From Eubacteriales bacterium (GTDB lineage: Bacteria > Bacillota > Clostridia > Oscillospirales > CAG-272), in assembly GCA_045593965.1 (NCBI GenBank), contig JAZNXP010000157.1, positions 1 through 52,938 on the forward strand: a stretch of 52,938 bases of DNA, read 5' to 3'. A program made the translations under genes and the position numbers. Numbering within the stretch: position 1 is the stretch's first letter; each line of letters starts with the position of its first letter. Shown in pieces: positions 1-52,938 of this stretch. The notes beneath the pieces were generated by a model. The model had not been told where the DNA came from, did not search any database, and saw nothing but the letters and a program-made list of their open reading frames with translations.

Positions 1-1
1 C

Positions 2-739
2 CGAAGGTCGTCAGCATGGTCGATTCCAACGTCAGCATGGAAACGCACGCCGCGGCAAGACTGATCGCCTTGGATGCGGAATAAACCGGGCTTTGATATT
101 TGCGGTACTTGATCAGGTTGATGACGGCGGTCGTAAAGGTCGTGAAGGTATATGCCGCCATCGCGATCGTTGTGATCTCATGACGGACGAACGTACGATT
201 CCAATATACCATAAAGAAAATGATCAGTGCCAACGCCAAGTTCATAAACAGGAATATCCAGCCGCAAGCACGGTATCGCAGTAGCTCCTCACGCATTCTT
301 TCCCCTGCTCTGTGCGCACTCGTATGCCGTACCAGAAAGAACCGCATCATCGCCAAGGAAATATAGTATCCTGCCAACGAATAATACCAGAACGTATGAT
401 GATAAAAGCCCAGCCATAATTGAAAAACAGCATATGCGGTATTCCAGATCAATGAGCCGTAAAGAGAAACGTTCACACGCAGACGGTCATCCTCCACCCA
501 TCGCTTTGCGTATTTATTTTCATTTTTAAACACCTTGAAGATCTTGATCAGTTTTGGAATTCTGAAGCACCATACTGTTAACGTGTATGCCGCCAGAACG
601 TAGGAGACGATGGCAAGCACCGACGCAGTTCCCAAAAACACCATTGCGCAAACGAGAAATGCCGTAGCCAGCGGAAGCAGCACGATCAGGATCGCAACAT
701 GCGGAAACAACAGTGCTTTACCCAGCTTCTTCCAATCCA
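2..739 (-). CDS. multi-pass membrane protein, partial (C-terminus lies beyond the left edge)
   Basis: Not in the ORF track because it runs off the window. Hand translation of the minus strand from ATG 739..737 gives MDWKKLGKALLFPHVAILIVLLPLATAFLVCAMVFLG... with no stop down to position 2 (246 codons) and several hydrophobic helices. The start overlaps the histidine kinase stop (718..720) by 22 nt, implying co-transcription. Confidence 0.6.
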
Positions 740-1815
740 TTTTTCTTCCTCCCGATCTTCACGGTGAAGGTCGTTCCGACTCCAACCGCGCTTTCTACCT
801 CGATTTCTCCTTGCATGATATCCACCACGCGCTTGACAAGTGCCAACCCCAATCCGTTCCCCTGCGTTGCGCGAGAGGTGTCCCCTTGATAAAACTTTTC
901 AAAGATATGCGCACCCACCTCGGGGCTCATTCCGCATCCTGTGTCGGTGATCTTAACAGCAGCATATTTTTCGTCTGCAGTAAGCGTGAGCGTTACCCTT
1001 CCGCCGTCCTCGGTAAACTTGAAGGCGTTGGAGAATAGGTTATTCCAAACGAGCGAAAGAAGCTCTGCGTCGGCAGAAACCAATACCCCCTGCGCAATAT
1101 CGGTCTCGATCTCAATGTGCTTTCTCTCCCACGTGCTTTCATACTGCAAAAGGCTCTCGCACAGCTGTTCTCCAAGATCAAAGGTGGCAGGATTGGGATA
1201 AATCTGTTGGTTTTCCAGCCGATTGAGCTTGAGAACATTCGTCATCATGTCGGCAAGGCGGCGTGACGCATCCGTGATCGCTCTTGCATATTCCGCTCTT
1301 TTCTCCTCTGCCAGATCGGGCGATTGCAATAAGGTTCCGTAATTCTGAATGACGGCAAGCGGCGTTTTCATCTCGTGAGAGACGTTGGCGATGAAGTCGG
1401 TGCGAAGCGTTTCAACGCCTGACAGCTCCTCCGCCATCTTGTTGACGCATTCAATGATCTCATTGAAGCTATCGTCCGTTCCGAATTTTGCGATCGATTC
1501 GATGCGAACGCTGAAGTCTCCCTCGATCATCTTAGAGGTCGCGTCCGTAATTCTCTTCACGGGACGTTCCACCGTAAGCTTGCGGCGGATATGATCGATC
1601 ACTGCCATACAGACGCTCAACAGAATGACGTTGAGCATTGTGATCTTGGCGGCAAGCGCAATCTCCTCTGCCGTGAATTTTCTGCCGATTGATCCCTGCA
1701 ACGTTGAAATAAACAGCATGATGCAGCAGGTCGTTACAAAAGCGGCAAGCAGAAAAAAGATAAAGAAATTGCTCACGGTGCTTAGTATTTTTTTCGTTGC
1801 GTCGCCCTTTTTCAT
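718..1815 (-). CDS. sensor histidine kinase (two TM helices with a short loop, HAMP, HisKA, HATPase_c)
   Basis: 365 aa. H-box FIANVSHEMKTPL, N/G boxes (NAFKFT, DTGCGM, GNGLGLALV). The N-terminus has two TM segments separated by about 17 aa, then a HAMP-like segment. ATGA overlap with the upstream response regulator. Confidence 0.9.
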   Translation of the reverse strand: MKKGDATKKILSTVSNFFIFFLLAAFVTTCCIMLFISTLQGSIGRKFTAEEIALAAKITMLNVILLSVCMAVIDHIRRKLTVERPVKRITDATSKMIEGDFSVRIESIAKFGTDDSFNEIIECVNKMAEELSGVETLRTDFIANVSHEMKTPLAVIQNYGTLLQSPDLAEEKRAEYARAITDASRRLADMMTNVLKLNRLENQQIYPNPATFDLGEQLCESLLQYESTWERKHIEIETDIAQGVLVSADAELLSLVWNNLFSNAFKFTEDGGRVTLTLTADEKYAAVKITDTGCGMSPEVGAHIFEKFYQGDTSRATQGNGLGLALVKRVVDIMQGEIEVESAVGVGTTFTVKIGRKKNGLEEAG

Positions 1816-2483
1816 TTGATCACCGCCTTATATCCGAGCCCGTGAACCGTCTGGATCTCAAACGAGTCACACGCCGAAAGCTTCGCACGTAGCTTGGTCA
1901 TATAGACGTCCACCGTGCGCGTACCCGTTTGCGTATCCACGTCCCAAAACTCATCCATCAGCTGTGTCCGCGTAAAGGTCTTTTTGGGATACGACAGAAG
2001 CTTATAAAGCAGATCGAATTCCCGTGCCGTCAGAGAGATCTCCTCCCCCTTCAGAACTGCCGTGCGTTCGTCCGCGTCCATTACGAAATCCCCGATCTCC
2101 AGACGTCGGCTCGACGCGATCTTGAAACGGCGCAGGAGCGCACCGATGCGCAAAAACAGCTCGTCAAGATCGATCGGCTTTGTCATATAATCGTCAATCC
2201 CGATGCGATATCCTCTCTGCTTGGATGCAAAATCGTCACGCGCGGTCATGAACAGGATCGGAATATCGTTGTTGAGCGACCGTACGGTCTTGGCAAATTC
2301 AAAACCGTCGATCCCGGGCATCATGATGTCCGATACGATCAGATCAAACACCGTTTTATACATCTCGTCGTATGCTTCCTCCGCTCCGAGACAGCCCACT
2401 GCCTCATATCCGCTGTGATTCAAAAAGGAACAGACCGAACGGTTCAGGTCACGGTCATCCTCAACCACCAAAATCTTGAACAT
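1812..2483 (-). CDS. OmpR-family response regulator
   Basis: Receiver domain (ILVVEDD...DLIVSDIMMP...) plus a winged-helix C-terminus (TVDVYMTKLRAKL...GLGYK). I prefer ATG 2483 (GGAGGA 7 nt upstream) over the track's TTG 2498. Confidence 0.9.
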   Translation of the reverse strand: MFKILVVEDDRDLNRSVCSFLNHSGYEAVGCLGAEEAYDEMYKTVFDLIVSDIMMPGIDGFEFAKTVRSLNNDIPILFMTARDDFASKQRGYRIGIDDYMTKPIDLDELFLRIGALLRRFKIASSRRLEIGDFVMDADERTAVLKGEEISLTAREFDLLYKLLSYPKKTFTRTQLMDEFWDVDTQTGTRTVDVYMTKLRAKLSACDSFEIQTVHGLGYKAVIK

Positions 2484-2615
2484 CGTATAGTCCTCCAAGA
2501 TATATTTTTCACCAATACACCCTTATTGTAGCACACAAATGTTAAAATTTTGTTTGCGTTTTTGATTTTTTGCGAAAAAAAGATAAGTCCTTTGCTGCTT
2601 CTCTTTTTACATTTC

Positions 2616-2981
2616 TTATTGATTCATGATCTGCTCACTGAGCTTCAGGATCCGATCGGCGTACTTTCTTTTGCGGCTGTTCAGAATTCCGCGGTAGATC
2701 GGATAGTTGATCGCCGCGATCAGCATTCCAACAAGTCCGACGGCAATGCCGATCGGCATTGTGTTCACAATTCCGAGGATCGCTCCGAGCTCTGTCATCA
2801 CCAGGCTCATTCCCGCTCCCATGACAATGGCACCGATGCTTCCGAATACGTATGCGAATACGTTTGCAGGACGCTTTACCTTGGCGTCAAGCTCGCGAAG
2901 CTCGTCAAGCTCCGAAGGATTCTTTCCCATGTACTGCGCACGAATTCTTTGCGCCATAAACTGTTGATCGTTTCTGTTCAT
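2616..2981 (-). CDS. small membrane protein (about 121 aa), function unknown
   Basis: MNRNDQQFMAQRIRAQY... followed by two hydrophobic helices. ATG 2981 is preceded by GAGAGG. The upstream part of the 177-aa track ORF is lysine-rich with no RBS. Confidence 0.6.
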   Translation of the reverse strand: MNRNDQQFMAQRIRAQYMGKNPSELDELRELDAKVKRPANVFAYVFGSIGAIVMGAGMSLVMTELGAILGIVNTMPIGIAVGLVGMLIAAINYPIYRGILNSRKRKYADRILKLSEQIMNQ

Positions 2982-3175
2982 AACTGTTACCTCTCTTATC
3001 GTTGTTGTTTGATTGCTTACAGGCATATGATACGGCTTTGATGTTTTTAATTGTTTTGCAAAATGTTTGTGTTTTGTTAATCTTGTTTTTGATTTTTGAA
3101 TTTTGTATTTTTTCACAACTGTCTCACCTTTTGAATGTGCAATTTTCACAAATTCAAAATTCTTTGAAAAAAGTC

Positions 3176-3204
3176 TTGACTTTAGTTTGTTAAAGTGCTA
3201 TAAT
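3176..3204 (+). promoter_or_regulatory. sigma-A type promoter (TTGACT, 17 nt spacer, TATAAT)
   Basis: TTGACT 3176..3181, 17-nt spacer, TATAAT 3199..3204, directly upstream of the T-box leader. Confidence 0.75.
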
Positions 3205-3492
3205 ACACCTTGTAAATGCGTTTGAGCAGGAATAAGTAGATCGGGGTTTCGCCTCACAGAGAGTTGTCGGTCGGTGCGAGACAATGAGAAGATCCCTATC
3301 GAATACCTCCTGCGAGCAGTGCACCGAACAAGCTTTTTCAGTAGGCTGCAACGGGTGTTCCCGTCACAGAACAAGGGTGTTGACAGACACTCTCAAAGGC
3401 CGCGACCGTGAGATCGCGGTAAACTGAGGTGGTACCACGGGATCTTCTCGTCCTCTGTATTCGAATTGGAATACGGAGGGCGTGTTTTTTTC
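3205..3492 (+). promoter_or_regulatory. T-box riboswitch leader (tRNA-sensing transcription attenuator)
   Basis: Stem I with S-turn elements (AGTA 3235..3238, GAA 3301..3303), AG bulge AGAGAG 3258..3263, and distal loop GGTGCGAGA 3273..3281. Stem III hairpin CCGCGA...TCGCGG about 3400..3419. T-box sequence AAACTGAGGTGGTACCACGG 3421..3440. Terminator 3452..3492, whose 5' arm can alternatively pair with the T-box (GAGG 3426..3429 with CCTC 3452..3455). Confidence 0.85.
3452..3492 (+). terminator. intrinsic terminator of the T-box leader
   Basis: CCTCTGTATTC / GAATACGGAGG stem (11 bp, one G-U), 6-nt loop, then GCGTG followed by a T7 run. Confidence 0.8.
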
Positions 3493-3543
3493 CTCTTTTT
3501 GAGGTTTTCTCCGCAATTCCAATGACAAAGGAGGTAAAAAAAC

Positions 3544-5094
3544 ATGACGGCCGCACAACTTTACACCACCATTGCACTTTGCATCTACGCAGTCACAATG
3601 GCACTCATCGGCTGTATCAGCTACGGCAAATCGAAAACGCTCGACGGCTTTCTGATCGGTGGCAGAAACATCGGCGCTTGGATGACCGCATTCTCATACG
3701 GGACGACCTATTTCTCAGCAGTTGTATTCGTCGGCTACGCGGGTCAGCACGGCTGGAACATCGGTATCGGAAGCATTTGGATCGGCGTTGGAAACGCAGT
3801 GCTCGGATGCCTGCTTTCCTGGCTTCTCTTTGCAAACCGCACCAGAAAAATGACCAAAAAGCTGGAAGCCAAGACCATGCCCGAATACTTTGAAAAACGC
3901 TATGATTCCAAAGGCATGAAGATCTTTGCCTCAATCATTATTTTCGTGTTCCTCGTTCCCTACTCCGCCGCAGTCTATAAGGGACTCGGTTCTCTTTTCG
4001 GCACAGTATTCCCGGGAGTTGAAACGTGGGTATGGATGCTCATCATCGCATGTCTGACCGCTGTCTATCTCGTTGCAGGTGGTTACATTGCCACGGCTTA
4101 CACAGATCTGATCCAAGGCATTATCATGATCATCGGTGTCGTTTGCCTCGTTTTCGCAGTCCTCAATCACGAAAACGTCGGCGGACTTGGCGGATTTATT
4201 GAAAATCTCGGCAATTTCCAATCTCTGCCCAACGATCCCAATCCCACAACGGGAAATCAGCTGACCAACATCTTCGGTGGAAATTCGTTCAAGTTCCTTT
4301 GCGTGAACATCATGCTGACCAGCTTCGGCACGTGGGGACTTCCTCAAATGATCGGAAAATTCTACGCCATCAAGGATACCGCGGCGATCAAGCGCGGCAC
4401 GATCATTTCTACCGTCTTCTGTTTGGTGATCGGCTGCGGCGCATACCTCATCGGCAGCACGTCCCGTCTGATTCTCGGCGGTCAGCTCCCCGAGGGCGGC
4501 GTTGACGCAGTCATTCCCACCGTTCTGATGGAGGTGCTCGGCGGCGGTACGCTCGGCATCATTCTTTTGGCGGTCATCATGATCCTGCTGCTCTCCGCAT
4601 CGATGTCCACCCTGGAAGCGGTCGTTCTCACCTCCGCCTCCGCGGTTGCCGTTGACCTCATTCCTTCCTTGAGAAAGAAGCCCACCAAGCCCGAGACGCA
4701 GATGCTTCTTACCAGACTTCTCTGCCTTGCCTTCGTCGCTTGCTCCTTCATCTTCGCGACGCAGAACATTCCGATCATCGTCAACCTGATGTCCTTCTCC
4801 TGGGGCGTGGTTTCGGGCTGCTTCATCGGCCCCTACATCTGGGGTCTGTTCTCCAAAAAGATCACCAAGATCGGCGCATTCGCAGGTATGCTCGCAGGTC
4901 TTATGACCGTTGGCGGAGCAACACTCGTAATCTCCCTGCAATCGGGCTTCTCCGCAGCGGCGGCAAAATCCCCCGAAATGGGCGTTATCGCGATGGCAGT
5001 CTCTATGATCGTGGTTCCCGTTGTCAGCCTGTTCACCAAGAACAAGGACACGCAGAGAGTGGATGACATCTTCTCCTGCTACGACGAAAAATAA
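3544..5094 (+). CDS. sodium:solute symporter family (SSF, PutP/PanF-like) transporter
   Basis: 516 aa, about 13 hydrophobic segments, SSF-like N-terminus (DGFLIGGRNIGAWMTAFSYGTTYFSA). AGGAGG RBS 8 nt before the ATG. Substrate not assignable from sequence alone. Confidence 0.88.
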   Translation: MTAAQLYTTIALCIYAVTMALIGCISYGKSKTLDGFLIGGRNIGAWMTAFSYGTTYFSAVVFVGYAGQHGWNIGIGSIWIGVGNAVLGCLLSWLLFANRTRKMTKKLEAKTMPEYFEKRYDSKGMKIFASIIIFVFLVPYSAAVYKGLGSLFGTVFPGVETWVWMLIIACLTAVYLVAGGYIATAYTDLIQGIIMIIGVVCLVFAVLNHENVGGLGGFIENLGNFQSLPNDPNPTTGNQLTNIFGGNSFKFLCVNIMLTSFGTWGLPQMIGKFYAIKDTAAIKRGTIISTVFCLVIGCGAYLIGSTSRLILGGQLPEGGVDAVIPTVLMEVLGGGTLGIILLAVIMILLLSASMSTLEAVVLTSASAVAVDLIPSLRKKPTKPETQMLLTRLLCLAFVACSFIFATQNIPIIVNLMSFSWGVVSGCFIGPYIWGLFSKKITKIGAFAGMLAGLMTVGGATLVISLQSGFSAAAAKSPEMGVIAMAVSMIVVPVVSLFTKNKDTQRVDDIFSCYDEK

Positions 5095-5106
5095 TACAAC
5101 ACAACG

Positions 5107-5152
5107 AAACAAGCCTTTTCCTTTCTTTTGAATTGGAAAAGGCTTGTTTTTT
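5107..5152 (+). terminator. rho-independent terminator
   Basis: AAACAAGCCTTTTCC / GGAAAAGGCTTGTTT stem followed by a T-run. Confidence 0.8.
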
Positions 5153-5169
5153 CATTCTGTTTTTTCGGG

Positions 5170-5198
5170 TTGACAATCCTTCCTTTTTCAGATATAAT
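5170..5198 (+). promoter_or_regulatory. sigma-A type promoter (TTGACA, 17 nt spacer, TATAAT)
   Basis: Perfect hexamers at 5170..5175 and 5193..5198. Confidence 0.75.
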
Positions 5199-5230
5199 AA
5201 TAAATGAAATTTGATTGAAGGAGAGACGAA

Positions 5231-6163
5231 ATGGAATTTTTGAAGTGGTTGCAGAGCATCCGCAATCCGATCCTTGATTGGATCATGGCAACGATCACAC
5301 ATTTTGGCGAGGAAACGCTGTTTATCGTGGTTGCGCTGACCGTTTATTGGTGCCTTGATAAAAAGCGCGGATACTACCTGCTCTTTACAGGCTTTACGGG
5401 GATCGTTGGCATTCAGATCCTGAAAATGGCATTTCGCATTCCGCGTCCTTGGGTTCTTGATCCCGATTTTTCGATCGTTGAAAGCGCGCGTGAGGCGGCT
5501 ACAGGCTATTCCTTCCCCAGCGGACATACACAATGTGCGGTGACGCTTTACGGCGCGATCTCACTCTCCTCAAAAAAGCGTGCGGTGCAGATCGGCGGCA
5601 TCGTTCTCTGCCTCCTCGTCGCCTTTTCTCGGATGTATCTTGGAGTACATACGCCGCTTGACGTCGGCGTTTCGATCGTCATCGGCGCGATCCTTGTGCT
5701 TCTGTTTTATCCGATCGTGCAAAAAGCAACCTCCGACCCGCGCTTTATGTACGGTCTGATCGGTGCAACGCTTCTGCTCGCGCTCGGGAATTTACTGTTT
5801 GTGGAGCTTTATCGCTTCCCTGCCGACGTGGATGCCGTCAATCTTCAGGACGCCAAAGAGGTAGCTTGGAAAATGCTCTTTATGATGCTGGGAATGCTCG
5901 CGATCTATCCGCTCGACCGACATCTGATCCGCTTTGAAACCAAAGCCGTTTGGTGGGCGCAAATTCTGAAGCTTGCAGGCGGAGTTGCGGTCGTTATGGC
6001 GATCCGTATTCTCCTCAAAGCACCTCTCAATGCGCTACTCGGTCCTTCCATCGGCGGTGGCGTTCGTTATCTCTTCGTCGTTCTCGCCGCAGGAACGGTC
6101 TGGCCCTTGACCTTTGGATTTTTCTCCAAGCTCGGACAGCCAAAGGAACAAAAACAAGCATAA
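5231..6163 (+). CDS. PAP2-superfamily membrane phosphatase
   Basis: PAP2 signature motifs KMAFRIPRP, SFPSGHT, SRMYLGVHTPLDV. Multiple TM helices. Confidence 0.85.
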   Translation: MEFLKWLQSIRNPILDWIMATITHFGEETLFIVVALTVYWCLDKKRGYYLLFTGFTGIVGIQILKMAFRIPRPWVLDPDFSIVESAREAATGYSFPSGHTQCAVTLYGAISLSSKKRAVQIGGIVLCLLVAFSRMYLGVHTPLDVGVSIVIGAILVLLFYPIVQKATSDPRFMYGLIGATLLLALGNLLFVELYRFPADVDAVNLQDAKEVAWKMLFMMLGMLAIYPLDRHLIRFETKAVWWAQILKLAGGVAVVMAIRILLKAPLNALLGPSIGGGVRYLFVVLAAGTVWPLTFGFFSKLGQPKEQKQA

Positions 6164-6167
6164 CAGA

Positions 6168-6205
6168 AGCTCCCACTCGGATACCCGAGTGGGAGCTGTT
6201 TGTTT
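6168..6205. terminator. bidirectional terminator between convergent genes
   Basis: AGCTCCCACTCGG-ATAC-CCGAGTGGGAGCT perfect 13-bp stem. T-rich on the plus side. Lies between the PAP2 stop (6163) and the ABC stop (6207). Confidence 0.75.
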
Positions 6206-6206
6206 C

Positions 6207-8057
6207 TCAATCGAATTGCGAGCGGTAAAGCGTACTGTAAAAGCCACCCTTGGCAAGCAGCTCCTCGTGGTTTCCGCGCTCGGTGATGACACCGTTTTGA
6301 ATGACCAGAATGCAATCCGCGTTCTGAATGGTCGAAAGACGGTGCGCGATCACAAAGCAGGTCCTTCCCTTCATCAATTCTGTCATTGCCTCTTGGATCT
6401 TGATCTCGGTTCGGGAGTCCACGTTGGATGTTGCCTCGTCCAAGATCAACATCGGCGCATCCGAAAGCATGGCACGCGCGATCGTGATCAGCTGACGCTG
6501 TCCTTTGGAAATATTCACGCCGTCATCCAACAAAAGCGTTTGATATCCGTCGGGAAGTCCCTCAATGTAAGTATCGATCCTCGCCGCTCTTGCTGCCGCA
6601 TAGACCTGCTCCTCGGTCACGTCCTCTCGACCGTAAACGATGTTTTCATAGATCGTTCCGTAGAAGAGCCACGTGTCCTGCAACACCATGGTATATGCCT
6701 TGCGCAGATCGGCGCGCTTGATCGAGGCGATCTCTTTTCCGTCGATGCGGATGCTTCCCGAATTGACGTCATAGAAGCGCATCAGCAGGTTGATGACCGT
6801 TGTTTTTCCCGCTCCCGTAGGACCGACGATTGCAATGGTCTTTCCTGCCTCTGCCTTGACCGAAATACCGTGCAGGATCTCTTTTTCGGGAACGTATCCA
6901 AAATGGACGTCCGTAAATTCCACCTCGCCTTTGACGTTCTTCAGCTCTTCAGCATCGGGCGCGTCCTCGGGCTCGGGCTCCTCGTCCAATACGCGGAATA
7001 CGCGATCCGCCGCCGAAAACGCCGACTGAAATTCATGTAAAATATTTGCGAATTCATTGATCGGTCCCGAGAATTTGCGCGAATACTGAACGAACTCGCC
7101 CACGCTGCCAAGCGTGATAAAGAACATTGATCCCACAAGCACAACACCGCTTTGTGAATACATATACAGCACGCCGCCGAACATCGCGATCAACGCGATG
7201 GAAAGGTTATTGATGAAGTTGACCGTGGGGCCGAGCGTTGCGCCGTAGTATTCCGCACGGTAATATGCTTCCATCGCTTCCTCATTTCTTTTGTTGAAGC
7301 GTTGACAGATCACGTCCTCTCTGCCGTATGCCTCAATGGTTCGGCAACCCGACAGCATCTCCTCGGCAAAGCCATTCAATTCACCAAGCTTCTGCGAACG
7401 GTTTCGAAAAAGCGGTCTGACCTTTTTGGAGCGGAACTTTGTGAAAATGATCGAGATCGGGACCGTCACCACAAAGATCAGGATCATCGGCTTTGAGATA
7501 TTCCACATGAAGATCAGCGAACCAATGACCATATATACGCTCGTCATGACCTGGATCAAGTCATGGGAAAGCGAATTGTTGACCGTGTCGATGTCATAGG
7601 AAATACGGCTGATGATGTCACCGACCGCATGTGTGTCAAAATAGGTGATCGGTAAGCGATTCAGCTTTTCAAAGAGCTGTTTTCTCATGCTGTACACGAT
7701 CTTCTGGCTAAGCGTGATCATGATGACCGAAAGCACGTAAGAAAGCACGGCTGCCACCGCATAGCAGATCAACATTCGGATCACGTTTTCCCATACCGTA
7801 TCGAACTGTACGCCGCCTTCTGCAGCGATCGCGTCGATGGCTTCTCCGGAATACATCGGTCCCAACAGCGAGAGCTGATTGGATACCAGCGTGAAGAGCA
7901 ATGCAAGCAAAAACAGCTTCCAATGCTGAAAAACGTATTTTCCGAGTCGCTTTAAGATCGCTCCCGTTGCTTTTCGATCCAATTTTTTATCCATGGGACG
8001 TGCCTGCATATTCCGCATACCGCCGCGCATGCCTCCGCCAAATCCGCCTCTATTCAA
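6207..8057 (-). CDS. ABC exporter, fused permease/ATPase subunit (type I exporter, second subunit of a heterodimer)
   Basis: Six-TM domain plus Walker A GPTGAGKTT, signature ISKGQRQ, Walker B LILDEATS. Start uncertain: TTG 8057 (GGAGG 8 nt upstream) is preferred; alternatives are 8084 and ATG 8030. Confidence 0.9.
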   Translation of the reverse strand: MNRGGFGGGMRGGMRNMQARPMDKKLDRKATGAILKRLGKYVFQHWKLFLLALLFTLVSNQLSLLGPMYSGEAIDAIAAEGGVQFDTVWENVIRMLICYAVAAVLSYVLSVIMITLSQKIVYSMRKQLFEKLNRLPITYFDTHAVGDIISRISYDIDTVNNSLSHDLIQVMTSVYMVIGSLIFMWNISKPMILIFVVTVPISIIFTKFRSKKVRPLFRNRSQKLGELNGFAEEMLSGCRTIEAYGREDVICQRFNKRNEEAMEAYYRAEYYGATLGPTVNFINNLSIALIAMFGGVLYMYSQSGVVLVGSMFFITLGSVGEFVQYSRKFSGPINEFANILHEFQSAFSAADRVFRVLDEEPEPEDAPDAEELKNVKGEVEFTDVHFGYVPEKEILHGISVKAEAGKTIAIVGPTGAGKTTVINLLMRFYDVNSGSIRIDGKEIASIKRADLRKAYTMVLQDTWLFYGTIYENIVYGREDVTEEQVYAAARAARIDTYIEGLPDGYQTLLLDDGVNISKGQRQLITIARAMLSDAPMLILDEATSNVDSRTEIKIQEAMTELMKGRTCFVIAHRLSTIQNADCILVIQNGVITERGNHEELLAKGGFYSTLYRSQFD

Positions 8058-9774
8058 CGAAAGCACCTCCCATCTGCGAGTCACTGATCTCCTTATATTC
8101 CTTGCACGTATTCAGCAGCTCCTCGTGTGTCCCCTTCCCGATGATCTCTCCGTTTTCCAGCACCAAGATCAGATCGCTCTGCATGACCGAGCTGACACGT
8201 TGCGCAACGGTGATCACGGTAGTGTTGGCTTGCTCCTTCCGCAATGCAACACGCAGGGCGGCATCGGTCTTATAGTCCAGCGCGGATGAGCTGTCATCGA
8301 GGATCAGGATGTACGGATCTGCCGCCAGAGCGCGCGCAATGAGAAGTCGCTGTCTCTGTCCGCCCGAAAGATTGGTTCCCTTCGCGGAAAGCAGATGCCC
8401 GTAGCCGTCGGGCAACGCCTCGATAAAATCATGCGCCTGCGCGATCTTTGCTGCTCGAACGATCTGCTCCTTTGTCAGATCTCTGCCAAAGCGGATATTC
8501 TCTTCAACCGTGTCGGCATAGAGAAAATCATTTTGCAAAGCCACTCCGAACAGTGCGGAAAGCTCTTGCTTTTCAAAGCTCCGAACGTCCTTTCCGTCAA
8601 TGCGGATGCTTCCTTTTCCAACGTCGTAAAACCGCAACAAAAGCTTGATCAGCGTTGATTTTCCGCTTCCCGTGCTTCCGATGATACCAAGGCTTCCGCC
8701 TCTTGGAAGCGCAAAATCAATTTCCTTGAGGTGGTCGTGCTTACCCGTATAGGAAAAGCTGACGTGATCAAACACGATTCCCTCCTCAACCTTTTTACCG
8801 CAGTCCTTTTCTTTGGCTTCACATGAAAGCCCCTCGGGGGCATTCATGACCTGGGCGATGCGGTTTGCGGATGCCGCGCATTTGGTATACATGATAAACA
8901 TTCTCGAAACCGTCATCATCGCCATGGAGATCAAGGTGAAATACTGCATAAACGCAATGACCGTTTCGGGATCGGACTTGGAATCGGAAACCGTGATCGC
9001 GCTGATCGCGACAACGGCTGTAATGCCCGCGTTCATGAGCAGGTTCATGATCGGATTGACCGATCCCATGATCATTCCAACGCGGCGTTCCTCGGTGGAA
9101 AGCGTATAGTTGACCTTGTCATAACGATCGTTTTCATATTCATTTTTGGAAAGTGCCTTGATCACGCGGATGCCTTGCGCATCCTCACGCACGACGCGGA
9201 CCATATTGTCCACGGAGGTCTGCACCTTGGCGTACAGCGGAACGCCCTTGCGTGAAATGAAATACACCGTTACAAAGATAAACGGCAGGATCATCAGCAT
9301 GACCGTTGCAAGGCGCGGATCCATCACCATTGTGATCGCGATACCGCCCACAAGCAGGATCGGCGCACGCACGCCCATCCTCTGCATCATTCCCACGAAG
9401 TTATGAACGTGGTACGTATCGGTCGTGATGCGCGACTCCAGCGACGGGATCGTAAAGCGATCGGTCTGCTCGGCGCAAAGCCTCATCGTTTTGGCAAACA
9501 GATCCTTCCGCATCTCTCCCGCGAAGTCCTTGGAAACCTTTGCCGCCATGCGATTGGCAATGATATTACATAGACACGCCACTCCCGCGCACAGGATCAT
9601 CAATCCGCCCCAGAACAGGATCTGCTGAAGGTCCTGCGTAACGACGATCTCCTTTAGGATATGCGTCAGGATATACGGCAAAAACAGCTCCACGACCGTT
9701 CCCAGAACCTTGATCGAAAAGCCAACCCCCATGCGCGGTGCAAAGGGCTTTAGGCGTTGCAACAAATACTTCAT
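8050..9774 (-). CDS. ABC exporter, fused permease/ATPase subunit (first subunit of a heterodimer)
   Basis: Walker A GSTGSGKST, signature LSGGQRQ, Walker B LILDDSSSALD. ATG 9774 overlaps the marR stop (TGATG). This is the only gene in the window ending in TAG (8050..8052). Confidence 0.9.
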   Translation of the reverse strand: MKYLLQRLKPFAPRMGVGFSIKVLGTVVELFLPYILTHILKEIVVTQDLQQILFWGGLMILCAGVACLCNIIANRMAAKVSKDFAGEMRKDLFAKTMRLCAEQTDRFTIPSLESRITTDTYHVHNFVGMMQRMGVRAPILLVGGIAITMVMDPRLATVMLMILPFIFVTVYFISRKGVPLYAKVQTSVDNMVRVVREDAQGIRVIKALSKNEYENDRYDKVNYTLSTEERRVGMIMGSVNPIMNLLMNAGITAVVAISAITVSDSKSDPETVIAFMQYFTLISMAMMTVSRMFIMYTKCAASANRIAQVMNAPEGLSCEAKEKDCGKKVEEGIVFDHVSFSYTGKHDHLKEIDFALPRGGSLGIIGSTGSGKSTLIKLLLRFYDVGKGSIRIDGKDVRSFEKQELSALFGVALQNDFLYADTVEENIRFGRDLTKEQIVRAAKIAQAHDFIEALPDGYGHLLSAKGTNLSGGQRQRLLIARALAADPYILILDDSSSALDYKTDAALRVALRKEQANTTVITVAQRVSSVMQSDLILVLENGEIIGKGTHEELLNTCKEYKEISDSQMGGAFVE

Positions 9775-10217
9775 CAAGCACCTCCCGTAACCAGAGCATC
9801 CACCGCTTCCTTGGCGTTTTGCTCCAATCGCTCAAGCACCGCGTAAAATTGCTCCAGCTCCTCCTCGCTCACGCCCTGCGCGATGCGTTCGTTCCAATCA
9901 CGCGCAATGCCTCTGACACGCGGCAAAAGCTCCTCGCATTTCGTTGTTGGAAAAATGCGGTAGATCCGCTTATCTCCCGCATCGGGACGGCGTTCGATAT
10001 ATCCTTTTTCTTCCAGCTGATTCAAAGTCCTTGTGACCGTGCTTTTGTTCAGGCACAAATGCTTTGCAAGCTGCTCTTGTGTCAGCCCGGGATGTCCTCC
10101 GACGGCAAGCAAGAAGCTATGGTGACATGCGCACAGCTCCTCATCCTTCATCTGCTCCCCGCGATAGATCCCCTGACATCGGCTGATCACGTTCATTCTC
10201 CTCATGATCGCAAGCAT
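9774..10217 (-). CDS. MarR-family transcriptional regulator
   Basis: Winged-HTH segment (LTQEQLAKHLCLNKSTVTRTLNQLEEKGYIERRPDAGDKR). ATG 10217 is preceded by AAGGAG at 7 nt. First gene of the marR-ABC-ABC operon. Confidence 0.85.
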   Translation of the reverse strand: MLAIMRRMNVISRCQGIYRGEQMKDEELCACHHSFLLAVGGHPGLTQEQLAKHLCLNKSTVTRTLNQLEEKGYIERRPDAGDKRIYRIFPTTKCEELLPRVRGIARDWNERIAQGVSEEELEQFYAVLERLEQNAKEAVDALVTGGA

Positions 10218-10240
10218 CTTTTTTCTCCTTCTCAAAAACC

Positions 10241-10269
10241 GTTGCAGATGCAACGGTTGCATATGCAAC
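10241..10269 (-). promoter_or_regulatory. two tandem 14-bp palindromes, probable MarR operators
   Basis: GTTGCAGATGCAAC (10241..10254) and GTTGCATATGCAAC (10256..10269), both GTTGCA-NN-TGCAAC. They lie between the -10 box and the marR RBS. Confidence 0.55.
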
Positions 10270-10270
10270 T

Positions 10271-10299
10271 ATTATAGCACGTGTTGGAATAAATTGCAA
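10271..10299 (-). promoter_or_regulatory. sigma-A type promoter of the marR-ABC operon
   Basis: On the minus strand: TTGCAA (10299..10294), 17 nt spacer, TATAAT (10276..10271). Confidence 0.6.
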
Positions 10300-10393
10300 T
10301 CCCATTTTTTTATTTTTTATCGAATTTCGTCTGTTCGCGGTACTATTTAATGAAAGAAAATGCGAAAACCTTTAAAATATTTGTAAATACCAC

Positions 10394-10422
10394 TTGCTTT
10401 TTGAAGGGAAATTGTGTATAAT
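10394..10422 (+). promoter_or_regulatory. sigma-A type promoter of ackA (extended -10)
   Basis: TTGCTT 10394..10399, 17 nt spacer ending in TGTG, TATAAT 10417..10422. Confidence 0.6.
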
Positions 10423-10497
10423 ATTATGTATCTATAAATTGAACAGCCGTAAAAAGCTGCGATCAAAAACACATAAGCAAAAGGAAGGACAATTATC

Positions 10498-11715
10498 ATG
10501 AATGTACTTGTTGTTAACGCAGGCTTTTCTTCCCTGAAATATCAGGTGATCGACACCGCCACAGGCGATCTGAAGGCAAAGGGTATTTGCGAAAGAATCG
10601 GCGCGGCAGGCTCCGCGATCGAGCATAAGATCAACGGCGAAAAATACGTCAACGAATATCCCATGCCCAATCACTCTGCCGCTATGAAGATCGTTGCGGA
10701 CACTCTGACCGATCCCAAGATGGGCTGCGTAAAGGATATGAGCGAGATCGAGGCTGTCGGACACCGCGTTGTCCACGGCGGTCCTTACTTCTTTGAGAGC
10801 TGTTTGGTTACCGATGAGGTTCTGGAAAAGCTGAAGCTCTGCTGCGATTTCGCACCTCTTCACACCCCCGCTCACCTGATGGGTATTGAGGGCTGTCTTG
10901 ACGTTATGCCCAACACCCCCCAGGTTCTGGTTTTTGATACCGCCTTCCATCAGACCATGCCCGCGTGCGCTTACACCTATCCGCTCTCCGCAGATATGAT
11001 CGAAAAATACAAGATCCGCCGCTACGGCGCACACGGAACCTCTCACCGCTACGTTTCTCAGAAAATGTGCGAGAACCTTGGCAAGGTAGAGGGCACGAAG
11101 ATCGTTACCTGCCACCTTGGAAACGGTTCTTCCATTTCCGCAGTGAAGGACGGTAAGGTCATCGATACCTCCATGGGCTTCACTCCTCTGGACGGTGTTG
11201 AAATGGGTACTCGTTGCGGCTCCATTGACCCTGCAATCGTTCCCTTCCTCATGGAGAGAGAAAACATCGCTCCCGATGCAATGAGCAACTATATGAACAA
11301 GAAGTGCGGCTTCCTCGGTCTTACCGGCATGTCCGACTCCCGTGACCTTGAGGCTGCTGTGGAGAACGGTCCGAGCGATCCCAACTATGAGGCTTGCAAT
11401 TTGGCTACCAGCGTTCTCTTCTACCAGGTCAAGAAGTTCATCGGCGCATATACCGCCGCTATGGACGGTCTGGATGCGATCGTATTCACTGCAGGTCTTG
11501 GTGAGAACAACCCCCGTCTGCGTGAGGTCGTTTGCGAAGGCCTTGGTTACTTTGGCGTAAAGATCGACAAGGAGCTCAACGCAAAGATGCTTCGTCAGTC
11601 CAACATCGTCAAGCTCTCCACTGACGACTCCAAGGTTCTCGTTTACCTCATTCCTACCAACGAAGAGCTGATGATCGCTCAGGACACCGCTCTGCTGGCA
11701 GGCAAAAAGGCTTAA
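10498..11715 (+). CDS. ackA: acetate kinase
   Basis: 405 aa. N-terminus MNVLVVNAGFSSLKYQV. Motifs HRVVHGG, RRYGAHGTSH, HLGNGSS, FTAGLGEN are typical of AckA. Confidence 0.95.
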   Translation: MNVLVVNAGFSSLKYQVIDTATGDLKAKGICERIGAAGSAIEHKINGEKYVNEYPMPNHSAAMKIVADTLTDPKMGCVKDMSEIEAVGHRVVHGGPYFFESCLVTDEVLEKLKLCCDFAPLHTPAHLMGIEGCLDVMPNTPQVLVFDTAFHQTMPACAYTYPLSADMIEKYKIRRYGAHGTSHRYVSQKMCENLGKVEGTKIVTCHLGNGSSISAVKDGKVIDTSMGFTPLDGVEMGTRCGSIDPAIVPFLMERENIAPDAMSNYMNKKCGFLGLTGMSDSRDLEAAVENGPSDPNYEACNLATSVLFYQVKKFIGAYTAAMDGLDAIVFTAGLGENNPRLREVVCEGLGYFGVKIDKELNAKMLRQSNIVKLSTDDSKVLVYLIPTNEELMIAQDTALLAGKKA

Positions 11716-11755
11716 TTATTATTCCGTTTGTTAAAAACGAAAGGATCTTTCTTTT

Positions 11756-14386
11756 ATGAAATGGACATCTCTTAACGAATTGCGTGAAAAATATTTGCAA
11801 TTCTTCGAATCCAAGGGACATCTTCGTCTCCCCTCGTATCCCTTGGTTCCCATCAATGATAAATCCCTGCTCCTGATCAACTCGGGAATGGCTCCCATGA
11901 AAAAATTCTTCACGGGCGAGGAAAAGCCGCCGCGCAACCGCGTAACGACCTGTCAGAAGTGTATCCGTACGCCCGACCTCGAGCGCGTCGGACATACCGC
12001 AAGACACGGTACGTTCTTTGAAATGCTCGGCAACTTCTCCTTTGGTGACTACTTCAAGGACGAAGCCATTCCGTGGGCTTGGGAATTTCTCACCAAAACC
12101 TTGGAGATTCCCGAGGATCTTCTCTGGCCCTCCATCTATGAAAACGATGAGGAAGCATACGAGCTTTGGCTCAACAAGGTTGGCGTTCCCGCCGAGCATA
12201 TCGTTCGTCTTGGCAAGGCAGACAACTTCTGGGAGCATGGCACGGGTCCCTGCGGTCCCTGCTCCGAGATCTATTTCGACCGCGGAATCAAATACGGCTG
12301 CGGTTCTCCCGACTGTAAGCCCGGATGTGATTGCGATCGCTATATGGAGATCTGGAACAACGTATTCTCCCAGTTCAACAACATGGGTGACGGTACTTAC
12401 ACCGAGCTTGCGCAGAAGAACATCGATACCGGTATGGGCTTGGAGCGTCTCGCTTGCATCATGCAGGGCGTTGACAATATGTTCGAGGTTGATTCGATCC
12501 GCAAGGTCATTGATAACGTCTGCGCGATCGCCGGCAAGGAATACGGCAAGGATAAGAACACCGATATTTCCATTCGCGTTGTGACCGACCATATCCGTTC
12601 CGCGACCTTCATGATCTCGGACGGTGTGATTCCCTCCAACGAGGGACGCGGCTACGTGCTTCGCCGCATTCTTCGCCGCGCTTGCCGTCACGGTAAGCTC
12701 CTCGGCATCAACCGTTCCTTCCTGCCTGAGCTTTGTCTGGTAGCCATCGGCGAATCCGAGGGCGCATACCCCGAGCTTGCCGAGAAGAAGGATTATATCC
12801 TCAAGGTCATCTCCATGGACTAGGAACGCTTTGATGCGACCATTGATGCGGGACTTTCCATTCTTTCCAATCTGATCGAGCGCGCGCACGCCGACAATGC
12901 AACCACCGTTTCGGGTGACGACGTATTCAAACTTTACGATACCTTCGGCTTCCCGATCGATCTGACGCGCGAGATCGCGCAGGAAGCAGGACTTGCCATT
13001 GATGAGGAGCGTTTTACAGCTCTGATGCAAGAGCAAAAGGTACGCGCACGCGAAGCGCGCGCCAATATCAGCGGTTGGTCCAACGCTTCCAAGAATTTGC
13101 TGACCGATCTTCCCCTGACCGAGTTCAAGGGCTATGACACGCTCTCTTGTGATGCTAAGGTGCTTGCAATTCTTTGTGATGATATGTCTGTCAACGAGGT
13201 ATCCGAGGGCGAATGCTCCGTCATTCTTGACGCAACGCCCTTCTACGGTGAAGGCGGCGGACAGGTTGGCGACACGGGCGAGCTGCTTTGCGGAAGCACA
13301 ACGCTTACCGTTACCGATACCAAAAAGACCGACGGTGTTTACATCCACCTCTGCTCCGTGGCAAACGGCGTTTTGAAGGTAGGTGACACCGTACAGGCAC
13401 AGGTGGATGCGCATCGCCGTGAAGCGATCATGAGAAACCACTCGGCATGTCACCTTTTGCAAAGTGCTTTGCGCCGCGTGCTCGGCAATCACGTTGAGCA
13501 GGCAGGCTCTTACGTTTCCGATTCGGTTTGCCGCTTTGACTTTACGCACTTTGCCGCTATGACTGCGGAAGAGCTCGCAGCCGTGGAAAGCATCGTCAAC
13601 GCCGAGATCCTGGCAGGCATGGAAGGCTCCATGACTCCCATGGAGCTGGAAGAAGCCAAGAAGCTTGGTGCTATGGCTCTCTTCGGTGAAAAATACGGCA
13701 AGATCGTTCGCGTGGTTCGCATGGGTGAAAGCTCCATCGAATTCTGCGGCGGTACACACGTCGATAATACCGCAAAGATCGGTCTGTTCAAGATCCTTTC
13801 CGAATCCTCGGTTGCCGCAGGCGTTCGCCGCATTGAAGCAACCACGGGTGAGGGTGTTCTGAAATTGCTTGCGGAAAAGAACGCATTGATCGCGCAAACC
13901 GCTAAGGAATTGAAGGTACAAAAGCCCTCTGACCTTGCAAAGCGTGCATCCCAGATGCAAGCGGAAATTGCCGCAATGAAGAAAGAGATCGACTCCCTCA
14001 ACAGCAAGATCGCCGCTTCCCGTCTGGATTCCATCATGGCAGACGCGGTTACCGTCAAATCGGTTCGTTTGGTTGCTACCGATCTTGGAGAGCTTCAGAC
14101 CGACGTTGCGCGTTCCCTGGCTGATGAGATCAAGGCTCGCTATGATGATGTTGTTGCTGTTCTCGCCGTACAGTATGACGGCAAGCTGAACTTCCTTGCT
14201 GTTGCGGGTAAGGATGCGGTTGCCGCAGGCGCACACGCCGGCAAGCTGGTCGGTGCGGTTGCCGCTGTTACAGGCGGTAAGGGCGGCGGACGTCCCGACA
14301 ACGCAATGGCAGGCGGTAAGGAGATTTCCAAAATTTCCGATGCGCTGACAAGTGCCGTAGATACGCTTAGCGGAATGTTGAAATAA
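11756..14386 (+). CDS. alaS: alanine--tRNA ligase, interrupted by one in-frame TAG at 12821..12823
   Basis: Track ORFs 11756..12823 and 13025..14386 are in the same frame. Reading through gives continuous AlaRS sequence ([22 protein letters not shown]..., [14 protein letters not shown], ...[20 protein letters not shown]..., editing-domain HSACHLL, C-terminal [12 protein letters not shown]). Total is 876 sense codons plus the internal TAG, the normal AlaRS length. Confidence 0.9.
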
Positions 14387-14393
14387 TTTTTTC

Positions 14394-14426
14394 AAGGCTA
14401 CTGTTGTTTTACAGTAGCCTTTTTTA
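14394..14426 (+). terminator. rho-independent terminator of alaS
   Basis: AAGGCTACTGT / ACAGTAGCCTT stem plus a T5 run. Confidence 0.8.
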
Positions 14427-14479
14427 TCACATTACTTCATATTTTCTTTCCTATACCAATGAAAATGTTCTTATTTCTA

Positions 14480-14508
14480 TTGACATTTTCTTGTTTTTTT
14501 GATATAAT
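14480..14508 (+). promoter_or_regulatory. sigma-A type promoter (TTGACA, 17 nt spacer, TATAAT)
   Basis: Perfect consensus hexamers at 14480..14485 and 14503..14508. Confidence 0.75.
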
Positions 14509-14552
14509 ATAGGTACGTCAACCGACGAAAAAAACATTTAAAGGAGATCGTT

Positions 14553-14990
14553 ATGAAAAAAACACTTAGAAATGTAATCGTTCTTTTGACTGCTCTTCTC
14601 CTTGTTGTGTCTCTTGCCGCTTGTGACAAGTCCGCTAACATTAAGAAAGCGTTTGAAGATGCAGGTTACACCGTAACGTCCGCAAAAGCTACCGATGACT
14701 CTGTAAAAGGTCTTCTCGATCTGCTTTTGAACGATGAGCAAATGAAGGAAGCTGAAAATTATGAGATCATTCTTTGCAAAGTTGACGGTTTGCTTAACAT
14801 CGGAAAAACCGCTGTTGTCCTGAAGGTTCCCTCTGCGGGCGACCTGAAGAACTTCCTCACGGTTGAGGATGAGGACGGCAAGAAGGATACATCCGTTTAC
14901 GACAAGGCTGTTGAAGACGGTAAGATCAACGGAAATTGCATGATCTTCACCGCAAGCAGCGAGTCTCTTGAAATTTTCAAAAAAGCATAA
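14553..14990 (+). CDS. small lipoprotein, function unknown
   Basis: Signal peptide with lipobox (LLVVSLAAC-DKS). AGGAG RBS. 145 aa. Confidence 0.7.
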   Translation: MKKTLRNVIVLLTALLLVVSLAACDKSANIKKAFEDAGYTVTSAKATDDSVKGLLDLLLNDEQMKEAENYEIILCKVDGLLNIGKTAVVLKVPSAGDLKNFLTVEDEDGKKDTSVYDKAVEDGKINGNCMIFTASSESLEIFKKA

Positions 14991-15055
14991 TAACAAGGCG
15001 CGGCATCTTTTGGATGCCGCGCTCTGTTATTCGATATGAGTTTTATATAAAAATA

Positions 15056-15100
15056 GAACCCCGCGCGGTGTTTTTTACCGTTCGGGGCTCTATCTTTTTC
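15056..15100. terminator. hairpin with T-runs on both strands (terminates rplU-prp-rpmA and possibly the lipoprotein gene)
   Basis: GAACCCCG...CGGGGCTC stem (G-U on the minus-strand RNA). T-runs follow on both strands. A second GC-rich hairpin lies at 14998..15022. Confidence 0.55.
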
Positions 15101-15107
15101 AGATTGA

Positions 15108-15389
15108 TCAGTCTGCGTAAACGCTGACCTTCTTCTGAGTCTTGGTCTTGTGCTCAAACTTTACACGACCGTCGATAAGAGCAAACAGAGTGTAGTCCTT
15201 GCCTACGCCGACGTTTTCGCCTGCGAGAACTGCGGATCCTCTTTGTCTTACGATGATGTTGCCGGCAACAACTGCCTGACCGTCAGCCTTCTTAACGCCA
15301 AGGCGCTTGGACTCACTGTCACGACCGTTTTTGGTAAAACCGACACCCTTCTTATGAGCAAAGAACTGTAAACTGAGTCTCAACATCAT
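15108..15389 (-). CDS. rpmA: 50S ribosomal protein L27 with the N-terminal propeptide typical of Firmicutes
   Basis: M(M)[31 protein letters not shown]... The LQFF/A motif is the known Prp cleavage context. The start may be the second ATG (15386). Confidence 0.95.
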
Positions 15390-15443
15390 TCTTTTCCTCC
15401 TGATTTTGTTTGTGACCTTTCGGTCTCTTTGCTGCGACGAAGC

Positions 15444-15806
15444 TTATTCCTCGTACGGTACGTCTTTTACCGATACGTCTAAGTAATCTCCGTATTCCTC
15501 CAGCATGTCACTGAGCTGACAATAATATCCCATCATGATCCCCGATACCGCATACCGCTTATAATCATCCGACTCATAATCAGGCAATGCCGCTTTCGCG
15601 CGCACCCGAATGCGTGTGTCGTTGTCCTCAATGTCATAATCGACCGAGGATGCGTATGCGACCTCAATGGTATTGATCAGAAACATCGTCATCGACGAGA
15701 GCGCCGCGCACAAAATATCGTCGCCTGCTTCTCCGTATCCCGTGTGACCCTGCTCTTCAAATCCGTAGAATACCCCGCCGCTTCTGAAAAACACGATTTT
15801 CGTCAT
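15444..15806 (-). CDS. prp: ribosomal-processing cysteine protease Prp (YsxB/DUF464 family)
   Basis: 120 aa between rplU and rpmA. GHTGYGEAGDDILCAALSS carries the conserved His and Cys. The position is conserved. Confidence 0.85.
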   Translation of the reverse strand: MTKIVFFRSGGVFYGFEEQGHTGYGEAGDDILCAALSSMTMFLINTIEVAYASSVDYDIEDNDTRIRVRAKAALPDYESDDYKRYAVSGIMMGYYCQLSDMLEEYGDYLDVSVKDVPYEE

Positions 15807-15825
15807 GTCCGCTTCGGTTGGTTGA

Positions 15826-16137
15826 TCAACCCTCGATCTTCAGAATCTGAACCTTCGTAAAAGGCTGTCTGTGACCGATCTTCTTCTTCTCGTTCTTCTT
15901 GGACTTGTACTTGATCACGTAGATCTTCTTGTTCTTACCGTTCTTGAGCACCTTGGCCGTAACCTTAGCGCCTGCAACAGTGGGAGTACCTGCCTTGAAG
16001 CCGTTGTCGTCGGACAATGCCATAACGCTGTCGAAAACGATTTCGTCTCCTTCATTGGCGTCGAGCTTTTCAACAAAGATGATGTCCTGCTCGATTACTT
16101 TGTACTGCTTTCCGCCGGTCTGAATTACTGCAAACAC
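15826..16137 (-). CDS. rplU: 50S ribosomal protein L21
   Basis: (M)FAVIQTGGKQYKV... GTG start 16137 with AGAGAGG upstream. The track's longer 123-aa N-terminus has no L21 counterpart. Confidence 0.95.
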   Translation of the reverse strand: MFAVIQTGGKQYKVIEQDIIFVEKLDANEGDEIVFDSVMALSDDNGFKAGTPTVAGAKVTAKVLKNGKNKKIYVIKYKSKKNEKKKIGHRQPFTKVQILKIEG

Positions 16138-16226
16138 GAAAAGCACCTCTCTTTCTGATAGTCTCGCTGAATAATGGCGGTGCTTTTTTTGGCACACTTA
16201 AAAAAGCCATTTTCACGCGGCAAATT
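16138..16226 (-). promoter_or_regulatory. rplU 5' leader with an SD-sequestering helix (L21-leader-like)
   Basis: In the minus-strand RNA, AAAAGCACC (complement of 16179..16187) is perfectly complementary to GGTGCTTTT (complement of 16139..16147). The latter spans the 3' end of the SD and abuts the GTG start. Confidence 0.5.
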
Positions 16227-16255
16227 ATTATACCATTTATTCGATCGCTTGTCAA
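16227..16255 (-). promoter_or_regulatory. sigma-A type promoter of rplU-prp-rpmA (TTGACA, 17 nt spacer, TATAAT)
   Basis: On the minus strand: TTGACA (16255..16250), 17 nt spacer, TATAAT (16232..16227). Confidence 0.75.
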
Positions 16256-16374
16256 GACCTTTTTTGATCATTTTTAAAAATATTTTTCTTTTTTTTCAAT
16301 CATACTATTATCATCCCGCTTTTTTCTCCTATTTTAGAAATTATGTAAATTTTATTAAAAATCAGCGAACACTA

Positions 16375-16403
16375 TTGACAATCATGTGATTGTGTTGTAT
16401 AAT
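16375..16403 (+). promoter_or_regulatory. sigma-A type promoter (TTGACA, 17 nt spacer, TATAAT)
   Basis: Perfect hexamers at 16375..16380 and 16398..16403, upstream of the P-type ATPase. Confidence 0.75.
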
Positions 16404-16438
16404 TATAGCAACTTCAAAATTCTCAAGGAGGAATTGTT

Positions 16439-19081
16439 TTGAATCATCATTTTCAACCGCTCGATTCCGTTCTGAACGCGCTTGAAACCTCTGCTCAATC
16501 GGGACTCAACTCCGATCAAGTGAAGAAAAAGCAAACGGAATTCGGTCCAAACAAGCTTCGTGAAAAGAAAAAGAAAACAACGCTGCAACGCTTCGCGGAA
16601 CAGTTCAAGGACGTTATGATCCTGATCCTCATTGCCGCCGCGATCATCTCCTTCGTTGTGATCTGTTTGGAAAAGAACTGGGGAGAGCTTTTTGAGCCCT
16701 GCCTCATTCTCCTGATCGTCATTCTCAATGCGGTCATGGGAGTTTATCAAGAAGGAAAAGCAGAAAAAGCGTTGGATGCACTGAAAAATATGTCCGCACC
16801 GCACGCTCGCGTCATTCGCAACGGTTCCGAGCAGGTGATCGATGCCTCCGAGCTCGTTCCCGGTGACATCATCAAGCTGGAAGCGGGTGACTTTGTTCCC
16901 GCAGATGCCCGTCTGATCCAGAGCGTCAGCCTCAAATCCGAGGAATCCGCATTGACAGGCGAATCCGTCCCCTCCGAAAAGGATGCGACCGCATCCGTTG
17001 CGGAAAACGCGCCCATCGGTGACCGCACCAACATGATCTTCTCGGGCTGTAGCATTACCTACGGCACCGCTCTCGCGGTCGTTACCTCCACGGGTATGGA
17101 CACCGAAATGGGTAAGATCGCCAACCTGCTGGACGGTGAGACCGATGCGCAGACCCCTCTGCAAAAGAAGCTTGCCGACCTTGGCAAGATCCTTGGTGTG
17201 GTTGCGATCGCCGCTTGCGCCATCATCTTCGTTGTTGGATTGCTCAATCAGATTCCCCCGCTCGAGATCTTCATGACCGCAGTTTCTCTTGCAGTCTCCG
17301 CGATCCCCGAGGGACTTCCCGCGATCGTTACGATCGTTCTTTCCATCGGCGTGCAACGCATGGTAAAGAAAAACGCGCTGATCCGCCGCTTGCCTGCGGT
17401 TGAAACGCTCGGCGGTGCTTCGGTCATCTGCTCGGATAAGACGGGTACCTTGACGCAGAACCGTATGACCTTGACCAAGGCATACGTTGACGGAACCGAC
17501 GATACCGAAGCGATCTCCTCTTCCAACTCCGATCCCATTCAAAAGCTGTTGACCTACGGCACGCTTTGCTGTGACGGCTCTGTTATTTTCAACGGTGACG
17601 AGGAGCAGCACATCGGTGATCCCACAGAGACCGCGATCGTTCTCGCGGCTCACAAAAACGGACTTGAAAAGGATGCTCTGAATACGCAGTATCCCCGCCT
17701 TGCAGGCATTCCCTTTGATTCCGACCGCAAGCTGATGACGACCGTCAACCGCATTGACGGCAAAAACGTCGTCATCGTCAAGGGTGCGTTTGATATGATG
17801 GCACCCCGCTGTATCAAGGGCAACGTCGAAAAAGCAAAAGAGATGACCGATCGGATGAGTGCCGACGCGCTCCGTGTATTGGCTGTCGCTTATAAAGAAA
17901 TTGATACGGTCCCCGAAAATCCCACCTCCGAGGCACTTGAAAAGGATCTTACCTTTATGGGTCTTGTGGGTATGATCGACCCGCCCCGCCCCGAGGCAAA
18001 GGAAGCCGTTGCGCTCTGTCGCCGCGCGGGTATCAGACCCGTTATGATCACGGGTGACCACGTTGTGACCGCATCCGCCATTGCAAAGGAGCTTGGTATT
18101 CTGCAGGAGGGCGACCGTGCCATCACGGGTGCTGAACTTGACGCAATGAATGACACCGAGCTGGACGCGCAGGTTGAAAGCATTTCCGTTTATGCGCGCG
18201 TATCTCCCGAAAACAAGATCCGCATCGTTAAGGCATGGCAACGCAAGGATCAAGTCGTATCCATGACGGGTGACGGCGTGAACGACGCGCCCGCGCTCAA
18301 AGCTGCCGACATCGGCTGCGCAATGGGCATCACGGGTACGGACGTTGCAAAGGGTGCTGCCGACATGACCTTGACAGACGATAACTTTGCCACCATCGTT
18401 GACGCGGTTCAGGAAGGTCGCGGAATCTATTCCAATATCAAAAAGGTCGTTGGATTCCTTCTCGGAACCAACATCGGTGAGGTCATTACCGTCTTTGCCG
18501 CAATGCTTCTCTGGCACAAAACACCCCTTCTCTCCATGCATCTTCTGATGATCAATCTGGTCACCGACAGTCTCCCCGCAATCGCCCTTGGCATGGAAGC
18601 GGTGGAAAAAGACGTCATGGATCACAAGCCGAAGCCCAAGCACGAGGGAATCTTCGCAGGTGGTTTAGGTGTTCGCGTTGTGCTTCAGGGACTGATGTTC
18701 GCGGCACTCACCCTGATCGGATTTAAGGTCGGTGAGTATTACGCACAGGACGTTCTCAAGCTTGTTGACAGCGATCTCATCCTTCAATACGGACAGACGC
18801 TTGCCTTCATGGTCCTTGCACTTTCCCAGGTCGTGCAGGCATATAATATGAGAAGTGAACACTCGCTCTTCAAGATCGGTCCCTTCAGCAACCATACGCT
18901 CAACTGGGCGGCTCTTGCTTCCACCGCTCTCGTAGCACTCGTTCTCTTTACTCCCCTTGGTGTGATCTTTAAGATCACCATGCTTCCCTGGCAGCTTTAC
19001 CTCATCGGACTTGGACTGGTTTTGGTTCCCTTCGTTGTGATGGAGATCTGCAAGCTGATCAAGCATCTCCTTCACCGCTAA
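16439..19081 (+). CDS. P-type cation-transporting ATPase (type II, Ca2+-ATPase-like)
   Basis: 880 aa. Motifs TGES, phosphorylation site ICSDKTGTLTQN, MITGDH, MTGDGVNDAPALK. TTG start with AAGGAGG 7 nt upstream. Confidence 0.92.
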   Translation: MNHHFQPLDSVLNALETSAQSGLNSDQVKKKQTEFGPNKLREKKKKTTLQRFAEQFKDVMILILIAAAIISFVVICLEKNWGELFEPCLILLIVILNAVMGVYQEGKAEKALDALKNMSAPHARVIRNGSEQVIDASELVPGDIIKLEAGDFVPADARLIQSVSLKSEESALTGESVPSEKDATASVAENAPIGDRTNMIFSGCSITYGTALAVVTSTGMDTEMGKIANLLDGETDAQTPLQKKLADLGKILGVVAIAACAIIFVVGLLNQIPPLEIFMTAVSLAVSAIPEGLPAIVTIVLSIGVQRMVKKNALIRRLPAVETLGGASVICSDKTGTLTQNRMTLTKAYVDGTDDTEAISSSNSDPIQKLLTYGTLCCDGSVIFNGDEEQHIGDPTETAIVLAAHKNGLEKDALNTQYPRLAGIPFDSDRKLMTTVNRIDGKNVVIVKGAFDMMAPRCIKGNVEKAKEMTDRMSADALRVLAVAYKEIDTVPENPTSEALEKDLTFMGLVGMIDPPRPEAKEAVALCRRAGIRPVMITGDHVVTASAIAKELGILQEGDRAITGAELDAMNDTELDAQVESISVYARVSPENKIRIVKAWQRKDQVVSMTGDGVNDAPALKAADIGCAMGITGTDVAKGAADMTLTDDNFATIVDAVQEGRGIYSNIKKVVGFLLGTNIGEVITVFAAMLLWHKTPLLSMHLLMINLVTDSLPAIALGMEAVEKDVMDHKPKPKHEGIFAGGLGVRVVLQGLMFAALTLIGFKVGEYYAQDVLKLVDSDLILQYGQTLAFMVLALSQVVQAYNMRSEHSLFKIGPFSNHTLNWAALASTALVALVLFTPLGVIFKITMLPWQLYLIGLGLVLVPFVVMEICKLIKHLLHR

Positions 19082-19115
19082 AATAAAAATCAACTGATTA
19101 TTAGGAGGTGAGAGT

Positions 19116-20651
19116 GTGAAAAGAAAATTGAATGCCGTGAAAAATCTGTTGACCAGGCGGCTCTTTATCGTGCTGCTCATCATCGCACAGATCCTGCTGA
19201 TCGTATTCTTCATTCTGGAATACGCAAAGCTTCGTTGGCTTTCCGAGCTTTTGAACATCATCAGCTTTTTCACCGCTCTCCACCTCCTGATCCGTTCCGA
19301 CAAAAGCGCGTTCAAGCTTTCTCTTGTATTTCTCATTCTGCTCTTCCCTCTCTTCGGAGGAGCACTCTACTGGATCATGCATCTTCAGACCACGGATATC
19401 GGCTACCGCAAGCGTTTCCGACATACCGAAGAGCAGAGCCGACTGGCGTCCACACACCATTCAACACCCGCAAAAGCGGTTGAAGATGCCGTTCCCGAAA
19501 GCAAGCGGTTAATGTACTATTTGCAGGACACGGCAGGCTTCCCCGTCTATCAGAATACGGAAACCAAGTATTTCCCGACGGGATCCGCAATGCTGGACTC
19601 TGTTCTGCAAGACATTCAAAGCGCGAAACGTTATATCTTCCTTGAATATTTCATCATCGAAGAAGGCGAAATGTGGGACTCCATCCTTGAAGCCTTGAAG
19701 GAAAAGGTCGCGCAAGGTGTCGATGTTCGCCTGATCTATGACGATCTCGGATGCTTTTTGACCTTGCCACCCAAATATGACGCAAAGCTTCGTGCCCTCG
19801 GCATTCAATGCAAGGTATTCAACAAAGTACATCCGTTTTTGAGTACCGCGCACAACAACCGCGATCACCGAAAGATCCTTGTTGTTGACGGCACCGTCGC
19901 CTATACGGGTGGCATCAACCTCGCCGATGAATATATCAATAAAAAGATCAAGTACGGTCACTGGAAGGACAGCGCGATCCGCCTCTACGGTGCGGGCGCG
20001 TGGAGCTTTACCGTCATGTTCCTGCATATGTGGAACAACCTCAATTACAAAAAGCAGGAAGTGATCGAGACGTATCTTCCCGAGGCACTTCCGACCGCCC
20101 ATAACAGCGGCTGGGTACAGCCCTACACCGATACGCCGATCGACCGCGAGAACGTGGGAGAACACGTTTATATGCGCATCATCGAAGGCGCGCAGGATTA
20201 TCTCTATATCGCAACGCCTTATTTGATGGTCGACAGCGATATGCTCTCCACGCTCAAGATCGCCGCCAAAAGCGGTGTGGACGTTCGCATCCTCACGCCC
20301 AATATTCCCGATAAAAAAGCGGTACACTTTACCACTCGCTCCTACTATCGCGAGCTCATCGACGCAGGGATCCGAATCTATGAATACACAGGTGGATTTA
20401 TTCACTCCAAGATCTTTCTCTCCGACGATCGCATTGCAACCGTCGGAACGACCAATTTGGATTTTCGGAGTCTCTATTTCCATTTTGAGTGTGGCACCTG
20501 TCTTTACCGCACCGATTCGATCGCTCAGATCAAGAAGGATTACCTGAACACCATGGAGCGTTGCTACGAGATCAAAGCCGAGGATTGCAAGAAAAACATC
20601 CTCGTCCGATTTTTCCAAAGCATCTGCCGTGTGTTCGCACCGTTGATGTAA
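19116..20651 (+). CDS. cls: cardiolipin synthase (PLD superfamily, two HKD motifs)
   Basis: HRKILVVDG and HSKIFLSDD HKD motifs. Two N-terminal TM helices. GTG start with AGGAGG. 34 nt after the ATPase stop, so probably co-transcribed. Confidence 0.9.
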   Translation: MKRKLNAVKNLLTRRLFIVLLIIAQILLIVFFILEYAKLRWLSELLNIISFFTALHLLIRSDKSAFKLSLVFLILLFPLFGGALYWIMHLQTTDIGYRKRFRHTEEQSRLASTHHSTPAKAVEDAVPESKRLMYYLQDTAGFPVYQNTETKYFPTGSAMLDSVLQDIQSAKRYIFLEYFIIEEGEMWDSILEALKEKVAQGVDVRLIYDDLGCFLTLPPKYDAKLRALGIQCKVFNKVHPFLSTAHNNRDHRKILVVDGTVAYTGGINLADEYINKKIKYGHWKDSAIRLYGAGAWSFTVMFLHMWNNLNYKKQEVIETYLPEALPTAHNSGWVQPYTDTPIDRENVGEHVYMRIIEGAQDYLYIATPYLMVDSDMLSTLKIAAKSGVDVRILTPNIPDKKAVHFTTRSYYRELIDAGIRIYEYTGGFIHSKIFLSDDRIATVGTTNLDFRSLYFHFECGTCLYRTDSIAQIKKDYLNTMERCYEIKAEDCKKNILVRFFQSICRVFAPLM

Positions 20652-20656
20652 CAAGC

Positions 20657-20719
20657 AAAAACGCATTCGATTGCATCGTCTCACAAGAGACGTCGCAATC
20701 GAATGCGTTTTCTTTTTTT
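20657..20719. terminator. long bidirectional terminator hairpin
   Basis: AAAACGCATTCGATTGC...GCAATCGAATGCGTTTT with an inner CGTCTC/GAGACG stem. A T-run follows on the plus strand and TTTT on the minus strand. Confidence 0.8.
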
Positions 20720-21026
20720 ATTCTTCCTCGACTGTTTCCAGCAAAAAGCTGACGGGGCGAAATCCGTCGTTGCAGGAGATCATCGCGGAATACGGATTTT
20801 TCATCCACCCGTCATAAAAGTTTCCGCCTCCCTGTGCCAAGGTCATCACGAATTTTTCCATGCTCTCCCATGCGCTGGGGCAAAGGTCATTCGGTCGTTC
20901 GCCGTTTTTGGAATAAAAGATCTGTCCCGTCCGAACGTCACACGTGTGCTCGATCGGGTTTTCATAAAGCTCCATCAGATCTTTGTATTCGCTGATGCGC
21001 ACAGCTGTAATTTTCACGGTTTTCAT
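20718..21026 (-). CDS. TIGR04076-family small protein
   Basis: 102 aa: MKTVKITAVRISEYKDL...CPSAWESM...GGGNFYDGWMKNP...ISCNDGFRPVSFLLE matches my recollection of that family. ATGA overlap with the upstream gene. The 254-aa track ORF is an artefactual N-terminal extension. Confidence 0.7.
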   Translation of the reverse strand: MKTVKITAVRISEYKDLMELYENPIEHTCDVRTGQIFYSKNGERPNDLCPSAWESMEKFVMTLAQGGGNFYDGWMKNPYSAMISCNDGFRPVSFLLETVEEE

Positions 21027-21604
21027 GCCATTCCTCCGTTTTTCATGCGTGCGATCAGATCTCCGCCGTTTGCCTTGAGCCAACGGTAAGCGATCTCGTA
21101 ATCGGGCAATATCTGCTTCACGGTCGCCCAAAACGCGTCGGAATGGTTCAGCTCCTTGATGTGACACAGCTCGTGGACGATCACGTAATCGATGACGTGC
21201 GGAGGCGTGAGCATCAAAAGACAGTTGAAATTCAGATTGCCCTGCGAGGAGCAGCTTCCCCAACGCCCTTTCTGATTGCGTATGGTGATCTTCCCATAAG
21301 TGACACCGATACGCGATGCGAAATACGCTACCCGCGCGGGAATGACCTTTAGTGCTTGATCTGCCAACCGTTTGATGTCCTCTCCCGTCAGGGGCGGCAG
21401 CTGCGCGCGTTGATCGTTCTGCGCCTTCAGCTTTGCCTGCGAGCGCAAGATCCATGCGGATTGTTCCTTTACCAGCGCGCAAATATCCGCCTCGGGAACG
21501 TGATGCGGTGCGCGTACCAACACGGTGCCGTCGGGCAAGATCTGAATGGCGACCTTGGTCCTGTTACTGCGCAGAATCTGAAAATGAAGTCTGTTCTCGC
21601 TCAT
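21023..21604 (-). CDS. M48/DUF45 (YgjP-like) metal-dependent hydrolase
   Basis: 193 aa. HELCH zinc motif (VIVHELCHIKELNHS). GAGGAG RBS. Confidence 0.8.
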   Translation of the reverse strand: MSENRLHFQILRSNRTKVAIQILPDGTVLVRAPHHVPEADICALVKEQSAWILRSQAKLKAQNDQRAQLPPLTGEDIKRLADQALKVIPARVAYFASRIGVTYGKITIRNQKGRWGSCSSQGNLNFNCLLMLTPPHVIDYVIVHELCHIKELNHSDAFWATVKQILPDYEIAYRWLKANGGDLIARMKNGGMA

Positions 21605-21654
21605 TTATCCTTATCTCCTCATTTTAAAGCTTGGTCTGCGACCGCAGATTTTGG

Positions 21655-21691
21655 AAAAGGCTTTCGCATCTGTATCAAGCGAAAGCCTTTT
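21655..21691 (-). terminator. hairpin downstream of the 119-aa membrane protein gene
   Basis: AAAAGGCTTTCGC / GCGAAAGCCTTTT 13-bp stem. Only a short U-tract on the minus-strand RNA. Confidence 0.45.
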
Positions 21692-21696
21692 TTTGA

Positions 21697-22056
21697 TTAT
21701 TGTTTATGTATTTTCGCTTCGATCACCGTGATCACGGTTCCCATCACGAACACCGTCAAAAGTGAAATCAGCGCGATCAGCTCGATCGGCATGCGGTATG
21801 ACGGGAAGCAGAAGTGGCGCAGAACCAGATATCCGACCACCAGCAAGGCGATCACAACAAGTGCCAGGAAAAGAGAGAGGAAAAATACCTTCCATGGCTT
21901 TTTGATCGCTCTTTGCGCCTTCTGTTCCTCGCGCTTTGCATCTTCGTTTTCTTTTGCGACGTAATAGAACAAACGTCCCGTCAGTCCAACAAACGCAACG
22001 GCGCCCCATGCTTTGAGCATATTTTCCGACAGCGGTGCCTTTTCCTTCTTTGCCAT
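21697..22056 (-). CDS. membrane protein, function unknown
   Basis: 119 aa with three hydrophobic segments. AAGGAG RBS. Has its own promoter and terminator. Confidence 0.6.
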   Translation of the reverse strand: MAKKEKAPLSENMLKAWGAVAFVGLTGRLFYYVAKENEDAKREEQKAQRAIKKPWKVFFLSLFLALVVIALLVVGYLVLRHFCFPSYRMPIELIALISLLTVFVMGTVITVIEAKIHKQ

Positions 22057-22091
22057 GCGACATTCTCCTTCCTTCTTTTTTTCTTATATTC

Positions 22092-22120
22092 ACTATACCA
22101 CAAAAATCGCGAATTGTCAA
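22092..22120 (-). promoter_or_regulatory. sigma-A type promoter (TTGACA, 17 nt spacer, TATAGT)
   Basis: On the minus strand: TTGACA (22120..22115), 17 nt spacer, TATAGT (22097..22092). Confidence 0.65.
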
Positions 22121-22164
22121 CCGTTCTTTCAAAAAACCTTCGCTTTTTTCAAAACAAAAAATAT

Positions 22165-22197
22165 GGGAAGAGACTTTTCCCAAAAAAGTCTCTTCCC
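22165..22197. terminator. bidirectional terminator after the 950-aa lipoprotein gene
   Basis: GGGAAGAGACTTTT / AAAAGTCTCTTCCC 14-bp stem with T-runs on both strands. Confidence 0.75.
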
Positions 22198-22222
22198 TTT
22201 TTTTATGGAACTGCTTTTACAA

Positions 22223-25075
22223 TTATTCGGTCATGAACCAATAATACCAATCAAATTCCATCTTTTCCGCCATCGCACCGCCAAGCGAAGGAAGCTCTTC
22301 GCCGATTACGGTATACGCGCCAACGACGTATTGGTAATTATAGAGGATGTCTCCTTCGGTGTAAGCACCGTCAATGGAAATGCTGAAATTATCGTAGTCC
22401 TCAACGAAAACATTGCGAAGCTCTGCAAAGAGAGCGGCAGATACGGTGTAAGAACCGTCTGCGTTCTTCGTCAGATAGCGGTTTACGTCATAAAGAATGC
22501 TCGACTTAACTGCCCATGCGGAGATCTCTCCGTTATATAGCTCCTCAACCAGCGTACCGTTCTCGTACTTGCAAGCAACCCAGACGCAGTTGGTCTCGCT
22601 GATGGGAAGATAACCGTAAACGTAAACGGTCTCGCCGAAGTCTGCCTTGCCCTTGATGTACATGGTGCTGCCGGAGGTAAGCTTCATGGTCTCAAGGTTC
22701 ATCTGCTCAAAGCCGTTCTCATCCTTGATCTCGTACAGATTGATGTATCTGCCATCGACCTTTGCGAAATAAGAAGGCATCAGAATGGTTACCTCCACCA
22801 TGTTCGCATAAGAAGCGGTCACGTCGTTTCCGTTTGCGTCGTAAACGTCATATTCGAGTGCCATCTTATCCGTGACGGGTTTACCCATGGAGGGATCGAA
22901 CATGTTATCCGTGTTTTCGATCTTTTCGCCGATCACCAAATATACGTCGCCCGTATTCTCATCCCACTCGTGGTTGAACGTATAGCAGGTGCCGTCCTTT
23001 GCAACGAGATATTGGAAAGAATAGCCGTGGTCACCCCAGTAACCTTCCTTGGTCGCGTAGATCTCAAGACCGTAATTTGCGGACATCTGCGCATCCTTTT
23101 CAACGATCTCTTCGATCGGGAAATCAATGTAAGGCGCGCTCAATTCAAATTCATACTCTGCCTTCGTATTCAATCCGCTGATCACGAGATTGCCGTTTGC
23201 ATCGTACGTTTGAGAGATCTTATTGCTCGTTGCCGCATTGAGATGCTCGGGGATGGTGACCTTTGCGTTGGGATCCTGCTTGAGTTCAAGCTTCAGATCA
23301 ACGATCGGTGCCTTTTGACCGTCCGCGATCATGGAAACGTCACCCTCGATCACAAAAGAAGTGATCTTGCCGTCCGCATTCACTGCAAGCGTGAAGCCCA
23401 TTGCATCGACCGCGAACATATTGATATAGCCCTTCGCCATTGCAATAATCTCTGCGAGGGTGAACATATTTTCCTCAACGGAGGGCTCCTCTGTGGAAGG
23501 AATGTCTTCCTCGGGAGCACTCTTCTCGGAAGACGTCATATCGTTTTTTTCTTCCTCTACGGGAGGATTGGGAACGGTAGACTCATGCTGGGGAGGAGGC
23601 AGCTCTTCATCAGCACTGCCGCCTGCGGAAAGCGTAATGGTGATCTCACCGACGTGCATTGTGGTAAAGATTTCGCTTGCCCAATCGTAAAACGCGGTCA
23701 GCGTCATTGTTTCATCCTGATACAGCATTGAAACAAGCTCATCCAACGTCACGTCACGGCATTCATTCAACATTTCTTCGATATCAAATGCTTCTCCGCT
23801 CTCCTCGGTCACGTATGCGTTGATCATCGCATAAAGCTCTTCCATCGTGAAGGCGCCGCTATCCTGAACAAACTTGATTGCCTGATCGATAAAGGTGCCG
23901 CAGGTCATATCACCCGTGATCGTCGCACGGATATGTGCTTCCAAAGTAGCCCAGTCGGTTACTTCGGGATTGATCTGACCCATGTTGGGAGCAAGCAGGC
24001 TGTAGATATAGTCTGCAACGGTCATCTCACAAACCGCTTCCAGCGCCTCAACGTATGCCTTTACGGCATTCAGCGTGGGAATGGCGTCAAACGCGTACGT
24101 CTTACCGTTTCCGTTTTCCGTAACGGTGATGATGCCCTCGAACGCCTTCAAGCAATCGTCCACGGTGGGAAGTGTTACACCCTCGACCGCCTTGATCTCG
24201 GTCTCAATGCCGAGCTCCTTTGCAAGAGTAGCGTATGCCGTATCCAACAGATCGGCAAAAGCCATCAGCTCCTCTGCCTTCATTTCCTGACCGAGGTAGG
24301 TCATCAGCGCTTCAATGCGCGCGCCCTCTTCTGCAATGAATGCCTGCAGCTCGGTGCGGAATTGCTTCAAATATGCTTCCGCGCTGTCATTCATCAGCAC
24401 GCTTGCCTTATCCAAAACGGTAACATAATCCGCAAAGGTTGCCTCTATGCTTGCGTCGAGATCATAGATATCGACCGATTTTCCATCCTTCTCGCACGCG
24501 GCAAGAACGCCGTCACGGTAGAGTGCCGAAATCGCTTCAACATCCTCTCCCTCGGTCAAAACGTACTCAAACCATGCAAGATAAATGCCGTTTTCCTTGC
24601 ATACGGTCATATTGACCGCTACGCTCATCGGACCGCTGCCTGCCACAAAGGAAAGTGTGCCGTTTTCTTCACCCAACAGGTTTACGTAAACCGACTCGAT
24701 CAATTCCGAATAGGAGTCCATAACGGTATCCTCGGGGACGCCCAACGCGGGAATCTCCTCCGATGCCATCGCTCCGCAAACGCCGCAGGTGTGCGTTTTG
24801 GTGCCTGCCTCGGTCGCGGTCGCATCCTTGGTGACCGTCCAGTCGCCCCAAGCGTGCGCAACCATTGCCGTAGGCGTTCCTGCTGCTACGGTAACGCCGC
24901 AATCACGGCATACGAGGTCACCCGTATAGCCTTCTGCCGTACAGCTTGCCGCGATCGTGTTGCGCAGCTCGGTGTTTGCGTGTGCGCATTCCTTGGTGGG
25001 ACCGCACGATGCCAAGAGCATGCAGAGAACCAACAAAATCGGCAAAATACGAACTGTTAATGTTTTCATACTCAT
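22223..25075 (-). CDS. large (950 aa) surface lipoprotein with an N-terminal Cys-rich module, function unknown
   Basis: Signal peptide plus lipobox (LLASC-G). Cys-rich segment CAHANTELRNTIAASCTAEGYTGDLVCRDCG...HAWGDWTVTKDATATEAGTKTHTCGVCG. Acidic, Pro-rich linker (EELPPPQHESTVPNPPVEEEKND...) between two large domains. Confidence 0.8.
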   Translation of the reverse strand: MSMKTLTVRILPILLVLCMLLASCGPTKECAHANTELRNTIAASCTAEGYTGDLVCRDCGVTVAAGTPTAMVAHAWGDWTVTKDATATEAGTKTHTCGVCGAMASEEIPALGVPEDTVMDSYSELIESVYVNLLGEENGTLSFVAGSGPMSVAVNMTVCKENGIYLAWFEYVLTEGEDVEAISALYRDGVLAACEKDGKSVDIYDLDASIEATFADYVTVLDKASVLMNDSAEAYLKQFRTELQAFIAEEGARIEALMTYLGQEMKAEELMAFADLLDTAYATLAKELGIETEIKAVEGVTLPTVDDCLKAFEGIITVTENGNGKTYAFDAIPTLNAVKAYVEALEAVCEMTVADYIYSLLAPNMGQINPEVTDWATLEAHIRATITGDMTCGTFIDQAIKFVQDSGAFTMEELYAMINAYVTEESGEAFDIEEMLNECRDVTLDELVSMLYQDETMTLTAFYDWASEIFTTMHVGEITITLSAGGSADEELPPPQHESTVPNPPVEEEKNDMTSSEKSAPEEDIPSTEEPSVEENMFTLAEIIAMAKGYINMFAVDAMGFTLAVNADGKITSFVIEGDVSMIADGQKAPIVDLKLELKQDPNAKVTIPEHLNAATSNKISQTYDANGNLVISGLNTKAEYEFELSAPYIDFPIEEIVEKDAQMSANYGLEIYATKEGYWGDHGYSFQYLVAKDGTCYTFNHEWDENTGDVYLVIGEKIENTDNMFDPSMGKPVTDKMALEYDVYDANGNDVTASYANMVEVTILMPSYFAKVDGRYINLYEIKDENGFEQMNLETMKLTSGSTMYIKGKADFGETVYVYGYLPISETNCVWVACKYENGTLVEELYNGEISAWAVKSSILYDVNRYLTKNADGSYTVSAALFAELRNVFVEDYDNFSISIDGAYTEGDILYNYQYVVGAYTVIGEELPSLGGAMAEKMEFDWYYWFMTE

Positions 25076-25242
25076 TTCATCCTTTCTTGAGTCTTTTTGT
25101 AAGAAGAGGATCCTCTTCTTTGGATATCTATATTATACTATTTGAGCTCCAAATTGTCAATATCTTTCAGGAAAATTCAAATTCCATTTTTCGACAATAC
25201 AGGGATGCGTTTTTTTTGTTTGTTATTTTTTGAACATACCCC

Positions 25243-25271
25243 TTGACAAAACCCAAAAAAGTGGTATAATG
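25243..25271 (+). promoter_or_regulatory. sigma-A type promoter (TTGACA, 17 nt spacer, TATAAT)
   Basis: Perfect hexamers at 25243..25248 and 25266..25271. About 150 nt upstream of the kinase start. Confidence 0.7.
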
Positions 25272-25420
25272 GAATAGTGACCCATTTGTTTATCGTCGCA
25301 TTCGCCCATTATAGGGTTTTTTTATTCGGATTTTTATAAAAATTGCCGATCGTTTTTTCAACGTTTCCCGCATTTGTTCGTTTGACATCTATCATCGTCT
25401 CAAAGAAGGGGGTACATCAC

Positions 25421-26536
25421 GTGGACGAAATTTTACGTTCCAAGTTTCAGTCTCTTGCCGATCTGTTTCAGATCTTCGGAGAAATACAGAGCATTCGAAC
25501 CGTCAACCACGGTCATATCAATTCGACGTACGACATCATAATCAAAAAAGGCGATAAAGACCATCGTTTTATTTTTCAGAAGATCAATAGCTTTGTCTTT
25601 AAAGAGCCACAACAGATCATGCAGAACATTGAGCTGATCACCACGCATATTGCGAACAAGCTGGAGCAGCAAGGAAAAAGTCGCGACGGAGTAATGCACT
25701 TTGCGCACAAAGCCGACGGTTCCAATTTTCACATCGTTGAGGACGGCTTCTGGAGAATTTCCGAATTTGTTCCCAATATCACAACATACAGCATCTGCAC
25801 CGATCCCCAGGTTCTCCGCTCCGCAGGCGCGGCGTTTGGAGAATTTCAGATCAACCTTGCGGATTTTGACGCTTCCCTGCTTCACGAGACCATTCCGAAT
25901 TTCCACAATACGCGGATGCGTATTGAAACCCTGATGAAGCACGTTGATGAAGATCCCTGCGATCGCGTTGCCGAAGTGACGACCGAGCTTGAAAAAATTC
26001 GTGCGTTCACTCCCGAAGCGATCTGCTTGACCGAGCTGATCGATGCGGGCAAGCTTCCCCTTCGCGTCACACACAACGACACAAAGATCAACAATATTCT
26101 CTTCGACCGCGATACCAAGGAAGCAAAAACGGTCATTGATCTTGATACCGTTATGCCCGGTCTCGTTGCTTACGATTTCGGTGATGCCATTCGCTTTGCC
26201 GCGAACAAAGCACCCGAGGACGAGCCCGATCTTGGAAAGGTTGGAATTGATCTGGAGCTTTACCGCGCATTTGCGGAAGGCTTTGTTCCCGCTCTCGTTG
26301 CAACCTTGACCGAAACCGAGCTGAAAACGCTTGCGTTTGGTGCGTTCGTCATGACGGCAGAGGTTGGTATCCGTTTCCTTGATGACTATATCAGCGGTGA
26401 CACCTACTTCAAGACCGAATATCCCAAGCACAATCTCATCAGAGCGCGCTGCCAGATCGAGCTTGCCGAGGATATGCTCCGTCACATGGATGAAATGAAT
26501 GCGATCATTGATGAGATCGTAGCATCAACAAGATAA
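25421..26536 (+). CDS. APH-fold phosphotransferase, N-acetylhexosamine-1-kinase (NahK)-like
   Basis: HGHINSTY nucleotide-loop motif, catalytic VTHNDTKINNILFD, and IDLDT. GTG 25421 with GAAGGGGG upstream is preferred over the track's 25343. The substrate call is by family resemblance only. Confidence 0.7.
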   Translation: MDEILRSKFQSLADLFQIFGEIQSIRTVNHGHINSTYDIIIKKGDKDHRFIFQKINSFVFKEPQQIMQNIELITTHIANKLEQQGKSRDGVMHFAHKADGSNFHIVEDGFWRISEFVPNITTYSICTDPQVLRSAGAAFGEFQINLADFDASLLHETIPNFHNTRMRIETLMKHVDEDPCDRVAEVTTELEKIRAFTPEAICLTELIDAGKLPLRVTHNDTKINNILFDRDTKEAKTVIDLDTVMPGLVAYDFGDAIRFAANKAPEDEPDLGKVGIDLELYRAFAEGFVPALVATLTETELKTLAFGAFVMTAEVGIRFLDDYISGDTYFKTEYPKHNLIRARCQIELAEDMLRHMDEMNAIIDEIVASTR

Positions 26537-26548
26537 AGCTTATATCAT

Positions 26549-26586
26549 AAGCTGCCCTTCCCTCGGTTGGGTAGCTTCTTTTTTTC
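26549..26586 (+). terminator. rho-independent terminator of the kinase gene
   Basis: AAGCTGCCC / GGGTAGCTT stem (one G-U), then C followed by a T7 run. Confidence 0.7.
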
Positions 26587-26626
26587 AACGAACAGGGGTG
26601 CCGCCGAAGCGACACCCCTGTTCGTT
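26587..26626 (-). terminator. GC-rich hairpin immediately downstream of hydA (no clear U-tract)
   Basis: AACGAACAGGGGTG / CACCCCTGTTCGTT 14-bp stem with an inner CGC-TTCG-GCG. Confidence 0.4.
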
Positions 26627-26632
26627 GTTCAA

Positions 26633-28393
26633 TTATTTATACAAACCGCGCTTTACGTAGCTGGTGTGCAGGATCTCGTGTGCCTTATGGCTGTTGGGAG
26701 CTCCGAAGAACTCGTCATACAGCTTCTGCACCGCGAGGTTATCCTGGGACTTACGCAGCTCGTCGTTTGCGTCGTCGTTGTACAGAACGGCTGCGCGAAC
26801 TGCACGCAGATCCATGTTCATGCGAACGCTTGCGGGCTGAATCGGCTGACCGCCACCGTTGACGCATCCGCCGGGGCAACCCATGATCTCGATGAACTGA
26901 ACGTCAAGCTCGCCTGCCTTCACCTTGTTCAGAAGCTCCTTCGCCTTACCCGTGCTGGATGCAACTGCAACGTTAACGGTAAGATCGCCAAGCTTATAGG
27001 ATGCGGTCTTGATGCCTTCTACGCCACGAACCTCGTTGAAGTCAACCTTCTCCAGCTTCTTGCCGAGAATGACCTCTGCAGCATAACGGAGAGCAGCCTC
27101 CATAACGCCGCCGGTTGCGCCGAAGATTGCGCCTGCGCCCGATCCGATCGCAAAAGGATCGTCAAACTTCGCTTCCTCAAGAGCGCGGAAGTTGATGCCT
27201 GCCTTCTTGATCATTCTGCCGACCTCACGCGTGGTGATCGCGTAATCAACGTCGGGAACACCTGCTGCGGACTGTCCGTCACGTCCAACCTCGAATTTCT
27301 TCGCGGTACAAGGAATTGCGGAAACCATCACGATATCCTTGGGATCCCAGCCCATCTTCTGTGCGTAGTAGGTCTTAACAACTGCGCCGAACATCTGCTG
27401 AGGAGACTTGCAGGTGGAAAGGTTATCCACAAATTCCGGGAAGTAATGCTCGCAGTACTTGATCCATCCGGGAGAGCAAGAGGTGATCATCGGGAGAGCT
27501 CCGTTGTTCTGAATTCTGCCCAGAAGCTCGTTTGCTTCCTCAACGATGGTAAGGTCTGCGGTCAGGTTCATGTCATATACGCCGTCAAAGCCGAGTGCCT
27601 TAAGTGCCGCAACCATCTTGCCCTCGCAATCGGTGCCGGGCTCATAGCCGAAGCATTCGCCGATCTGTGCGCGAACGGAAGGAGCGGTACAAATAACAGT
27701 ATGCTTCGTAGGATCTGCGATTGCAGCGAATACACCGTCGGTATCGTCTCTCTCATAAAGAGCACCAACAGGGCAAGCTACGATGCACTGTCCACAGTTG
27801 ATACAAGAGGTCTCAGCCAGTGCTTGCTCGAATGCGGAACCGATGTAGGTATCAAAGCCGCGGTTGTTTGCGCCGATAACGCCAATCTGCTGTACCTTTG
27901 CGCAGGTTGCTACGCAACGGCGGCAAAGTACGCACTTGCTGTTGTCACGGATGATCGGAGTCTTGTCGTCGATCTCGTACTGATTTACTTCACCTACAAA
28001 GCTGGAGGAATTTACGCCGTACTCACGGCACAGCGACTGCAACTCACAGTTGGTGGAGCGTACGCAGGAGAGACAGTCCTGATTGTGGTTGGAGAGCAAC
28101 AGCTCAAGGTTCATCTTGCGGGATGTAGCGATCTTGGGCGTGTTGGTCTTGATCTCCATACCCTCGGTGCAAGGATACACGCAAGCAGTAACCATACGCC
28201 AAGGACCAAGTGCGGGACCGCGCATTTCCGCAACCTCTACAAGGCACAGACGGCATGCGCCGATCTCGTTGATATCTTTCAGATAGCAGAGCGTCGGAAT
28301 ATCGATGTGCGCTGCTTTAGCGGCTTCCAGAACCGTGGAACCCTTGGCAACGGAATATTCCGTGCCGTTAATTTTTACTTTAATCATATCCAT
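26633..28393 (-). CDS. hydA: [FeFe]-hydrogenase catalytic subunit (M3 architecture, bifurcating-type HydA)
   Basis: N-terminal 2Fe-2S, His-ligated 4Fe-4S and two ferredoxin-type CxxCxxCxxxC(P) motifs. H-cluster motifs are TSCSPGW (variant of TSCCPxW), IPCTAKKFE, and EIMGCPGGCVNGGGQP. Confidence 0.92.
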   Translation of the reverse strand: MDMIKVKINGTEYSVAKGSTVLEAAKAAHIDIPTLCYLKDINEIGACRLCLVEVAEMRGPALGPWRMVTACVYPCTEGMEIKTNTPKIATSRKMNLELLLSNHNQDCLSCVRSTNCELQSLCREYGVNSSSFVGEVNQYEIDDKTPIIRDNSKCVLCRRCVATCAKVQQIGVIGANNRGFDTYIGSAFEQALAETSCINCGQCIVACPVGALYERDDTDGVFAAIADPTKHTVICTAPSVRAQIGECFGYEPGTDCEGKMVAALKALGFDGVYDMNLTADLTIVEEANELLGRIQNNGALPMITSCSPGWIKYCEHYFPEFVDNLSTCKSPQQMFGAVVKTYYAQKMGWDPKDIVMVSAIPCTAKKFEVGRDGQSAAGVPDVDYAITTREVGRMIKKAGINFRALEEAKFDDPFAIGSGAGAIFGATGGVMEAALRYAAEVILGKKLEKVDFNEVRGVEGIKTASYKLGDLTVNVAVASSTGKAKELLNKVKAGELDVQFIEIMGCPGGCVNGGGQPIQPASVRMNMDLRAVRAAVLYNDDANDELRKSQDNLAVQKLYDEFFGAPNSHKAHEILHTSYVKRGLYK

Positions 28394-28413
28394 TTGTCCA
28401 CAATTCTCCTTTC

Positions 28414-30231
28414 TTATTGCTTGGAAATAGCTTTGAACTTACACGTGGGCATACAAGCACCGCACTTCACGCACTTCGCAGGATCAATGGTGAAGGATGC
28501 CAGCTTATGTCCGGGAGCGATGTAATCGGTTCTCGTGATCGCGGATGCGGGGCAGTTCTTTGCGCACATGCCGCAACCGATACACTTATCTGCATCAATG
28601 GTGAACTGAAGCAGTCCCTTGCATACGCCTGCGGGACACTTCTTGTCCACAATATGAGCGATATACTCTTCTCTGAAGTAACGCAGAGTGGAGAGAACGG
28701 GGTTCGGAGCAGTCTGTCCCAGACCGCAGAGAGATGCGGATTTGATATAATTGGAAAGCTCTTCCAGACGGTCCAGATCCTCAAGCTCACCCTTACCCGA
28801 AATGATCTTATCCAGAATTTCGAGCAATCTCTTCGTACCAACGCGACAAGGAGTACATTTACCGCACGACTCGTCAACGGTGAAGTCGAGGAAGAAACGC
28901 GCGATATCAACCATGCAGTTGTCCTCGTCCATAACGATCAGTCCGCCCGATCCCATCATGGAACCGATTTCCAGCAGGTTATCATAGTCAATGGGAGTGT
29001 CGATCAGGTGTGCGGGAATGCATCCGCCGGAAGGTCCACCCGTTTGAGCAGCCTTGAACTTCTTGCCGTTCGGGATACCGCCACCGATCTCCTCGATGAT
29101 GTGACGCAGAGTCGTTCCCATAGGAACCTCAACCAGACCCGTGTTCTTGATCTTACCGCCAAGCGCGAATACCTTCGTACCCTTGCTCTTCTCGGTACCC
29201 ATGGATGCGAACCAATCGGCACCCTTGAGAATGATTTGAGGAATGTTTGCATAGGTCTCAACGTTGTTCAGAACCGTAGGACGGTCGAACAGACCCTTGA
29301 CTGCGGGGAACGGAGGACGGGGACGGGGCTCGCCGCGCTTACCCTCAATAGAGGTCATCAACGCAGTCTCCTCACCGCACACGAATGCGCCCGCACCGAG
29401 ACGGATATCCAGATCGAAATCGAAGCCGGTCTCAAAAATATTCTTACCGAGCAAGCCGTACTCGCGTGCCTGGTTGATCGCGATCTGCAAACGGTTAACT
29501 GCGATCGGATACTCTGCACGAACGTATACGTAACCCTGATTTGCGCCGATCGCGTAGCCTGCGATCGCCATTGCCTCGATCAATGCGTGGGGTTCACCCT
29601 CCAGCACGGAACGGTCCATAAACGCACCCGGGTCACCCTCGTCTGCGTTACAGCAAACGTACTTCTGTACGTTTCCGCGGTTACCCGAAGCGAACTTCCA
29701 CTTCATACCCGTGGGGAAGCCTGCGCCTCCGCGTCCGCGAAGTCCGGAATCCAGAATGGTCTGGATAACCTCATCGGGAGTCATCTCGGTAAGGACCTTA
29801 CCCAGAGCTGCATAACCGTCCATTGCGATGTACTCTTCAATGTTCTCGGGGTCGATTACGCCGCAGTTACGAAGCGCGATACGAAGCTGAGACTTATAGA
29901 AGGTAGTATCGTTCAAGGAAGCATTCTCGGGAGTGTGGTCTCCGCTGGTCTCGTTGTAAACCAGTCTTTCAACAACACGTCCCTTGAGCAGATGCTCGCT
30001 GACGATCTCTTCAACGTCCTGCTCGGTAACGTTGCTGTAGAACGTACCGTCGGGATAGATGATAACGACCGGTCCGAGTGCGCAAAGACCGAAACAACCT
30101 GTCTGAACGACCTTTACCTCTTCAGCAAGTCCTTTCTTCGCAATCGCAGCCTCAAACGCTGCCTGGATCTTCGGGCTTCCGGAAGATGTACATCCCGTAC
30201 CGCCGCAACATAATACATGTGAACGAATCAT
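28414..30231 (-). CDS. hydB: NuoF-like flavoprotein subunit of the hydrogenase (HydB/HndC type)
   Basis: 605 aa. N-terminal thioredoxin-like 2Fe-2S region, FMN/NADH-binding core (GRGGAGFPTGMKW), and two C-terminal 4Fe-4S motifs (CIGCGMCAKNCP, CVKCGACMPTC). Confidence 0.92.
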   Translation of the reverse strand: MIRSHVLCCGGTGCTSSGSPKIQAAFEAAIAKKGLAEEVKVVQTGCFGLCALGPVVIIYPDGTFYSNVTEQDVEEIVSEHLLKGRVVERLVYNETSGDHTPENASLNDTTFYKSQLRIALRNCGVIDPENIEEYIAMDGYAALGKVLTEMTPDEVIQTILDSGLRGRGGAGFPTGMKWKFASGNRGNVQKYVCCNADEGDPGAFMDRSVLEGEPHALIEAMAIAGYAIGANQGYVYVRAEYPIAVNRLQIAINQAREYGLLGKNIFETGFDFDLDIRLGAGAFVCGEETALMTSIEGKRGEPRPRPPFPAVKGLFDRPTVLNNVETYANIPQIILKGADWFASMGTEKSKGTKVFALGGKIKNTGLVEVPMGTTLRHIIEEIGGGIPNGKKFKAAQTGGPSGGCIPAHLIDTPIDYDNLLEIGSMMGSGGLIVMDEDNCMVDIARFFLDFTVDESCGKCTPCRVGTKRLLEILDKIISGKGELEDLDRLEELSNYIKSASLCGLGQTAPNPVLSTLRYFREEYIAHIVDKKCPAGVCKGLLQFTIDADKCIGCGMCAKNCPASAITRTDYIAPGHKLASFTIDPAKCVKCGACMPTCKFKAISKQ

Positions 30232-30249
30232 AGTACTGATACCTCCAAA

Positions 30250-30624
30250 TTATGCTTTCTTGGCAGATCCGATCGTGTATTCCTCCACGATCTTGCCGCC
30301 CTTGATATGCTCTGCAAGCACTTTTTCTGCTTTTTCAGCAGTCATCTTAACGTAGGTCACCTTCTCCTTACCGGGTTGAACGACCTCCACGATCGGCTCA
30401 TACTGGCACAGACCGATGCATCCGGTCTGGCTGACGGTTACCGTGTTGTTAAGGTTCTCGCGGTTTACGCCCTCCACAAAAGCGTTGAGTACGGGACGTG
30501 CGCCGGCTGCAATTCCGCAGGTAGCCATACCTACTACGATACGAGTATCGTTGGTACCCTCACGAAGAACGACCTTGTCCTTCATTTTGTCTCTGATTGC
30601 AGCAAGTTCTGCCAAAGATTTCAT
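30250..30624 (-). CDS. thioredoxin-like [2Fe-2S] ferredoxin (HndB/HydD-like)
   Basis: 124 aa. Cys pattern ...MATCGIAAG...QTGCIGLCQYEP... is typical of this family. Lies directly upstream of the nuoF-like gene. Confidence 0.8.
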   Translation of the reverse strand: MKSLAELAAIRDKMKDKVVLREGTNDTRIVVGMATCGIAAGARPVLNAFVEGVNRENLNNTVTVSQTGCIGLCQYEPIVEVVQPGKEKVTYVKMTAEKAEKVLAEHIKGGKIVEEYTIGSAKKA

Positions 30625-30649
30625 AGTTTCAGTTCCTTTCCTTCATCAT

Positions 30650-31216
30650 TTATAAATTATTATTTTGATTACTGTATTGCTCCCGCAAATATTCCGCGAT
30701 CCATTGGATCACCTCGGGGGTATTCGGCGGGACGTCCGCCCCCAGAATCTGCCGCACCTCCCTCATGTCCAGCTCCGCAACGGTCTGACCGCTGACAGTG
30801 TGCCGAAACAGAAGGTTGATATCGGGACTCCCCTGGATCAGAGTTGTCACCGTGGAAACGATGTCTCCCATCGGAGTGCAATCGATGTGCGACGTATCGA
30901 ACGTTGCGACCACTTCCGTTCCATGTGTTTCCGCATACTCGGATTCATGGCGCGACGTGATCGTGACCGAGCCGCCCGTTTGCTCCGCCGCGAGCTTGAG
31001 AAGCGGAATTCCCATTCCCACCTTTCGCGTCGTGCGCGTGGTACAGAACGGATCGACCACGCTCTTTAAAAATTCGGGCTTCATGCCGCAGCCGTTATCC
31101 GCCACGGTCAATTGCAGCATGTTCTCGGTTTCATCCAACAGAATTTCGATCCGATCGGCTTTCGCCTTGACCGAATTCATGGCGATGTCCAGCACATTCA
31201 AAGAAAGCTCTTTCAT
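30650..31216 (-). CDS. stand-alone histidine-kinase-like ATPase (HATPase_c) protein
   Basis: N box LDIAMNSVKA, G1 DNGCGM, G2 GMGIPLL. No HisKA or sensor domain. ATGA overlap with the PHP gene. Confidence 0.75.
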   Translation of the reverse strand: MKELSLNVLDIAMNSVKAKADRIEILLDETENMLQLTVADNGCGMKPEFLKSVVDPFCTTRTTRKVGMGIPLLKLAAEQTGGSVTITSRHESEYAETHGTEVVATFDTSHIDCTPMGDIVSTVTTLIQGSPDINLLFRHTVSGQTVAELDMREVRQILGADVPPNTPEVIQWIAEYLREQYSNQNNNL

Positions 31217-31953
31217 GTGTTCTCTCCTTTCAAGTGCCGAAACAGTTGTTTTCTTACAAATGCTCCGCTATACGGCTCGTCCTCCAGCTCCAGAAAATGC
31301 TCCGCATCCCGAATGTCCCATAAATAGTGCGCATCCGAGCTTACCAAAAGCTCCGCTCCTTTCAGATTGGGATACCGATCACGAAATTCTTCTTTTCTGT
31401 TTCCGTCATGCAACTCCGCGATCGCATACGGCGGATCGTCAGGAAAGCTTCCGAGCGTCGCAATGACGCCGTTCGCGTCCCGATCGATATGCGCGGGATA
31501 GCAGATCCCACCGTAGCAGGTCACAAAATCCTTTGCTTCATCGTATGAGATCAAGGTTGCATTGGAGAGCAGGTCTTTTTCAATTCCGATCTCCTCATCC
31601 TCTCCGTTCATCAGGATCTGATCTCCGAAAATATCGGTTCTGTTTGGAATTCGGATCCTTCTTTCGTCCACCGCATCGTTAAAACGCAACGCGTCCTCCA
31701 GATGCTCGAACAAGCAAACGATGTGAATATCCTCTGCCGTTGTCAGCTCCATTCCCGCCACGGGAATGATCCCCGCCTTCTTTGCCGCCTCGAAAAACGC
31801 GGGGCAATTTCTGCAGGAATTGTGGTCTGTCAACGCAACGATCTGCAATCCCGCCAACGCCGCCATGCCCGCGATGTTATTCGGCGTCATGTCGTTGTCG
31901 GCACAGGGGGACAAACAGGAGTGAATATGAAAATCGTAATAATAGCGGTTCAT
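31213..31953 (-). CDS. PHP-domain (polymerase/histidinol phosphatase-like) metallo-phosphoesterase
   Basis: YYDFHIHSCLSPCAD, ALTDHNS, and further His/Asp motifs. ATGA overlaps on both sides. Confidence 0.8.
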   Translation of the reverse strand: MNRYYYDFHIHSCLSPCADNDMTPNNIAGMAALAGLQIVALTDHNSCRNCPAFFEAAKKAGIIPVAGMELTTAEDIHIVCLFEHLEDALRFNDAVDERRIRIPNRTDIFGDQILMNGEDEEIGIEKDLLSNATLISYDEAKDFVTCYGGICYPAHIDRDANGVIATLGSFPDDPPYAIAELHDGNRKEEFRDRYPNLKGAELLVSSDAHYLWDIRDAEHFLELEDEPYSGAFVRKQLFRHLKGENT

Positions 31954-32279
31954 CGATCGATGCTTGTCAATTCTTTGACAAGCTCGTACGCGGTCAGGTC
32001 GCTCGTGAGAACGTTGATGCCCTTTTCCTTTGCGGTGTTGATCGCGTTTTCATCCAACGTGACTCCCTCCGCCAAAAGGATCGCCGCAACGTCTGTCAAC
32101 GCCGCCACCGCGATGATATTGATGTTGGACATAATGGTGATCCAGAGATTATTCGCCTCTGCTCTACCCATTACCCAACTGAGCAGATCTCCGATATAAA
32201 CGCCGTCGAATTCCCGATCGCCCTTCGGCAATGCAAGAGCGCGCAGGGAGAGCTTTTCCGATAATTCCGAAACCGTCAT
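31950..32279 (-). CDS. DRTGG-domain protein
   Basis: 109 aa. Resembles the small DRTGG-family proteins seen next to Fe-hydrogenase genes. The start ATG directly abuts the stop of the upstream gene (TAAATG). Confidence 0.6.
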   Translation of the reverse strand: MTVSELSEKLSLRALALPKGDREFDGVYIGDLLSWVMGRAEANNLWITIMSNINIIAVAALTDVAAILLAEGVTLDENAINTAKEKGINVLTSDLTAYELVKELTSIDR

Positions 32280-33575
32280 TTACCGTTCCTCCTCCGTTTC
32301 TTCCTTGCCGCCCTTCTGCGCATCAAAGAAACGACTCTTTTCGACCACACAGCCGTCTCTTGGCGCGATTCCGCGAACCACATCCTCCGCAAACGCGCGG
32401 CAGTTTGGCGCTCCGCAAGCACCGCAGTCGATCCCCGGCAGCTCTGCGCGCAGCTTCTGGATGTCCGCCATCATTCTAAGAGACTCTCCGAAATTCTCGC
32501 TCAAGCGCTGGATCGGCAGGTAAGTCGGCATTTGATCAAAGAAATACGTTTGCGGAATATATTCCTTCTGATCCCCCTGCAAAAACGTTTGCGAAACAGG
32601 AAGATACCGACGCAAGGTCTGTAATCTTGCCTTGGCTACAAAAGGATTTTCCACCGCCATCACGCCGCCCACGCATCCTCCTGGACAAGCGTTCAGCTCA
32701 ATAAACTCAAGGGATTGAATGTTTCCGTTCTCCAGCTGATCCAATACGCGGTTGACGTTATCGATGCCGTCTGCCGCAAGATATTTATCGTTGAAGATTG
32801 CGGAGGATTCTCCCCCCGAGGTCGCCCAGCTGATTCCGATCATGCCGGACTTTGATATCGGCGTCGGAGTTTGTCCGCGCCTCATTACATTAATTAAATT
32901 GAAGTAAACATCGCTGACGGATACGACCTCGTCGATCTCGCTCTGATAATCTCCAAATCCGTTTTTGATGTAGCTCACCTTTGCGGGACACGGAGAAATA
33001 AAACAGATGCAAATATCCTCATCCTTCAGTTCGGGATGCTCCCTGTGCGCCTTCTCGCGCGCCAGCTTTGCCGCGATCTCCATCGGAGGCAAGAGCTGCA
33101 TGATGTGCTCGCGCAAGGTCGGGTAACGCAGAGAGATCAACCGCAGCACCACGGGACACGCCGAGCTGATCACGGGCTTGACGATCCCTTCGGTCTTGAG
33201 ATACAGTCTCGTATATGCGGAAACAAGCTCCGCCGCCTGCGAGACCTCGACCACGTCGTCAAAGCCAATGTCGAGCAGTCCCTGCAGGACGTAATCCACG
33301 TCCTCCAGCTCCTCGAACTGACCGTACAGTGTCGGTGCGGGCAATGCTACCTTCCATTTATACTTCATAACGGCATCCAAGCGGCTGTATTCCGCTTTTT
33401 TTGCGTGATTCGGACAGTTCCGAATACAGATGCCGCAATCGATACATCGGTTTGGATTGATCTGCGCATGACCTTCATGAATGCGGATCGCTTCGGTCGG
33501 ACAATGCTTCAAGCAGGTCGTACAACCCGTACACCGATCTACCTCAAGGGAAACCGAATGTTCATAAGCATTCAT
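32280..33575 (-). CDS. HydS-like (putative sensory) [FeFe]-hydrogenase homologue: 2x[4Fe-4S], H-domain-like region, C-terminal CX2CX4CX16C
   Basis: CTGCTTCLKHCP and CIDCGICIRNCP. H-cluster-like motifs ISSACPVV, ISPCPAKV and ELNACPGGCVGG (the GGGQP tail is absent). C-terminal CGACGAPNCRAFAEDVVRGIAPRDGC. Confidence 0.8.
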   Translation of the reverse strand: MNAYEHSVSLEVDRCTGCTTCLKHCPTEAIRIHEGHAQINPNRCIDCGICIRNCPNHAKKAEYSRLDAVMKYKWKVALPAPTLYGQFEELEDVDYVLQGLLDIGFDDVVEVSQAAELVSAYTRLYLKTEGIVKPVISSACPVVLRLISLRYPTLREHIMQLLPPMEIAAKLAREKAHREHPELKDEDICICFISPCPAKVSYIKNGFGDYQSEIDEVVSVSDVYFNLINVMRRGQTPTPISKSGMIGISWATSGGESSAIFNDKYLAADGIDNVNRVLDQLENGNIQSLEFIELNACPGGCVGGVMAVENPFVAKARLQTLRRYLPVSQTFLQGDQKEYIPQTYFFDQMPTYLPIQRLSENFGESLRMMADIQKLRAELPGIDCGACGAPNCRAFAEDVVRGIAPRDGCVVEKSRFFDAQKGGKEETEEER

Positions 33576-33606
33576 CGTCTTGTTCCTTTTCCGCCGAAAT
33601 CGGGAT

Positions 33607-34029
33607 TTACAGATTGACCGTCATCAAAATGCGTGTTCCCTCGCCCGGCTTTGAATCGATTTGCATAGAATCTGTATATCTCTTCATGTTCGGAAGTCCC
33701 ATTCCCGCGCCAAATCCGAGAGAACGGATGGTGTCGGGCGCGGTGGAATATCCCTCCTGCATGGCAAGAGATATGTCGGCAATACCGGGACCGTGGTCAA
33801 CGAGCAGGAGCTCGATACGATCTTCATAGATCAAAACGTCCGCTTCGCCGCCGCCCGCGTGTATCACCATGTTGATCTCCCCCTCGTACATTGCGATCGA
33901 TACCTTTCGGATGATCTCGGGAGAAATTCCCAGCTGACGCAAGCTCTTCTTCACCTGCACGGACGCCTGCCCCGCAGACGTGAAATCCGCTCCGTCAACC
34001 TGGAAGTGGAATTTTACCGCTTCCTTCAT
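33607..34029 (-). CDS. RsbW/SpoIIAB-like serine kinase / anti-sigma-type HATPase protein
   Basis: 140 aa: ...AMYEGEINMVIHAGGGE...VDHGPGIADI...GFGAGMGLPNMKRY... ATG 34029 overlaps the upstream stop (ATGA). Confidence 0.7.
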   Translation of the reverse strand: MKEAVKFHFQVDGADFTSAGQASVQVKKSLRQLGISPEIIRKVSIAMYEGEINMVIHAGGGEADVLIYEDRIELLLVDHGPGIADISLAMQEGYSTAPDTIRSLGFGAGMGLPNMKRYTDSMQIDSKPGEGTRILMTVNL

Positions 34030-34379
34030 GATACAGCTCCGTTTCCGCCCAGTCCGTTTGCATAAAGCTTTCCGCAAGCCTCATACATCCGCTTGCCCGT
34101 TTTCAGCAATGCGATACCGTGCTGGTTCGCCAACGCGATCATTTCTTCCGTGGGACATTTTGAACGCACGAAAACAATGCAGACCATGTCCATCATCATG
34201 GCTGTCCGCACAACCTGCGGATTGACAAGTCCCGTCAGAAGGACTGCCTGATCCTTGACGTATGCCAATACATCACTCATCATGTCGCTTCCGCATGCGG
34301 AACCGACCTCACGGTCCATGTATTCCTCGCCGCAGATCACGTCCGCATTCAACAATTCCTTGATTTTCTCGATCTTCAT
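34026..34379 (-). CDS. DRTGG-domain protein
   Basis: 117 aa, with an LLTGL core in place of DRTGG. Paralogous in size and layout to 31950..32279. Confidence 0.6.
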   Translation of the reverse strand: MKIEKIKELLNADVICGEEYMDREVGSACGSDMMSDVLAYVKDQAVLLTGLVNPQVVRTAMMMDMVCIVFVRSKCPTEEMIALANQHGIALLKTGKRMYEACGKLYANGLGGNGAVS

Positions 34380-34412
34380 ATGGCTGTCCCTTGCCCTTTC
34401 GATGTAGAAAGA

Positions 34413-34907
34413 TTATTTATATTTTGCGAGAATGGAATCAACGTCGTCAACCGTCAATTTTCCATATACCTCGCCGTTCACCGTCAATACGGGAGCCAGA
34501 CCGCACGCACCGATGCAACGGGTTGCCTCGATGGAGTATTTTCCGTCGGGAGACGTGCTTCCGATCGGAACGTTCAGCTTCTGGGAAATCGCTTCGATGA
34601 TGTCACCCGATCCCTTAACGTAGCATGCAGTTCCCAAGCATACCGCGATCGCGTACTGACCGTCGGGATTGAGCTTGAACTGTGCATAGAAGGAGACAAT
34701 TCCGAAGATCTCCTCCAAAGATACGCCTGTCTTCTCGGCAATGATCGTCTGCACTTCAATCGGCAGATAACCGTAGATCTCCTGTGCTTCCTGCAGAATG
34801 GGCATCATTGCGCCACGCTGACCGGCATGCTTTTCGATCACGGCAAGCAGCTTTTCTTCCTGCTCCTTGGTTCCGTGAAAATCGACCGTGGTCAATTTCT
34901 TTTTCAT
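34413..34907 (-). CDS. hydC: NuoE-like [2Fe-2S] subunit of the hydrogenase (HydC/HndA type)
   Basis: 164 aa from ATG 34907 (TAGGAGG RBS). Cys motif ...CLGTACYVKG...ATRCIGACGLAP... Confidence 0.88.
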   Translation of the reverse strand: MKKKLTTVDFHGTKEQEEKLLAVIEKHAGQRGAMMPILQEAQEIYGYLPIEVQTIIAEKTGVSLEEIFGIVSFYAQFKLNPDGQYAIAVCLGTACYVKGSGDIIEAISQKLNVPIGSTSPDGKYSIEATRCIGACGLAPVLTVNGEVYGKLTVDDVDSILAKYK

Positions 34908-35121
34908 AAGACAAAAACCTCCTAATTTTTTAATCGCTTTGAAACAGATCCTTTTTTGCTTTGTCGCGCACGAAAAGATCCGTCTCTTACGCACGGATAC
35001 CTTATTATACTATATTTCTCTCAAAAAATCTATACCTTTTTCAAAATTTTTTCCTTATTTTATTGGTTTTTTTGATATTCTTTGACATTCCCTTCTTTTC
35101 TGTCCCGATTGAGACAGGAAA

Positions 35122-35139
35122 TTGTTAAAAAATTATCAT
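35122..35139. promoter_or_regulatory. candidate Rex (redox repressor) operator overlapping a candidate hyd-operon promoter
   Basis: TTGTTAA-AAAA-TTATCAT compared with the clostridial Rex consensus TTGTTAA-N4-TTAACAA (left half 7/7, right half 5/7). On the minus strand it overlaps a possible promoter: TTGATT (35161..35156), 18 nt spacer, GATAAT (35137..35132). Confidence 0.35.
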
Positions 35140-35255
35140 TCTTTGCATTTGATCAAATCAATGACCCTTTTATTTTCTTCAAAAAAGTGCGATTTTGGAA
35201 GAAAAACGCAGAAAAATCCGCTTTTTTCGGTCGTCATCGCCTTACGCTCTTTTTC

Positions 35256-35329
35256 TTTGACTTTCTTTGACTTTGACTTTCTTTGACTTTCGATGTATAA
35301 TGAAGTCACAAAGGTCAAAGAAGGTCAAA
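35256..35329 (+). promoter_or_regulatory. three CtsR operators flanking the ctsR promoter
   Basis: AGGTCAAAGAAGGTCAAA at 35312..35329 (direct). Two abutting inverted copies TTTGACTTTCTTTGACT at 35256..35272 and 35272..35288 (complement AGTCAAAGAAAGTCAAA). All match the (A/G)GTCAAA-NAN-(A/G)GTCAAA consensus. Confidence 0.8.
35273..35301 (+). promoter_or_regulatory. sigma-A type promoter of ctsR-mcsA-mcsB-clpC (TTGACT, 17 nt spacer, TATAAT)
   Basis: TTGACT 35273..35278 (inside operator 2), 17 nt spacer, TATAAT 35296..35301. Confidence 0.75.
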
Positions 35330-35373
35330 CAAACCTTCGAATACAATATTTCAGTCACAAAGGAGGATATTTC

Positions 35374-35829
35374 ATGCTTGCGGATTCCATTGCACGCCTG
35401 ATCGAAGAAATGCTCAATGAGGGAGACGGCATTTTGGAGCTTCAGCGAAACGAAATGGCAAATCGGCTCGGATGTGTTCCCAGTCAGATCAGCTACGTCA
35501 TTTCTTCCCGTTTTACACCCGAGCGCGGATATATTATCGAGTCTCGCAGAGGCGGTGGAGGCTGTATCCGCATTGTTCGGAAGCAGCTCTCCCAGCACGA
35601 ATATCTCATGCACGCGTTTTGCTCAATCGGCACGTCGATCGAAGAGCGTGAAGCGGTCGCTTATCTGAACAATTTTCTCGGCAATGGTTTTTTCTCCGTT
35701 GAAGAGGCCGAGCTTGCTTGCGCGGCAATGTCGACAGCGGCGCTTTCCACCCTTCCCCCCCCTCTGCGCGGTACGGTTCGCGCTGATATTTTCAAGCAAA
35801 TTCTACTCCGTAAAATGTCAAGCAAATAA
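35374..35829 (+). CDS. ctsR: class III stress-gene repressor CtsR
   Basis: MLADSIARLIEEMLNE...LGCVPSQISYVISSRFTPERGYIIESRRGGGG.IRIV. AGGAGG 7 nt before ATG 35374. Confidence 0.92.
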   Translation: MLADSIARLIEEMLNEGDGILELQRNEMANRLGCVPSQISYVISSRFTPERGYIIESRRGGGGCIRIVRKQLSQHEYLMHAFCSIGTSIEEREAVAYLNNFLGNGFFSVEEAELACAAMSTAALSTLPPPLRGTVRADIFKQILLRKMSSK

Positions 35830-35935
35830 TTTTTGAATTTCTTCGCATTTACAGAAAATGCGACAACCTTCTCGCTCTCAAAGCGATATAATATAACAAA
35901 ATGATGCCGTCGGCAAGACGGCACGGAAAGGAAAA

Positions 35936-36484
35936 ATGACTATGTTGTGTGAAACATGCAAAAAAAGGACGGCAACCGTCTTTTACAACGAAAATATGAA
36001 CGGCAAGGTCCGTTCTTACTCTCTTTGCGGTGAATGTGCCGCAAAGCTTCGCGAAAAAGGTGAGCTTCAGGATATTACATCCATGATCGGCAGCTTTGCC
36101 GATCCCTTCTCGGATCTGCATAACGAGCTTTTTCAAGGATTTTTCGGTATCCCCACGCAAAAAGCGATCTCCTCGCAGAAGAAATGTCCCGATTGCGGAT
36201 GCACCTATCCCGAGATCGAAAAAAGCGGAAAGGTGGGCTGTCCCTCGTGCTATACGACCTTTGAGGACGAGCTTTCCCCACTGATCCGCTCGCTTCACGG
36301 CACGACCGCTCACGCGGGTGCTGTCCCTTCCCGTCACAGAGCCAAGCAGGCACTCGTTCAGCAGCTCAAGCAGAAAAAAGCCGCTCTGCGGGAAGCGGTA
36401 CAGAATGAAAATTACGAACGCGCCGCCGCTCTGCGCGATGAGATCCGCGCTCTGGAAGCGGATAACGGAAAGGAGAGTAAGTAA
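35936..36484 (+). CDS. mcsA: protein-arginine kinase activator McsA
   Basis: N-terminal Cys pairs (CETCKK...CGEC, CPDCG...CPSC) and a C-terminal UVR motif (NENYERAAALRDEIRALE). Confidence 0.88.
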   Translation: MTMLCETCKKRTATVFYNENMNGKVRSYSLCGECAAKLREKGELQDITSMIGSFADPFSDLHNELFQGFFGIPTQKAISSQKKCPDCGCTYPEIEKSGKVGCPSCYTTFEDELSPLIRSLHGTTAHAGAVPSRHRAKQALVQQLKQKKAALREAVQNENYERAAALRDEIRALEADNGKESK

Positions 36485-37500
36485 TGGCTTGGTATAATAC
36501 AGTCGGCACCGCATCGGATACGGTCATCAGCTCCCGTGTCCGACTCGCCAGAAACATCAACGGCTATCCTTTCGCATCCAAGCTTGATACCGCAGGTGCG
36601 AATGAGATCATCGAAAAAGTCAGCACGTCCCTGGAGTCCTCGGGCTTTCGGAAGATCCATTTTTCCGAGATCTCGCCCATCATGGCAACCTCTTACGTAG
36701 AACGCCATTACGTCAGCCCCGAATTTGCGACCAAGGAAACACCCCACGCTCTGCTTTTGCAGGAGTCGAGCGGTGTTGCGGTCATGGTCTGTGAAGAAGA
36801 TCATCTGCGCATGCAATGCATCCTTCCCGGACTTGCATTGGAGGAAGCGTATAAAAACGCGCAAGGGATCGAGCGTCGTCTGGATGAGGATTTCGATTTT
36901 GCCTACAGTGAAACGCTCGGATACCTGACGCACTGTCCGACCAACCTCGGAACGGGTATGAGAGCATCCGTCATGATGTTTCTCCCTGCCCTGACGCGTG
37001 GAGGATATATGGACGCGCTTGCAAATCAGCTCTCCAAGCTTGGACTTACCGTTCGCGGTCTGTTCGGAGAAGGAAGCGGATCTGCGGGATGCATGTATCA
37101 GATCTCCAACCAGATCACGCTCGGCATTTCCGAGGCAGACACACTCCGCAAGCTTGGAGATGCGGTCGCCCAGATCACCGAAAGTGAAAAAAAGGCACGA
37201 AAAGCCATCACGGGAGATGCGTTTGACCGCTTGACCGACCGAATTCTCCGCAGTGCGGGACTGCTCAAAAGTGCGTATCTGATGTCTTCGTCCGAATTCA
37301 TCAAGCTCTTCGCAGACGTGCGCTTCGGCATCTCTCTCGGATTGATCAGCGATATCTCTTACGAACAGCTCGGCACGTTGCTCGTTGAGGCAATGCCCGC
37401 AACGCTGACGCTTTCCGCAGAAAATACGCCCCGCACGGAGAACGCAAGAGACAAGCTTCGTGCGGAGCGGATCAAGACCATACTCAACACACCTGTATAA
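36484..37500 (+). CDS. mcsB: protein-arginine kinase McsB (ATP:guanido phosphotransferase)
   Basis: CPTNLGTGMRASVM signature. TAATG overlap with mcsA. Confidence 0.93.
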   Translation: MAWYNTVGTASDTVISSRVRLARNINGYPFASKLDTAGANEIIEKVSTSLESSGFRKIHFSEISPIMATSYVERHYVSPEFATKETPHALLLQESSGVAVMVCEEDHLRMQCILPGLALEEAYKNAQGIERRLDEDFDFAYSETLGYLTHCPTNLGTGMRASVMMFLPALTRGGYMDALANQLSKLGLTVRGLFGEGSGSAGCMYQISNQITLGISEADTLRKLGDAVAQITESEKKARKAITGDAFDRLTDRILRSAGLLKSAYLMSSSEFIKLFADVRFGISLGLISDISYEQLGTLLVEAMPATLTLSAENTPRTENARDKLRAERIKTILNTPV

Positions 37501-37544
37501 ATCGATAACTCGGCGCATCGGCGCCATTGAAAAGGAGGGATCTT

Positions 37545-40007
37545 ATGTCCACCCGTTTTACACCAAAAGCACAAAACGTTCTGTCCTACTCACTGCAAAG
37601 CGCACATGAGATGGGACACACCTATATCGGCTCCGAGCATCTGCTTCTGGGGCTTTTGAAGGAAGAAGGAGGCGTTGCCGCGCACTATCTGCACGAGCGC
37701 GGCGTGAACCTTGATGCGGTACGTCACGCGATCGTTCAGCTCACGGGCGTCGGAACGCCCTCGCAGGTATCCCCCGCGGATATGACGCCTCGCACGAAGA
37801 AGATCATTGAGGCCTCGCTTTACGAGGCGCAGCAAAACGGACAAACCATGATCGGAACCGAGCATCTGCTCCTCTCCCTTCTCGGAGAGAGAGACTGTGT
37901 CGCTGACCGTATTCTGGAGGAGCTTGGCGTCTCCATCAATGATCTGAGACAGGATCTGATCACGTTTCTTTCCAACTCCGCAGCATCCTCTCAAGCCGAG
38001 AGCAAACGCGGCGAAGCTGCACAGGGAGTTCCTTCCTCCGAGAAAAGCGCGCTGGATGCTACGACCGCACTCAAAAACTTTGGAAGGGACCTGACCGCGC
38101 TTGCAAAAAGCGGACAGATGGACCCCATCATCGGTCGGGATCTTGAGACCGAGCGCGTCATTCAGATCCTTTCCAGAAGAACCAAAAACAATCCTTGTCT
38201 GATCGGTGAGCCCGGTGTTGGAAAAACAGCGGTCGTCGAGGGCTTGGCACAGCGCATCGCGTCGGGGAACGTCCCCGAAACGTTGCGCGAGAAATCCATT
38301 ATCACATTGGATCTCGCTTCCATGATCGCGGGCGCAAAATACCGCGGCGAATTTGAGGAACGCTTTAAGAATGTCATGTCCGAGGTTCGGAAAAATCCCA
38401 ATATGATCCTGTTCATCGATGAGATCCATACTATCATCGGCGCGGGAGCTGCGGAGGGCGCGGTGGATGCCGCCAACATCATCAAGCCCGCCCTTGCCAG
38501 GGGAGAGATGCAGGTCATCGGTGCTACCACCATTTCCGAATATCGCAAGCACATCGAAAAAGATGCGGCGCTGGAAAGACGCTTCCAATCCGTGACCGTT
38601 GGCGAGCCCTCCAAGGACGAAACGATCCTGATCCTTCGGGGCTTGCGTGAAAAATACGAAGCGCACCACAAGCTCAAGATCTCGGATAGCGCGATCGAAG
38701 CAGCGGTAACACTTTCCACGCGCTATATCGCCGACCGTTTTCTTCCCGACAAAGCCATCGATCTGATCGATGAAGCGGCATCGAGACTGCGCATCAGCGC
38801 GCACACTTCCCCACCCGATCTTCGCGATCTGGAGGCGCGGATCAAGTCGCTTTCCAAGGAAAAGGAAGATGCGATCAAGGAGCAAAAATTCGAGCTTGCC
38901 GCACAGCTTCGCGATGAGGAAGCGGTAGCAAAACAAGAATACGACACCAAAAAAGCGGCTTGGGAAACGTCCAACGGTTCCACGGAATTGACCGTTACCG
39001 AAAATGATATCGCGGACATCGTCACGCAATGGACAGGCATTCCCGTTAACCGTCTTTTGGAGGAAGAAAGCGAAAAGCTTCTTCACCTCGACGCGTTGCT
39101 GCGTGAACGCGTGATCGGTCAGGACGAGGCGGTCGCCTCGGTCGCTCGTGCGATCCGTCGCGGCAGAATGGGGCTGAAGGATCCCCGACGTCCCGTCGGC
39201 TCCTTTATCTTCATGGGTCCTACGGGCATCGGTAAAACCGAGCTTGCCAAGGCGCTTGCCGAGGTAATGTTCGGAAACGTCAATTCGATGATCCGTCTGG
39301 ATATGTCCGAATATATGGAAAAGCACAGTGTCTCCAAGCTGATCGGCTCTCCTCCCGGCTACGTTGGCTTTGAGGAGGGCGGACAGCTGACAGAGCAGAT
39401 CCGCAGACGTCCCTATTCGGTCGTTCTGTTTGACGAGATCGAGAAGGCGCATCCCGACGTATTTAATATTCTTCTTCAGGTGCTTGAGGACGGAATTCTG
39501 ACCGATTCTCAAGGACGGCACGTGGATTTTCGCAATACGGTTCTCATTCTGACCTCCAATGTGGGCGCAAGCGCGCTCTCACAAGCAAAAACGATGGGCT
39601 TTACGGCAGCCAAGGATTCCGAGGACGATGCCGCACAACGCAACCGCATGATGCAGGCGCTCAAGGAGACCTTCCGCCCCGAATTTTTAAACCGCATTGA
39701 CGACATCATCGTTTTTCATCCGCTCAAGACCAAGGACATTGAGCAGATCGCTTCTTTGATGCTGAAGGACGTCAAACAACGGATCGAGGATCTTGGCGTT
39801 AAGATTGAGTTTTCCGAAAGCGTTGCCGCTCATCTTGCCAAGGAAGGCTTTGATCCGACCTACGGCGCACGTCCGCTCCGCCGCGCGATTGTACGTCTGG
39901 TGGAAGATGCCTTCTCCACTGAAATGCTTGAAGGAAAAATTCAAGCGAGAGACAGTATCGTTTCCAAAGTTGAAAACGGGGCTGTCATTTTTGAAAAAGA
40001 GAAATAA
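37545..40007 (+). CDS. clpC: ATP-dependent Clp protease ATP-binding subunit ClpC
   Basis: Clp_N repeats, two AAA+ modules (GEPGVGKT and GPTGIGKT), and a UVR-like middle domain. ATG 37545 with AAGGAGGG upstream. Confidence 0.95.
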
Positions 40008-40009
40008 TA

Positions 40010-40044
40010 AATTGCGACCATCCGCTTTGCGGATGGTCGCAATT
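40010..40044. terminator. bidirectional terminator between clpC and the convergent 523-aa gene
   Basis: AATTGCGACCATCCGC-TTT-GCGGATGGTCGCAATT perfect 16-bp stem. The T-rich tract is on the minus-strand side. Confidence 0.75.
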
Positions 40045-40061
40045 TATGCATATACAGCTAT

Positions 40062-41633
40062 TTATTTGAACGCCCAAGGAAAAATATCCAAGTATTCCAC
40101 CAAAAGCGGTGTGCTCTCGTTTTTTGAAGTCCAACGGAAGCAGACTTCATTCTTTCCTTCCTTGAGAGCCTCCCTCGGCACACGCCACGCGCGTGTATTC
40201 CGCACGTCTCCGTGCAAGGGCGGATATGCGTTATCCTCCTCATACGGCTCGGAAATATCAGTTACAGGAGTTGCCTTAAAGCCACCAACGCTGACCTCGA
40301 TCGAGCGATCCCCGACGAGCATCGGGAATTTCATCCGCATGCGAAAATCACTCTGCCAACCTCCTGCCGGCTCTGCTGCATAAAGCTCCAACGAGTACAG
40401 TTTGTCTGCCAAAAACAAGCGATCCAAAAGCTGAGTGTTTCGTTCCCAACTCTTTGCAAGGAAGAAATGCTGTGGTGCTTGTGCAACAAAATCACGGTCT
40501 CGGACGTTTCCCACCACCTCAAACGGTGGTTCGTTAAAGGGACCGCGTCCCTCACATCCATGCTCGCGGTAGTAATGAAAATTGAAGAAGGAGATTCCTT
40601 GCGCTCCCGCTCTGTAAGCCAGATGTGCGGCGGTATAGATCTCGTTCGGTGTCGCGCGTCTGAAGGTAAAGCCGTCACAGCCCGTCTCGATCAGATTTAC
40701 TCCTTGCTCGGTAGTGTGACACATTTCAAAGTAGACCGCCAAATCGGGCATACGACGTACAAATTGTTCTCGATCGATCCACTGATCGGTGTAAAAGAAA
40801 GCGGAAACATTCACAATTTCCACTCCCAACGTCTCCAAACGCTCCGGAACAAGTCCGATCTCATCCCAGACCGCAAGATTGCAAGGAACACGCACAGAAA
40901 GCCAACGGTGCTTACCGTTTCGTTCGGTGCGGTCAAGCACGGCACGAACGTCCAAAATAAATTTTTCCGTAATTGCCTGACGCTCCGCAAAGCTTGTGAC
41001 TGTCAGATCGTACAAATTGGGATGTCGCTGAAAATCCAATTCATAGCCGTCAAAATCATAGCTCTCACATTGTTCGCTCACAATTTCCAGCATATGTGCG
41101 GGAACCTCCGGATAGATCCAGTTCAGAGCACGGTTTTCCCACTTGGTAAGATCCTTCCCCAGCATCATGTGCCGATGCTCTGCAAGAAAACGATTGATAC
41201 TGTGAATTCCGTTGAAATGTCCCTTTGTGTCGATCCACTCCACGTGATGCTCGTCATTGACACGCAGAGAGACGAACGGAGTCTGCCCGTAATCGCGGCA
41301 TGCCTCAATGAAATCGGCAAGATAGTCACCGCCGTCATAGATATACTGATGTCCTCCGCGCAGCTCCCCAAATTTTTCATACGGAACTTCAAAATATTCA
41401 CTCCACCACTTCAAATGCTCCTCAAAGGAATAGATCTTGCTCTTGTACCACGGAACCTGTCCGTGCGCCAGCTGAATAAGGTGAACGTCCGCAAGCCCCT
41501 CGACCTCTTTCACGCTTGCGCGAAGCTCCTCCCTGCCCGTATAACCGCCGCGCGGATGGTAGGGAGAAACACAGGTATCCAAATTGGTGGTATCGTTGCT
41601 ATACAGATTGCGAAACGGAATTTTCGGGTTCAT
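40062..41633 (-). CDS. conserved hypothetical protein, possibly a glycoside-hydrolase-like TIM barrel with a C-terminal beta domain
   Basis: 523 aa from ATG 41633 (GAGGAG 8 nt upstream). Segments such as SLRVNDEHH and DGYELDFQRHP resemble acid/base and nucleophile strands of TIM-barrel hydrolases. The functional call is weak. Confidence 0.55.
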   Translation of the reverse strand: MNPKIPFRNLYSNDTTNLDTCVSPYHPRGGYTGREELRASVKEVEGLADVHLIQLAHGQVPWYKSKIYSFEEHLKWWSEYFEVPYEKFGELRGGHQYIYDGGDYLADFIEACRDYGQTPFVSLRVNDEHHVEWIDTKGHFNGIHSINRFLAEHRHMMLGKDLTKWENRALNWIYPEVPAHMLEIVSEQCESYDFDGYELDFQRHPNLYDLTVTSFAERQAITEKFILDVRAVLDRTERNGKHRWLSVRVPCNLAVWDEIGLVPERLETLGVEIVNVSAFFYTDQWIDREQFVRRMPDLAVYFEMCHTTEQGVNLIETGCDGFTFRRATPNEIYTAAHLAYRAGAQGISFFNFHYYREHGCEGRGPFNEPPFEVVGNVRDRDFVAQAPQHFFLAKSWERNTQLLDRLFLADKLYSLELYAAEPAGGWQSDFRMRMKFPMLVGDRSIEVSVGGFKATPVTDISEPYEEDNAYPPLHGDVRNTRAWRVPREALKEGKNEVCFRWTSKNESTPLLVEYLDIFPWAFK

Positions 41634-41648
41634 ATTCCACACTCCTCA

Positions 41649-42530
41649 TTAAAATTGAACGGCCTCGTTCCAAACGCTCACAAAGCGCACAAGGCTTTCC
41701 ATTGCCGTCATCCCCTCATAGGGGCGGATCTCGAACGAAACAGTAGCGTTTTTGTGCGCAAAATATCCCACGTCGCGAAGCATGCGGATAAATCGAATGC
41801 CGTCTGCCTCGGTATATTCCCCCTCGGGGTGATTCCACGGCGCGTGACGGTCACCGTACAGCGGGTGGCTTGGATTTTTGATGATACAGTTGCCAAGGTG
41901 AATGTGATTGAGCAGATCCGCTCCCTTCTCAAGTGCGCTTTCCAACGTCTCATATATGAGTGGCACGTGGCACATATCCAAAAGCAATCCAATATGCGCA
42001 AAGCCGTTATTTTGAATCAGCTTGATAAAATCCAGCGTTTCATCAAGAGGACCGAACAAAAATTTCTTGTGAATATCACGATCGGTCGGCTCAAAGGAAA
42101 GCTCCACGTCTGCGGGTAATTGAGAAGCAACTCTCAAAATCAGGCTCGCAAACCGCTCCTTCGCGCCCTCGCGGTCACTCGGATCATCAGGACCGCTTCC
42201 GAACACGATCTTTTTGGAATTCAGCTCCAACGCATATTCGATTTCGCGCATCATCAGACTGTATGCCCGCTCACGCTCCTTGACATCCCTTGATGCAGGA
42301 AGAGCGATATCCTCTCCGAAACGGTCACCGATATTATAGTTGATGAGCTTCCCGCTCTCTTTTAAAAATCGAATCTCCTCCCGTGCGGTCTCACCGCGCC
42401 ATAGCCAACAATCCAAAGCCTTAACCAGATCTGTGGAAGCAAGCTCCCGAAGAGTTGAGAGATGTGTCTTTGCATCCACCATCGCCTCAGGATATAAAAA
42501 CATGTGATTGGAACCCAGTGTTACCGACAT
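41649..42530 (-). CDS. sugar phosphate isomerase/epimerase (xylose-isomerase-like TIM barrel)
   Basis: 293 aa. Pattern ...KIVFGSGP...ELSFEPTD...IGLLLDMCHV...HIHLGN... is typical of the AP_endonuc_2 fold. 10-nt overlap with the upstream gene. Confidence 0.8.
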   Translation of the reverse strand: MSVTLGSNHMFLYPEAMVDAKTHLSTLRELASTDLVKALDCWLWRGETAREEIRFLKESGKLINYNIGDRFGEDIALPASRDVKERERAYSLMMREIEYALELNSKKIVFGSGPDDPSDREGAKERFASLILRVASQLPADVELSFEPTDRDIHKKFLFGPLDETLDFIKLIQNNGFAHIGLLLDMCHVPLIYETLESALEKGADLLNHIHLGNCIIKNPSHPLYGDRHAPWNHPEGEYTEADGIRFIRMLRDVGYFAHKNATVSFEIRPYEGMTAMESLVRFVSVWNEAVQF

Positions 42531-43315
42531 GCCTCTACCATCTCCTTTTCATACGTGAGATATTCCGACCACGTTTTGAGCAGACCGTTGCCGCGCATGA
42601 TCACCGTACGCTCATCCGAAAAAATCTCCGGATGCAGCTCGCGCATCTTTTGACGATATTCGCAATCCGAAAAACGTATGACGATCTCGTAAGGTGCTTT
42701 TACGCAAAACGGCTTGATGTCAGCACGTACCGCATCAAACGCCGCTTGATGAAGCATTTTTGCCGTTTTTTCAGGTGGCAAGCAGATGCCCGTATCCGGT
42801 GTGAGCGAGCGTTTGACTGCGCACGTAATCAGATCAGGGATCAATGCCCTCCCTTCAGCACAGCCTCGGTCGTCACCGCTGACAAATTTGAGTGGAATGC
42901 CCTGCTCTCCCGCCAACGCCGCCTCCATACCGATCTCTCCCAGCAAAATACCGTTGAGATGAATGGTATCGTATTCACGCAAATAGCTATGCTCCAAGAG
43001 CGAGCCGGTGTTCTGCATCGTATGCAGTCCCACCATGAACATGCCGTCAAAGCCCTCTCCGCCAACACCGCGCCACAGGTCACTCAATATCGGCTTTCCC
43101 ATCACCACGGGAACGTCCAGCTGCTCCAAATCAATATTTCTTCCGTCTGTATGCATATCGTAAACAACCGCATCCGCACCCGCATCCCGAATGCCTCCAA
43201 GCACTGCGCAAAGATCATTCATCAGCATCCGTCTGCCAAATTCACTTGTCTCCGCCTGCGCAAAGGTCGTCACGCCGGTAACACCCTCAATATCGGTCAT
43301 CACCAAGAATTTCAT
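42521..43315 (-). CDS. M55-family D-aminopeptidase (DppA-like)
   Basis: MKFLVMTDIEGVTGV... N-terminus and length (264 aa) are typical of peptidase M55. AAGGAGG RBS. Confidence 0.8.
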   Translation of the reverse strand: MKFLVMTDIEGVTGVTTFAQAETSEFGRRMLMNDLCAVLGGIRDAGADAVVYDMHTDGRNIDLEQLDVPVVMGKPILSDLWRGVGGEGFDGMFMVGLHTMQNTGSLLEHSYLREYDTIHLNGILLGEIGMEAALAGEQGIPLKFVSGDDRGCAEGRALIPDLITCAVKRSLTPDTGICLPPEKTAKMLHQAAFDAVRADIKPFCVKAPYEIVIRFSDCEYRQKMRELHPEIFSDERTVIMRGNGLLKTWSEYLTYEKEMVEACR

Positions 43316-43388
43316 GTTTTTTCCTCCTTGTGTTGTTTGCTCTCATTCTAACACAAGGCAGTTTTTATTTCAACCGAATGTCCGAAAT

Positions 43389-44234
43389 TTACCCATTCCG
43401 TGTCCGATATTGAGACGGCGTTACACCAACCTCGCGCAAGAAAAATCTTGCAAAATACCGCGCATCAGAAAATCCCAAAAGCTGTGCCACATGCGCAGGC
43501 GTTGCATCCAATTCGGTCAGCAACCGCTTTGCACTTTCCGCCTTTTGAAAATGAATATATTCCAAAAGTCCCATACCTTCATGTTTTTGAAAAAGACGTC
43601 CAAGCTGTTTTACGCTTACACGGCAATACCGCGCGATTTCCTCACAGGTAAAGAACACGTCAGTATTGTCCTCGATCAGCATCTTTGCCTTGCGCACTCT
43701 TCCATCCTCGTTGTCCGACGAATCAAAGATGCTTCCGCCCCCATGATCCTGTGCCACACGTAGGATCCATTCGCACACCGTATGCAAAACCAGCTCGGTT
43801 CTGTAGATGCTTTTTTGCATCGCATTTTCAAGGATGCGCTTAATATTATCCTCCATTTGAGCATCCGCATGTCTACCCATCACAACGGACGGAGAAAAGC
43901 ACGGGTACAATTCCGAATCCTTGGAAAGATGAAATGCCGCGCTCAGCTTTGCAAACCTGCCTTCACAGGACACGATGTGATGTACCTGATGCGGTGGGAT
44001 CAAGACGTAATCCCCTCGCTTCAGATGTACACGCCTTCCCGCAAGCTCGTATTCCATGCTTCCCTCCAGAATAAAGTGAAGCTCAAAAAACGCATGATGA
44101 TGCGCACGCAAAATCAGATGCTCGGCGTTGTCCTCACAGGTGAGCGATATCCAAGCAACTAAAAACTGCATTCTCCCGGTTTGCTGTTCTGAAAAATGCA
44201 GACTGTTCAGTGCGTTGAGCTGCAAATCCTTCAT
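43389..44234 (-). CDS. AraC-family transcriptional regulator (cupin plus HTH)
   Basis: N-terminal cupin-like sensor and a C-terminal double HTH (...AQLLGFSDARYFARFFLREVGVTPSQYR). Confidence 0.9.
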   Translation of the reverse strand: MKDLQLNALNSLHFSEQQTGRMQFLVAWISLTCEDNAEHLILRAHHHAFFELHFILEGSMEYELAGRRVHLKRGDYVLIPPHQVHHIVSCEGRFAKLSAAFHLSKDSELYPCFSPSVVMGRHADAQMEDNIKRILENAMQKSIYRTELVLHTVCEWILRVAQDHGGGSIFDSSDNEDGRVRKAKMLIEDNTDVFFTCEEIARYCRVSVKQLGRLFQKHEGMGLLEYIHFQKAESAKRLLTELDATPAHVAQLLGFSDARYFARFFLREVGVTPSQYRTRNG

Positions 44235-44266
44235 GACAAAAACCTCCCGATAATGATACTGTCTCC

Positions 44267-44295
44267 ATTATACACAACCTCTGCCGATTTTGCAA
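44267..44295 (-). promoter_or_regulatory. sigma-A type promoter of the araC-like gene
   Basis: On the minus strand: TTGCAA (44295..44290), 17 nt spacer, TATAAT (44272..44267). Confidence 0.65.
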
Positions 44296-44320
44296 GAGGT
44301 GTCCGATTTTTACCTCAATA

Positions 44321-44365
44321 AAAAAGCAAAAAAGCAACGCGCCACTCTCGCATGAGAGTGACGCG
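44321..44365 (-). terminator. rho-independent terminator of the SASP gene
   Basis: On the minus-strand RNA: CGCGTCACTCTC-ATGC-GAGAGTGGCGCG, followed by TTGCTTTTTTGCTTTTT. Confidence 0.7.
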
Positions 44366-44493
44366 CGCTTCTTTTTCGGAGCATGCCGCTTCGTCATCCG
44401 AAGCCCTGCCGCTCCCTTGGAAAGCACCGAGCACGTTGAAAAGTCACGTCAAGGAATTTCAATACATGCCCGATTTCTGAATCCCTTTACCGA

Positions 44494-44691
44494 TTATTTC
44501 GAGGAAAGAGAGTTCTCGTAGGACTGGATCATCTTCTTAACCATCTGACCGCCTACGCTACCAGCCTGCTTGGAGGTGAGGTCGCCGTTATAGCCCTGCT
44601 TCAGGTTTACGCCGACTTCGTTTGCAGCTTCCATCTTAAATCTCTCCATTGCTTCCTTTGCTTCAGGAACAAGAGTCTTATTGCTTGCCAT
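44494..44691 (-). CDS. alpha/beta-type small acid-soluble spore protein
   Basis: 65 aa: MASNKTLVPEAKEAMERFKMEAANEVGV...GDLTSKQAGSVGGQMVKKMI, the SASP signature. AAGGAG RBS. The 168-aa track ORF is an artefactual extension. Confidence 0.9.
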   Translation of the reverse strand: MASNKTLVPEAKEAMERFKMEAANEVGVNLKQGYNGDLTSKQAGSVGGQMVKKMIQSYENSLSSK

Positions 44692-44933
44692 TGTTTTTTC
44701 TCCTTCTGAACGAGCTTCCCCGCATGAGCTTTCTGCCTCCGTGCGGGAATTTCTCGCTCGGAAACAAGCTTGCGTGAAACGCTCTCGTTCGTTTGTTTTG
44801 AAATCTATATTCATCGAGCGCGATGTTTTCGCCGCTCTGTTACTATTGTTCTCACCCAAAATCAAAATATGAATGGAAATAGTTTGAAAAAAACAAGTAT
44901 GAAAAGCGGACGTGAGGATTTTTTCAAATACGG

Positions 44934-44962
44934 TTGCAAAACAGATGCTTTTATGATACAAT
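44934..44962 (+). promoter_or_regulatory. sigma-A type promoter (TTGCAA, 17 nt spacer, TACAAT), about 135 nt upstream of the flavin reductase gene
   Basis: TTGCAA 44934..44939, 17 nt spacer, TACAAT 44957..44962. Confidence 0.5.
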
Positions 44963-45096
44963 TTTTGTAGATCCGCATCTTCGGAAGCTTTTTCGTCCAA
45001 CTCTTAAAGAAAGAGTCTTCCTTGTTTTTTCTTTGCATATTTTAATTGAAAGCTTTCTATAATTCTACAGTACACGAAATTTACGGAGGTATTCCT

Positions 45097-45603
45097 ATGA
45101 ACCTGTTTCACTCTGTCCCCGCAACCGAGATCGACCCGATCTTTGACCGCATCGGCAAGGATTGGATGCTCATCACCGCAGACAACGGCGAAGCCGTGAA
45201 TACCATGACTGCAAGCTGGGGCTGCTGCGGCGTGCTCTGGAACCGTCCCATCGCCGTTTGCTTTGTCCGTCCGCAACGCTTTACCTTCACCGTCCTTGAA
45301 GGAACCGATCATTTTACACTCTCCTTTTTTGATCCTTCTTTTCGCGATGCGCTCCGCTATTGCGGAAAATACAGCGGCAGAGACGGCGACAAGTTCGCAG
45401 CGTCCGGACTGACGCCCGTGCGCGAATCGACCTACGCGTATCCTGCGGAAGCTTCTCTCGTTCTGGTCTGCAAAAAGCTTTACGTTCAAGATATGAAGGA
45501 AGAATGCTTCCTCGATCGGGAGCTGCTTTCTCATTATGAGGCAAAGGATTTCCACCGTGTATTCGTCGGTGAAATTCTGGAAGCGCTTGTAAAAGCAGAA
45601 TAA
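45097..45603 (+). CDS. flavin reductase-like (FMN-binding split-barrel) protein
   Basis: 168 aa from ATG 45097 (GGAGG RBS). WMLITA...NTMTASWG...CFVRPQR pattern. Confidence 0.75.
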   Translation: MNLFHSVPATEIDPIFDRIGKDWMLITADNGEAVNTMTASWGCCGVLWNRPIAVCFVRPQRFTFTVLEGTDHFTLSFFDPSFRDALRYCGKYSGRDGDKFAASGLTPVRESTYAYPAEASLVLVCKKLYVQDMKEECFLDRELLSHYEAKDFHRVFVGEILEALVKAE

Positions 45604-45620
45604 ATTCATAAAAATACAAT

Positions 45621-45656
45621 GAACCGTCTTACGCTTGTGAGACGGTTCTTTTTTTG
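45621..45656 (+). terminator. rho-independent terminator
   Basis: GAACCGTCT / AGACGGTTC stem plus a T8 run. Confidence 0.85.
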
Positions 45657-45663
45657 CAAAAAG

Positions 45664-45699
45664 TGGCACGGGTTGGCACAAGCTGTCATCCCGTGGCAC
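45664..45699 (+). repeat. three direct TGGCAC repeats, helically phased (starts at 45664, 45674, 45694)
   Basis: aaGTGGCACgggtTGGCACaagctgtcatcccGTGGCACtttttt. Spacings are 10 and 20 bp. About 100 nt upstream of the small terminase gene. Confidence 0.6.
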
Positions 45700-45799
45700 T
45701 TTTTTCACCGTAGAATGTACTTGCACAGAGCAAAAGGACCGTCCCACGAACGAACCGTGCGGCGTGTCCGACTCCGAAAAAGGAGGTGATGTCCTTTGT

Positions 45800-46216
45800 A
45801 TGAGTGACACCGTATCCAATGAGACTTCGATCGACGCTCAACGAACGGAATTCACGGGTGATATCAGCGCTCTTCTTGCAAATCTGAACGCATATCTGAA
45901 GGACTGTCATGATCGGGACGAGGAAAAGCGGTCAAAAAAGGGAGAAAAATTTCCAAATCTCGCAGGCTTTTGCAGATATCTCGGTTGTGGGCTGACACAG
46001 CTGGAGGGCTTACGCCTTTCAGATCCCATGCTCTACGATCACATTTGCGCCATTCTTGAGGATGAAGCCCTGAACGCGGAGATCTCTCCCACCGTTCTGA
46101 ACGCTTATCTGAAAAAGCGTTTGGGATACGCCGAAAAAAGCGAGGGAGGTTCCGTCGCGGATTGCGGTCCTCTCCGTCTCATATTCGAGCATGACATCAT
46201 GGAGGACGGTTCATGA
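45800..46216 (+). CDS. phage terminase small subunit (gp3-like DNA-packaging protein)
   Basis: ...FPNLAGFCRYLGCGLTQLEGL...YDHICAILEDEALNAE... resembles the HTH-containing TerS family. ATGA overlap with TerL. Start uncertain (ATG 45800 or GTG 45764). Confidence 0.65.
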   Translation: MSDTVSNETSIDAQRTEFTGDISALLANLNAYLKDCHDRDEEKRSKKGEKFPNLAGFCRYLGCGLTQLEGLRLSDPMLYDHICAILEDEALNAEISPTVLNAYLKKRLGYAEKSEGGSVADCGPLRLIFEHDIMEDGS

Positions 46217-47550
46217 TCCCCGCTTCCCCCACGCTTCCCGAAAAGACGATCCGCATTCACGGCATACCGAATGCACGACAAAAGCTTTTCTTTTCCTCCC
46301 GCGCAAGATATACTGCCTACGGCGGTGCGCGCGGCGGTGGAAAATCCTGGGCGTTGCGCCGTAAGCTGACAGCCCTTTGCCTGCGTTACGCAGGGATCCG
46401 TTGCTTACTGATCCGCCGCACCTATTTTGAACTCAAAGCCAATCATCTGATGCCCTTGATGCAGGAGCTTGGAGACCTTCTGACCTATCGGGAAAGTGAA
46501 AAACAGCTTGTATTTCCAAACGGAAGCACCGTCACCCTCGGTTACTGCTCATCGGACAGAGACGTTCTTCGGTATCAGGGACAGGAATACGACATCATCG
46601 CCATCGACGAGGCAACGCAGTTGAGCGAATATCAATTCTCCATTTTCAAGGCCTGTCTGCGAGGCGTTGGTGCCGTTCCGAGACGAATGTACCTGACCTG
46701 TAACCCCGGTGGGATCGGACACGCATGGGTCAAACGGCTGTTTGTTGACAAAGAATACCGCCCCGATGAATGCGCCGACGATTACTGCTTCATTCCCGCC
46801 CAAGTCTATGACAACCCCGTTCTTCTGAAAGCCGATCCCGATTATGTCCGACAGCTGGAATCGCTTCCCAAAAAGCTGAAGGATGCCTGGTTATACGGCC
46901 GTTGGGATGTATTCGAGGGACAATTCTTCCCCGAATTCCGAGAGGACCTTCACGTCGTTCCTTCCTCCCAAATTCCCGTCAGCCTGCGATGCTTTATCGC
47001 ATTTGATTACGGTTTTGATATGCTTTCGGCACTTCTGATCGGCTCGGATCGAAAAGGAAATCTCTTTGTTCTGCAGGAGATCGCAAAATCCAATCTGACG
47101 CTTTATGAAGCGGCACTGGAGGTCGCGGCATTGAGCAAGGTGCGCCACGTCGAATACGCGGTCGCCTCTCCCGACCTCTGGAATCGGAGGCAGGATACGG
47201 GACGCAGCGGCTTTGAGATCATGCAAGGCGTCAGCGGAATGCCGCCGATGCGTCCTGCGGACAATCGCAGGATCGCAGGCTGGCGAGTTCTGCGGGAATA
47301 CTTGCACGAAAACGAAGGAACGCCCTCTTTGCGGATCTGTTCCTCCTGTTCTCTTCTCATCCGCTCCCTTCCCGCCCTTCTTTGCGACTCCGATCGCTTG
47401 GAGGATGCCGCCGACGAGCCTCATGAGATCACGCACGCACCCGAAGCCCTACGCTACGCCGTTATGAGCCGACATCGCGCATACAGCGACGCAAGGATAC
47501 CCGACCGTAATTTCCGTTTTCCGAGAAAGAACACCGATCCGTTGATCTGA
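46213..47550 (+). CDS. phage terminase large subunit
   Basis: Walker A GGARGGGKSWA, Walker B-like YDIIAIDEAT, and a C-terminal nuclease-domain acidic pattern. 445 aa. Confidence 0.9.
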   Translation: MIPASPTLPEKTIRIHGIPNARQKLFFSSRARYTAYGGARGGGKSWALRRKLTALCLRYAGIRCLLIRRTYFELKANHLMPLMQELGDLLTYRESEKQLVFPNGSTVTLGYCSSDRDVLRYQGQEYDIIAIDEATQLSEYQFSIFKACLRGVGAVPRRMYLTCNPGGIGHAWVKRLFVDKEYRPDECADDYCFIPAQVYDNPVLLKADPDYVRQLESLPKKLKDAWLYGRWDVFEGQFFPEFREDLHVVPSSQIPVSLRCFIAFDYGFDMLSALLIGSDRKGNLFVLQEIAKSNLTLYEAALEVAALSKVRHVEYAVASPDLWNRRQDTGRSGFEIMQGVSGMPPMRPADNRRIAGWRVLREYLHENEGTPSLRICSSCSLLIRSLPALLCDSDRLEDAADEPHEITHAPEALRYAVMSRHRAYSDARIPDRNFRFPRKNTDPLI

Positions 47551-47643
47551 CTCTATCATCCGACTGCTTTTCTGTGCAGCAGTCAAATCACTTCTGCGGG
47601 AGCCCTCTTCCGCTCTCAAAACTGAATGAAAGGAATTTAATGA

Positions 47644-49359
47644 ATGGCAAAGCTTAAGCCTAAACACGCTTCTTCAAAAGCAGTCTTTTCCGGCTTCCGC
47701 GGAATTCATTCCGAAGACGCCCCCTTGACGGGTGGAGCGGAGGACTCTTTCAATTTCCGTATCCAACCGAACGGAACCCTTGAAAAAAGATACGGTTGGA
47801 AAGTCAAACGGTCCTATAACAGCACCGTAAATGCGTACTGGGAGGGCATTCTGGACGAGACCTCTTATATGTTTACCGTCATCGGCGTATCGATCTACCG
47901 AAACACGGGTGACTCCAGCAGTAAGATCGTCGGAAGTGTTCCCTCGGGAGAAAAGGTCTCATTCTTTTCCTATAAAAATTCACTCTTTCTCTTAACGGGG
48001 AGCGACCTTCTGGTCTACCGTCCCTATTCTGATCGCTTTGTTTCCGCAGAGCCATATTCTCCGCTCTACGGATATAATTGGAACCCCGTTACGGGGGGAT
48101 TGGTCCACGAACCGCTCAATCTTCTCACCAATCGCCTTCGCGTACAGTATCTGAATACAGCGGAAAACACCGAATTTCACCTTCCGTACTTCGCAAAAGC
48201 GATCGATCGGGTGCGCGTGGATAACCAAACCGTCACCGATTATTCACTCAACGCCATGGGAGACGTTCTGACCGTTTCGAACGCGTCTGCTGCTTCCGTT
48301 GTAGAGATCGCCTATCGCATGGATTTCGAGCTCGACGTCACTCCGTCTCTTCTGCAATCCACCATCGCATACGTATCCAACGATGAGGACGGAGATACCG
48401 TTTTTCTTTCAGGCTCATCTTACGGCTACCGCACCTTCTGCTCCAGCGAGATCTCATCATCCATGATGGCGTATTGCTCGGTCTTTTATACCTCCGTGGA
48501 TCCGCTTTATTTCAAGTCCTCAAACCTGATCCTGATGGGACACACCGAGCAACCGATCCGCGCGTTTTGCAAGCATCGCGATCGCGTATTTGCCTTCAAC
48601 GAGCAAGGTGCATGGGGATTGAAAAAGGATTATTCCACCGACTCGGTCTCCTGCACTCCCGCGCTCAACGATCTCGGCTGTAACAAGGCGGGAGCGGTGG
48701 TCGGATACGAAAACCACATCCTTCTTTTAAACAAAAGCGGATTTTTCAAGCTGAACGTGGTCGCTTCAGATCCCGACCGCCTGCAGATCAAGCGCATTCC
48801 CCTTCCTGCTTCCAAGCATCTCGGTACGGAGTGGATCGAAAATGCGATCCTCTTTATCAATCCCTGGGAAAACGAGATCTGGCTCCGTGATCCGACGGAT
48901 ACTGCGGGTACGGTGCTTGTGAGAAATCCATCCCTTGAGCAATGGTATTTCTTTGACGGCATTCCCGCCTCTCGCTTCTTCTATTATAAAGGATCCGCGA
49001 TCGGATTTACAAACGGCTTCAATCTGTGCGTGTTTTCCAAGGATACCTACCGCGACGGTTATTCCTTTATCACGGCATATTACCGCAGCAATTACATCAA
49101 TTTCGGTTCTCCCGAGGAGATCAAACGCGCTTCCCGCGCAACACTTTGCGCCAATTTCAACGGAGATAGCGCATCATTGACCGTGGAAACCGAGCGCGAT
49201 CACGAGCAATTCCTCCTGGAAAGTGTGGAGCAATCCGCTCCCGAGTGCTTCGATTGCCGTCTGAGCGTTGGAAGATTTCGACATCTGCGCTTCACGATCT
49301 CCTCCGGCGGACTTTCTCCGATCTCCATTTACAGCATATCTTTTCTAACCAAAGCTTAA
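47644..49359 (+). CDS. phage protein of unknown function (571 aa) between terminase and portal
   Basis: Intact ORF with plausible RBS (GAAAGGA). No motif that I recognise. Confidence 0.65.
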   Translation: MAKLKPKHASSKAVFSGFRGIHSEDAPLTGGAEDSFNFRIQPNGTLEKRYGWKVKRSYNSTVNAYWEGILDETSYMFTVIGVSIYRNTGDSSSKIVGSVPSGEKVSFFSYKNSLFLLTGSDLLVYRPYSDRFVSAEPYSPLYGYNWNPVTGGLVHEPLNLLTNRLRVQYLNTAENTEFHLPYFAKAIDRVRVDNQTVTDYSLNAMGDVLTVSNASAASVVEIAYRMDFELDVTPSLLQSTIAYVSNDEDGDTVFLSGSSYGYRTFCSSEISSSMMAYCSVFYTSVDPLYFKSSNLILMGHTEQPIRAFCKHRDRVFAFNEQGAWGLKKDYSTDSVSCTPALNDLGCNKAGAVVGYENHILLLNKSGFFKLNVVASDPDRLQIKRIPLPASKHLGTEWIENAILFINPWENEIWLRDPTDTAGTVLVRNPSLEQWYFFDGIPASRFFYYKGSAIGFTNGFNLCVFSKDTYRDGYSFITAYYRSNYINFGSPEEIKRASRATLCANFNGDSASLTVETERDHEQFLLESVEQSAPECFDCRLSVGRFRHLRFTISSGGLSPISIYSISFLTKA

Positions 49360-49375
49360 AGCAGAAAGGAGCTTT

Positions 49376-50920
49376 ATGAACGATATTACAACAACCGCGT
49401 GGCAACAGTATGAAGCGGGCAAGGAATATAAGCGTCGGATCGGGCTTTATGAAACCGTCCGTAAAAATGAACGCTTCTACCGTGGAGACCAATGGTACCG
49501 AAACGACTCCGATCTGCCACGTCCCATATTCAATCTTGTAAGAAGAATTGCGGATCACTTGGTCGGTTCGGTTCTTCCCAACACGCTTTCCATCCATTAC
49601 AGCGATGAGCATCTTCCCTTCATTGAAGATCCCACCTGCCGTCAAGCGGTTGAAAACGGCTTGCGGCTTCTGGAGCAAAACGCCGCTTACCGCTGGAAGC
49701 AGCACCATCTCAACGCCGTCGCGCATCAAGCGCTGCTCAACGCCGCAATATCCGGTGACGGAATTTTTTACTGCTGGTGGGACAGTGAGAAGAACGACGG
49801 TCAGCCCTTCCGCGGTGACATCCGCACCGATTGCGTCGAAAACACCAACCTCTTCGTCGCAGACGTCAATCTTGCGGATATTCAGTCTCAGGACTATATC
49901 ATTCTTTCGGGACGCGCGACCGTACAGTCCCTGCGAAAGGAAGCCCTTGCCTTCGGATGCTCCGAAAAGGAGATCTCTCTCATCGTTGGCGACAGCGAGC
50001 ACGAGGCGATCGCGTCGGATCGTTCCGTGATCGATATGGAGGGGGCTGAAAAAACCACCTATCTTATTCGATTTTACCGTGAAAACGGCAAGGTCATCTA
50101 TGAAAAATCCACTGAAAAATGCCTGATCTGCCGCATAGAAACAGGCTTACACCATTATCCCGTTGCTTATTTCAATTGGAGAACCGCCAAAAACAGCTTT
50201 CACGGAAGCGCGCCGATCAGCGATATGATCGCCAACCAGGTCTATATCAACACCGCTTACGCGATGGTGATGAAGCATATGCGTGACACCGCGTTTTCCA
50301 AGATCGTTTACGATCAGTCCCGCATCCCCGAATGGTCCAACGAGGTCGGCGAAGCCATCGCGGCGATGGGTGGCGGAACGGTTTCGGATGCGGTCGCGGT
50401 CATCGGTGTTGGCAAAATGCAGGACGGATATCTGGAGCTGCTTGAGAACGTCATCGAGAACACCAAAGCGATGATGGGTGCGACCGAAGCGGCATTGGGA
50501 GACGAACGCGCGAACAATACCAGCGCGATTTTGGTCCTTCAGGAGGCTTCCCTGCTTTCTCTGACCCAGGTTTCCTCCAATTTTTGCCGCTGCATCGGTG
50601 AGCTTGCGACGATCTGGGCGGATATGCTCTGCACGTACTGCCCCACCGACCGCCTCTTGCCGATCGAGACAGATGACGGCATCCGTGCCTCTCGCATCAA
50701 TCATTCCTTGCTCAAAAAAGAGCTTCTTCGCGCCAGCGTCGAGATCGGAACGGGAACGGCATATACCCCCGCATCCACCGTAACGCTTCTGGACAAGCTT
50801 CTTGATCGAGGCGATCTGAACATCCGTGAATACCTGGAGCTTTTGCCTCCGGGATGTATCTCCAACCGTGAGCGATTGCTCCAAACAATTCAAACGAAAG
50901 GAGGACTGAATAATGAATGA
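49376..50920 (+). CDS. phage portal protein
   Basis: 514 aa. N-terminal ...NERFYRGDQW... motif and size are typical of portal proteins. Positioned before the scaffold and capsid genes. Confidence 0.75.
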   Translation: MNDITTTAWQQYEAGKEYKRRIGLYETVRKNERFYRGDQWYRNDSDLPRPIFNLVRRIADHLVGSVLPNTLSIHYSDEHLPFIEDPTCRQAVENGLRLLEQNAAYRWKQHHLNAVAHQALLNAAISGDGIFYCWWDSEKNDGQPFRGDIRTDCVENTNLFVADVNLADIQSQDYIILSGRATVQSLRKEALAFGCSEKEISLIVGDSEHEAIASDRSVIDMEGAEKTTYLIRFYRENGKVIYEKSTEKCLICRIETGLHHYPVAYFNWRTAKNSFHGSAPISDMIANQVYINTAYAMVMKHMRDTAFSKIVYDQSRIPEWSNEVGEAIAAMGGGTVSDAVAVIGVGKMQDGYLELLENVIENTKAMMGATEAALGDERANNTSAILVLQEASLLSLTQVSSNFCRCIGELATIWADMLCTYCPTDRLLPIETDDGIRASRINHSLLKKELLRASVEIGTGTAYTPASTVTLLDKLLDRGDLNIREYLELLPPGCISNRERLLQTIQTKGGLNNE

Positions 50921-51590
50921 AGAAGAAACCACTCTCCAAGCAACAATGGAACAGGATGTGTCTTCGGGCGAACCGCTTGCGACGGAAGCGGAAAGCGCAA
51001 CAGACAAAACCGCTTTGCCTGTCCATGATACTGTCACAAATCAAAAAGAAGCTTCTGTTTCTTTGGAAGAAGGGGGTCATAAAGATATTGAAGGTGCTGG
51101 CAATCTGTCTCAAGAAGCTATTGAAGATTCTTCTCTTCCTGCAGATCCCCTGCAGGATCCTGATCCTGATTCTGGAGCCTCTGCTGTGCAAGCTGCGTCA
51201 AGCGGACTTGATGAATTGCGAAATGAATTGAAGCAGCTACGTCAAGAGCTTGCCTCCAGAGACGCATTTTTCACCCGTTTGGGCGGTGAATATGAGGAAT
51301 TCCAAACGCTTTATCCCGACGTTTCTCCCAAGGATCTTTCGGATAGGATCTGGGATGACGTTCGACGCGGCATTCCCCTTGCCGCCGCCTACGCGCTTGT
51401 GGAACGTCGCCGCCTGCATGAAATCGCGCAGGCTGAAAAGAGCAACCGTGAAAACCGACTCCACTCTCCCGGGGCGATCAGTGGCTCCGAGCAGGAGTAT
51501 TTCACTCCCGCAGAGGTCCGCTCGATGTCCCGCAAGGAAGTTCGGAACAACTACCAAAAGATCTTGAATTCCATGAAACAGTGGAACTGA
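50913..51590 (+). CDS. phage scaffolding protein (acidic, coiled-coil)
   Basis: 225 aa, acidic and low-complexity N-terminal half, helical C-terminal half. Position between portal and capsid. AGGAGG RBS. Overlaps the portal stop. Confidence 0.6.
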   Translation: MNEEETTLQATMEQDVSSGEPLATEAESATDKTALPVHDTVTNQKEASVSLEEGGHKDIEGAGNLSQEAIEDSSLPADPLQDPDPDSGASAVQAASSGLDELRNELKQLRQELASRDAFFTRLGGEYEEFQTLYPDVSPKDLSDRIWDDVRRGIPLAAAYALVERRRLHEIAQAEKSNRENRLHSPGAISGSEQEYFTPAEVRSMSRKEVRNNYQKILNSMKQWN

Positions 51591-51627
51591 TCAAATCAAT
51601 TTTATTTAAGAAAGGATTTTAATTACT

Positions 51628-52464
51628 ATGGCTATTAAGAATTTTATTCCCACCATCTGGAGTGAGCATCTCATTCAGGACATCGCTCATAAGAGAGTTG
51701 CCGTCAACAATTCCAACCTCGTCTATGAAGGCGAGATCCGTGAAAAAGGCAGCAAGGTTCAGGTCTGCGGACTCTTCCCCGTCACGATCTCCGACTATGA
51801 AAAGAATACCGAGATCGCAGCTCCCGAAATGCTGGAGGATTATCACAACGATATCGTGATCGATCAGGCAAAATACTTCAATTTCATGATCGATGACGTT
51901 GATCGAGCGCAGGCAGATCCCAAGCTTCTGAATTTGGCGATCGCAAACGCCTCCACCGCTTTGGCTCGTGAGGCGGACAAATATATCTACAGTCTCTATG
52001 AGAAGGCTGACCAGACCTTTGCGCTCAGAGGACCCACTCCCGAGCAGATCGTCGATCTGATCCTGGATGCCCGTGTTTATTTCCAGAACAGCGGCATCAC
52101 CGATCTGAACGACATCATCATTGAAGTTTCCCCCACGATCGCGGCTCAGCTCGTCAAAGCAAAGCTGAAGTACGGCATCGACACCAGCGATACGTTTGAA
52201 ACGGGATGCATCGGACGCATTTGCGGCAGCAAGGTCTTTGTTTCCCCCGAAATCGTACTCACCGCGGAAGATTGCTATGAGTGCTCCAAGTGCTTCATGC
52301 GCACCAAGCGTGCCATCGGATTTGCCGAGCAGTTCTCCGAGATCGAAGCATACCGTCCCGAATCTCGCTTTGCGGATGCCGTCAAGGGACTCTACCTCTT
52401 CGGTGCAGGCGCCGTTGTTCCCACGGAGCTGATCACGCTGGATATCGGCATCGAGGTTCTCTGA
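51628..52464 (+). CDS. phage major capsid protein
   Basis: 278 aa. N-terminus MAIKNFIPTIWSEHLIQDI...NLVYEGEIREKGSKVQV matches the FIPxIWS...YEGEI...G..V pattern of a common capsid family as I recall it. The position supports the call. Confidence 0.75.
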   Translation: MAIKNFIPTIWSEHLIQDIAHKRVAVNNSNLVYEGEIREKGSKVQVCGLFPVTISDYEKNTEIAAPEMLEDYHNDIVIDQAKYFNFMIDDVDRAQADPKLLNLAIANASTALAREADKYIYSLYEKADQTFALRGPTPEQIVDLILDARVYFQNSGITDLNDIIIEVSPTIAAQLVKAKLKYGIDTSDTFETGCIGRICGSKVFVSPEIVLTAEDCYECSKCFMRTKRAIGFAEQFSEIEAYRPESRFADAVKGLYLFGAGAVVPTELITLDIGIEVL

Positions 52465-52468
52465 TATC

Positions 52469-52852
52469 ATGCTGTATCAGGATATTCTGAATTCGGCAAT
52501 TCGGATGCTCGGAGAATGCAACGGCAACACCGCGGACTATGAGGAACGGGCGACCTATCTGCTCTCTACCTTCTGCTCCGACTGTCTCTCCCTCGACATG
52601 AAATACCGTACCGTACAGGGAGAAGCAGCGACAAGACCGTCCATTCCCGTAAGCGTTACGCTTACGGATGAATTCCCGCTTTGCGAAGCGTTTGCTCCCG
52701 CCGCGACCTACTATCTTGCGTCGATGCTCATTCTGGAAGAAAACGAGGACATCAGCGAGCGGCTGTTCGAGCATTACGGTGACAGCATCTCCGCCATCCG
52801 CGCAGAGCTTTTTGCGATCCGCCACACCAAAAACCGTTATCCGCTTGAATAA
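52469..52852 (+). CDS. phage protein, possible head-completion/connector protein
   Basis: 127 aa, starting 4 nt after the capsid stop. Function inferred from position only. Confidence 0.5.
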   Translation: MLYQDILNSAIRMLGECNGNTADYEERATYLLSTFCSDCLSLDMKYRTVQGEAATRPSIPVSVTLTDEFPLCEAFAPAATYYLASMLILEENEDISERLFEHYGDSISAIRAELFAIRHTKNRYPLE

Positions 52853-52938
52853 AGCAAAAAGAGGAGCTCTCTCCTGAGAGCTCCTCAACCCCAAAAAACT
52901 CCCGAGGAGCATGAACAAGTCCGTTAAAAACGGACAAT

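Follow-up and report, generated by a model that had tools for sequence, protein, structure and literature searches.

Classical amber nonsense alleles are rescued by suppressor tRNAs, such as those of supD, supE and supF in E. coli, and phages are able to carry suppressor tRNAs as well. At the same time, pyrrolysine decoding and stop-codon reassignment are detected by just such a signature, a conserved protein with an in-frame UAG, where it should be noted that the known bacterial stop reassignments, pyrrolysine aside, all concern UGA (Codetta screen, PMC8629427). In the case of alanyl-tRNA synthetase (AlaRS), a natural division of the enzyme has been described for the Nanoarchaeota, in which two genes, each with its own start, together cover all conserved residues (PMC11392972, PMC10036535). 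The break lies inside the tRNA-recognition domain and past the catalytic core. The E. coli enzyme has two determinants of the G3:U70 identity pair, namely Asn303, which contacts U70, and Asp400, which contacts G3 (PMC10036535). Finally, internal stops can be spurious: they are known to arise in low-coverage assemblies (PMC11017572, BMC Genomics 2024), and metagenome-assembled genomes (MAGs) have curation issues of their own (PMC7111523).

The stretch of DNA analysed here (the window) is the whole of an NCBI contig of a MAG, 52,938 bp in length, with relatives among the uncultured Clostridia (Oscillospiraceae, Eubacteriales) of the ruminant gut. It carries the gene encoding AlaRS, alaS, in a frame that runs from an ATG at 11756 to a TAA at 14384-14386 and that comprises 876 codons when read through, with no frameshift and a single internal stop, i.e. 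a TAG at codon 356 that is present in the deposited contig (Table 1). The ORFs on the two sides, 11756..12823 and 13025..14386, are in a common frame (offset 1269 = 423 x 3), and in the existing annotation the halves are two distinct proteins, one of 355 and one of 453 residues. The read-through product shares 83-95% identity with its 120 closest database homologs, all of which are full-length (mostly 876 residues) and contain the Pfam domains PF01411, PF07973 and PF02272 (catalytic domain, second additional domain and DHHA1/C-Ala, respectively). The best protein match (P0001) is 95% identical at the amino acid level, and the AlaRS of Aquifex (1RIQ) is matched with E = 4e-140. The TAG is located within the conserved M-E-[E] stretch of the enzyme, and the codon bias is the same before and after it (0.47 versus 0.50 bits per codon). 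An earlier first-pass annotation of the window had described the stop as an interruption of a continuous AlaRS frame, situated in a conserved acidic stretch and flanked by coding sequence of equal codon bias, and all of this is borne out by the frame and by the homologs.

Table 1. Features of the window that bear on the premature TAG in alaS
Feature	Position	Strand	Basis
alaS (alanyl-tRNA synthetase), split by TAG	11756..14386	+	Pfam in homologs; 1RIQ; dN/dS versus L081
In-frame TAG, codon 356; Glu (GAG/GAA) in all relatives examined	12821..12823	+	Homologs, related loci
Codon 355 GAC (Asp), window-specific; Glu (GAR) in relatives	12818..12820	+	Adjoins the TAG
Sole CTAG of the window	12820..12823	.	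Tetranucleotide count, shuffles, Markov model
Asn295, counterpart of E. coli Asn303; upstream of the stop	12638..12640	+	Alignment to 3HXZ/3HXU
Asp402, counterpart of E. coli Asp400; between the stop and the first possible restart	12959..12961	+	Alignment to 3HXZ/3HXU
67 conserved codons absent from the 355-residue product and from a restart at 13025	12824..13024	+	Start/Shine-Dalgarno scan; dN/dS 0.10
First in-frame ATG past the stop, Met424	13025..13027	+	AGGAG about 15 nt upstream, too distant
Control: only TAG that ends a gene in the window (ABC transporter 8050..9777)	8050..8052	-	L081 ortholog: TAG at the same residue

Comparison with the alaS genes of close relatives, a check that the first-pass annotation had proposed, yields a sense codon (Glu) at the site throughout. 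At the protein level, Glu occupies the column of codon 356 in 120/120 homologs and the column of codon 355, where the window has Asp (GAC), likewise in 120/120; moreover, 59 homologous queries place Glu opposite the TAG. At the DNA level, the motif could be located in 48 related loci, all of which read GAR-GAR-GAR, with codon 356 being GAG in 33 of them and GAA in 15. The nearest relative, locus L081 (95% amino acid and 84% nucleotide identity), reads ATG GAA GAG GAA where the window reads ATG GAC TAG GAA, so that the lesion relative to this locus consists of two adjacent bases, 12820-12821, changed from AG to CT. The single-base change from GAG to TAG that had originally been suggested does not agree with these data, as two adjacent bases separate the window from every relative (GAC-TAG versus GAR-GAR). 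A single G to T origin would be possible only by way of an Asp-Glu intermediate, which is absent among the homologs; such an intermediate would nevertheless not be absurd, because at residues 388 and 808, too, the lineage of the window replaced Glu by Asp. An origin of the AG to CT change in template switching, or in quasi-palindrome correction, was considered and set aside upon inspection: there is a perfect palindrome, TCCATGGA, just upstream, and it is not extended by the change. Formally, AG to CT is also a 2-bp inversion, to which no meaning can be assigned.

Same-species sequence was searched for in the protein collection, in the GTDB representative genomes, in two JGI metagenome scans and by exact look-ups of neighbouring proteins, and none was found in these sources, the closest sequences being at 95% amino acid or 84% nucleotide identity and nothing nearer. 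Specifically, the contents of the protein clusters added one member (P0122) that likewise reaches only 95%; the best match in the GTDB representative genomes was 93% identical, over the N-terminal part; the two metagenome DNA scans gave one distant match (L082, 72% nucleotide identity), which has GAA-GAA at the site; and no same-species sequence came from looking up the N-terminal fragment, L27 and a neighbouring protein of 145 residues by exact match.

The change of codon 355 has a second consequence, as its last base forms, together with the premature TAG, the only CTAG of the window. In dinucleotide-preserving shuffles of the 52,938 bp CTAG occurs 78.6 +/- 9.4 times (at least once in 100/100 shuffles), and a second-order Markov model predicts 16.2 occurrences, versus the one observed. 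The avoidance is shared by the relatives: the loci L081, L001 and L002 have zero CTAG in about 37 kb, and over the 82 related loci the frequency is 0.7-2.1 per 10 kb versus about 39 expected. It is part of a broader depletion, of about 5-fold for both TAG (151 observed versus 753 expected in the window) and CTA (185 versus 877), that holds regardless of frame and strand. Such avoidance at the level of the DNA suffices to account for the rarity of TAG stops and, together with the rarity of TTA and TCA codons, explains why there are long antisense "mirror" ORFs. When the 336 TAGs on the two strands of the window are inspected for the preceding base, C is found only at the palindromic site 12820-12823 and at 0/334 of the others; in the relatives, C precedes 2.0% of the TAGs. 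Among the possible single-base changes that would create a TAG in the genes of the window, 31% would follow a C. The resulting likelihood ratio favours an unfiltered change over a maintained site by a factor of roughly 15 to over 90. Since one would expect a maintained recoding site to shed its CTAG, for which the silent change of GAC to GAT suffices, the premature stop appears not to have passed the compositional filter of its lineage and would be either not biological or very young. This argument tells old from new only; it does not tell an error from a very recent real mutation.

Apart from the stop, alaS has the properties of a working gene. Relative to L081, dN/dS is 0.014 for codons 1-355 and 0.059 for codons 357-876. 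When the differences separating the window from its sister (P0001) were polarised with the other 118 sequences, the derived amino acid changes numbered 2 versus 2 in the N-terminal part and 8 versus 15 in the C-terminal part (window versus sister), and the deviations at near-invariant columns numbered 10 in each of the two. Strong purifying selection thus acts on the gene before as well as after the stop, with no acceleration on the branch of the window. In a Pfam scan of 40 neighbouring genes no domain match was split or truncated, and an in-frame TAG is absent from all of the other approximately 46 genes of the window. The original observation that the remainder of the gene is not degraded thus stands: there is one stop, no frameshift and a low dN/dS on both sides.

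Taken together, we consider it probable (about 0.72) that the TAG is a lesion of the deposited MAG consensus, that is to say either an error of base calling or assembly, or a non-viable variant captured by the assembler. A technical or transient cause, rather than a viable allele, is the most likely one. In the latter case, a non-viable variant of low frequency, or else a damaged molecule, would have won the consensus at modest coverage. We favour this reading because the lesion is a lone one, because it affects a constrained gene, because it produces the only CTAG in a genome purged of CTAG, and because lesions of a comparable kind occur in sister MAGs. The lesion breaks two independent constraints, namely an essential reading frame and a near-total avoidance of CTAG. 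As regards the sister MAGs, alaS of locus L031 has TAG in place of AAG at residue 646, in the conserved motif LFGE-K-YG where 56 homologous queries align Lys, and alaS of locus L069 has a frameshift near codon 25. Sporadic lesions of alaS at unrelated sites are thus found in 2/82 related MAG loci, which, for an essential gene of 2.6 kb, is on a par with the single lesion in the 53 kb of the present contig. Several contigs of the clade are named with a k-mer coverage of only 1.7-2.6.

The resemblance to the spurious-stop pseudogenes of draft and low-coverage assemblies is twofold: a lone internal stop in an otherwise intact, conserved and essential gene for which the relatives have a sense codon, and isolated lesions at other positions in the sister MAGs. 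The present case differs in that the error in the window is one that we infer, and in that it spans two adjacent bases, which is rarer than a single miscall. Two considerations weigh against a lesion of the consensus: a contig of 53 kb implies reasonable coverage, and an error of two bases is not of the commonest kind, because short-read assemblers normally require recurrence in several reads. The first-pass annotation had listed four explanations without choosing among them. An error is now the favoured one, an old pseudogene is contradicted, inefficient termination at TAG is not supported, and suppression is without positive evidence.

The strongest competitor, which we nonetheless regard as unlikely, is a real and recent nonsense allele that is tolerated by means of a second copy of alaS, spontaneous readthrough of UAG, or a tRNA of chromosomal or phage origin that suppresses amber codons. 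In its favour, the TAG stands in the consensus of a long contig, the intact remainder of the gene would fit a very young allele, L031 shows that another MAG of the clade likewise has an in-frame TAG in alaS, and there are phage genes at the 3' end of the contig. The analogy with the classical suppressed amber alleles is that a change of the GAG to TAG type in an essential gene needs such rescue for viability. Nevertheless, the components that would provide for it were not encountered: the window contains no tRNA gene, and a CUA anticodon is found in none of the 4 tRNAs that occur in about 940 kb (the window plus the related loci). Furthermore, not one other gene of the window, the phage-like ones included, is interrupted by an in-frame TAG, and the best 80 related loci each fall in a separate MAG bin, without a sign of alaS paralogs. 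A suppressor able to rescue alaS would also read through those TAG terminators that are conserved in position (see below), and the new CTAG would be a second cost in a genome purged of it. RNA structure downstream of the TAG was no more stable than that of shuffled sequence (z = +0.75). The suppression or readthrough that had been put forward at first is therefore lacking in positive evidence (i.e. a tRNA in the window, another in-frame TAG or a stimulatory RNA structure), yet it retains the small probability given to this alternative.

A far less probable alternative is that the UAG is decoded by design, with the lineage or the gene reading TAG as an amino acid, either pyrrolysine or the product of an early reassignment. 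The rarity of TAG terminators gives this alternative some appeal. In the codon-bias gene map of the window (about 47 genes) the stops are TAA in 32 cases, TGA in 14 and TAG in 1, and in the related loci TAG ends 14/376 called genes (3.7%), a situation reminiscent of codon capture, the stage before reassignment; in addition, two independent in-frame TAGs occur in alaS within the clade. However, TAG ends genes at orthologous C-termini or a few residues away from them. This holds for alaS itself, whose terminator in L009, L057 and L070 is a TAG that coincides, to within a few residues, with the point at which dozens of orthologs stop with TAA or TGA, and the one TAG-terminated gene of the window, the ABC transporter, has an ortholog in L081 with TAG at the identical residue. 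On this evidence TAG is an ordinary terminator in the clade. It had initially been proposed that termination at TAG is inefficient in this lineage; the orthologous C-termini speak against that, and the rarity of the codon reflects depletion at the DNA level, since the shortage of TAG and CTA extends to each frame and to either strand, which is not the mark of a translational cause.

The in-frame stops themselves do not point to a common decoding either. A tblastn search with 325 trusted ORF segments against the approximately 940 kb gave only two in-frame stops with good support, each of them a TAG within alaS, and five further events that are single-query noise from mirror frames. That both are in alaS is a matter of ascertainment, because the loci were selected by means of alaS, which accounts for about a quarter of their sequence. 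The two TAGs fall on different invariant residues, Glu (120/120) in the window and Lys (56/56) in L031, and therefore no single decoding fits both. Recoding of TAG throughout the lineage was rejected on these grounds, i.e. one in-frame TAG in about 47 genes, two in about 940 kb, inconsistent residues, and a TAG that still marks C-termini. As to the machinery, neither pylT nor pylSBCD, nor a methylamine methyltransferase gene with a UAG, is found in the 53-kb window, and an Rfam scan matched no family. The present TAG therefore shares with pyrrolysine decoding and stop reassignment the signature of an in-frame UAG in a conserved protein, and differs from them in being a lone case, with no consistent residue, no pyl genes in the window and no tRNA-CUA in the approximately 940 kb, in a setting where TAG is a working terminator. 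A site under maintenance should moreover have dropped its CTAG, as argued above, and a UAG reassignment would be at odds with the bacterial precedents, which are all UGA (PMC8629427).

In its boldest form the decoding alternative would hold that the TAG is real and translated, and that a TAG-purged lineage of ruminant-gut Clostridia is starting to tolerate or decode UAG as sense, which we judge to be very improbable. The level of TAG in the lineage, 0.2 of expectation and 2-4% of stops, is what such a scenario would start from. The route, to which we attach an equally slight chance, would be a suppressor tRNA, possibly phage-borne, or a weakened RF1, with the window and L031 as the first visible cases.

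A functional AlaRS in two pieces, of the alpha/beta type of the Nanoarchaeota, would require that the N-terminal fragment of 355 residues associates non-covalently with a separately initiated C-terminal fragment, and we give it next to no chance. The position of the stop is what recommends it. In an alignment to the aminoacylation domains of Aquifex and E. coli the TAG lies at approximately E. coli Glu364, between Asn295 (E. coli Asn303) and Asp402 (E. coli Asp400) in the tRNA-recognition domain, which is broadly where the enzyme of Nanoarchaeum equitans is split (PMC10036535, PMC11392972) and, as in that enzyme, past the catalytic core. The 355-residue product accordingly keeps the catalytic core and is without Asp402, the editing domain and C-Ala. 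The difference from the archaeal system lies in the second half, which has no start of its own: there is no in-frame ATG, GTG or TTG between the stop and 13025, so that 67 codons would be skipped, and no Shine-Dalgarno motif at working distance from a start in 12824-13025. The sole near-cognate codon with a Shine-Dalgarno-like motif is an ATT at 12998, at residue 415 and thus already past Asp402. Every restart would drop Asp402 and a conserved motif of 10 residues. The skipped segment is still subject to purifying selection (dN/dS 0.10 versus L081), and AlaRS is a single chain in all relatives. The first-pass annotation had already noted that no restart with a Shine-Dalgarno sequence is available and that about 67 residues would be lost at 13025, and had rejected a two-piece enzyme; our scan agrees, and the rejection is sharpened by the presence of a G3:U70 determinant among the residues that would be missing.

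An established pseudogene in a decaying region, for which the internal stop in the coding sequence would speak, is just as implausible, given the dN/dS of 0.014 and 0.059, a window branch without excess changes over its sister (including equal deviations, 10 each, at near-invariant columns), the lack of other stops or frameshifts in alaS and the undisrupted neighbouring genes, so that the pseudogene option of the earlier annotation appears contradicted as regards an old event and survives only as a very recent one.

If the TAG is indeed a lesion of the deposited consensus, codon 356 in the living lineage would most likely be GAG (Glu), and alaS would encode one ordinary enzyme of 876 residues. 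In practical terms, alaS of this MAG is to be treated as one gene and not as two fragments, which amounts to a correction of the annotation, and the gene in the window is not to be cited in support of recoding. Were the TAG to be genuine and decoded, it would be a notable case of bacterial UAG recoding in an essential gene, at an early stage of codon capture. More generally, the reasoning supplies a reusable diagnostic for suspect codons: a codon that creates a word which the genome otherwise purges, here CTAG, marks a change that has not been filtered by evolution.

Within the window, TAG ends 1 of 47 genes, and in the 82 related loci (L001-L082) from metagenome-assembled genomes (MAGs) it ends 14 of 376. 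Since the trinucleotides TAG and CTA are depleted about 5-fold on both strands and in all frames, the scarcity of TAG terminators is an effect of DNA composition. Conserved C-termini are still marked by TAG in both sets. Phage-like genes occupy the contig's 3' end (45764..52852); they include a large terminase and a portal gene (see table) and suggest a prophage or an element of phage origin. These genes follow the standard code, and none of them has an in-frame TAG.

CTAG occurs once in the whole window, at 12820-12823, where it comprises the last base of codon 355 and the premature TAG of the alanyl-tRNA synthetase gene alaS, against an expectation of 205 from composition, 79 from dinucleotide shuffles and 16 from a Markov-2 model. 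Its depletion is common to the related loci (0.7-2.1 per 10 kb). GGCC (0.13) and CCGG (0.20) are likewise strongly depleted in the window and GATC is enriched (1.33), a pattern that resembles restriction-site avoidance.

Lesions in alaS were found in two sister MAGs. L031 (JAZOWT010000105.1) is a second MAG of the clade with an in-frame TAG in this gene (7930-7932), here an AAG to TAG change that replaces the invariant lysine in the LFGE-K-YG motif, and the preceding base is not C. L069 (JAFVRA010000101.1) carries a frameshift near codon 25 (~6060-6075), such that the N-terminal 24 residues of its AlaRS lie in one frame and the remainder in another. Downstream of alaS, the interval to the L21-Prp-L27 operon differs between the window (14387..15107), where it holds a 145-aa ORF (14553..14990), and the nearest relative (L081:12632..15367), where it holds a 672-aa gene, both without Pfam match.

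Very long ORFs, up to 913 aa, mirror real genes on the opposite strand (see table). The rarity of TTA, CTA and TCA codons (1.3, 0.9 and 2.2 per 1000 in the window) accounts for these ORFs, which therefore do not speak for antisense genes.

Selected features of the window
Feature	Position	Strand	Context
Large terminase	46213..47550		phage-like region
P22-like portal	49376..50920		phage-like region
Mirror ORF	11654..14395	-	opposite real gene
Mirror ORF	16403..18643	-	opposite real gene
Mirror ORF	26567..28525	+	opposite real gene
Mirror ORF	28417..30213	+	opposite real gene
Mirror ORF	37590..39521	-	opposite real gene

A HydABC-type [FeFe]-hydrogenase cluster (26633..34994(-)) encodes the hydrogenase large subunit, Nuo51-like and thioredoxin-like 2Fe-2S subunits and a second hydrogenase-like protein, and its small DRTGG, HATPase and PHP proteins resemble regulators. 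No Pfam match at E <= 1e-5 was obtained for three large ORFs of 950 aa (22223..25075(-)), 526 aa (40062..41642(-)) and 571 aa (47644..49359(+)), all of which score well as coding sequence. Finally, the mechanically called 168-aa ORF at 44494..45000(-) contains a small acid-soluble spore protein (SASP) domain in residues 107-165 only; the true gene probably starts further downstream and is much shorter, and its presence indicates a spore-forming lineage.

Follow-up and report, generated by a model that had tools for sequence, protein, structure and literature searches.

[quoted passage not shown]

Six genes lying among the structural genes of a HydABC(D)-type operon form a unit that is inherited together, and we think it somewhat probable that they serve a putative sensory [FeFe]-hydrogenase of group D (M2e) as its conserved accessory set, engaged in ATP-dependent post-translational signalling. 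It was already known that a group D hydrogenase and a "histidine-kinase-like ATPase" can be encoded beside bifurcating hydrogenases (PMC8163306, PMC3608648, PMC3315566), which agrees with an earlier note, made from the sequence alone, that placed related kinase-like genes beside such enzymes in other Clostridia. The same note stated that the module has no experimentally defined function, and the literature that we searched likewise contained no biochemical characterisation of the set, no mechanism and no mention of its DRTGG and PHP genes. For a group D sensor-type hydrogenase, the set offers candidate partners in signalling. The window, by which we mean the whole stretch of 52,938 nucleotides that was analysed, contains the following features.

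35122..35161, minus strand: promoter-like site and Rex-like operator, upstream of hydC
34413..34907, minus strand: hydC, NuoE-like [2Fe-2S] subunit of the HydABC-type enzyme (Pfam 2Fe-2S_thioredx, E=3.7e-48)
34026..34379, minus strand: DRTGG1, small DRTGG-domain protein (Pfam DRTGG)
33607..34029, minus strand: HATP1, SpoIIAB/RsbW-like GHKL protein of 140 aa (Pfam HATPase_c_2)
32280..33575, minus strand: predicted HydS-like group D (M2e) [FeFe]-hydrogenase (Pfam two Fer4 motifs, Fe_hyd_lg_C, C-terminal FeS domain)
31950..32279, minus strand: DRTGG2, second DRTGG paralogue (Pfam DRTGG)
31213..31953, minus strand: PHP-family metal-dependent phosphoesterase (Pfam PHP)
30650..31216, minus strand: HATP2, GHKL ATPase with a Bergerat fold and a C-terminal domain of ~75 aa (Pfam HATPase_c, HATPase_c_3)
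30250..30624, minus strand: hydD, small thioredoxin-like [2Fe-2S] protein, conserved in position (Pfam 2Fe-2S_thioredx)
28414..30231, minus strand: hydB, NuoF-like FMN/NADH subunit with extra Fe-S domains (Pfam Complex1_51K, NADH_4Fe-4S, SLBB, Fer4)
26633..28393, minus strand: hydA, group A3-type catalytic subunit (Pfam Fe_hyd_lg_C, E=2e-92; Fe_hyd_SSU)

The ten minus-strand genes from 34907 to 26633 are one tight cluster, with DRTGG1, HATP1, HydS, DRTGG2, PHP and HATP2 between hydC and hydD/hydB/hydA. Coordinates, Pfam matches and the sequence bear out the six tightly packed accessory genes, with their domains and junctions, as they were originally described: the open reading frames fall at the coordinates given above, ATGA overlaps were read at DRTGG1/HATP1, DRTGG2/PHP and PHP/HATP2, HydS and DRTGG2 abut as TAAATG, and the remaining junctions are gaps of 33, 31 and 25 nt. 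A scan of the minus strand from 34907 to 26633 found no terminator-like site, again as the earlier note had held. Its claim that all ten genes are co-transcribed is only partly shown: contigs from a bovine metatranscriptome bridge five junctions (hydC to DRTGG1, DRTGG1 to HATP1, HydS to DRTGG2, DRTGG2 to PHP, and hydD to hydB), none in that dataset crosses HATP1 to HydS, PHP to HATP2 or HATP2 to hydD, and an internal promoter is compatible with these contigs. A promoter-like TTGATT-18-GATAAT stands at 35161..35132 (minus strand) upstream of hydC, and Rex-like palindromes (at least 11 of 14) were found upstream of hydC in 40 of 69 related loci vs 4 of 240 control stretches, which were taken at random from the same loci, are mostly coding and leave the AT-richness of intergenic DNA uncontrolled. 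The predicted promoter and Rex-like site are probably the transcriptional (NADH/NAD+) control point for the whole cluster.

The structural genes have the composition that defines the HydABC group A3 electron-bifurcating [FeFe]-hydrogenases, with a NuoG-like N-terminus and H-domain in HydA, a NuoF-like HydB and a NuoE-like HydC, all in a single operon. The best PDB match of HydA is A. woodii HydA1 (7Q4V, E=1e-204), with which it has the TSCSPGW motif in common; Thermoanaerobacter kivui 8A6T matched at E=5e-167.

Gene order was identical in all 80 loci from related species, an arrangement far from chance, and the window's copy is an ordinary instance of a widespread set, not something peculiar to the window. 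A single-copy PHP orthologue occurs in 149 of the 401 genomes sampled across the phylum, and all 149 also carry a HydB-type gene; the set is present in 149 of the 341 genomes with such a gene. At the 120 loci surveyed, HATP1 was found in 116, HATP2 in 115 and HydS in at least 110, HydB/HydC-type genes lay no more than 10 kb from the module in 105, and the module genes are all under purifying selection (dN/dS 0.03-0.29). The position "embedded inside" the operon turned out to be a local rearrangement: hydC precedes the module only in the order seen in the window, and in most lineages it comes after PHP, the commonest order being DRTGG1-HATP1-HydS-DRTGG2-PHP upstream of hydC with only HATP2 between hydC and hydD. 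Co-occurrence with group A3 hydrogenases had been proposed as a check, but the set does not track HydA as such; it is linked to HydB/HydC-type (NuoF/NuoE-like) bifurcating modules, whether of a hydrogenase or a formate dehydrogenase, and sometimes to Rnf.

This distribution bears on the suggestion that the six proteins are extra stoichiometric subunits of the hydrogenase complex, a reading encouraged by the tight translational coupling and conserved gene order that we consider very improbable. Neighbours of the set can also be formate dehydrogenase or Rnf, at some loci HydB is ~11 kb away, and metatranscriptome contigs cover the six genes to a far lower depth than hydA and hydB, although depth is a poor measure here because conserved parts collect reads from other species too. 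We found no support for the stoichiometric complex with HydABC that had been proposed from the gene packing, and the Acetobacterium woodii homologue of HATP2, a homology judged from position and description rather than from alignment, reportedly does not belong to the active enzyme (PMC3315566).

Natural fusions suggest how the members are arranged. DRTGG::HATP1 fusions occur at 10 of the 120 loci and also as a large protein family, PHP::HATP2 fusions at 8 of the 120 and also as a wide protein family, and at three loci HydS continues at its C-terminus into DRTGG2 as a single fusion protein, suggesting three physical pairs: DRTGG1 with HATP1, HydS with DRTGG2, and PHP with HATP2. DRTGG2, which has HydS upstream and PHP downstream, is paired with both by its junctions. 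At one locus beside rnf a CBS pair fused to HATP1 takes the place of HydS, which shows that the sensor is exchangeable.

The plan of HydS comprises two N-terminal [4Fe-4S] motifs, an H-domain and a C-terminal Cx2Cx4Cx16C motif (C384/C387/C392/C409, within a Pfam FeS domain at 379-410), and Pfam gave no PAS match. CpI C299 is replaced by Ala (SSA139-C140-P) and M353 by Ser (S194-P-C196), E361 is lost (Y202), and K199, N295, C297 and C301 are present. The conserved cysteines are C15/18/21/25, C44/47/50/54, C140, C196, C297 and C301, and all eight extra cysteines are invariant. Its domains, C-terminal motif and C299/M353 changes are those by which M2e enzymes are defined (PMC8163306), so that HydS is a predicted member of group D on this published motif and residue definition rather than on tree placement with TamHydS. 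Compared by published description, TamHydS of Thermoanaerobacter mathranii has in common with HydS the two [4Fe-4S] motifs, the H-domain, the Cx2Cx4Cx16C motif and the lack of PAS, as well as the loss of C299 and the change of M353 to Ser (PMC8163306, PMC13104023). Group D enzymes are regarded as putative sensors whose signalling is unknown (PMC8163306, PMC13104023), and the C-terminal cluster of TamHydS did not respond to H2 (PMC13104023). In the Thermoanaerobacter gene context, as given in the part of PMC3608648 that cites Calusinska 2010, hydC has not moved ahead of the set as it has in the window, where the six genes thus come to lie within the operon. The descriptions of TamHydS and of this context in PMC8163306, PMC13104023 and that part of PMC3608648 name one kinase-like gene and an "AraC-type regulator" but not the DRTGG, PHP or second ATPase genes. 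The group C (M2f) sensors, T. maritima HydS, R. albus HydS and T. saccharolyticum HfsB (PMC8924675, PMC11837493, HydDB PMC5037454), resemble the window's HydS in lacking the proton-relay Cys, in having a C-terminal [4Fe-4S] site and in the location of its gene, next to catalytic hydrogenases and grouped with genes for signalling proteins. Unlike them, it has no PAS domain, and its partners are DRTGG, GHKL and PHP proteins rather than PAS, PP2C and histidine kinase proteins.

HATP1 carries the N, G1 and G2 boxes of the GHKL fold of SpoIIAB/RsbW kinases, and its ATP site is complete with all three boxes invariant (E49, N53, D78xGxG, G105-G111). SpoIIAB was its only PDB sequence match, and an AF2 model of a natural DRTGG::HATP1 fusion aligned with SpoIIAB at a TM of 0.85 and an rmsd of 1.9 A, so that its modelled fold is that of SpoIIAB/RsbW; it scores far below the curated NCBIfam cut-offs (58 bits vs 135 for TIGR01925, 23 vs 145 for RsbW). 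The DRTGG proteins match the regulatory region of the C. perfringens CBS-pyrophosphatase; DRTGG1 has the motif D32-x-x-S35-D36, with D32, S35 and D36 each present in 97 of 97 sequences, and DRTGG2 the invariant motif D31-x-x-S34, with S34 in 106 of 106. The set is reminiscent of the SpoIIAB-SpoIIAA-SpoIIE and RsbW-RsbV-RsbU partner-switching modules in the fold and ATP site of HATP1, in its pairing and occasional fusion with a small alpha/beta protein in which a helix begins with an invariant Ser, and in having a phosphoesterase within the same gene set. It differs in that the partner fold is DRTGG, no PP2C phosphatase is present, and the phosphoesterase belongs to the PHP family and has relatives with nucleic acids or nucleotides as their substrates. 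The cluster proteins also have no STAS domain or sigma factor in Pfam, so the analogy is incomplete.

PHP has the HxH ... DH ... E ... H ... H ... DxH residues of its family, and the metal site (H9, H11, D43-H44, E69, H77, H155, E180, D207, H209) is complete and conserved at 99% or more across 118 sequences. In fold it comes nearest to EndoQ, BAD_1165, RNase AM and pAp phosphatase (3',5'-nucleoside bisphosphate phosphatase), sequence families agree, and protein phosphatases were absent from its best 50 structural matches; the phosphorylation and dephosphorylation of the hydrogenase proposed in the earlier note is accordingly still a hypothesis. These nearest relatives would suit control directed at nucleotides or RNA, in which a nucleotide signal, or the mRNA of the operon itself, is the target of the PHP::GHKL pair, working as a phosphodiesterase or nuclease. 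No protein would be phosphorylated, and adenine nucleotides would be bound by DRTGG domains, of the kind present in CBS-pyrophosphatases, and by the CBS pair that can stand in for HydS. The CBS-pyrophosphatase match and the variant with a CBS pair replacing HydS fit this scheme, but PHP is only 17-25% identical to the nucleases, the set contains no cyclase or other nucleotide-signal synthase, Pfam found no RNA-binding domain, and the SpoIIAB-like member is left without a role; we judge it unlikely.

In HATP2, N14, D40xGxG and G67xG are invariant. Its fold matches are both MutL/PMS2 N-terminal regions (170-217 columns) and histidine-kinase CA domains, and the latter are its best sequence matches. 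This raises the case of a classical two-component system in which HATP2 is the catalytic domain of a split histidine kinase and the response regulator is encoded elsewhere. Pfam, however, gave only HATPase_c-type matches, with no DHp/HisKA domain in HATP2 and no cognate receiver in the cluster, nor were these present in the loci read in detail; all NCBIfam histidine-kinase models scored far below their cut-offs, and HATP2 is fused to PHP and not to DHp. We rejected HATP2 as a two-component histidine kinase on these grounds and give the split version hardly any weight, in line with the original observation, to which Pfam agrees, that none of the six proteins has a HisKA, receiver or DNA-binding domain.

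HATP2 appears to be of the type named HydE (Awo_c27000) in the A. woodii hydC-hydE-hydD-hydB-hydA1 operon, a GHKL ATPase-only protein whose gene likewise lies between hydC and hydD, in an operon described without HydS, DRTGG or PHP genes (PMC3315566). Its authors left "assembly or signalling" open (PMC3315566), and the six proteins could be assembly, maturation or repair factors, with the GHKL ATPases as ATP-driven clamps or chaperones and PHP and DRTGG helping to build or repair the Fe-S/flavin HydBC core, without signalling. The likeness of HATP2 to MutL/PMS2-type GHL ATPases, its HATPase_c_3 match, the lack of an output domain in the set and its association with the HydB/HydC core regardless of which catalytic partner is present all lend themselves to this explanation. 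It is nevertheless doubtful, since the set's presence in fewer than half of the genomes with a HydB-type gene means that assembly in general can do without it, HATP1 specifically has a SpoIIAB/RsbW-like signalling fold, and the sensor-type hydrogenase or CBS pair at the centre of the set fits sensing better. Among the points that count against signalling are that the PHP folds are nearest to nucleases and nucleotide phosphatases and that HATP2 is as MutL-like as it is CA-like.

In the ATP-dependent, post-translational signalling device that we favour, HydS, as an Fe-S/H-cluster protein, would report H2 or redox state via its attached DRTGG protein. The SpoIIAB-like HATP1 and its DRTGG partner would work in the manner of a kinase and its antagonist, the invariant Ser possibly accepting the phosphate, and the PHP-ATPase pair would reset the signal or pass it on to the NADH/ferredoxin-converting enzyme. 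Rex would probably control operon transcription separately.

HydE, HydF and HydG are the enzymes normally needed to build the metal cofactor of such hydrogenases. None of the three was found in the window's genome, which is 77% complete, and among 50 close relatives HydG was missing from 44, with the same pattern for HydF. Because these enzymes were not found in the genome or in most close relatives, H2 sensing, and with it the H2-dependent control that had been proposed, is uncertain here, and detectable HydEFG is a point on which this lineage differs from the Thermoanaerobacter group D system. That a gut lineage without detectable maturases has retained a sensor-type hydrogenase complicates the picture. 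Despite the missing HydG and HydF, strong purifying selection acts on hydA and HydS, both of which are intact, as are the H-cluster ligands of HydS.

The cluster reads on the minus strand from 34907 to 26633 and comprises ten ORFs (window ORF listing), among which a set of six genes lies between hydC and hydD. Domain assignments are from Pfam.

34413-34907, minus strand: hydC, NuoE-like
34026-34379, minus strand: DRTGG1, small DRTGG-domain protein
33607-34029, minus strand: HATP1, SpoIIAB/RsbW-like, 140 aa, HATPase_c_2
32280-33575, minus strand: HydS, 431 aa, two Fer4 motifs followed by Fe_hyd_lg_C and, at the C-terminus, an "FeS" domain
31950-32279, minus strand: DRTGG2, small DRTGG-domain protein
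31213-31953, minus strand: PHP protein, PHP domain
30650-31216, minus strand: HATP2, second GHKL ATPase, 188 aa, HATPase_c
30250-30624, minus strand: hydD
28414-30231, minus strand: hydB, NuoF-like
26633-28393, minus strand: hydA
35161 to 35132: promoter-like site upstream of hydC
35122-35139: Rex-like palindrome upstream of hydC, overlapping the promoter-like site

Read from the sequence, the junctions bear out the tight packing described in the earlier note: three are ATGA overlaps, one is a TAAATG abutment, and others leave gaps of 33, 31 and 25 nt. The lack of internal terminators was confirmed too, the coding strand showing no terminator-like site within the cluster, and Pfam found no HisKA, receiver or DNA-binding domain in the six proteins. 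The further proposal that all ten genes are co-transcribed is unproven over the full span and supported for the upstream half: contigs 95-100% identical to the window from four bovine gut metatranscriptomes bridge hydC to DRTGG1 (34036-34518), DRTGG1 to HATP1 (33898-34048), HydS to DRTGG2 (32157-32444), DRTGG2 to PHP (31840-32094), and also hydD to hydB. No bridging RNA contig was found in these metatranscriptomes for HATP1 to HydS, PHP to HATP2 or HATP2 to hydD. The six genes had far lower summed contig depth than hydD, hydB and hydA, although conserved parts also draw reads from other species, and it is possible that hydDBA have a separate promoter of their own. Comparable palindromes, with scores of 11 or more out of 14, were present upstream of hydC at 40 of 69 related loci, compared with 4 of 240 random control stretches from the same loci, which were mostly coding DNA and did not control for intergenic AT-richness. 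Redox control of transcription is probably exerted by Rex and not by the set. Divergent from the hyd promoter, on the plus strand (35293-37500), are three ORFs whose translations suggest ctsR, mcsA and mcsB, the last a protein arginine kinase.

HydS, the central protein, has every M2e (group D) feature in the definition of Land et al. (PMC8163306). Its N-terminus carries two [4Fe-4S] motifs, and its H-domain retains all four cluster cysteines (C140, C196, C297, C301); the proton-relay cysteine is replaced by alanine (SSA139-C140-P), M353 by serine (S194-P-C), and E361 is lost (Y202). A C-terminal Cx2Cx4Cx16C motif is formed by C384/387/392/409, and no PAS domain was detected in HydS by Pfam. 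How "sensory" [FeFe]-hydrogenases of group D (and group C) transfer their signal is stated to be unknown (PMC8163306, PMC13104023), and H2 does not reduce the C-terminal cluster (Schumann et al., 2026; PMC13104023). All strains of Thermoanaerobacter share the kinase-like gene context of PMC8163306 (Verbeke et al., citing Calusinska 2010; PMC3608648), and in A. woodii a GHKL-only protein encoded between hydC and hydD bears the name HydE. Given these group D features and published gene contexts, the core of the finding is already known in kind. Searchable literature yielded no mention of DRTGG or PHP genes in such a hydrogenase context and nothing relevant for "anti-sigma" with sensory hydrogenases; "PHP domain" with hydrogenase returned only a predicted Rex site ahead of a T. 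saccharolyticum PHP gene.

Relatives of HydS are abundant in gut and rumen metagenomes, with at least 8000 candidates at E<=1e-10, the best 120 of which are all at least 81% identical. The window's exact ten-gene order recurs, wherever the contig is long enough, throughout 80 species genomes from uncultured Oscillospirales/Eubacteriales. Among 401 genomes sampled evenly across the phylum, 149 carry one orthologue of the PHP protein, and every one of these has a HydB-type gene as well, which occurs in 341 of the 401 overall. We surveyed 20 kb around 120 of these 149 orthologues using profiles built from the window proteins, finding HATP1 in 116, HATP2 in 115, HydS inside the set in at least 110, DRTGG2 in 105, DRTGG1 in 95 plus 10 fused copies, and HydB/HydC within 10 kb of the set in 105. 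The commonest order was DRTGG1-HATP1-HydS-DRTGG2-PHP-hydC-HATP2-hydD-hydB-hydA. The description of the six genes as embedded in the operon is thus true of the window and reflects a local rearrangement, since the usual order has hydC behind PHP and the hydC-first order is confined to the window's own order of bacteria. The window's locus is an ordinary copy of the accessory set that goes with group D HydS, placed next to a HydABC(D) operon; its gene order is specific to the lineage.

The company kept by the set was broader than the hydrogenase. An H-domain HydA together with HydB was found at 74 of the 120 loci (rnfCD being next in 19 of them), HydB/HydC beside a molybdopterin formate dehydrogenase but without an H-domain HydA at 17, HydB only at 13, Rnf without Hyd at 4, and none of these within 10 kb at 12, four of which belong to one family of carriers (f38) with HydB about 11 kb off on the same contig. 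Pfam checks of single loci showed rnfC/rnfD immediately downstream of a HydS-containing set (L093), a CBS-CBS::HATP1 fusion in the place of HydS (L095:9053-12016), and a set without HydS, bearing a PHP::HATP2 fusion and divergent from hydC-hydD-hydB-fdhA (L091:1173-10910). A hydrogenase-specific module was therefore rejected, both by the formate dehydrogenase and Rnf loci and by f38, in whose genomes HydS is the sole Fe_hyd_lg_C protein. The constant partner is a NuoF/NuoE-like core or other NADH:ferredoxin enzyme, not a hydrogenase subunit, and the sensor is exchangeable. Behind the CBS-CBS::HATP1 variant at L095 come DUF134 and P-loop/Fe-S genes, then rnfCDGEA. At L091 two ORFs (355 + 525 aa) share the catalytic subunit of the formate dehydrogenase between them, and the break may lie at a selenocysteine codon. 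At seven loci (L122, L149, L155, L158, L159, L167, L175) the cluster stops after hydC-HATP2-hydB, unrelated genes come next, and neither hydA nor hydD was found behind it.

Natural fusions of DRTGG::HATP1 (10 loci, 269-279 aa), HydS::DRTGG2 (3 loci, about 565 aa) and PHP::HATP2 (8 loci, 424-438 aa) suggest three physical pairs within the set, matching the translationally coupled pairs of the window; the first and last are large families that extend to other phyla. Across the 120 surveyed loci the invariant residues were D32, S35, D36 and T49 in DRTGG1; D31, S34 and T48 in DRTGG2; E49, N53, H57, DxGxG and the G2 box in HATP1; N14, DxGxG and GxG in HATP2; and the complete metal site of PHP. In an AF2 model of one DRTGG::HATP1 fusion (pLDDT 89.7, pTM 0.75) the invariant DRTGG serine sits at a helix start, and fold searches matched the kinase-like half to SpoIIAB (TM 0.85, rmsd 1.9 A) and RsbW, and the DRTGG half to AF1212 and the DRTGG domain of the C. 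perfringens CBS-pyrophosphatase. In the AF2 model of one PHP::HATP2 fusion (pLDDT 91.9, pTM 0.77) the PHP half resembled endonuclease Q, BAD_1165, TM0559, RNase AM and a pAp phosphatase, with no PHP-family protein tyrosine phosphatase among the top 50 matches, and the ATPase half resembled both MutL/PMS2 N-terminal regions and histidine-kinase CA domains; nucleotide- or RNA-directed control is a rival reading of the set. Solved structures include no close relative of any of the six proteins, only distant ones (SpoIIAB, histidine-kinase CA domains, BAD_1165 and AF1212), and no NCBIfam model reached its cut-off for any of them.

The six genes form a co-inherited unit with intact nucleotide and metal sites and no transcriptional output domain, tied to HydB/HydC-type enzymes and Rnf. 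Among the rival readings, assembly or repair factors are less likely than signaling, and extra subunits are improbable. On balance, we narrowly favor a signaling device acting on the bifurcating enzyme. Such a device would be ATP-dependent and post-translational, taking its input from HydS or the CBS pair; the SpoIIAB-like protein would form a kinase/antagonist-like pair with its DRTGG partner, and the PHP-ATPase pair would reset or pass on the signal. Its operation would resemble that of a partner-switching module, and a specific partner-switch scheme with serine phosphorylation is offered only tentatively, as a rather doubtful refinement. Because STAS, sigma factor, DHp and receiver are missing here, and scores fall below curated cut-offs, the proteins belong to neither the SpoIIAB/RsbW nor the two-component family; split two-component signaling is another, improbable rival, for which the histidine-kinase CA matches speak. 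The conserved neighbors, chiefly the fusions HydS::DRTGG, DRTGG::SpoIIAB-like and PHP::ATPase, point to concrete candidate binding partners, and signaling by PAS-less sensory hydrogenases becomes directly testable through the whole set. Because HydABC-type enzymes determine how gut and rumen fermenters balance H2, NADH and ferredoxin, the way they are controlled matters for H2 and methane output.

The window's genome, which is 77% complete, encodes HydA and HydS as its only two proteins with Fe_hyd_lg_C, and NCBIfam models detected none of the maturases HydG, HydF or HydE in it, nor did tblastn with the three maturases of two relatives. Among 50 species genomes carrying the same ten-gene cluster, HydG was present in 6 and absent in 44, and HydF was present in 5 of the 6 HydG-positive relatives and in none of the other 44 (absent in 45 of 50); in the roughly 24 closest relatives neither was found. 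HydG was also absent in 27 of 80 carriers in the phylum sample, two single-contig genomes among them, and HydF and HydE were absent in all 15 of these HydG-less genomes tested and present in all 4 controls. Since the absence recurs in relatives and phylum-sample carriers, genome incompleteness alone does not explain it. Both single-contig genomes have HydA-type genes and lack HydE, HydF and HydG. The set as a replacement for the maturases was rejected, HydG being present in 53 of the 80 carriers.

Both hydA and HydS are nonetheless intact and strongly constrained. Relatives that have HydG and relatives that lack it show the same HydA active-site motifs, and dN/dS against maturase-less relatives, with dS near saturation, was 0.05-0.09 for hydA, 0.06-0.07 for HydS and 0.03-0.29 for the other scorable module genes (HATP2 gave no value). 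In the five f38 genomes, where the module HydS is the sole H-domain protein, there are no maturases. The eight HydS cysteines are all kept, and the lysine contacting the 2Fe site is replaced by glutamine in five HydS sequences from maturase-less genomes. Active [FeFe]-hydrogenases without accompanying HydEFG have been reported from archaea and some eukaryotes, and a different pathway has been put forward (PMC11216029). For the gut bacteria considered here, three explanations remain: an alternative maturation route, systematic binning loss of a small hydE-hydG-hydF locus, or function without the 2Fe subcluster. Any of the three weakens a simple H2 sensor reading for the window, and the link to HydB/HydC cores rather than HydA, together with HydS in maturase-less genomes, calls the H2-sensing assumption into question; the maturase-less lineage is a real puzzle. 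One joint reading, which we regard as improbable in its entirety, is that the set would be a new type of portable partner-switch, with DRTGG in place of STAS, a PHP-ATPase in place of PP2C and an exchangeable sensor (HydS or a CBS pair), controlling HydB/HydC-type bifurcating enzymes and Rnf post-translationally, and that the gut lineage keeps HydABC and HydS under strong purifying selection without HydE/F/G, implying either alternative bacterial H-cluster maturation or a HydS that is an Fe-S redox sensor and not an H2 sensor.

The L1 motif of the window's hydA (27464-27484) reads TSCSPGW instead of TSCCPxW. A defect in HydA was considered and rejected, as the same motif, which is usual in this clade, occurs in A. 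woodii HydA1 (7Q4V) and in 119 of 123 module-linked HydA proteins.
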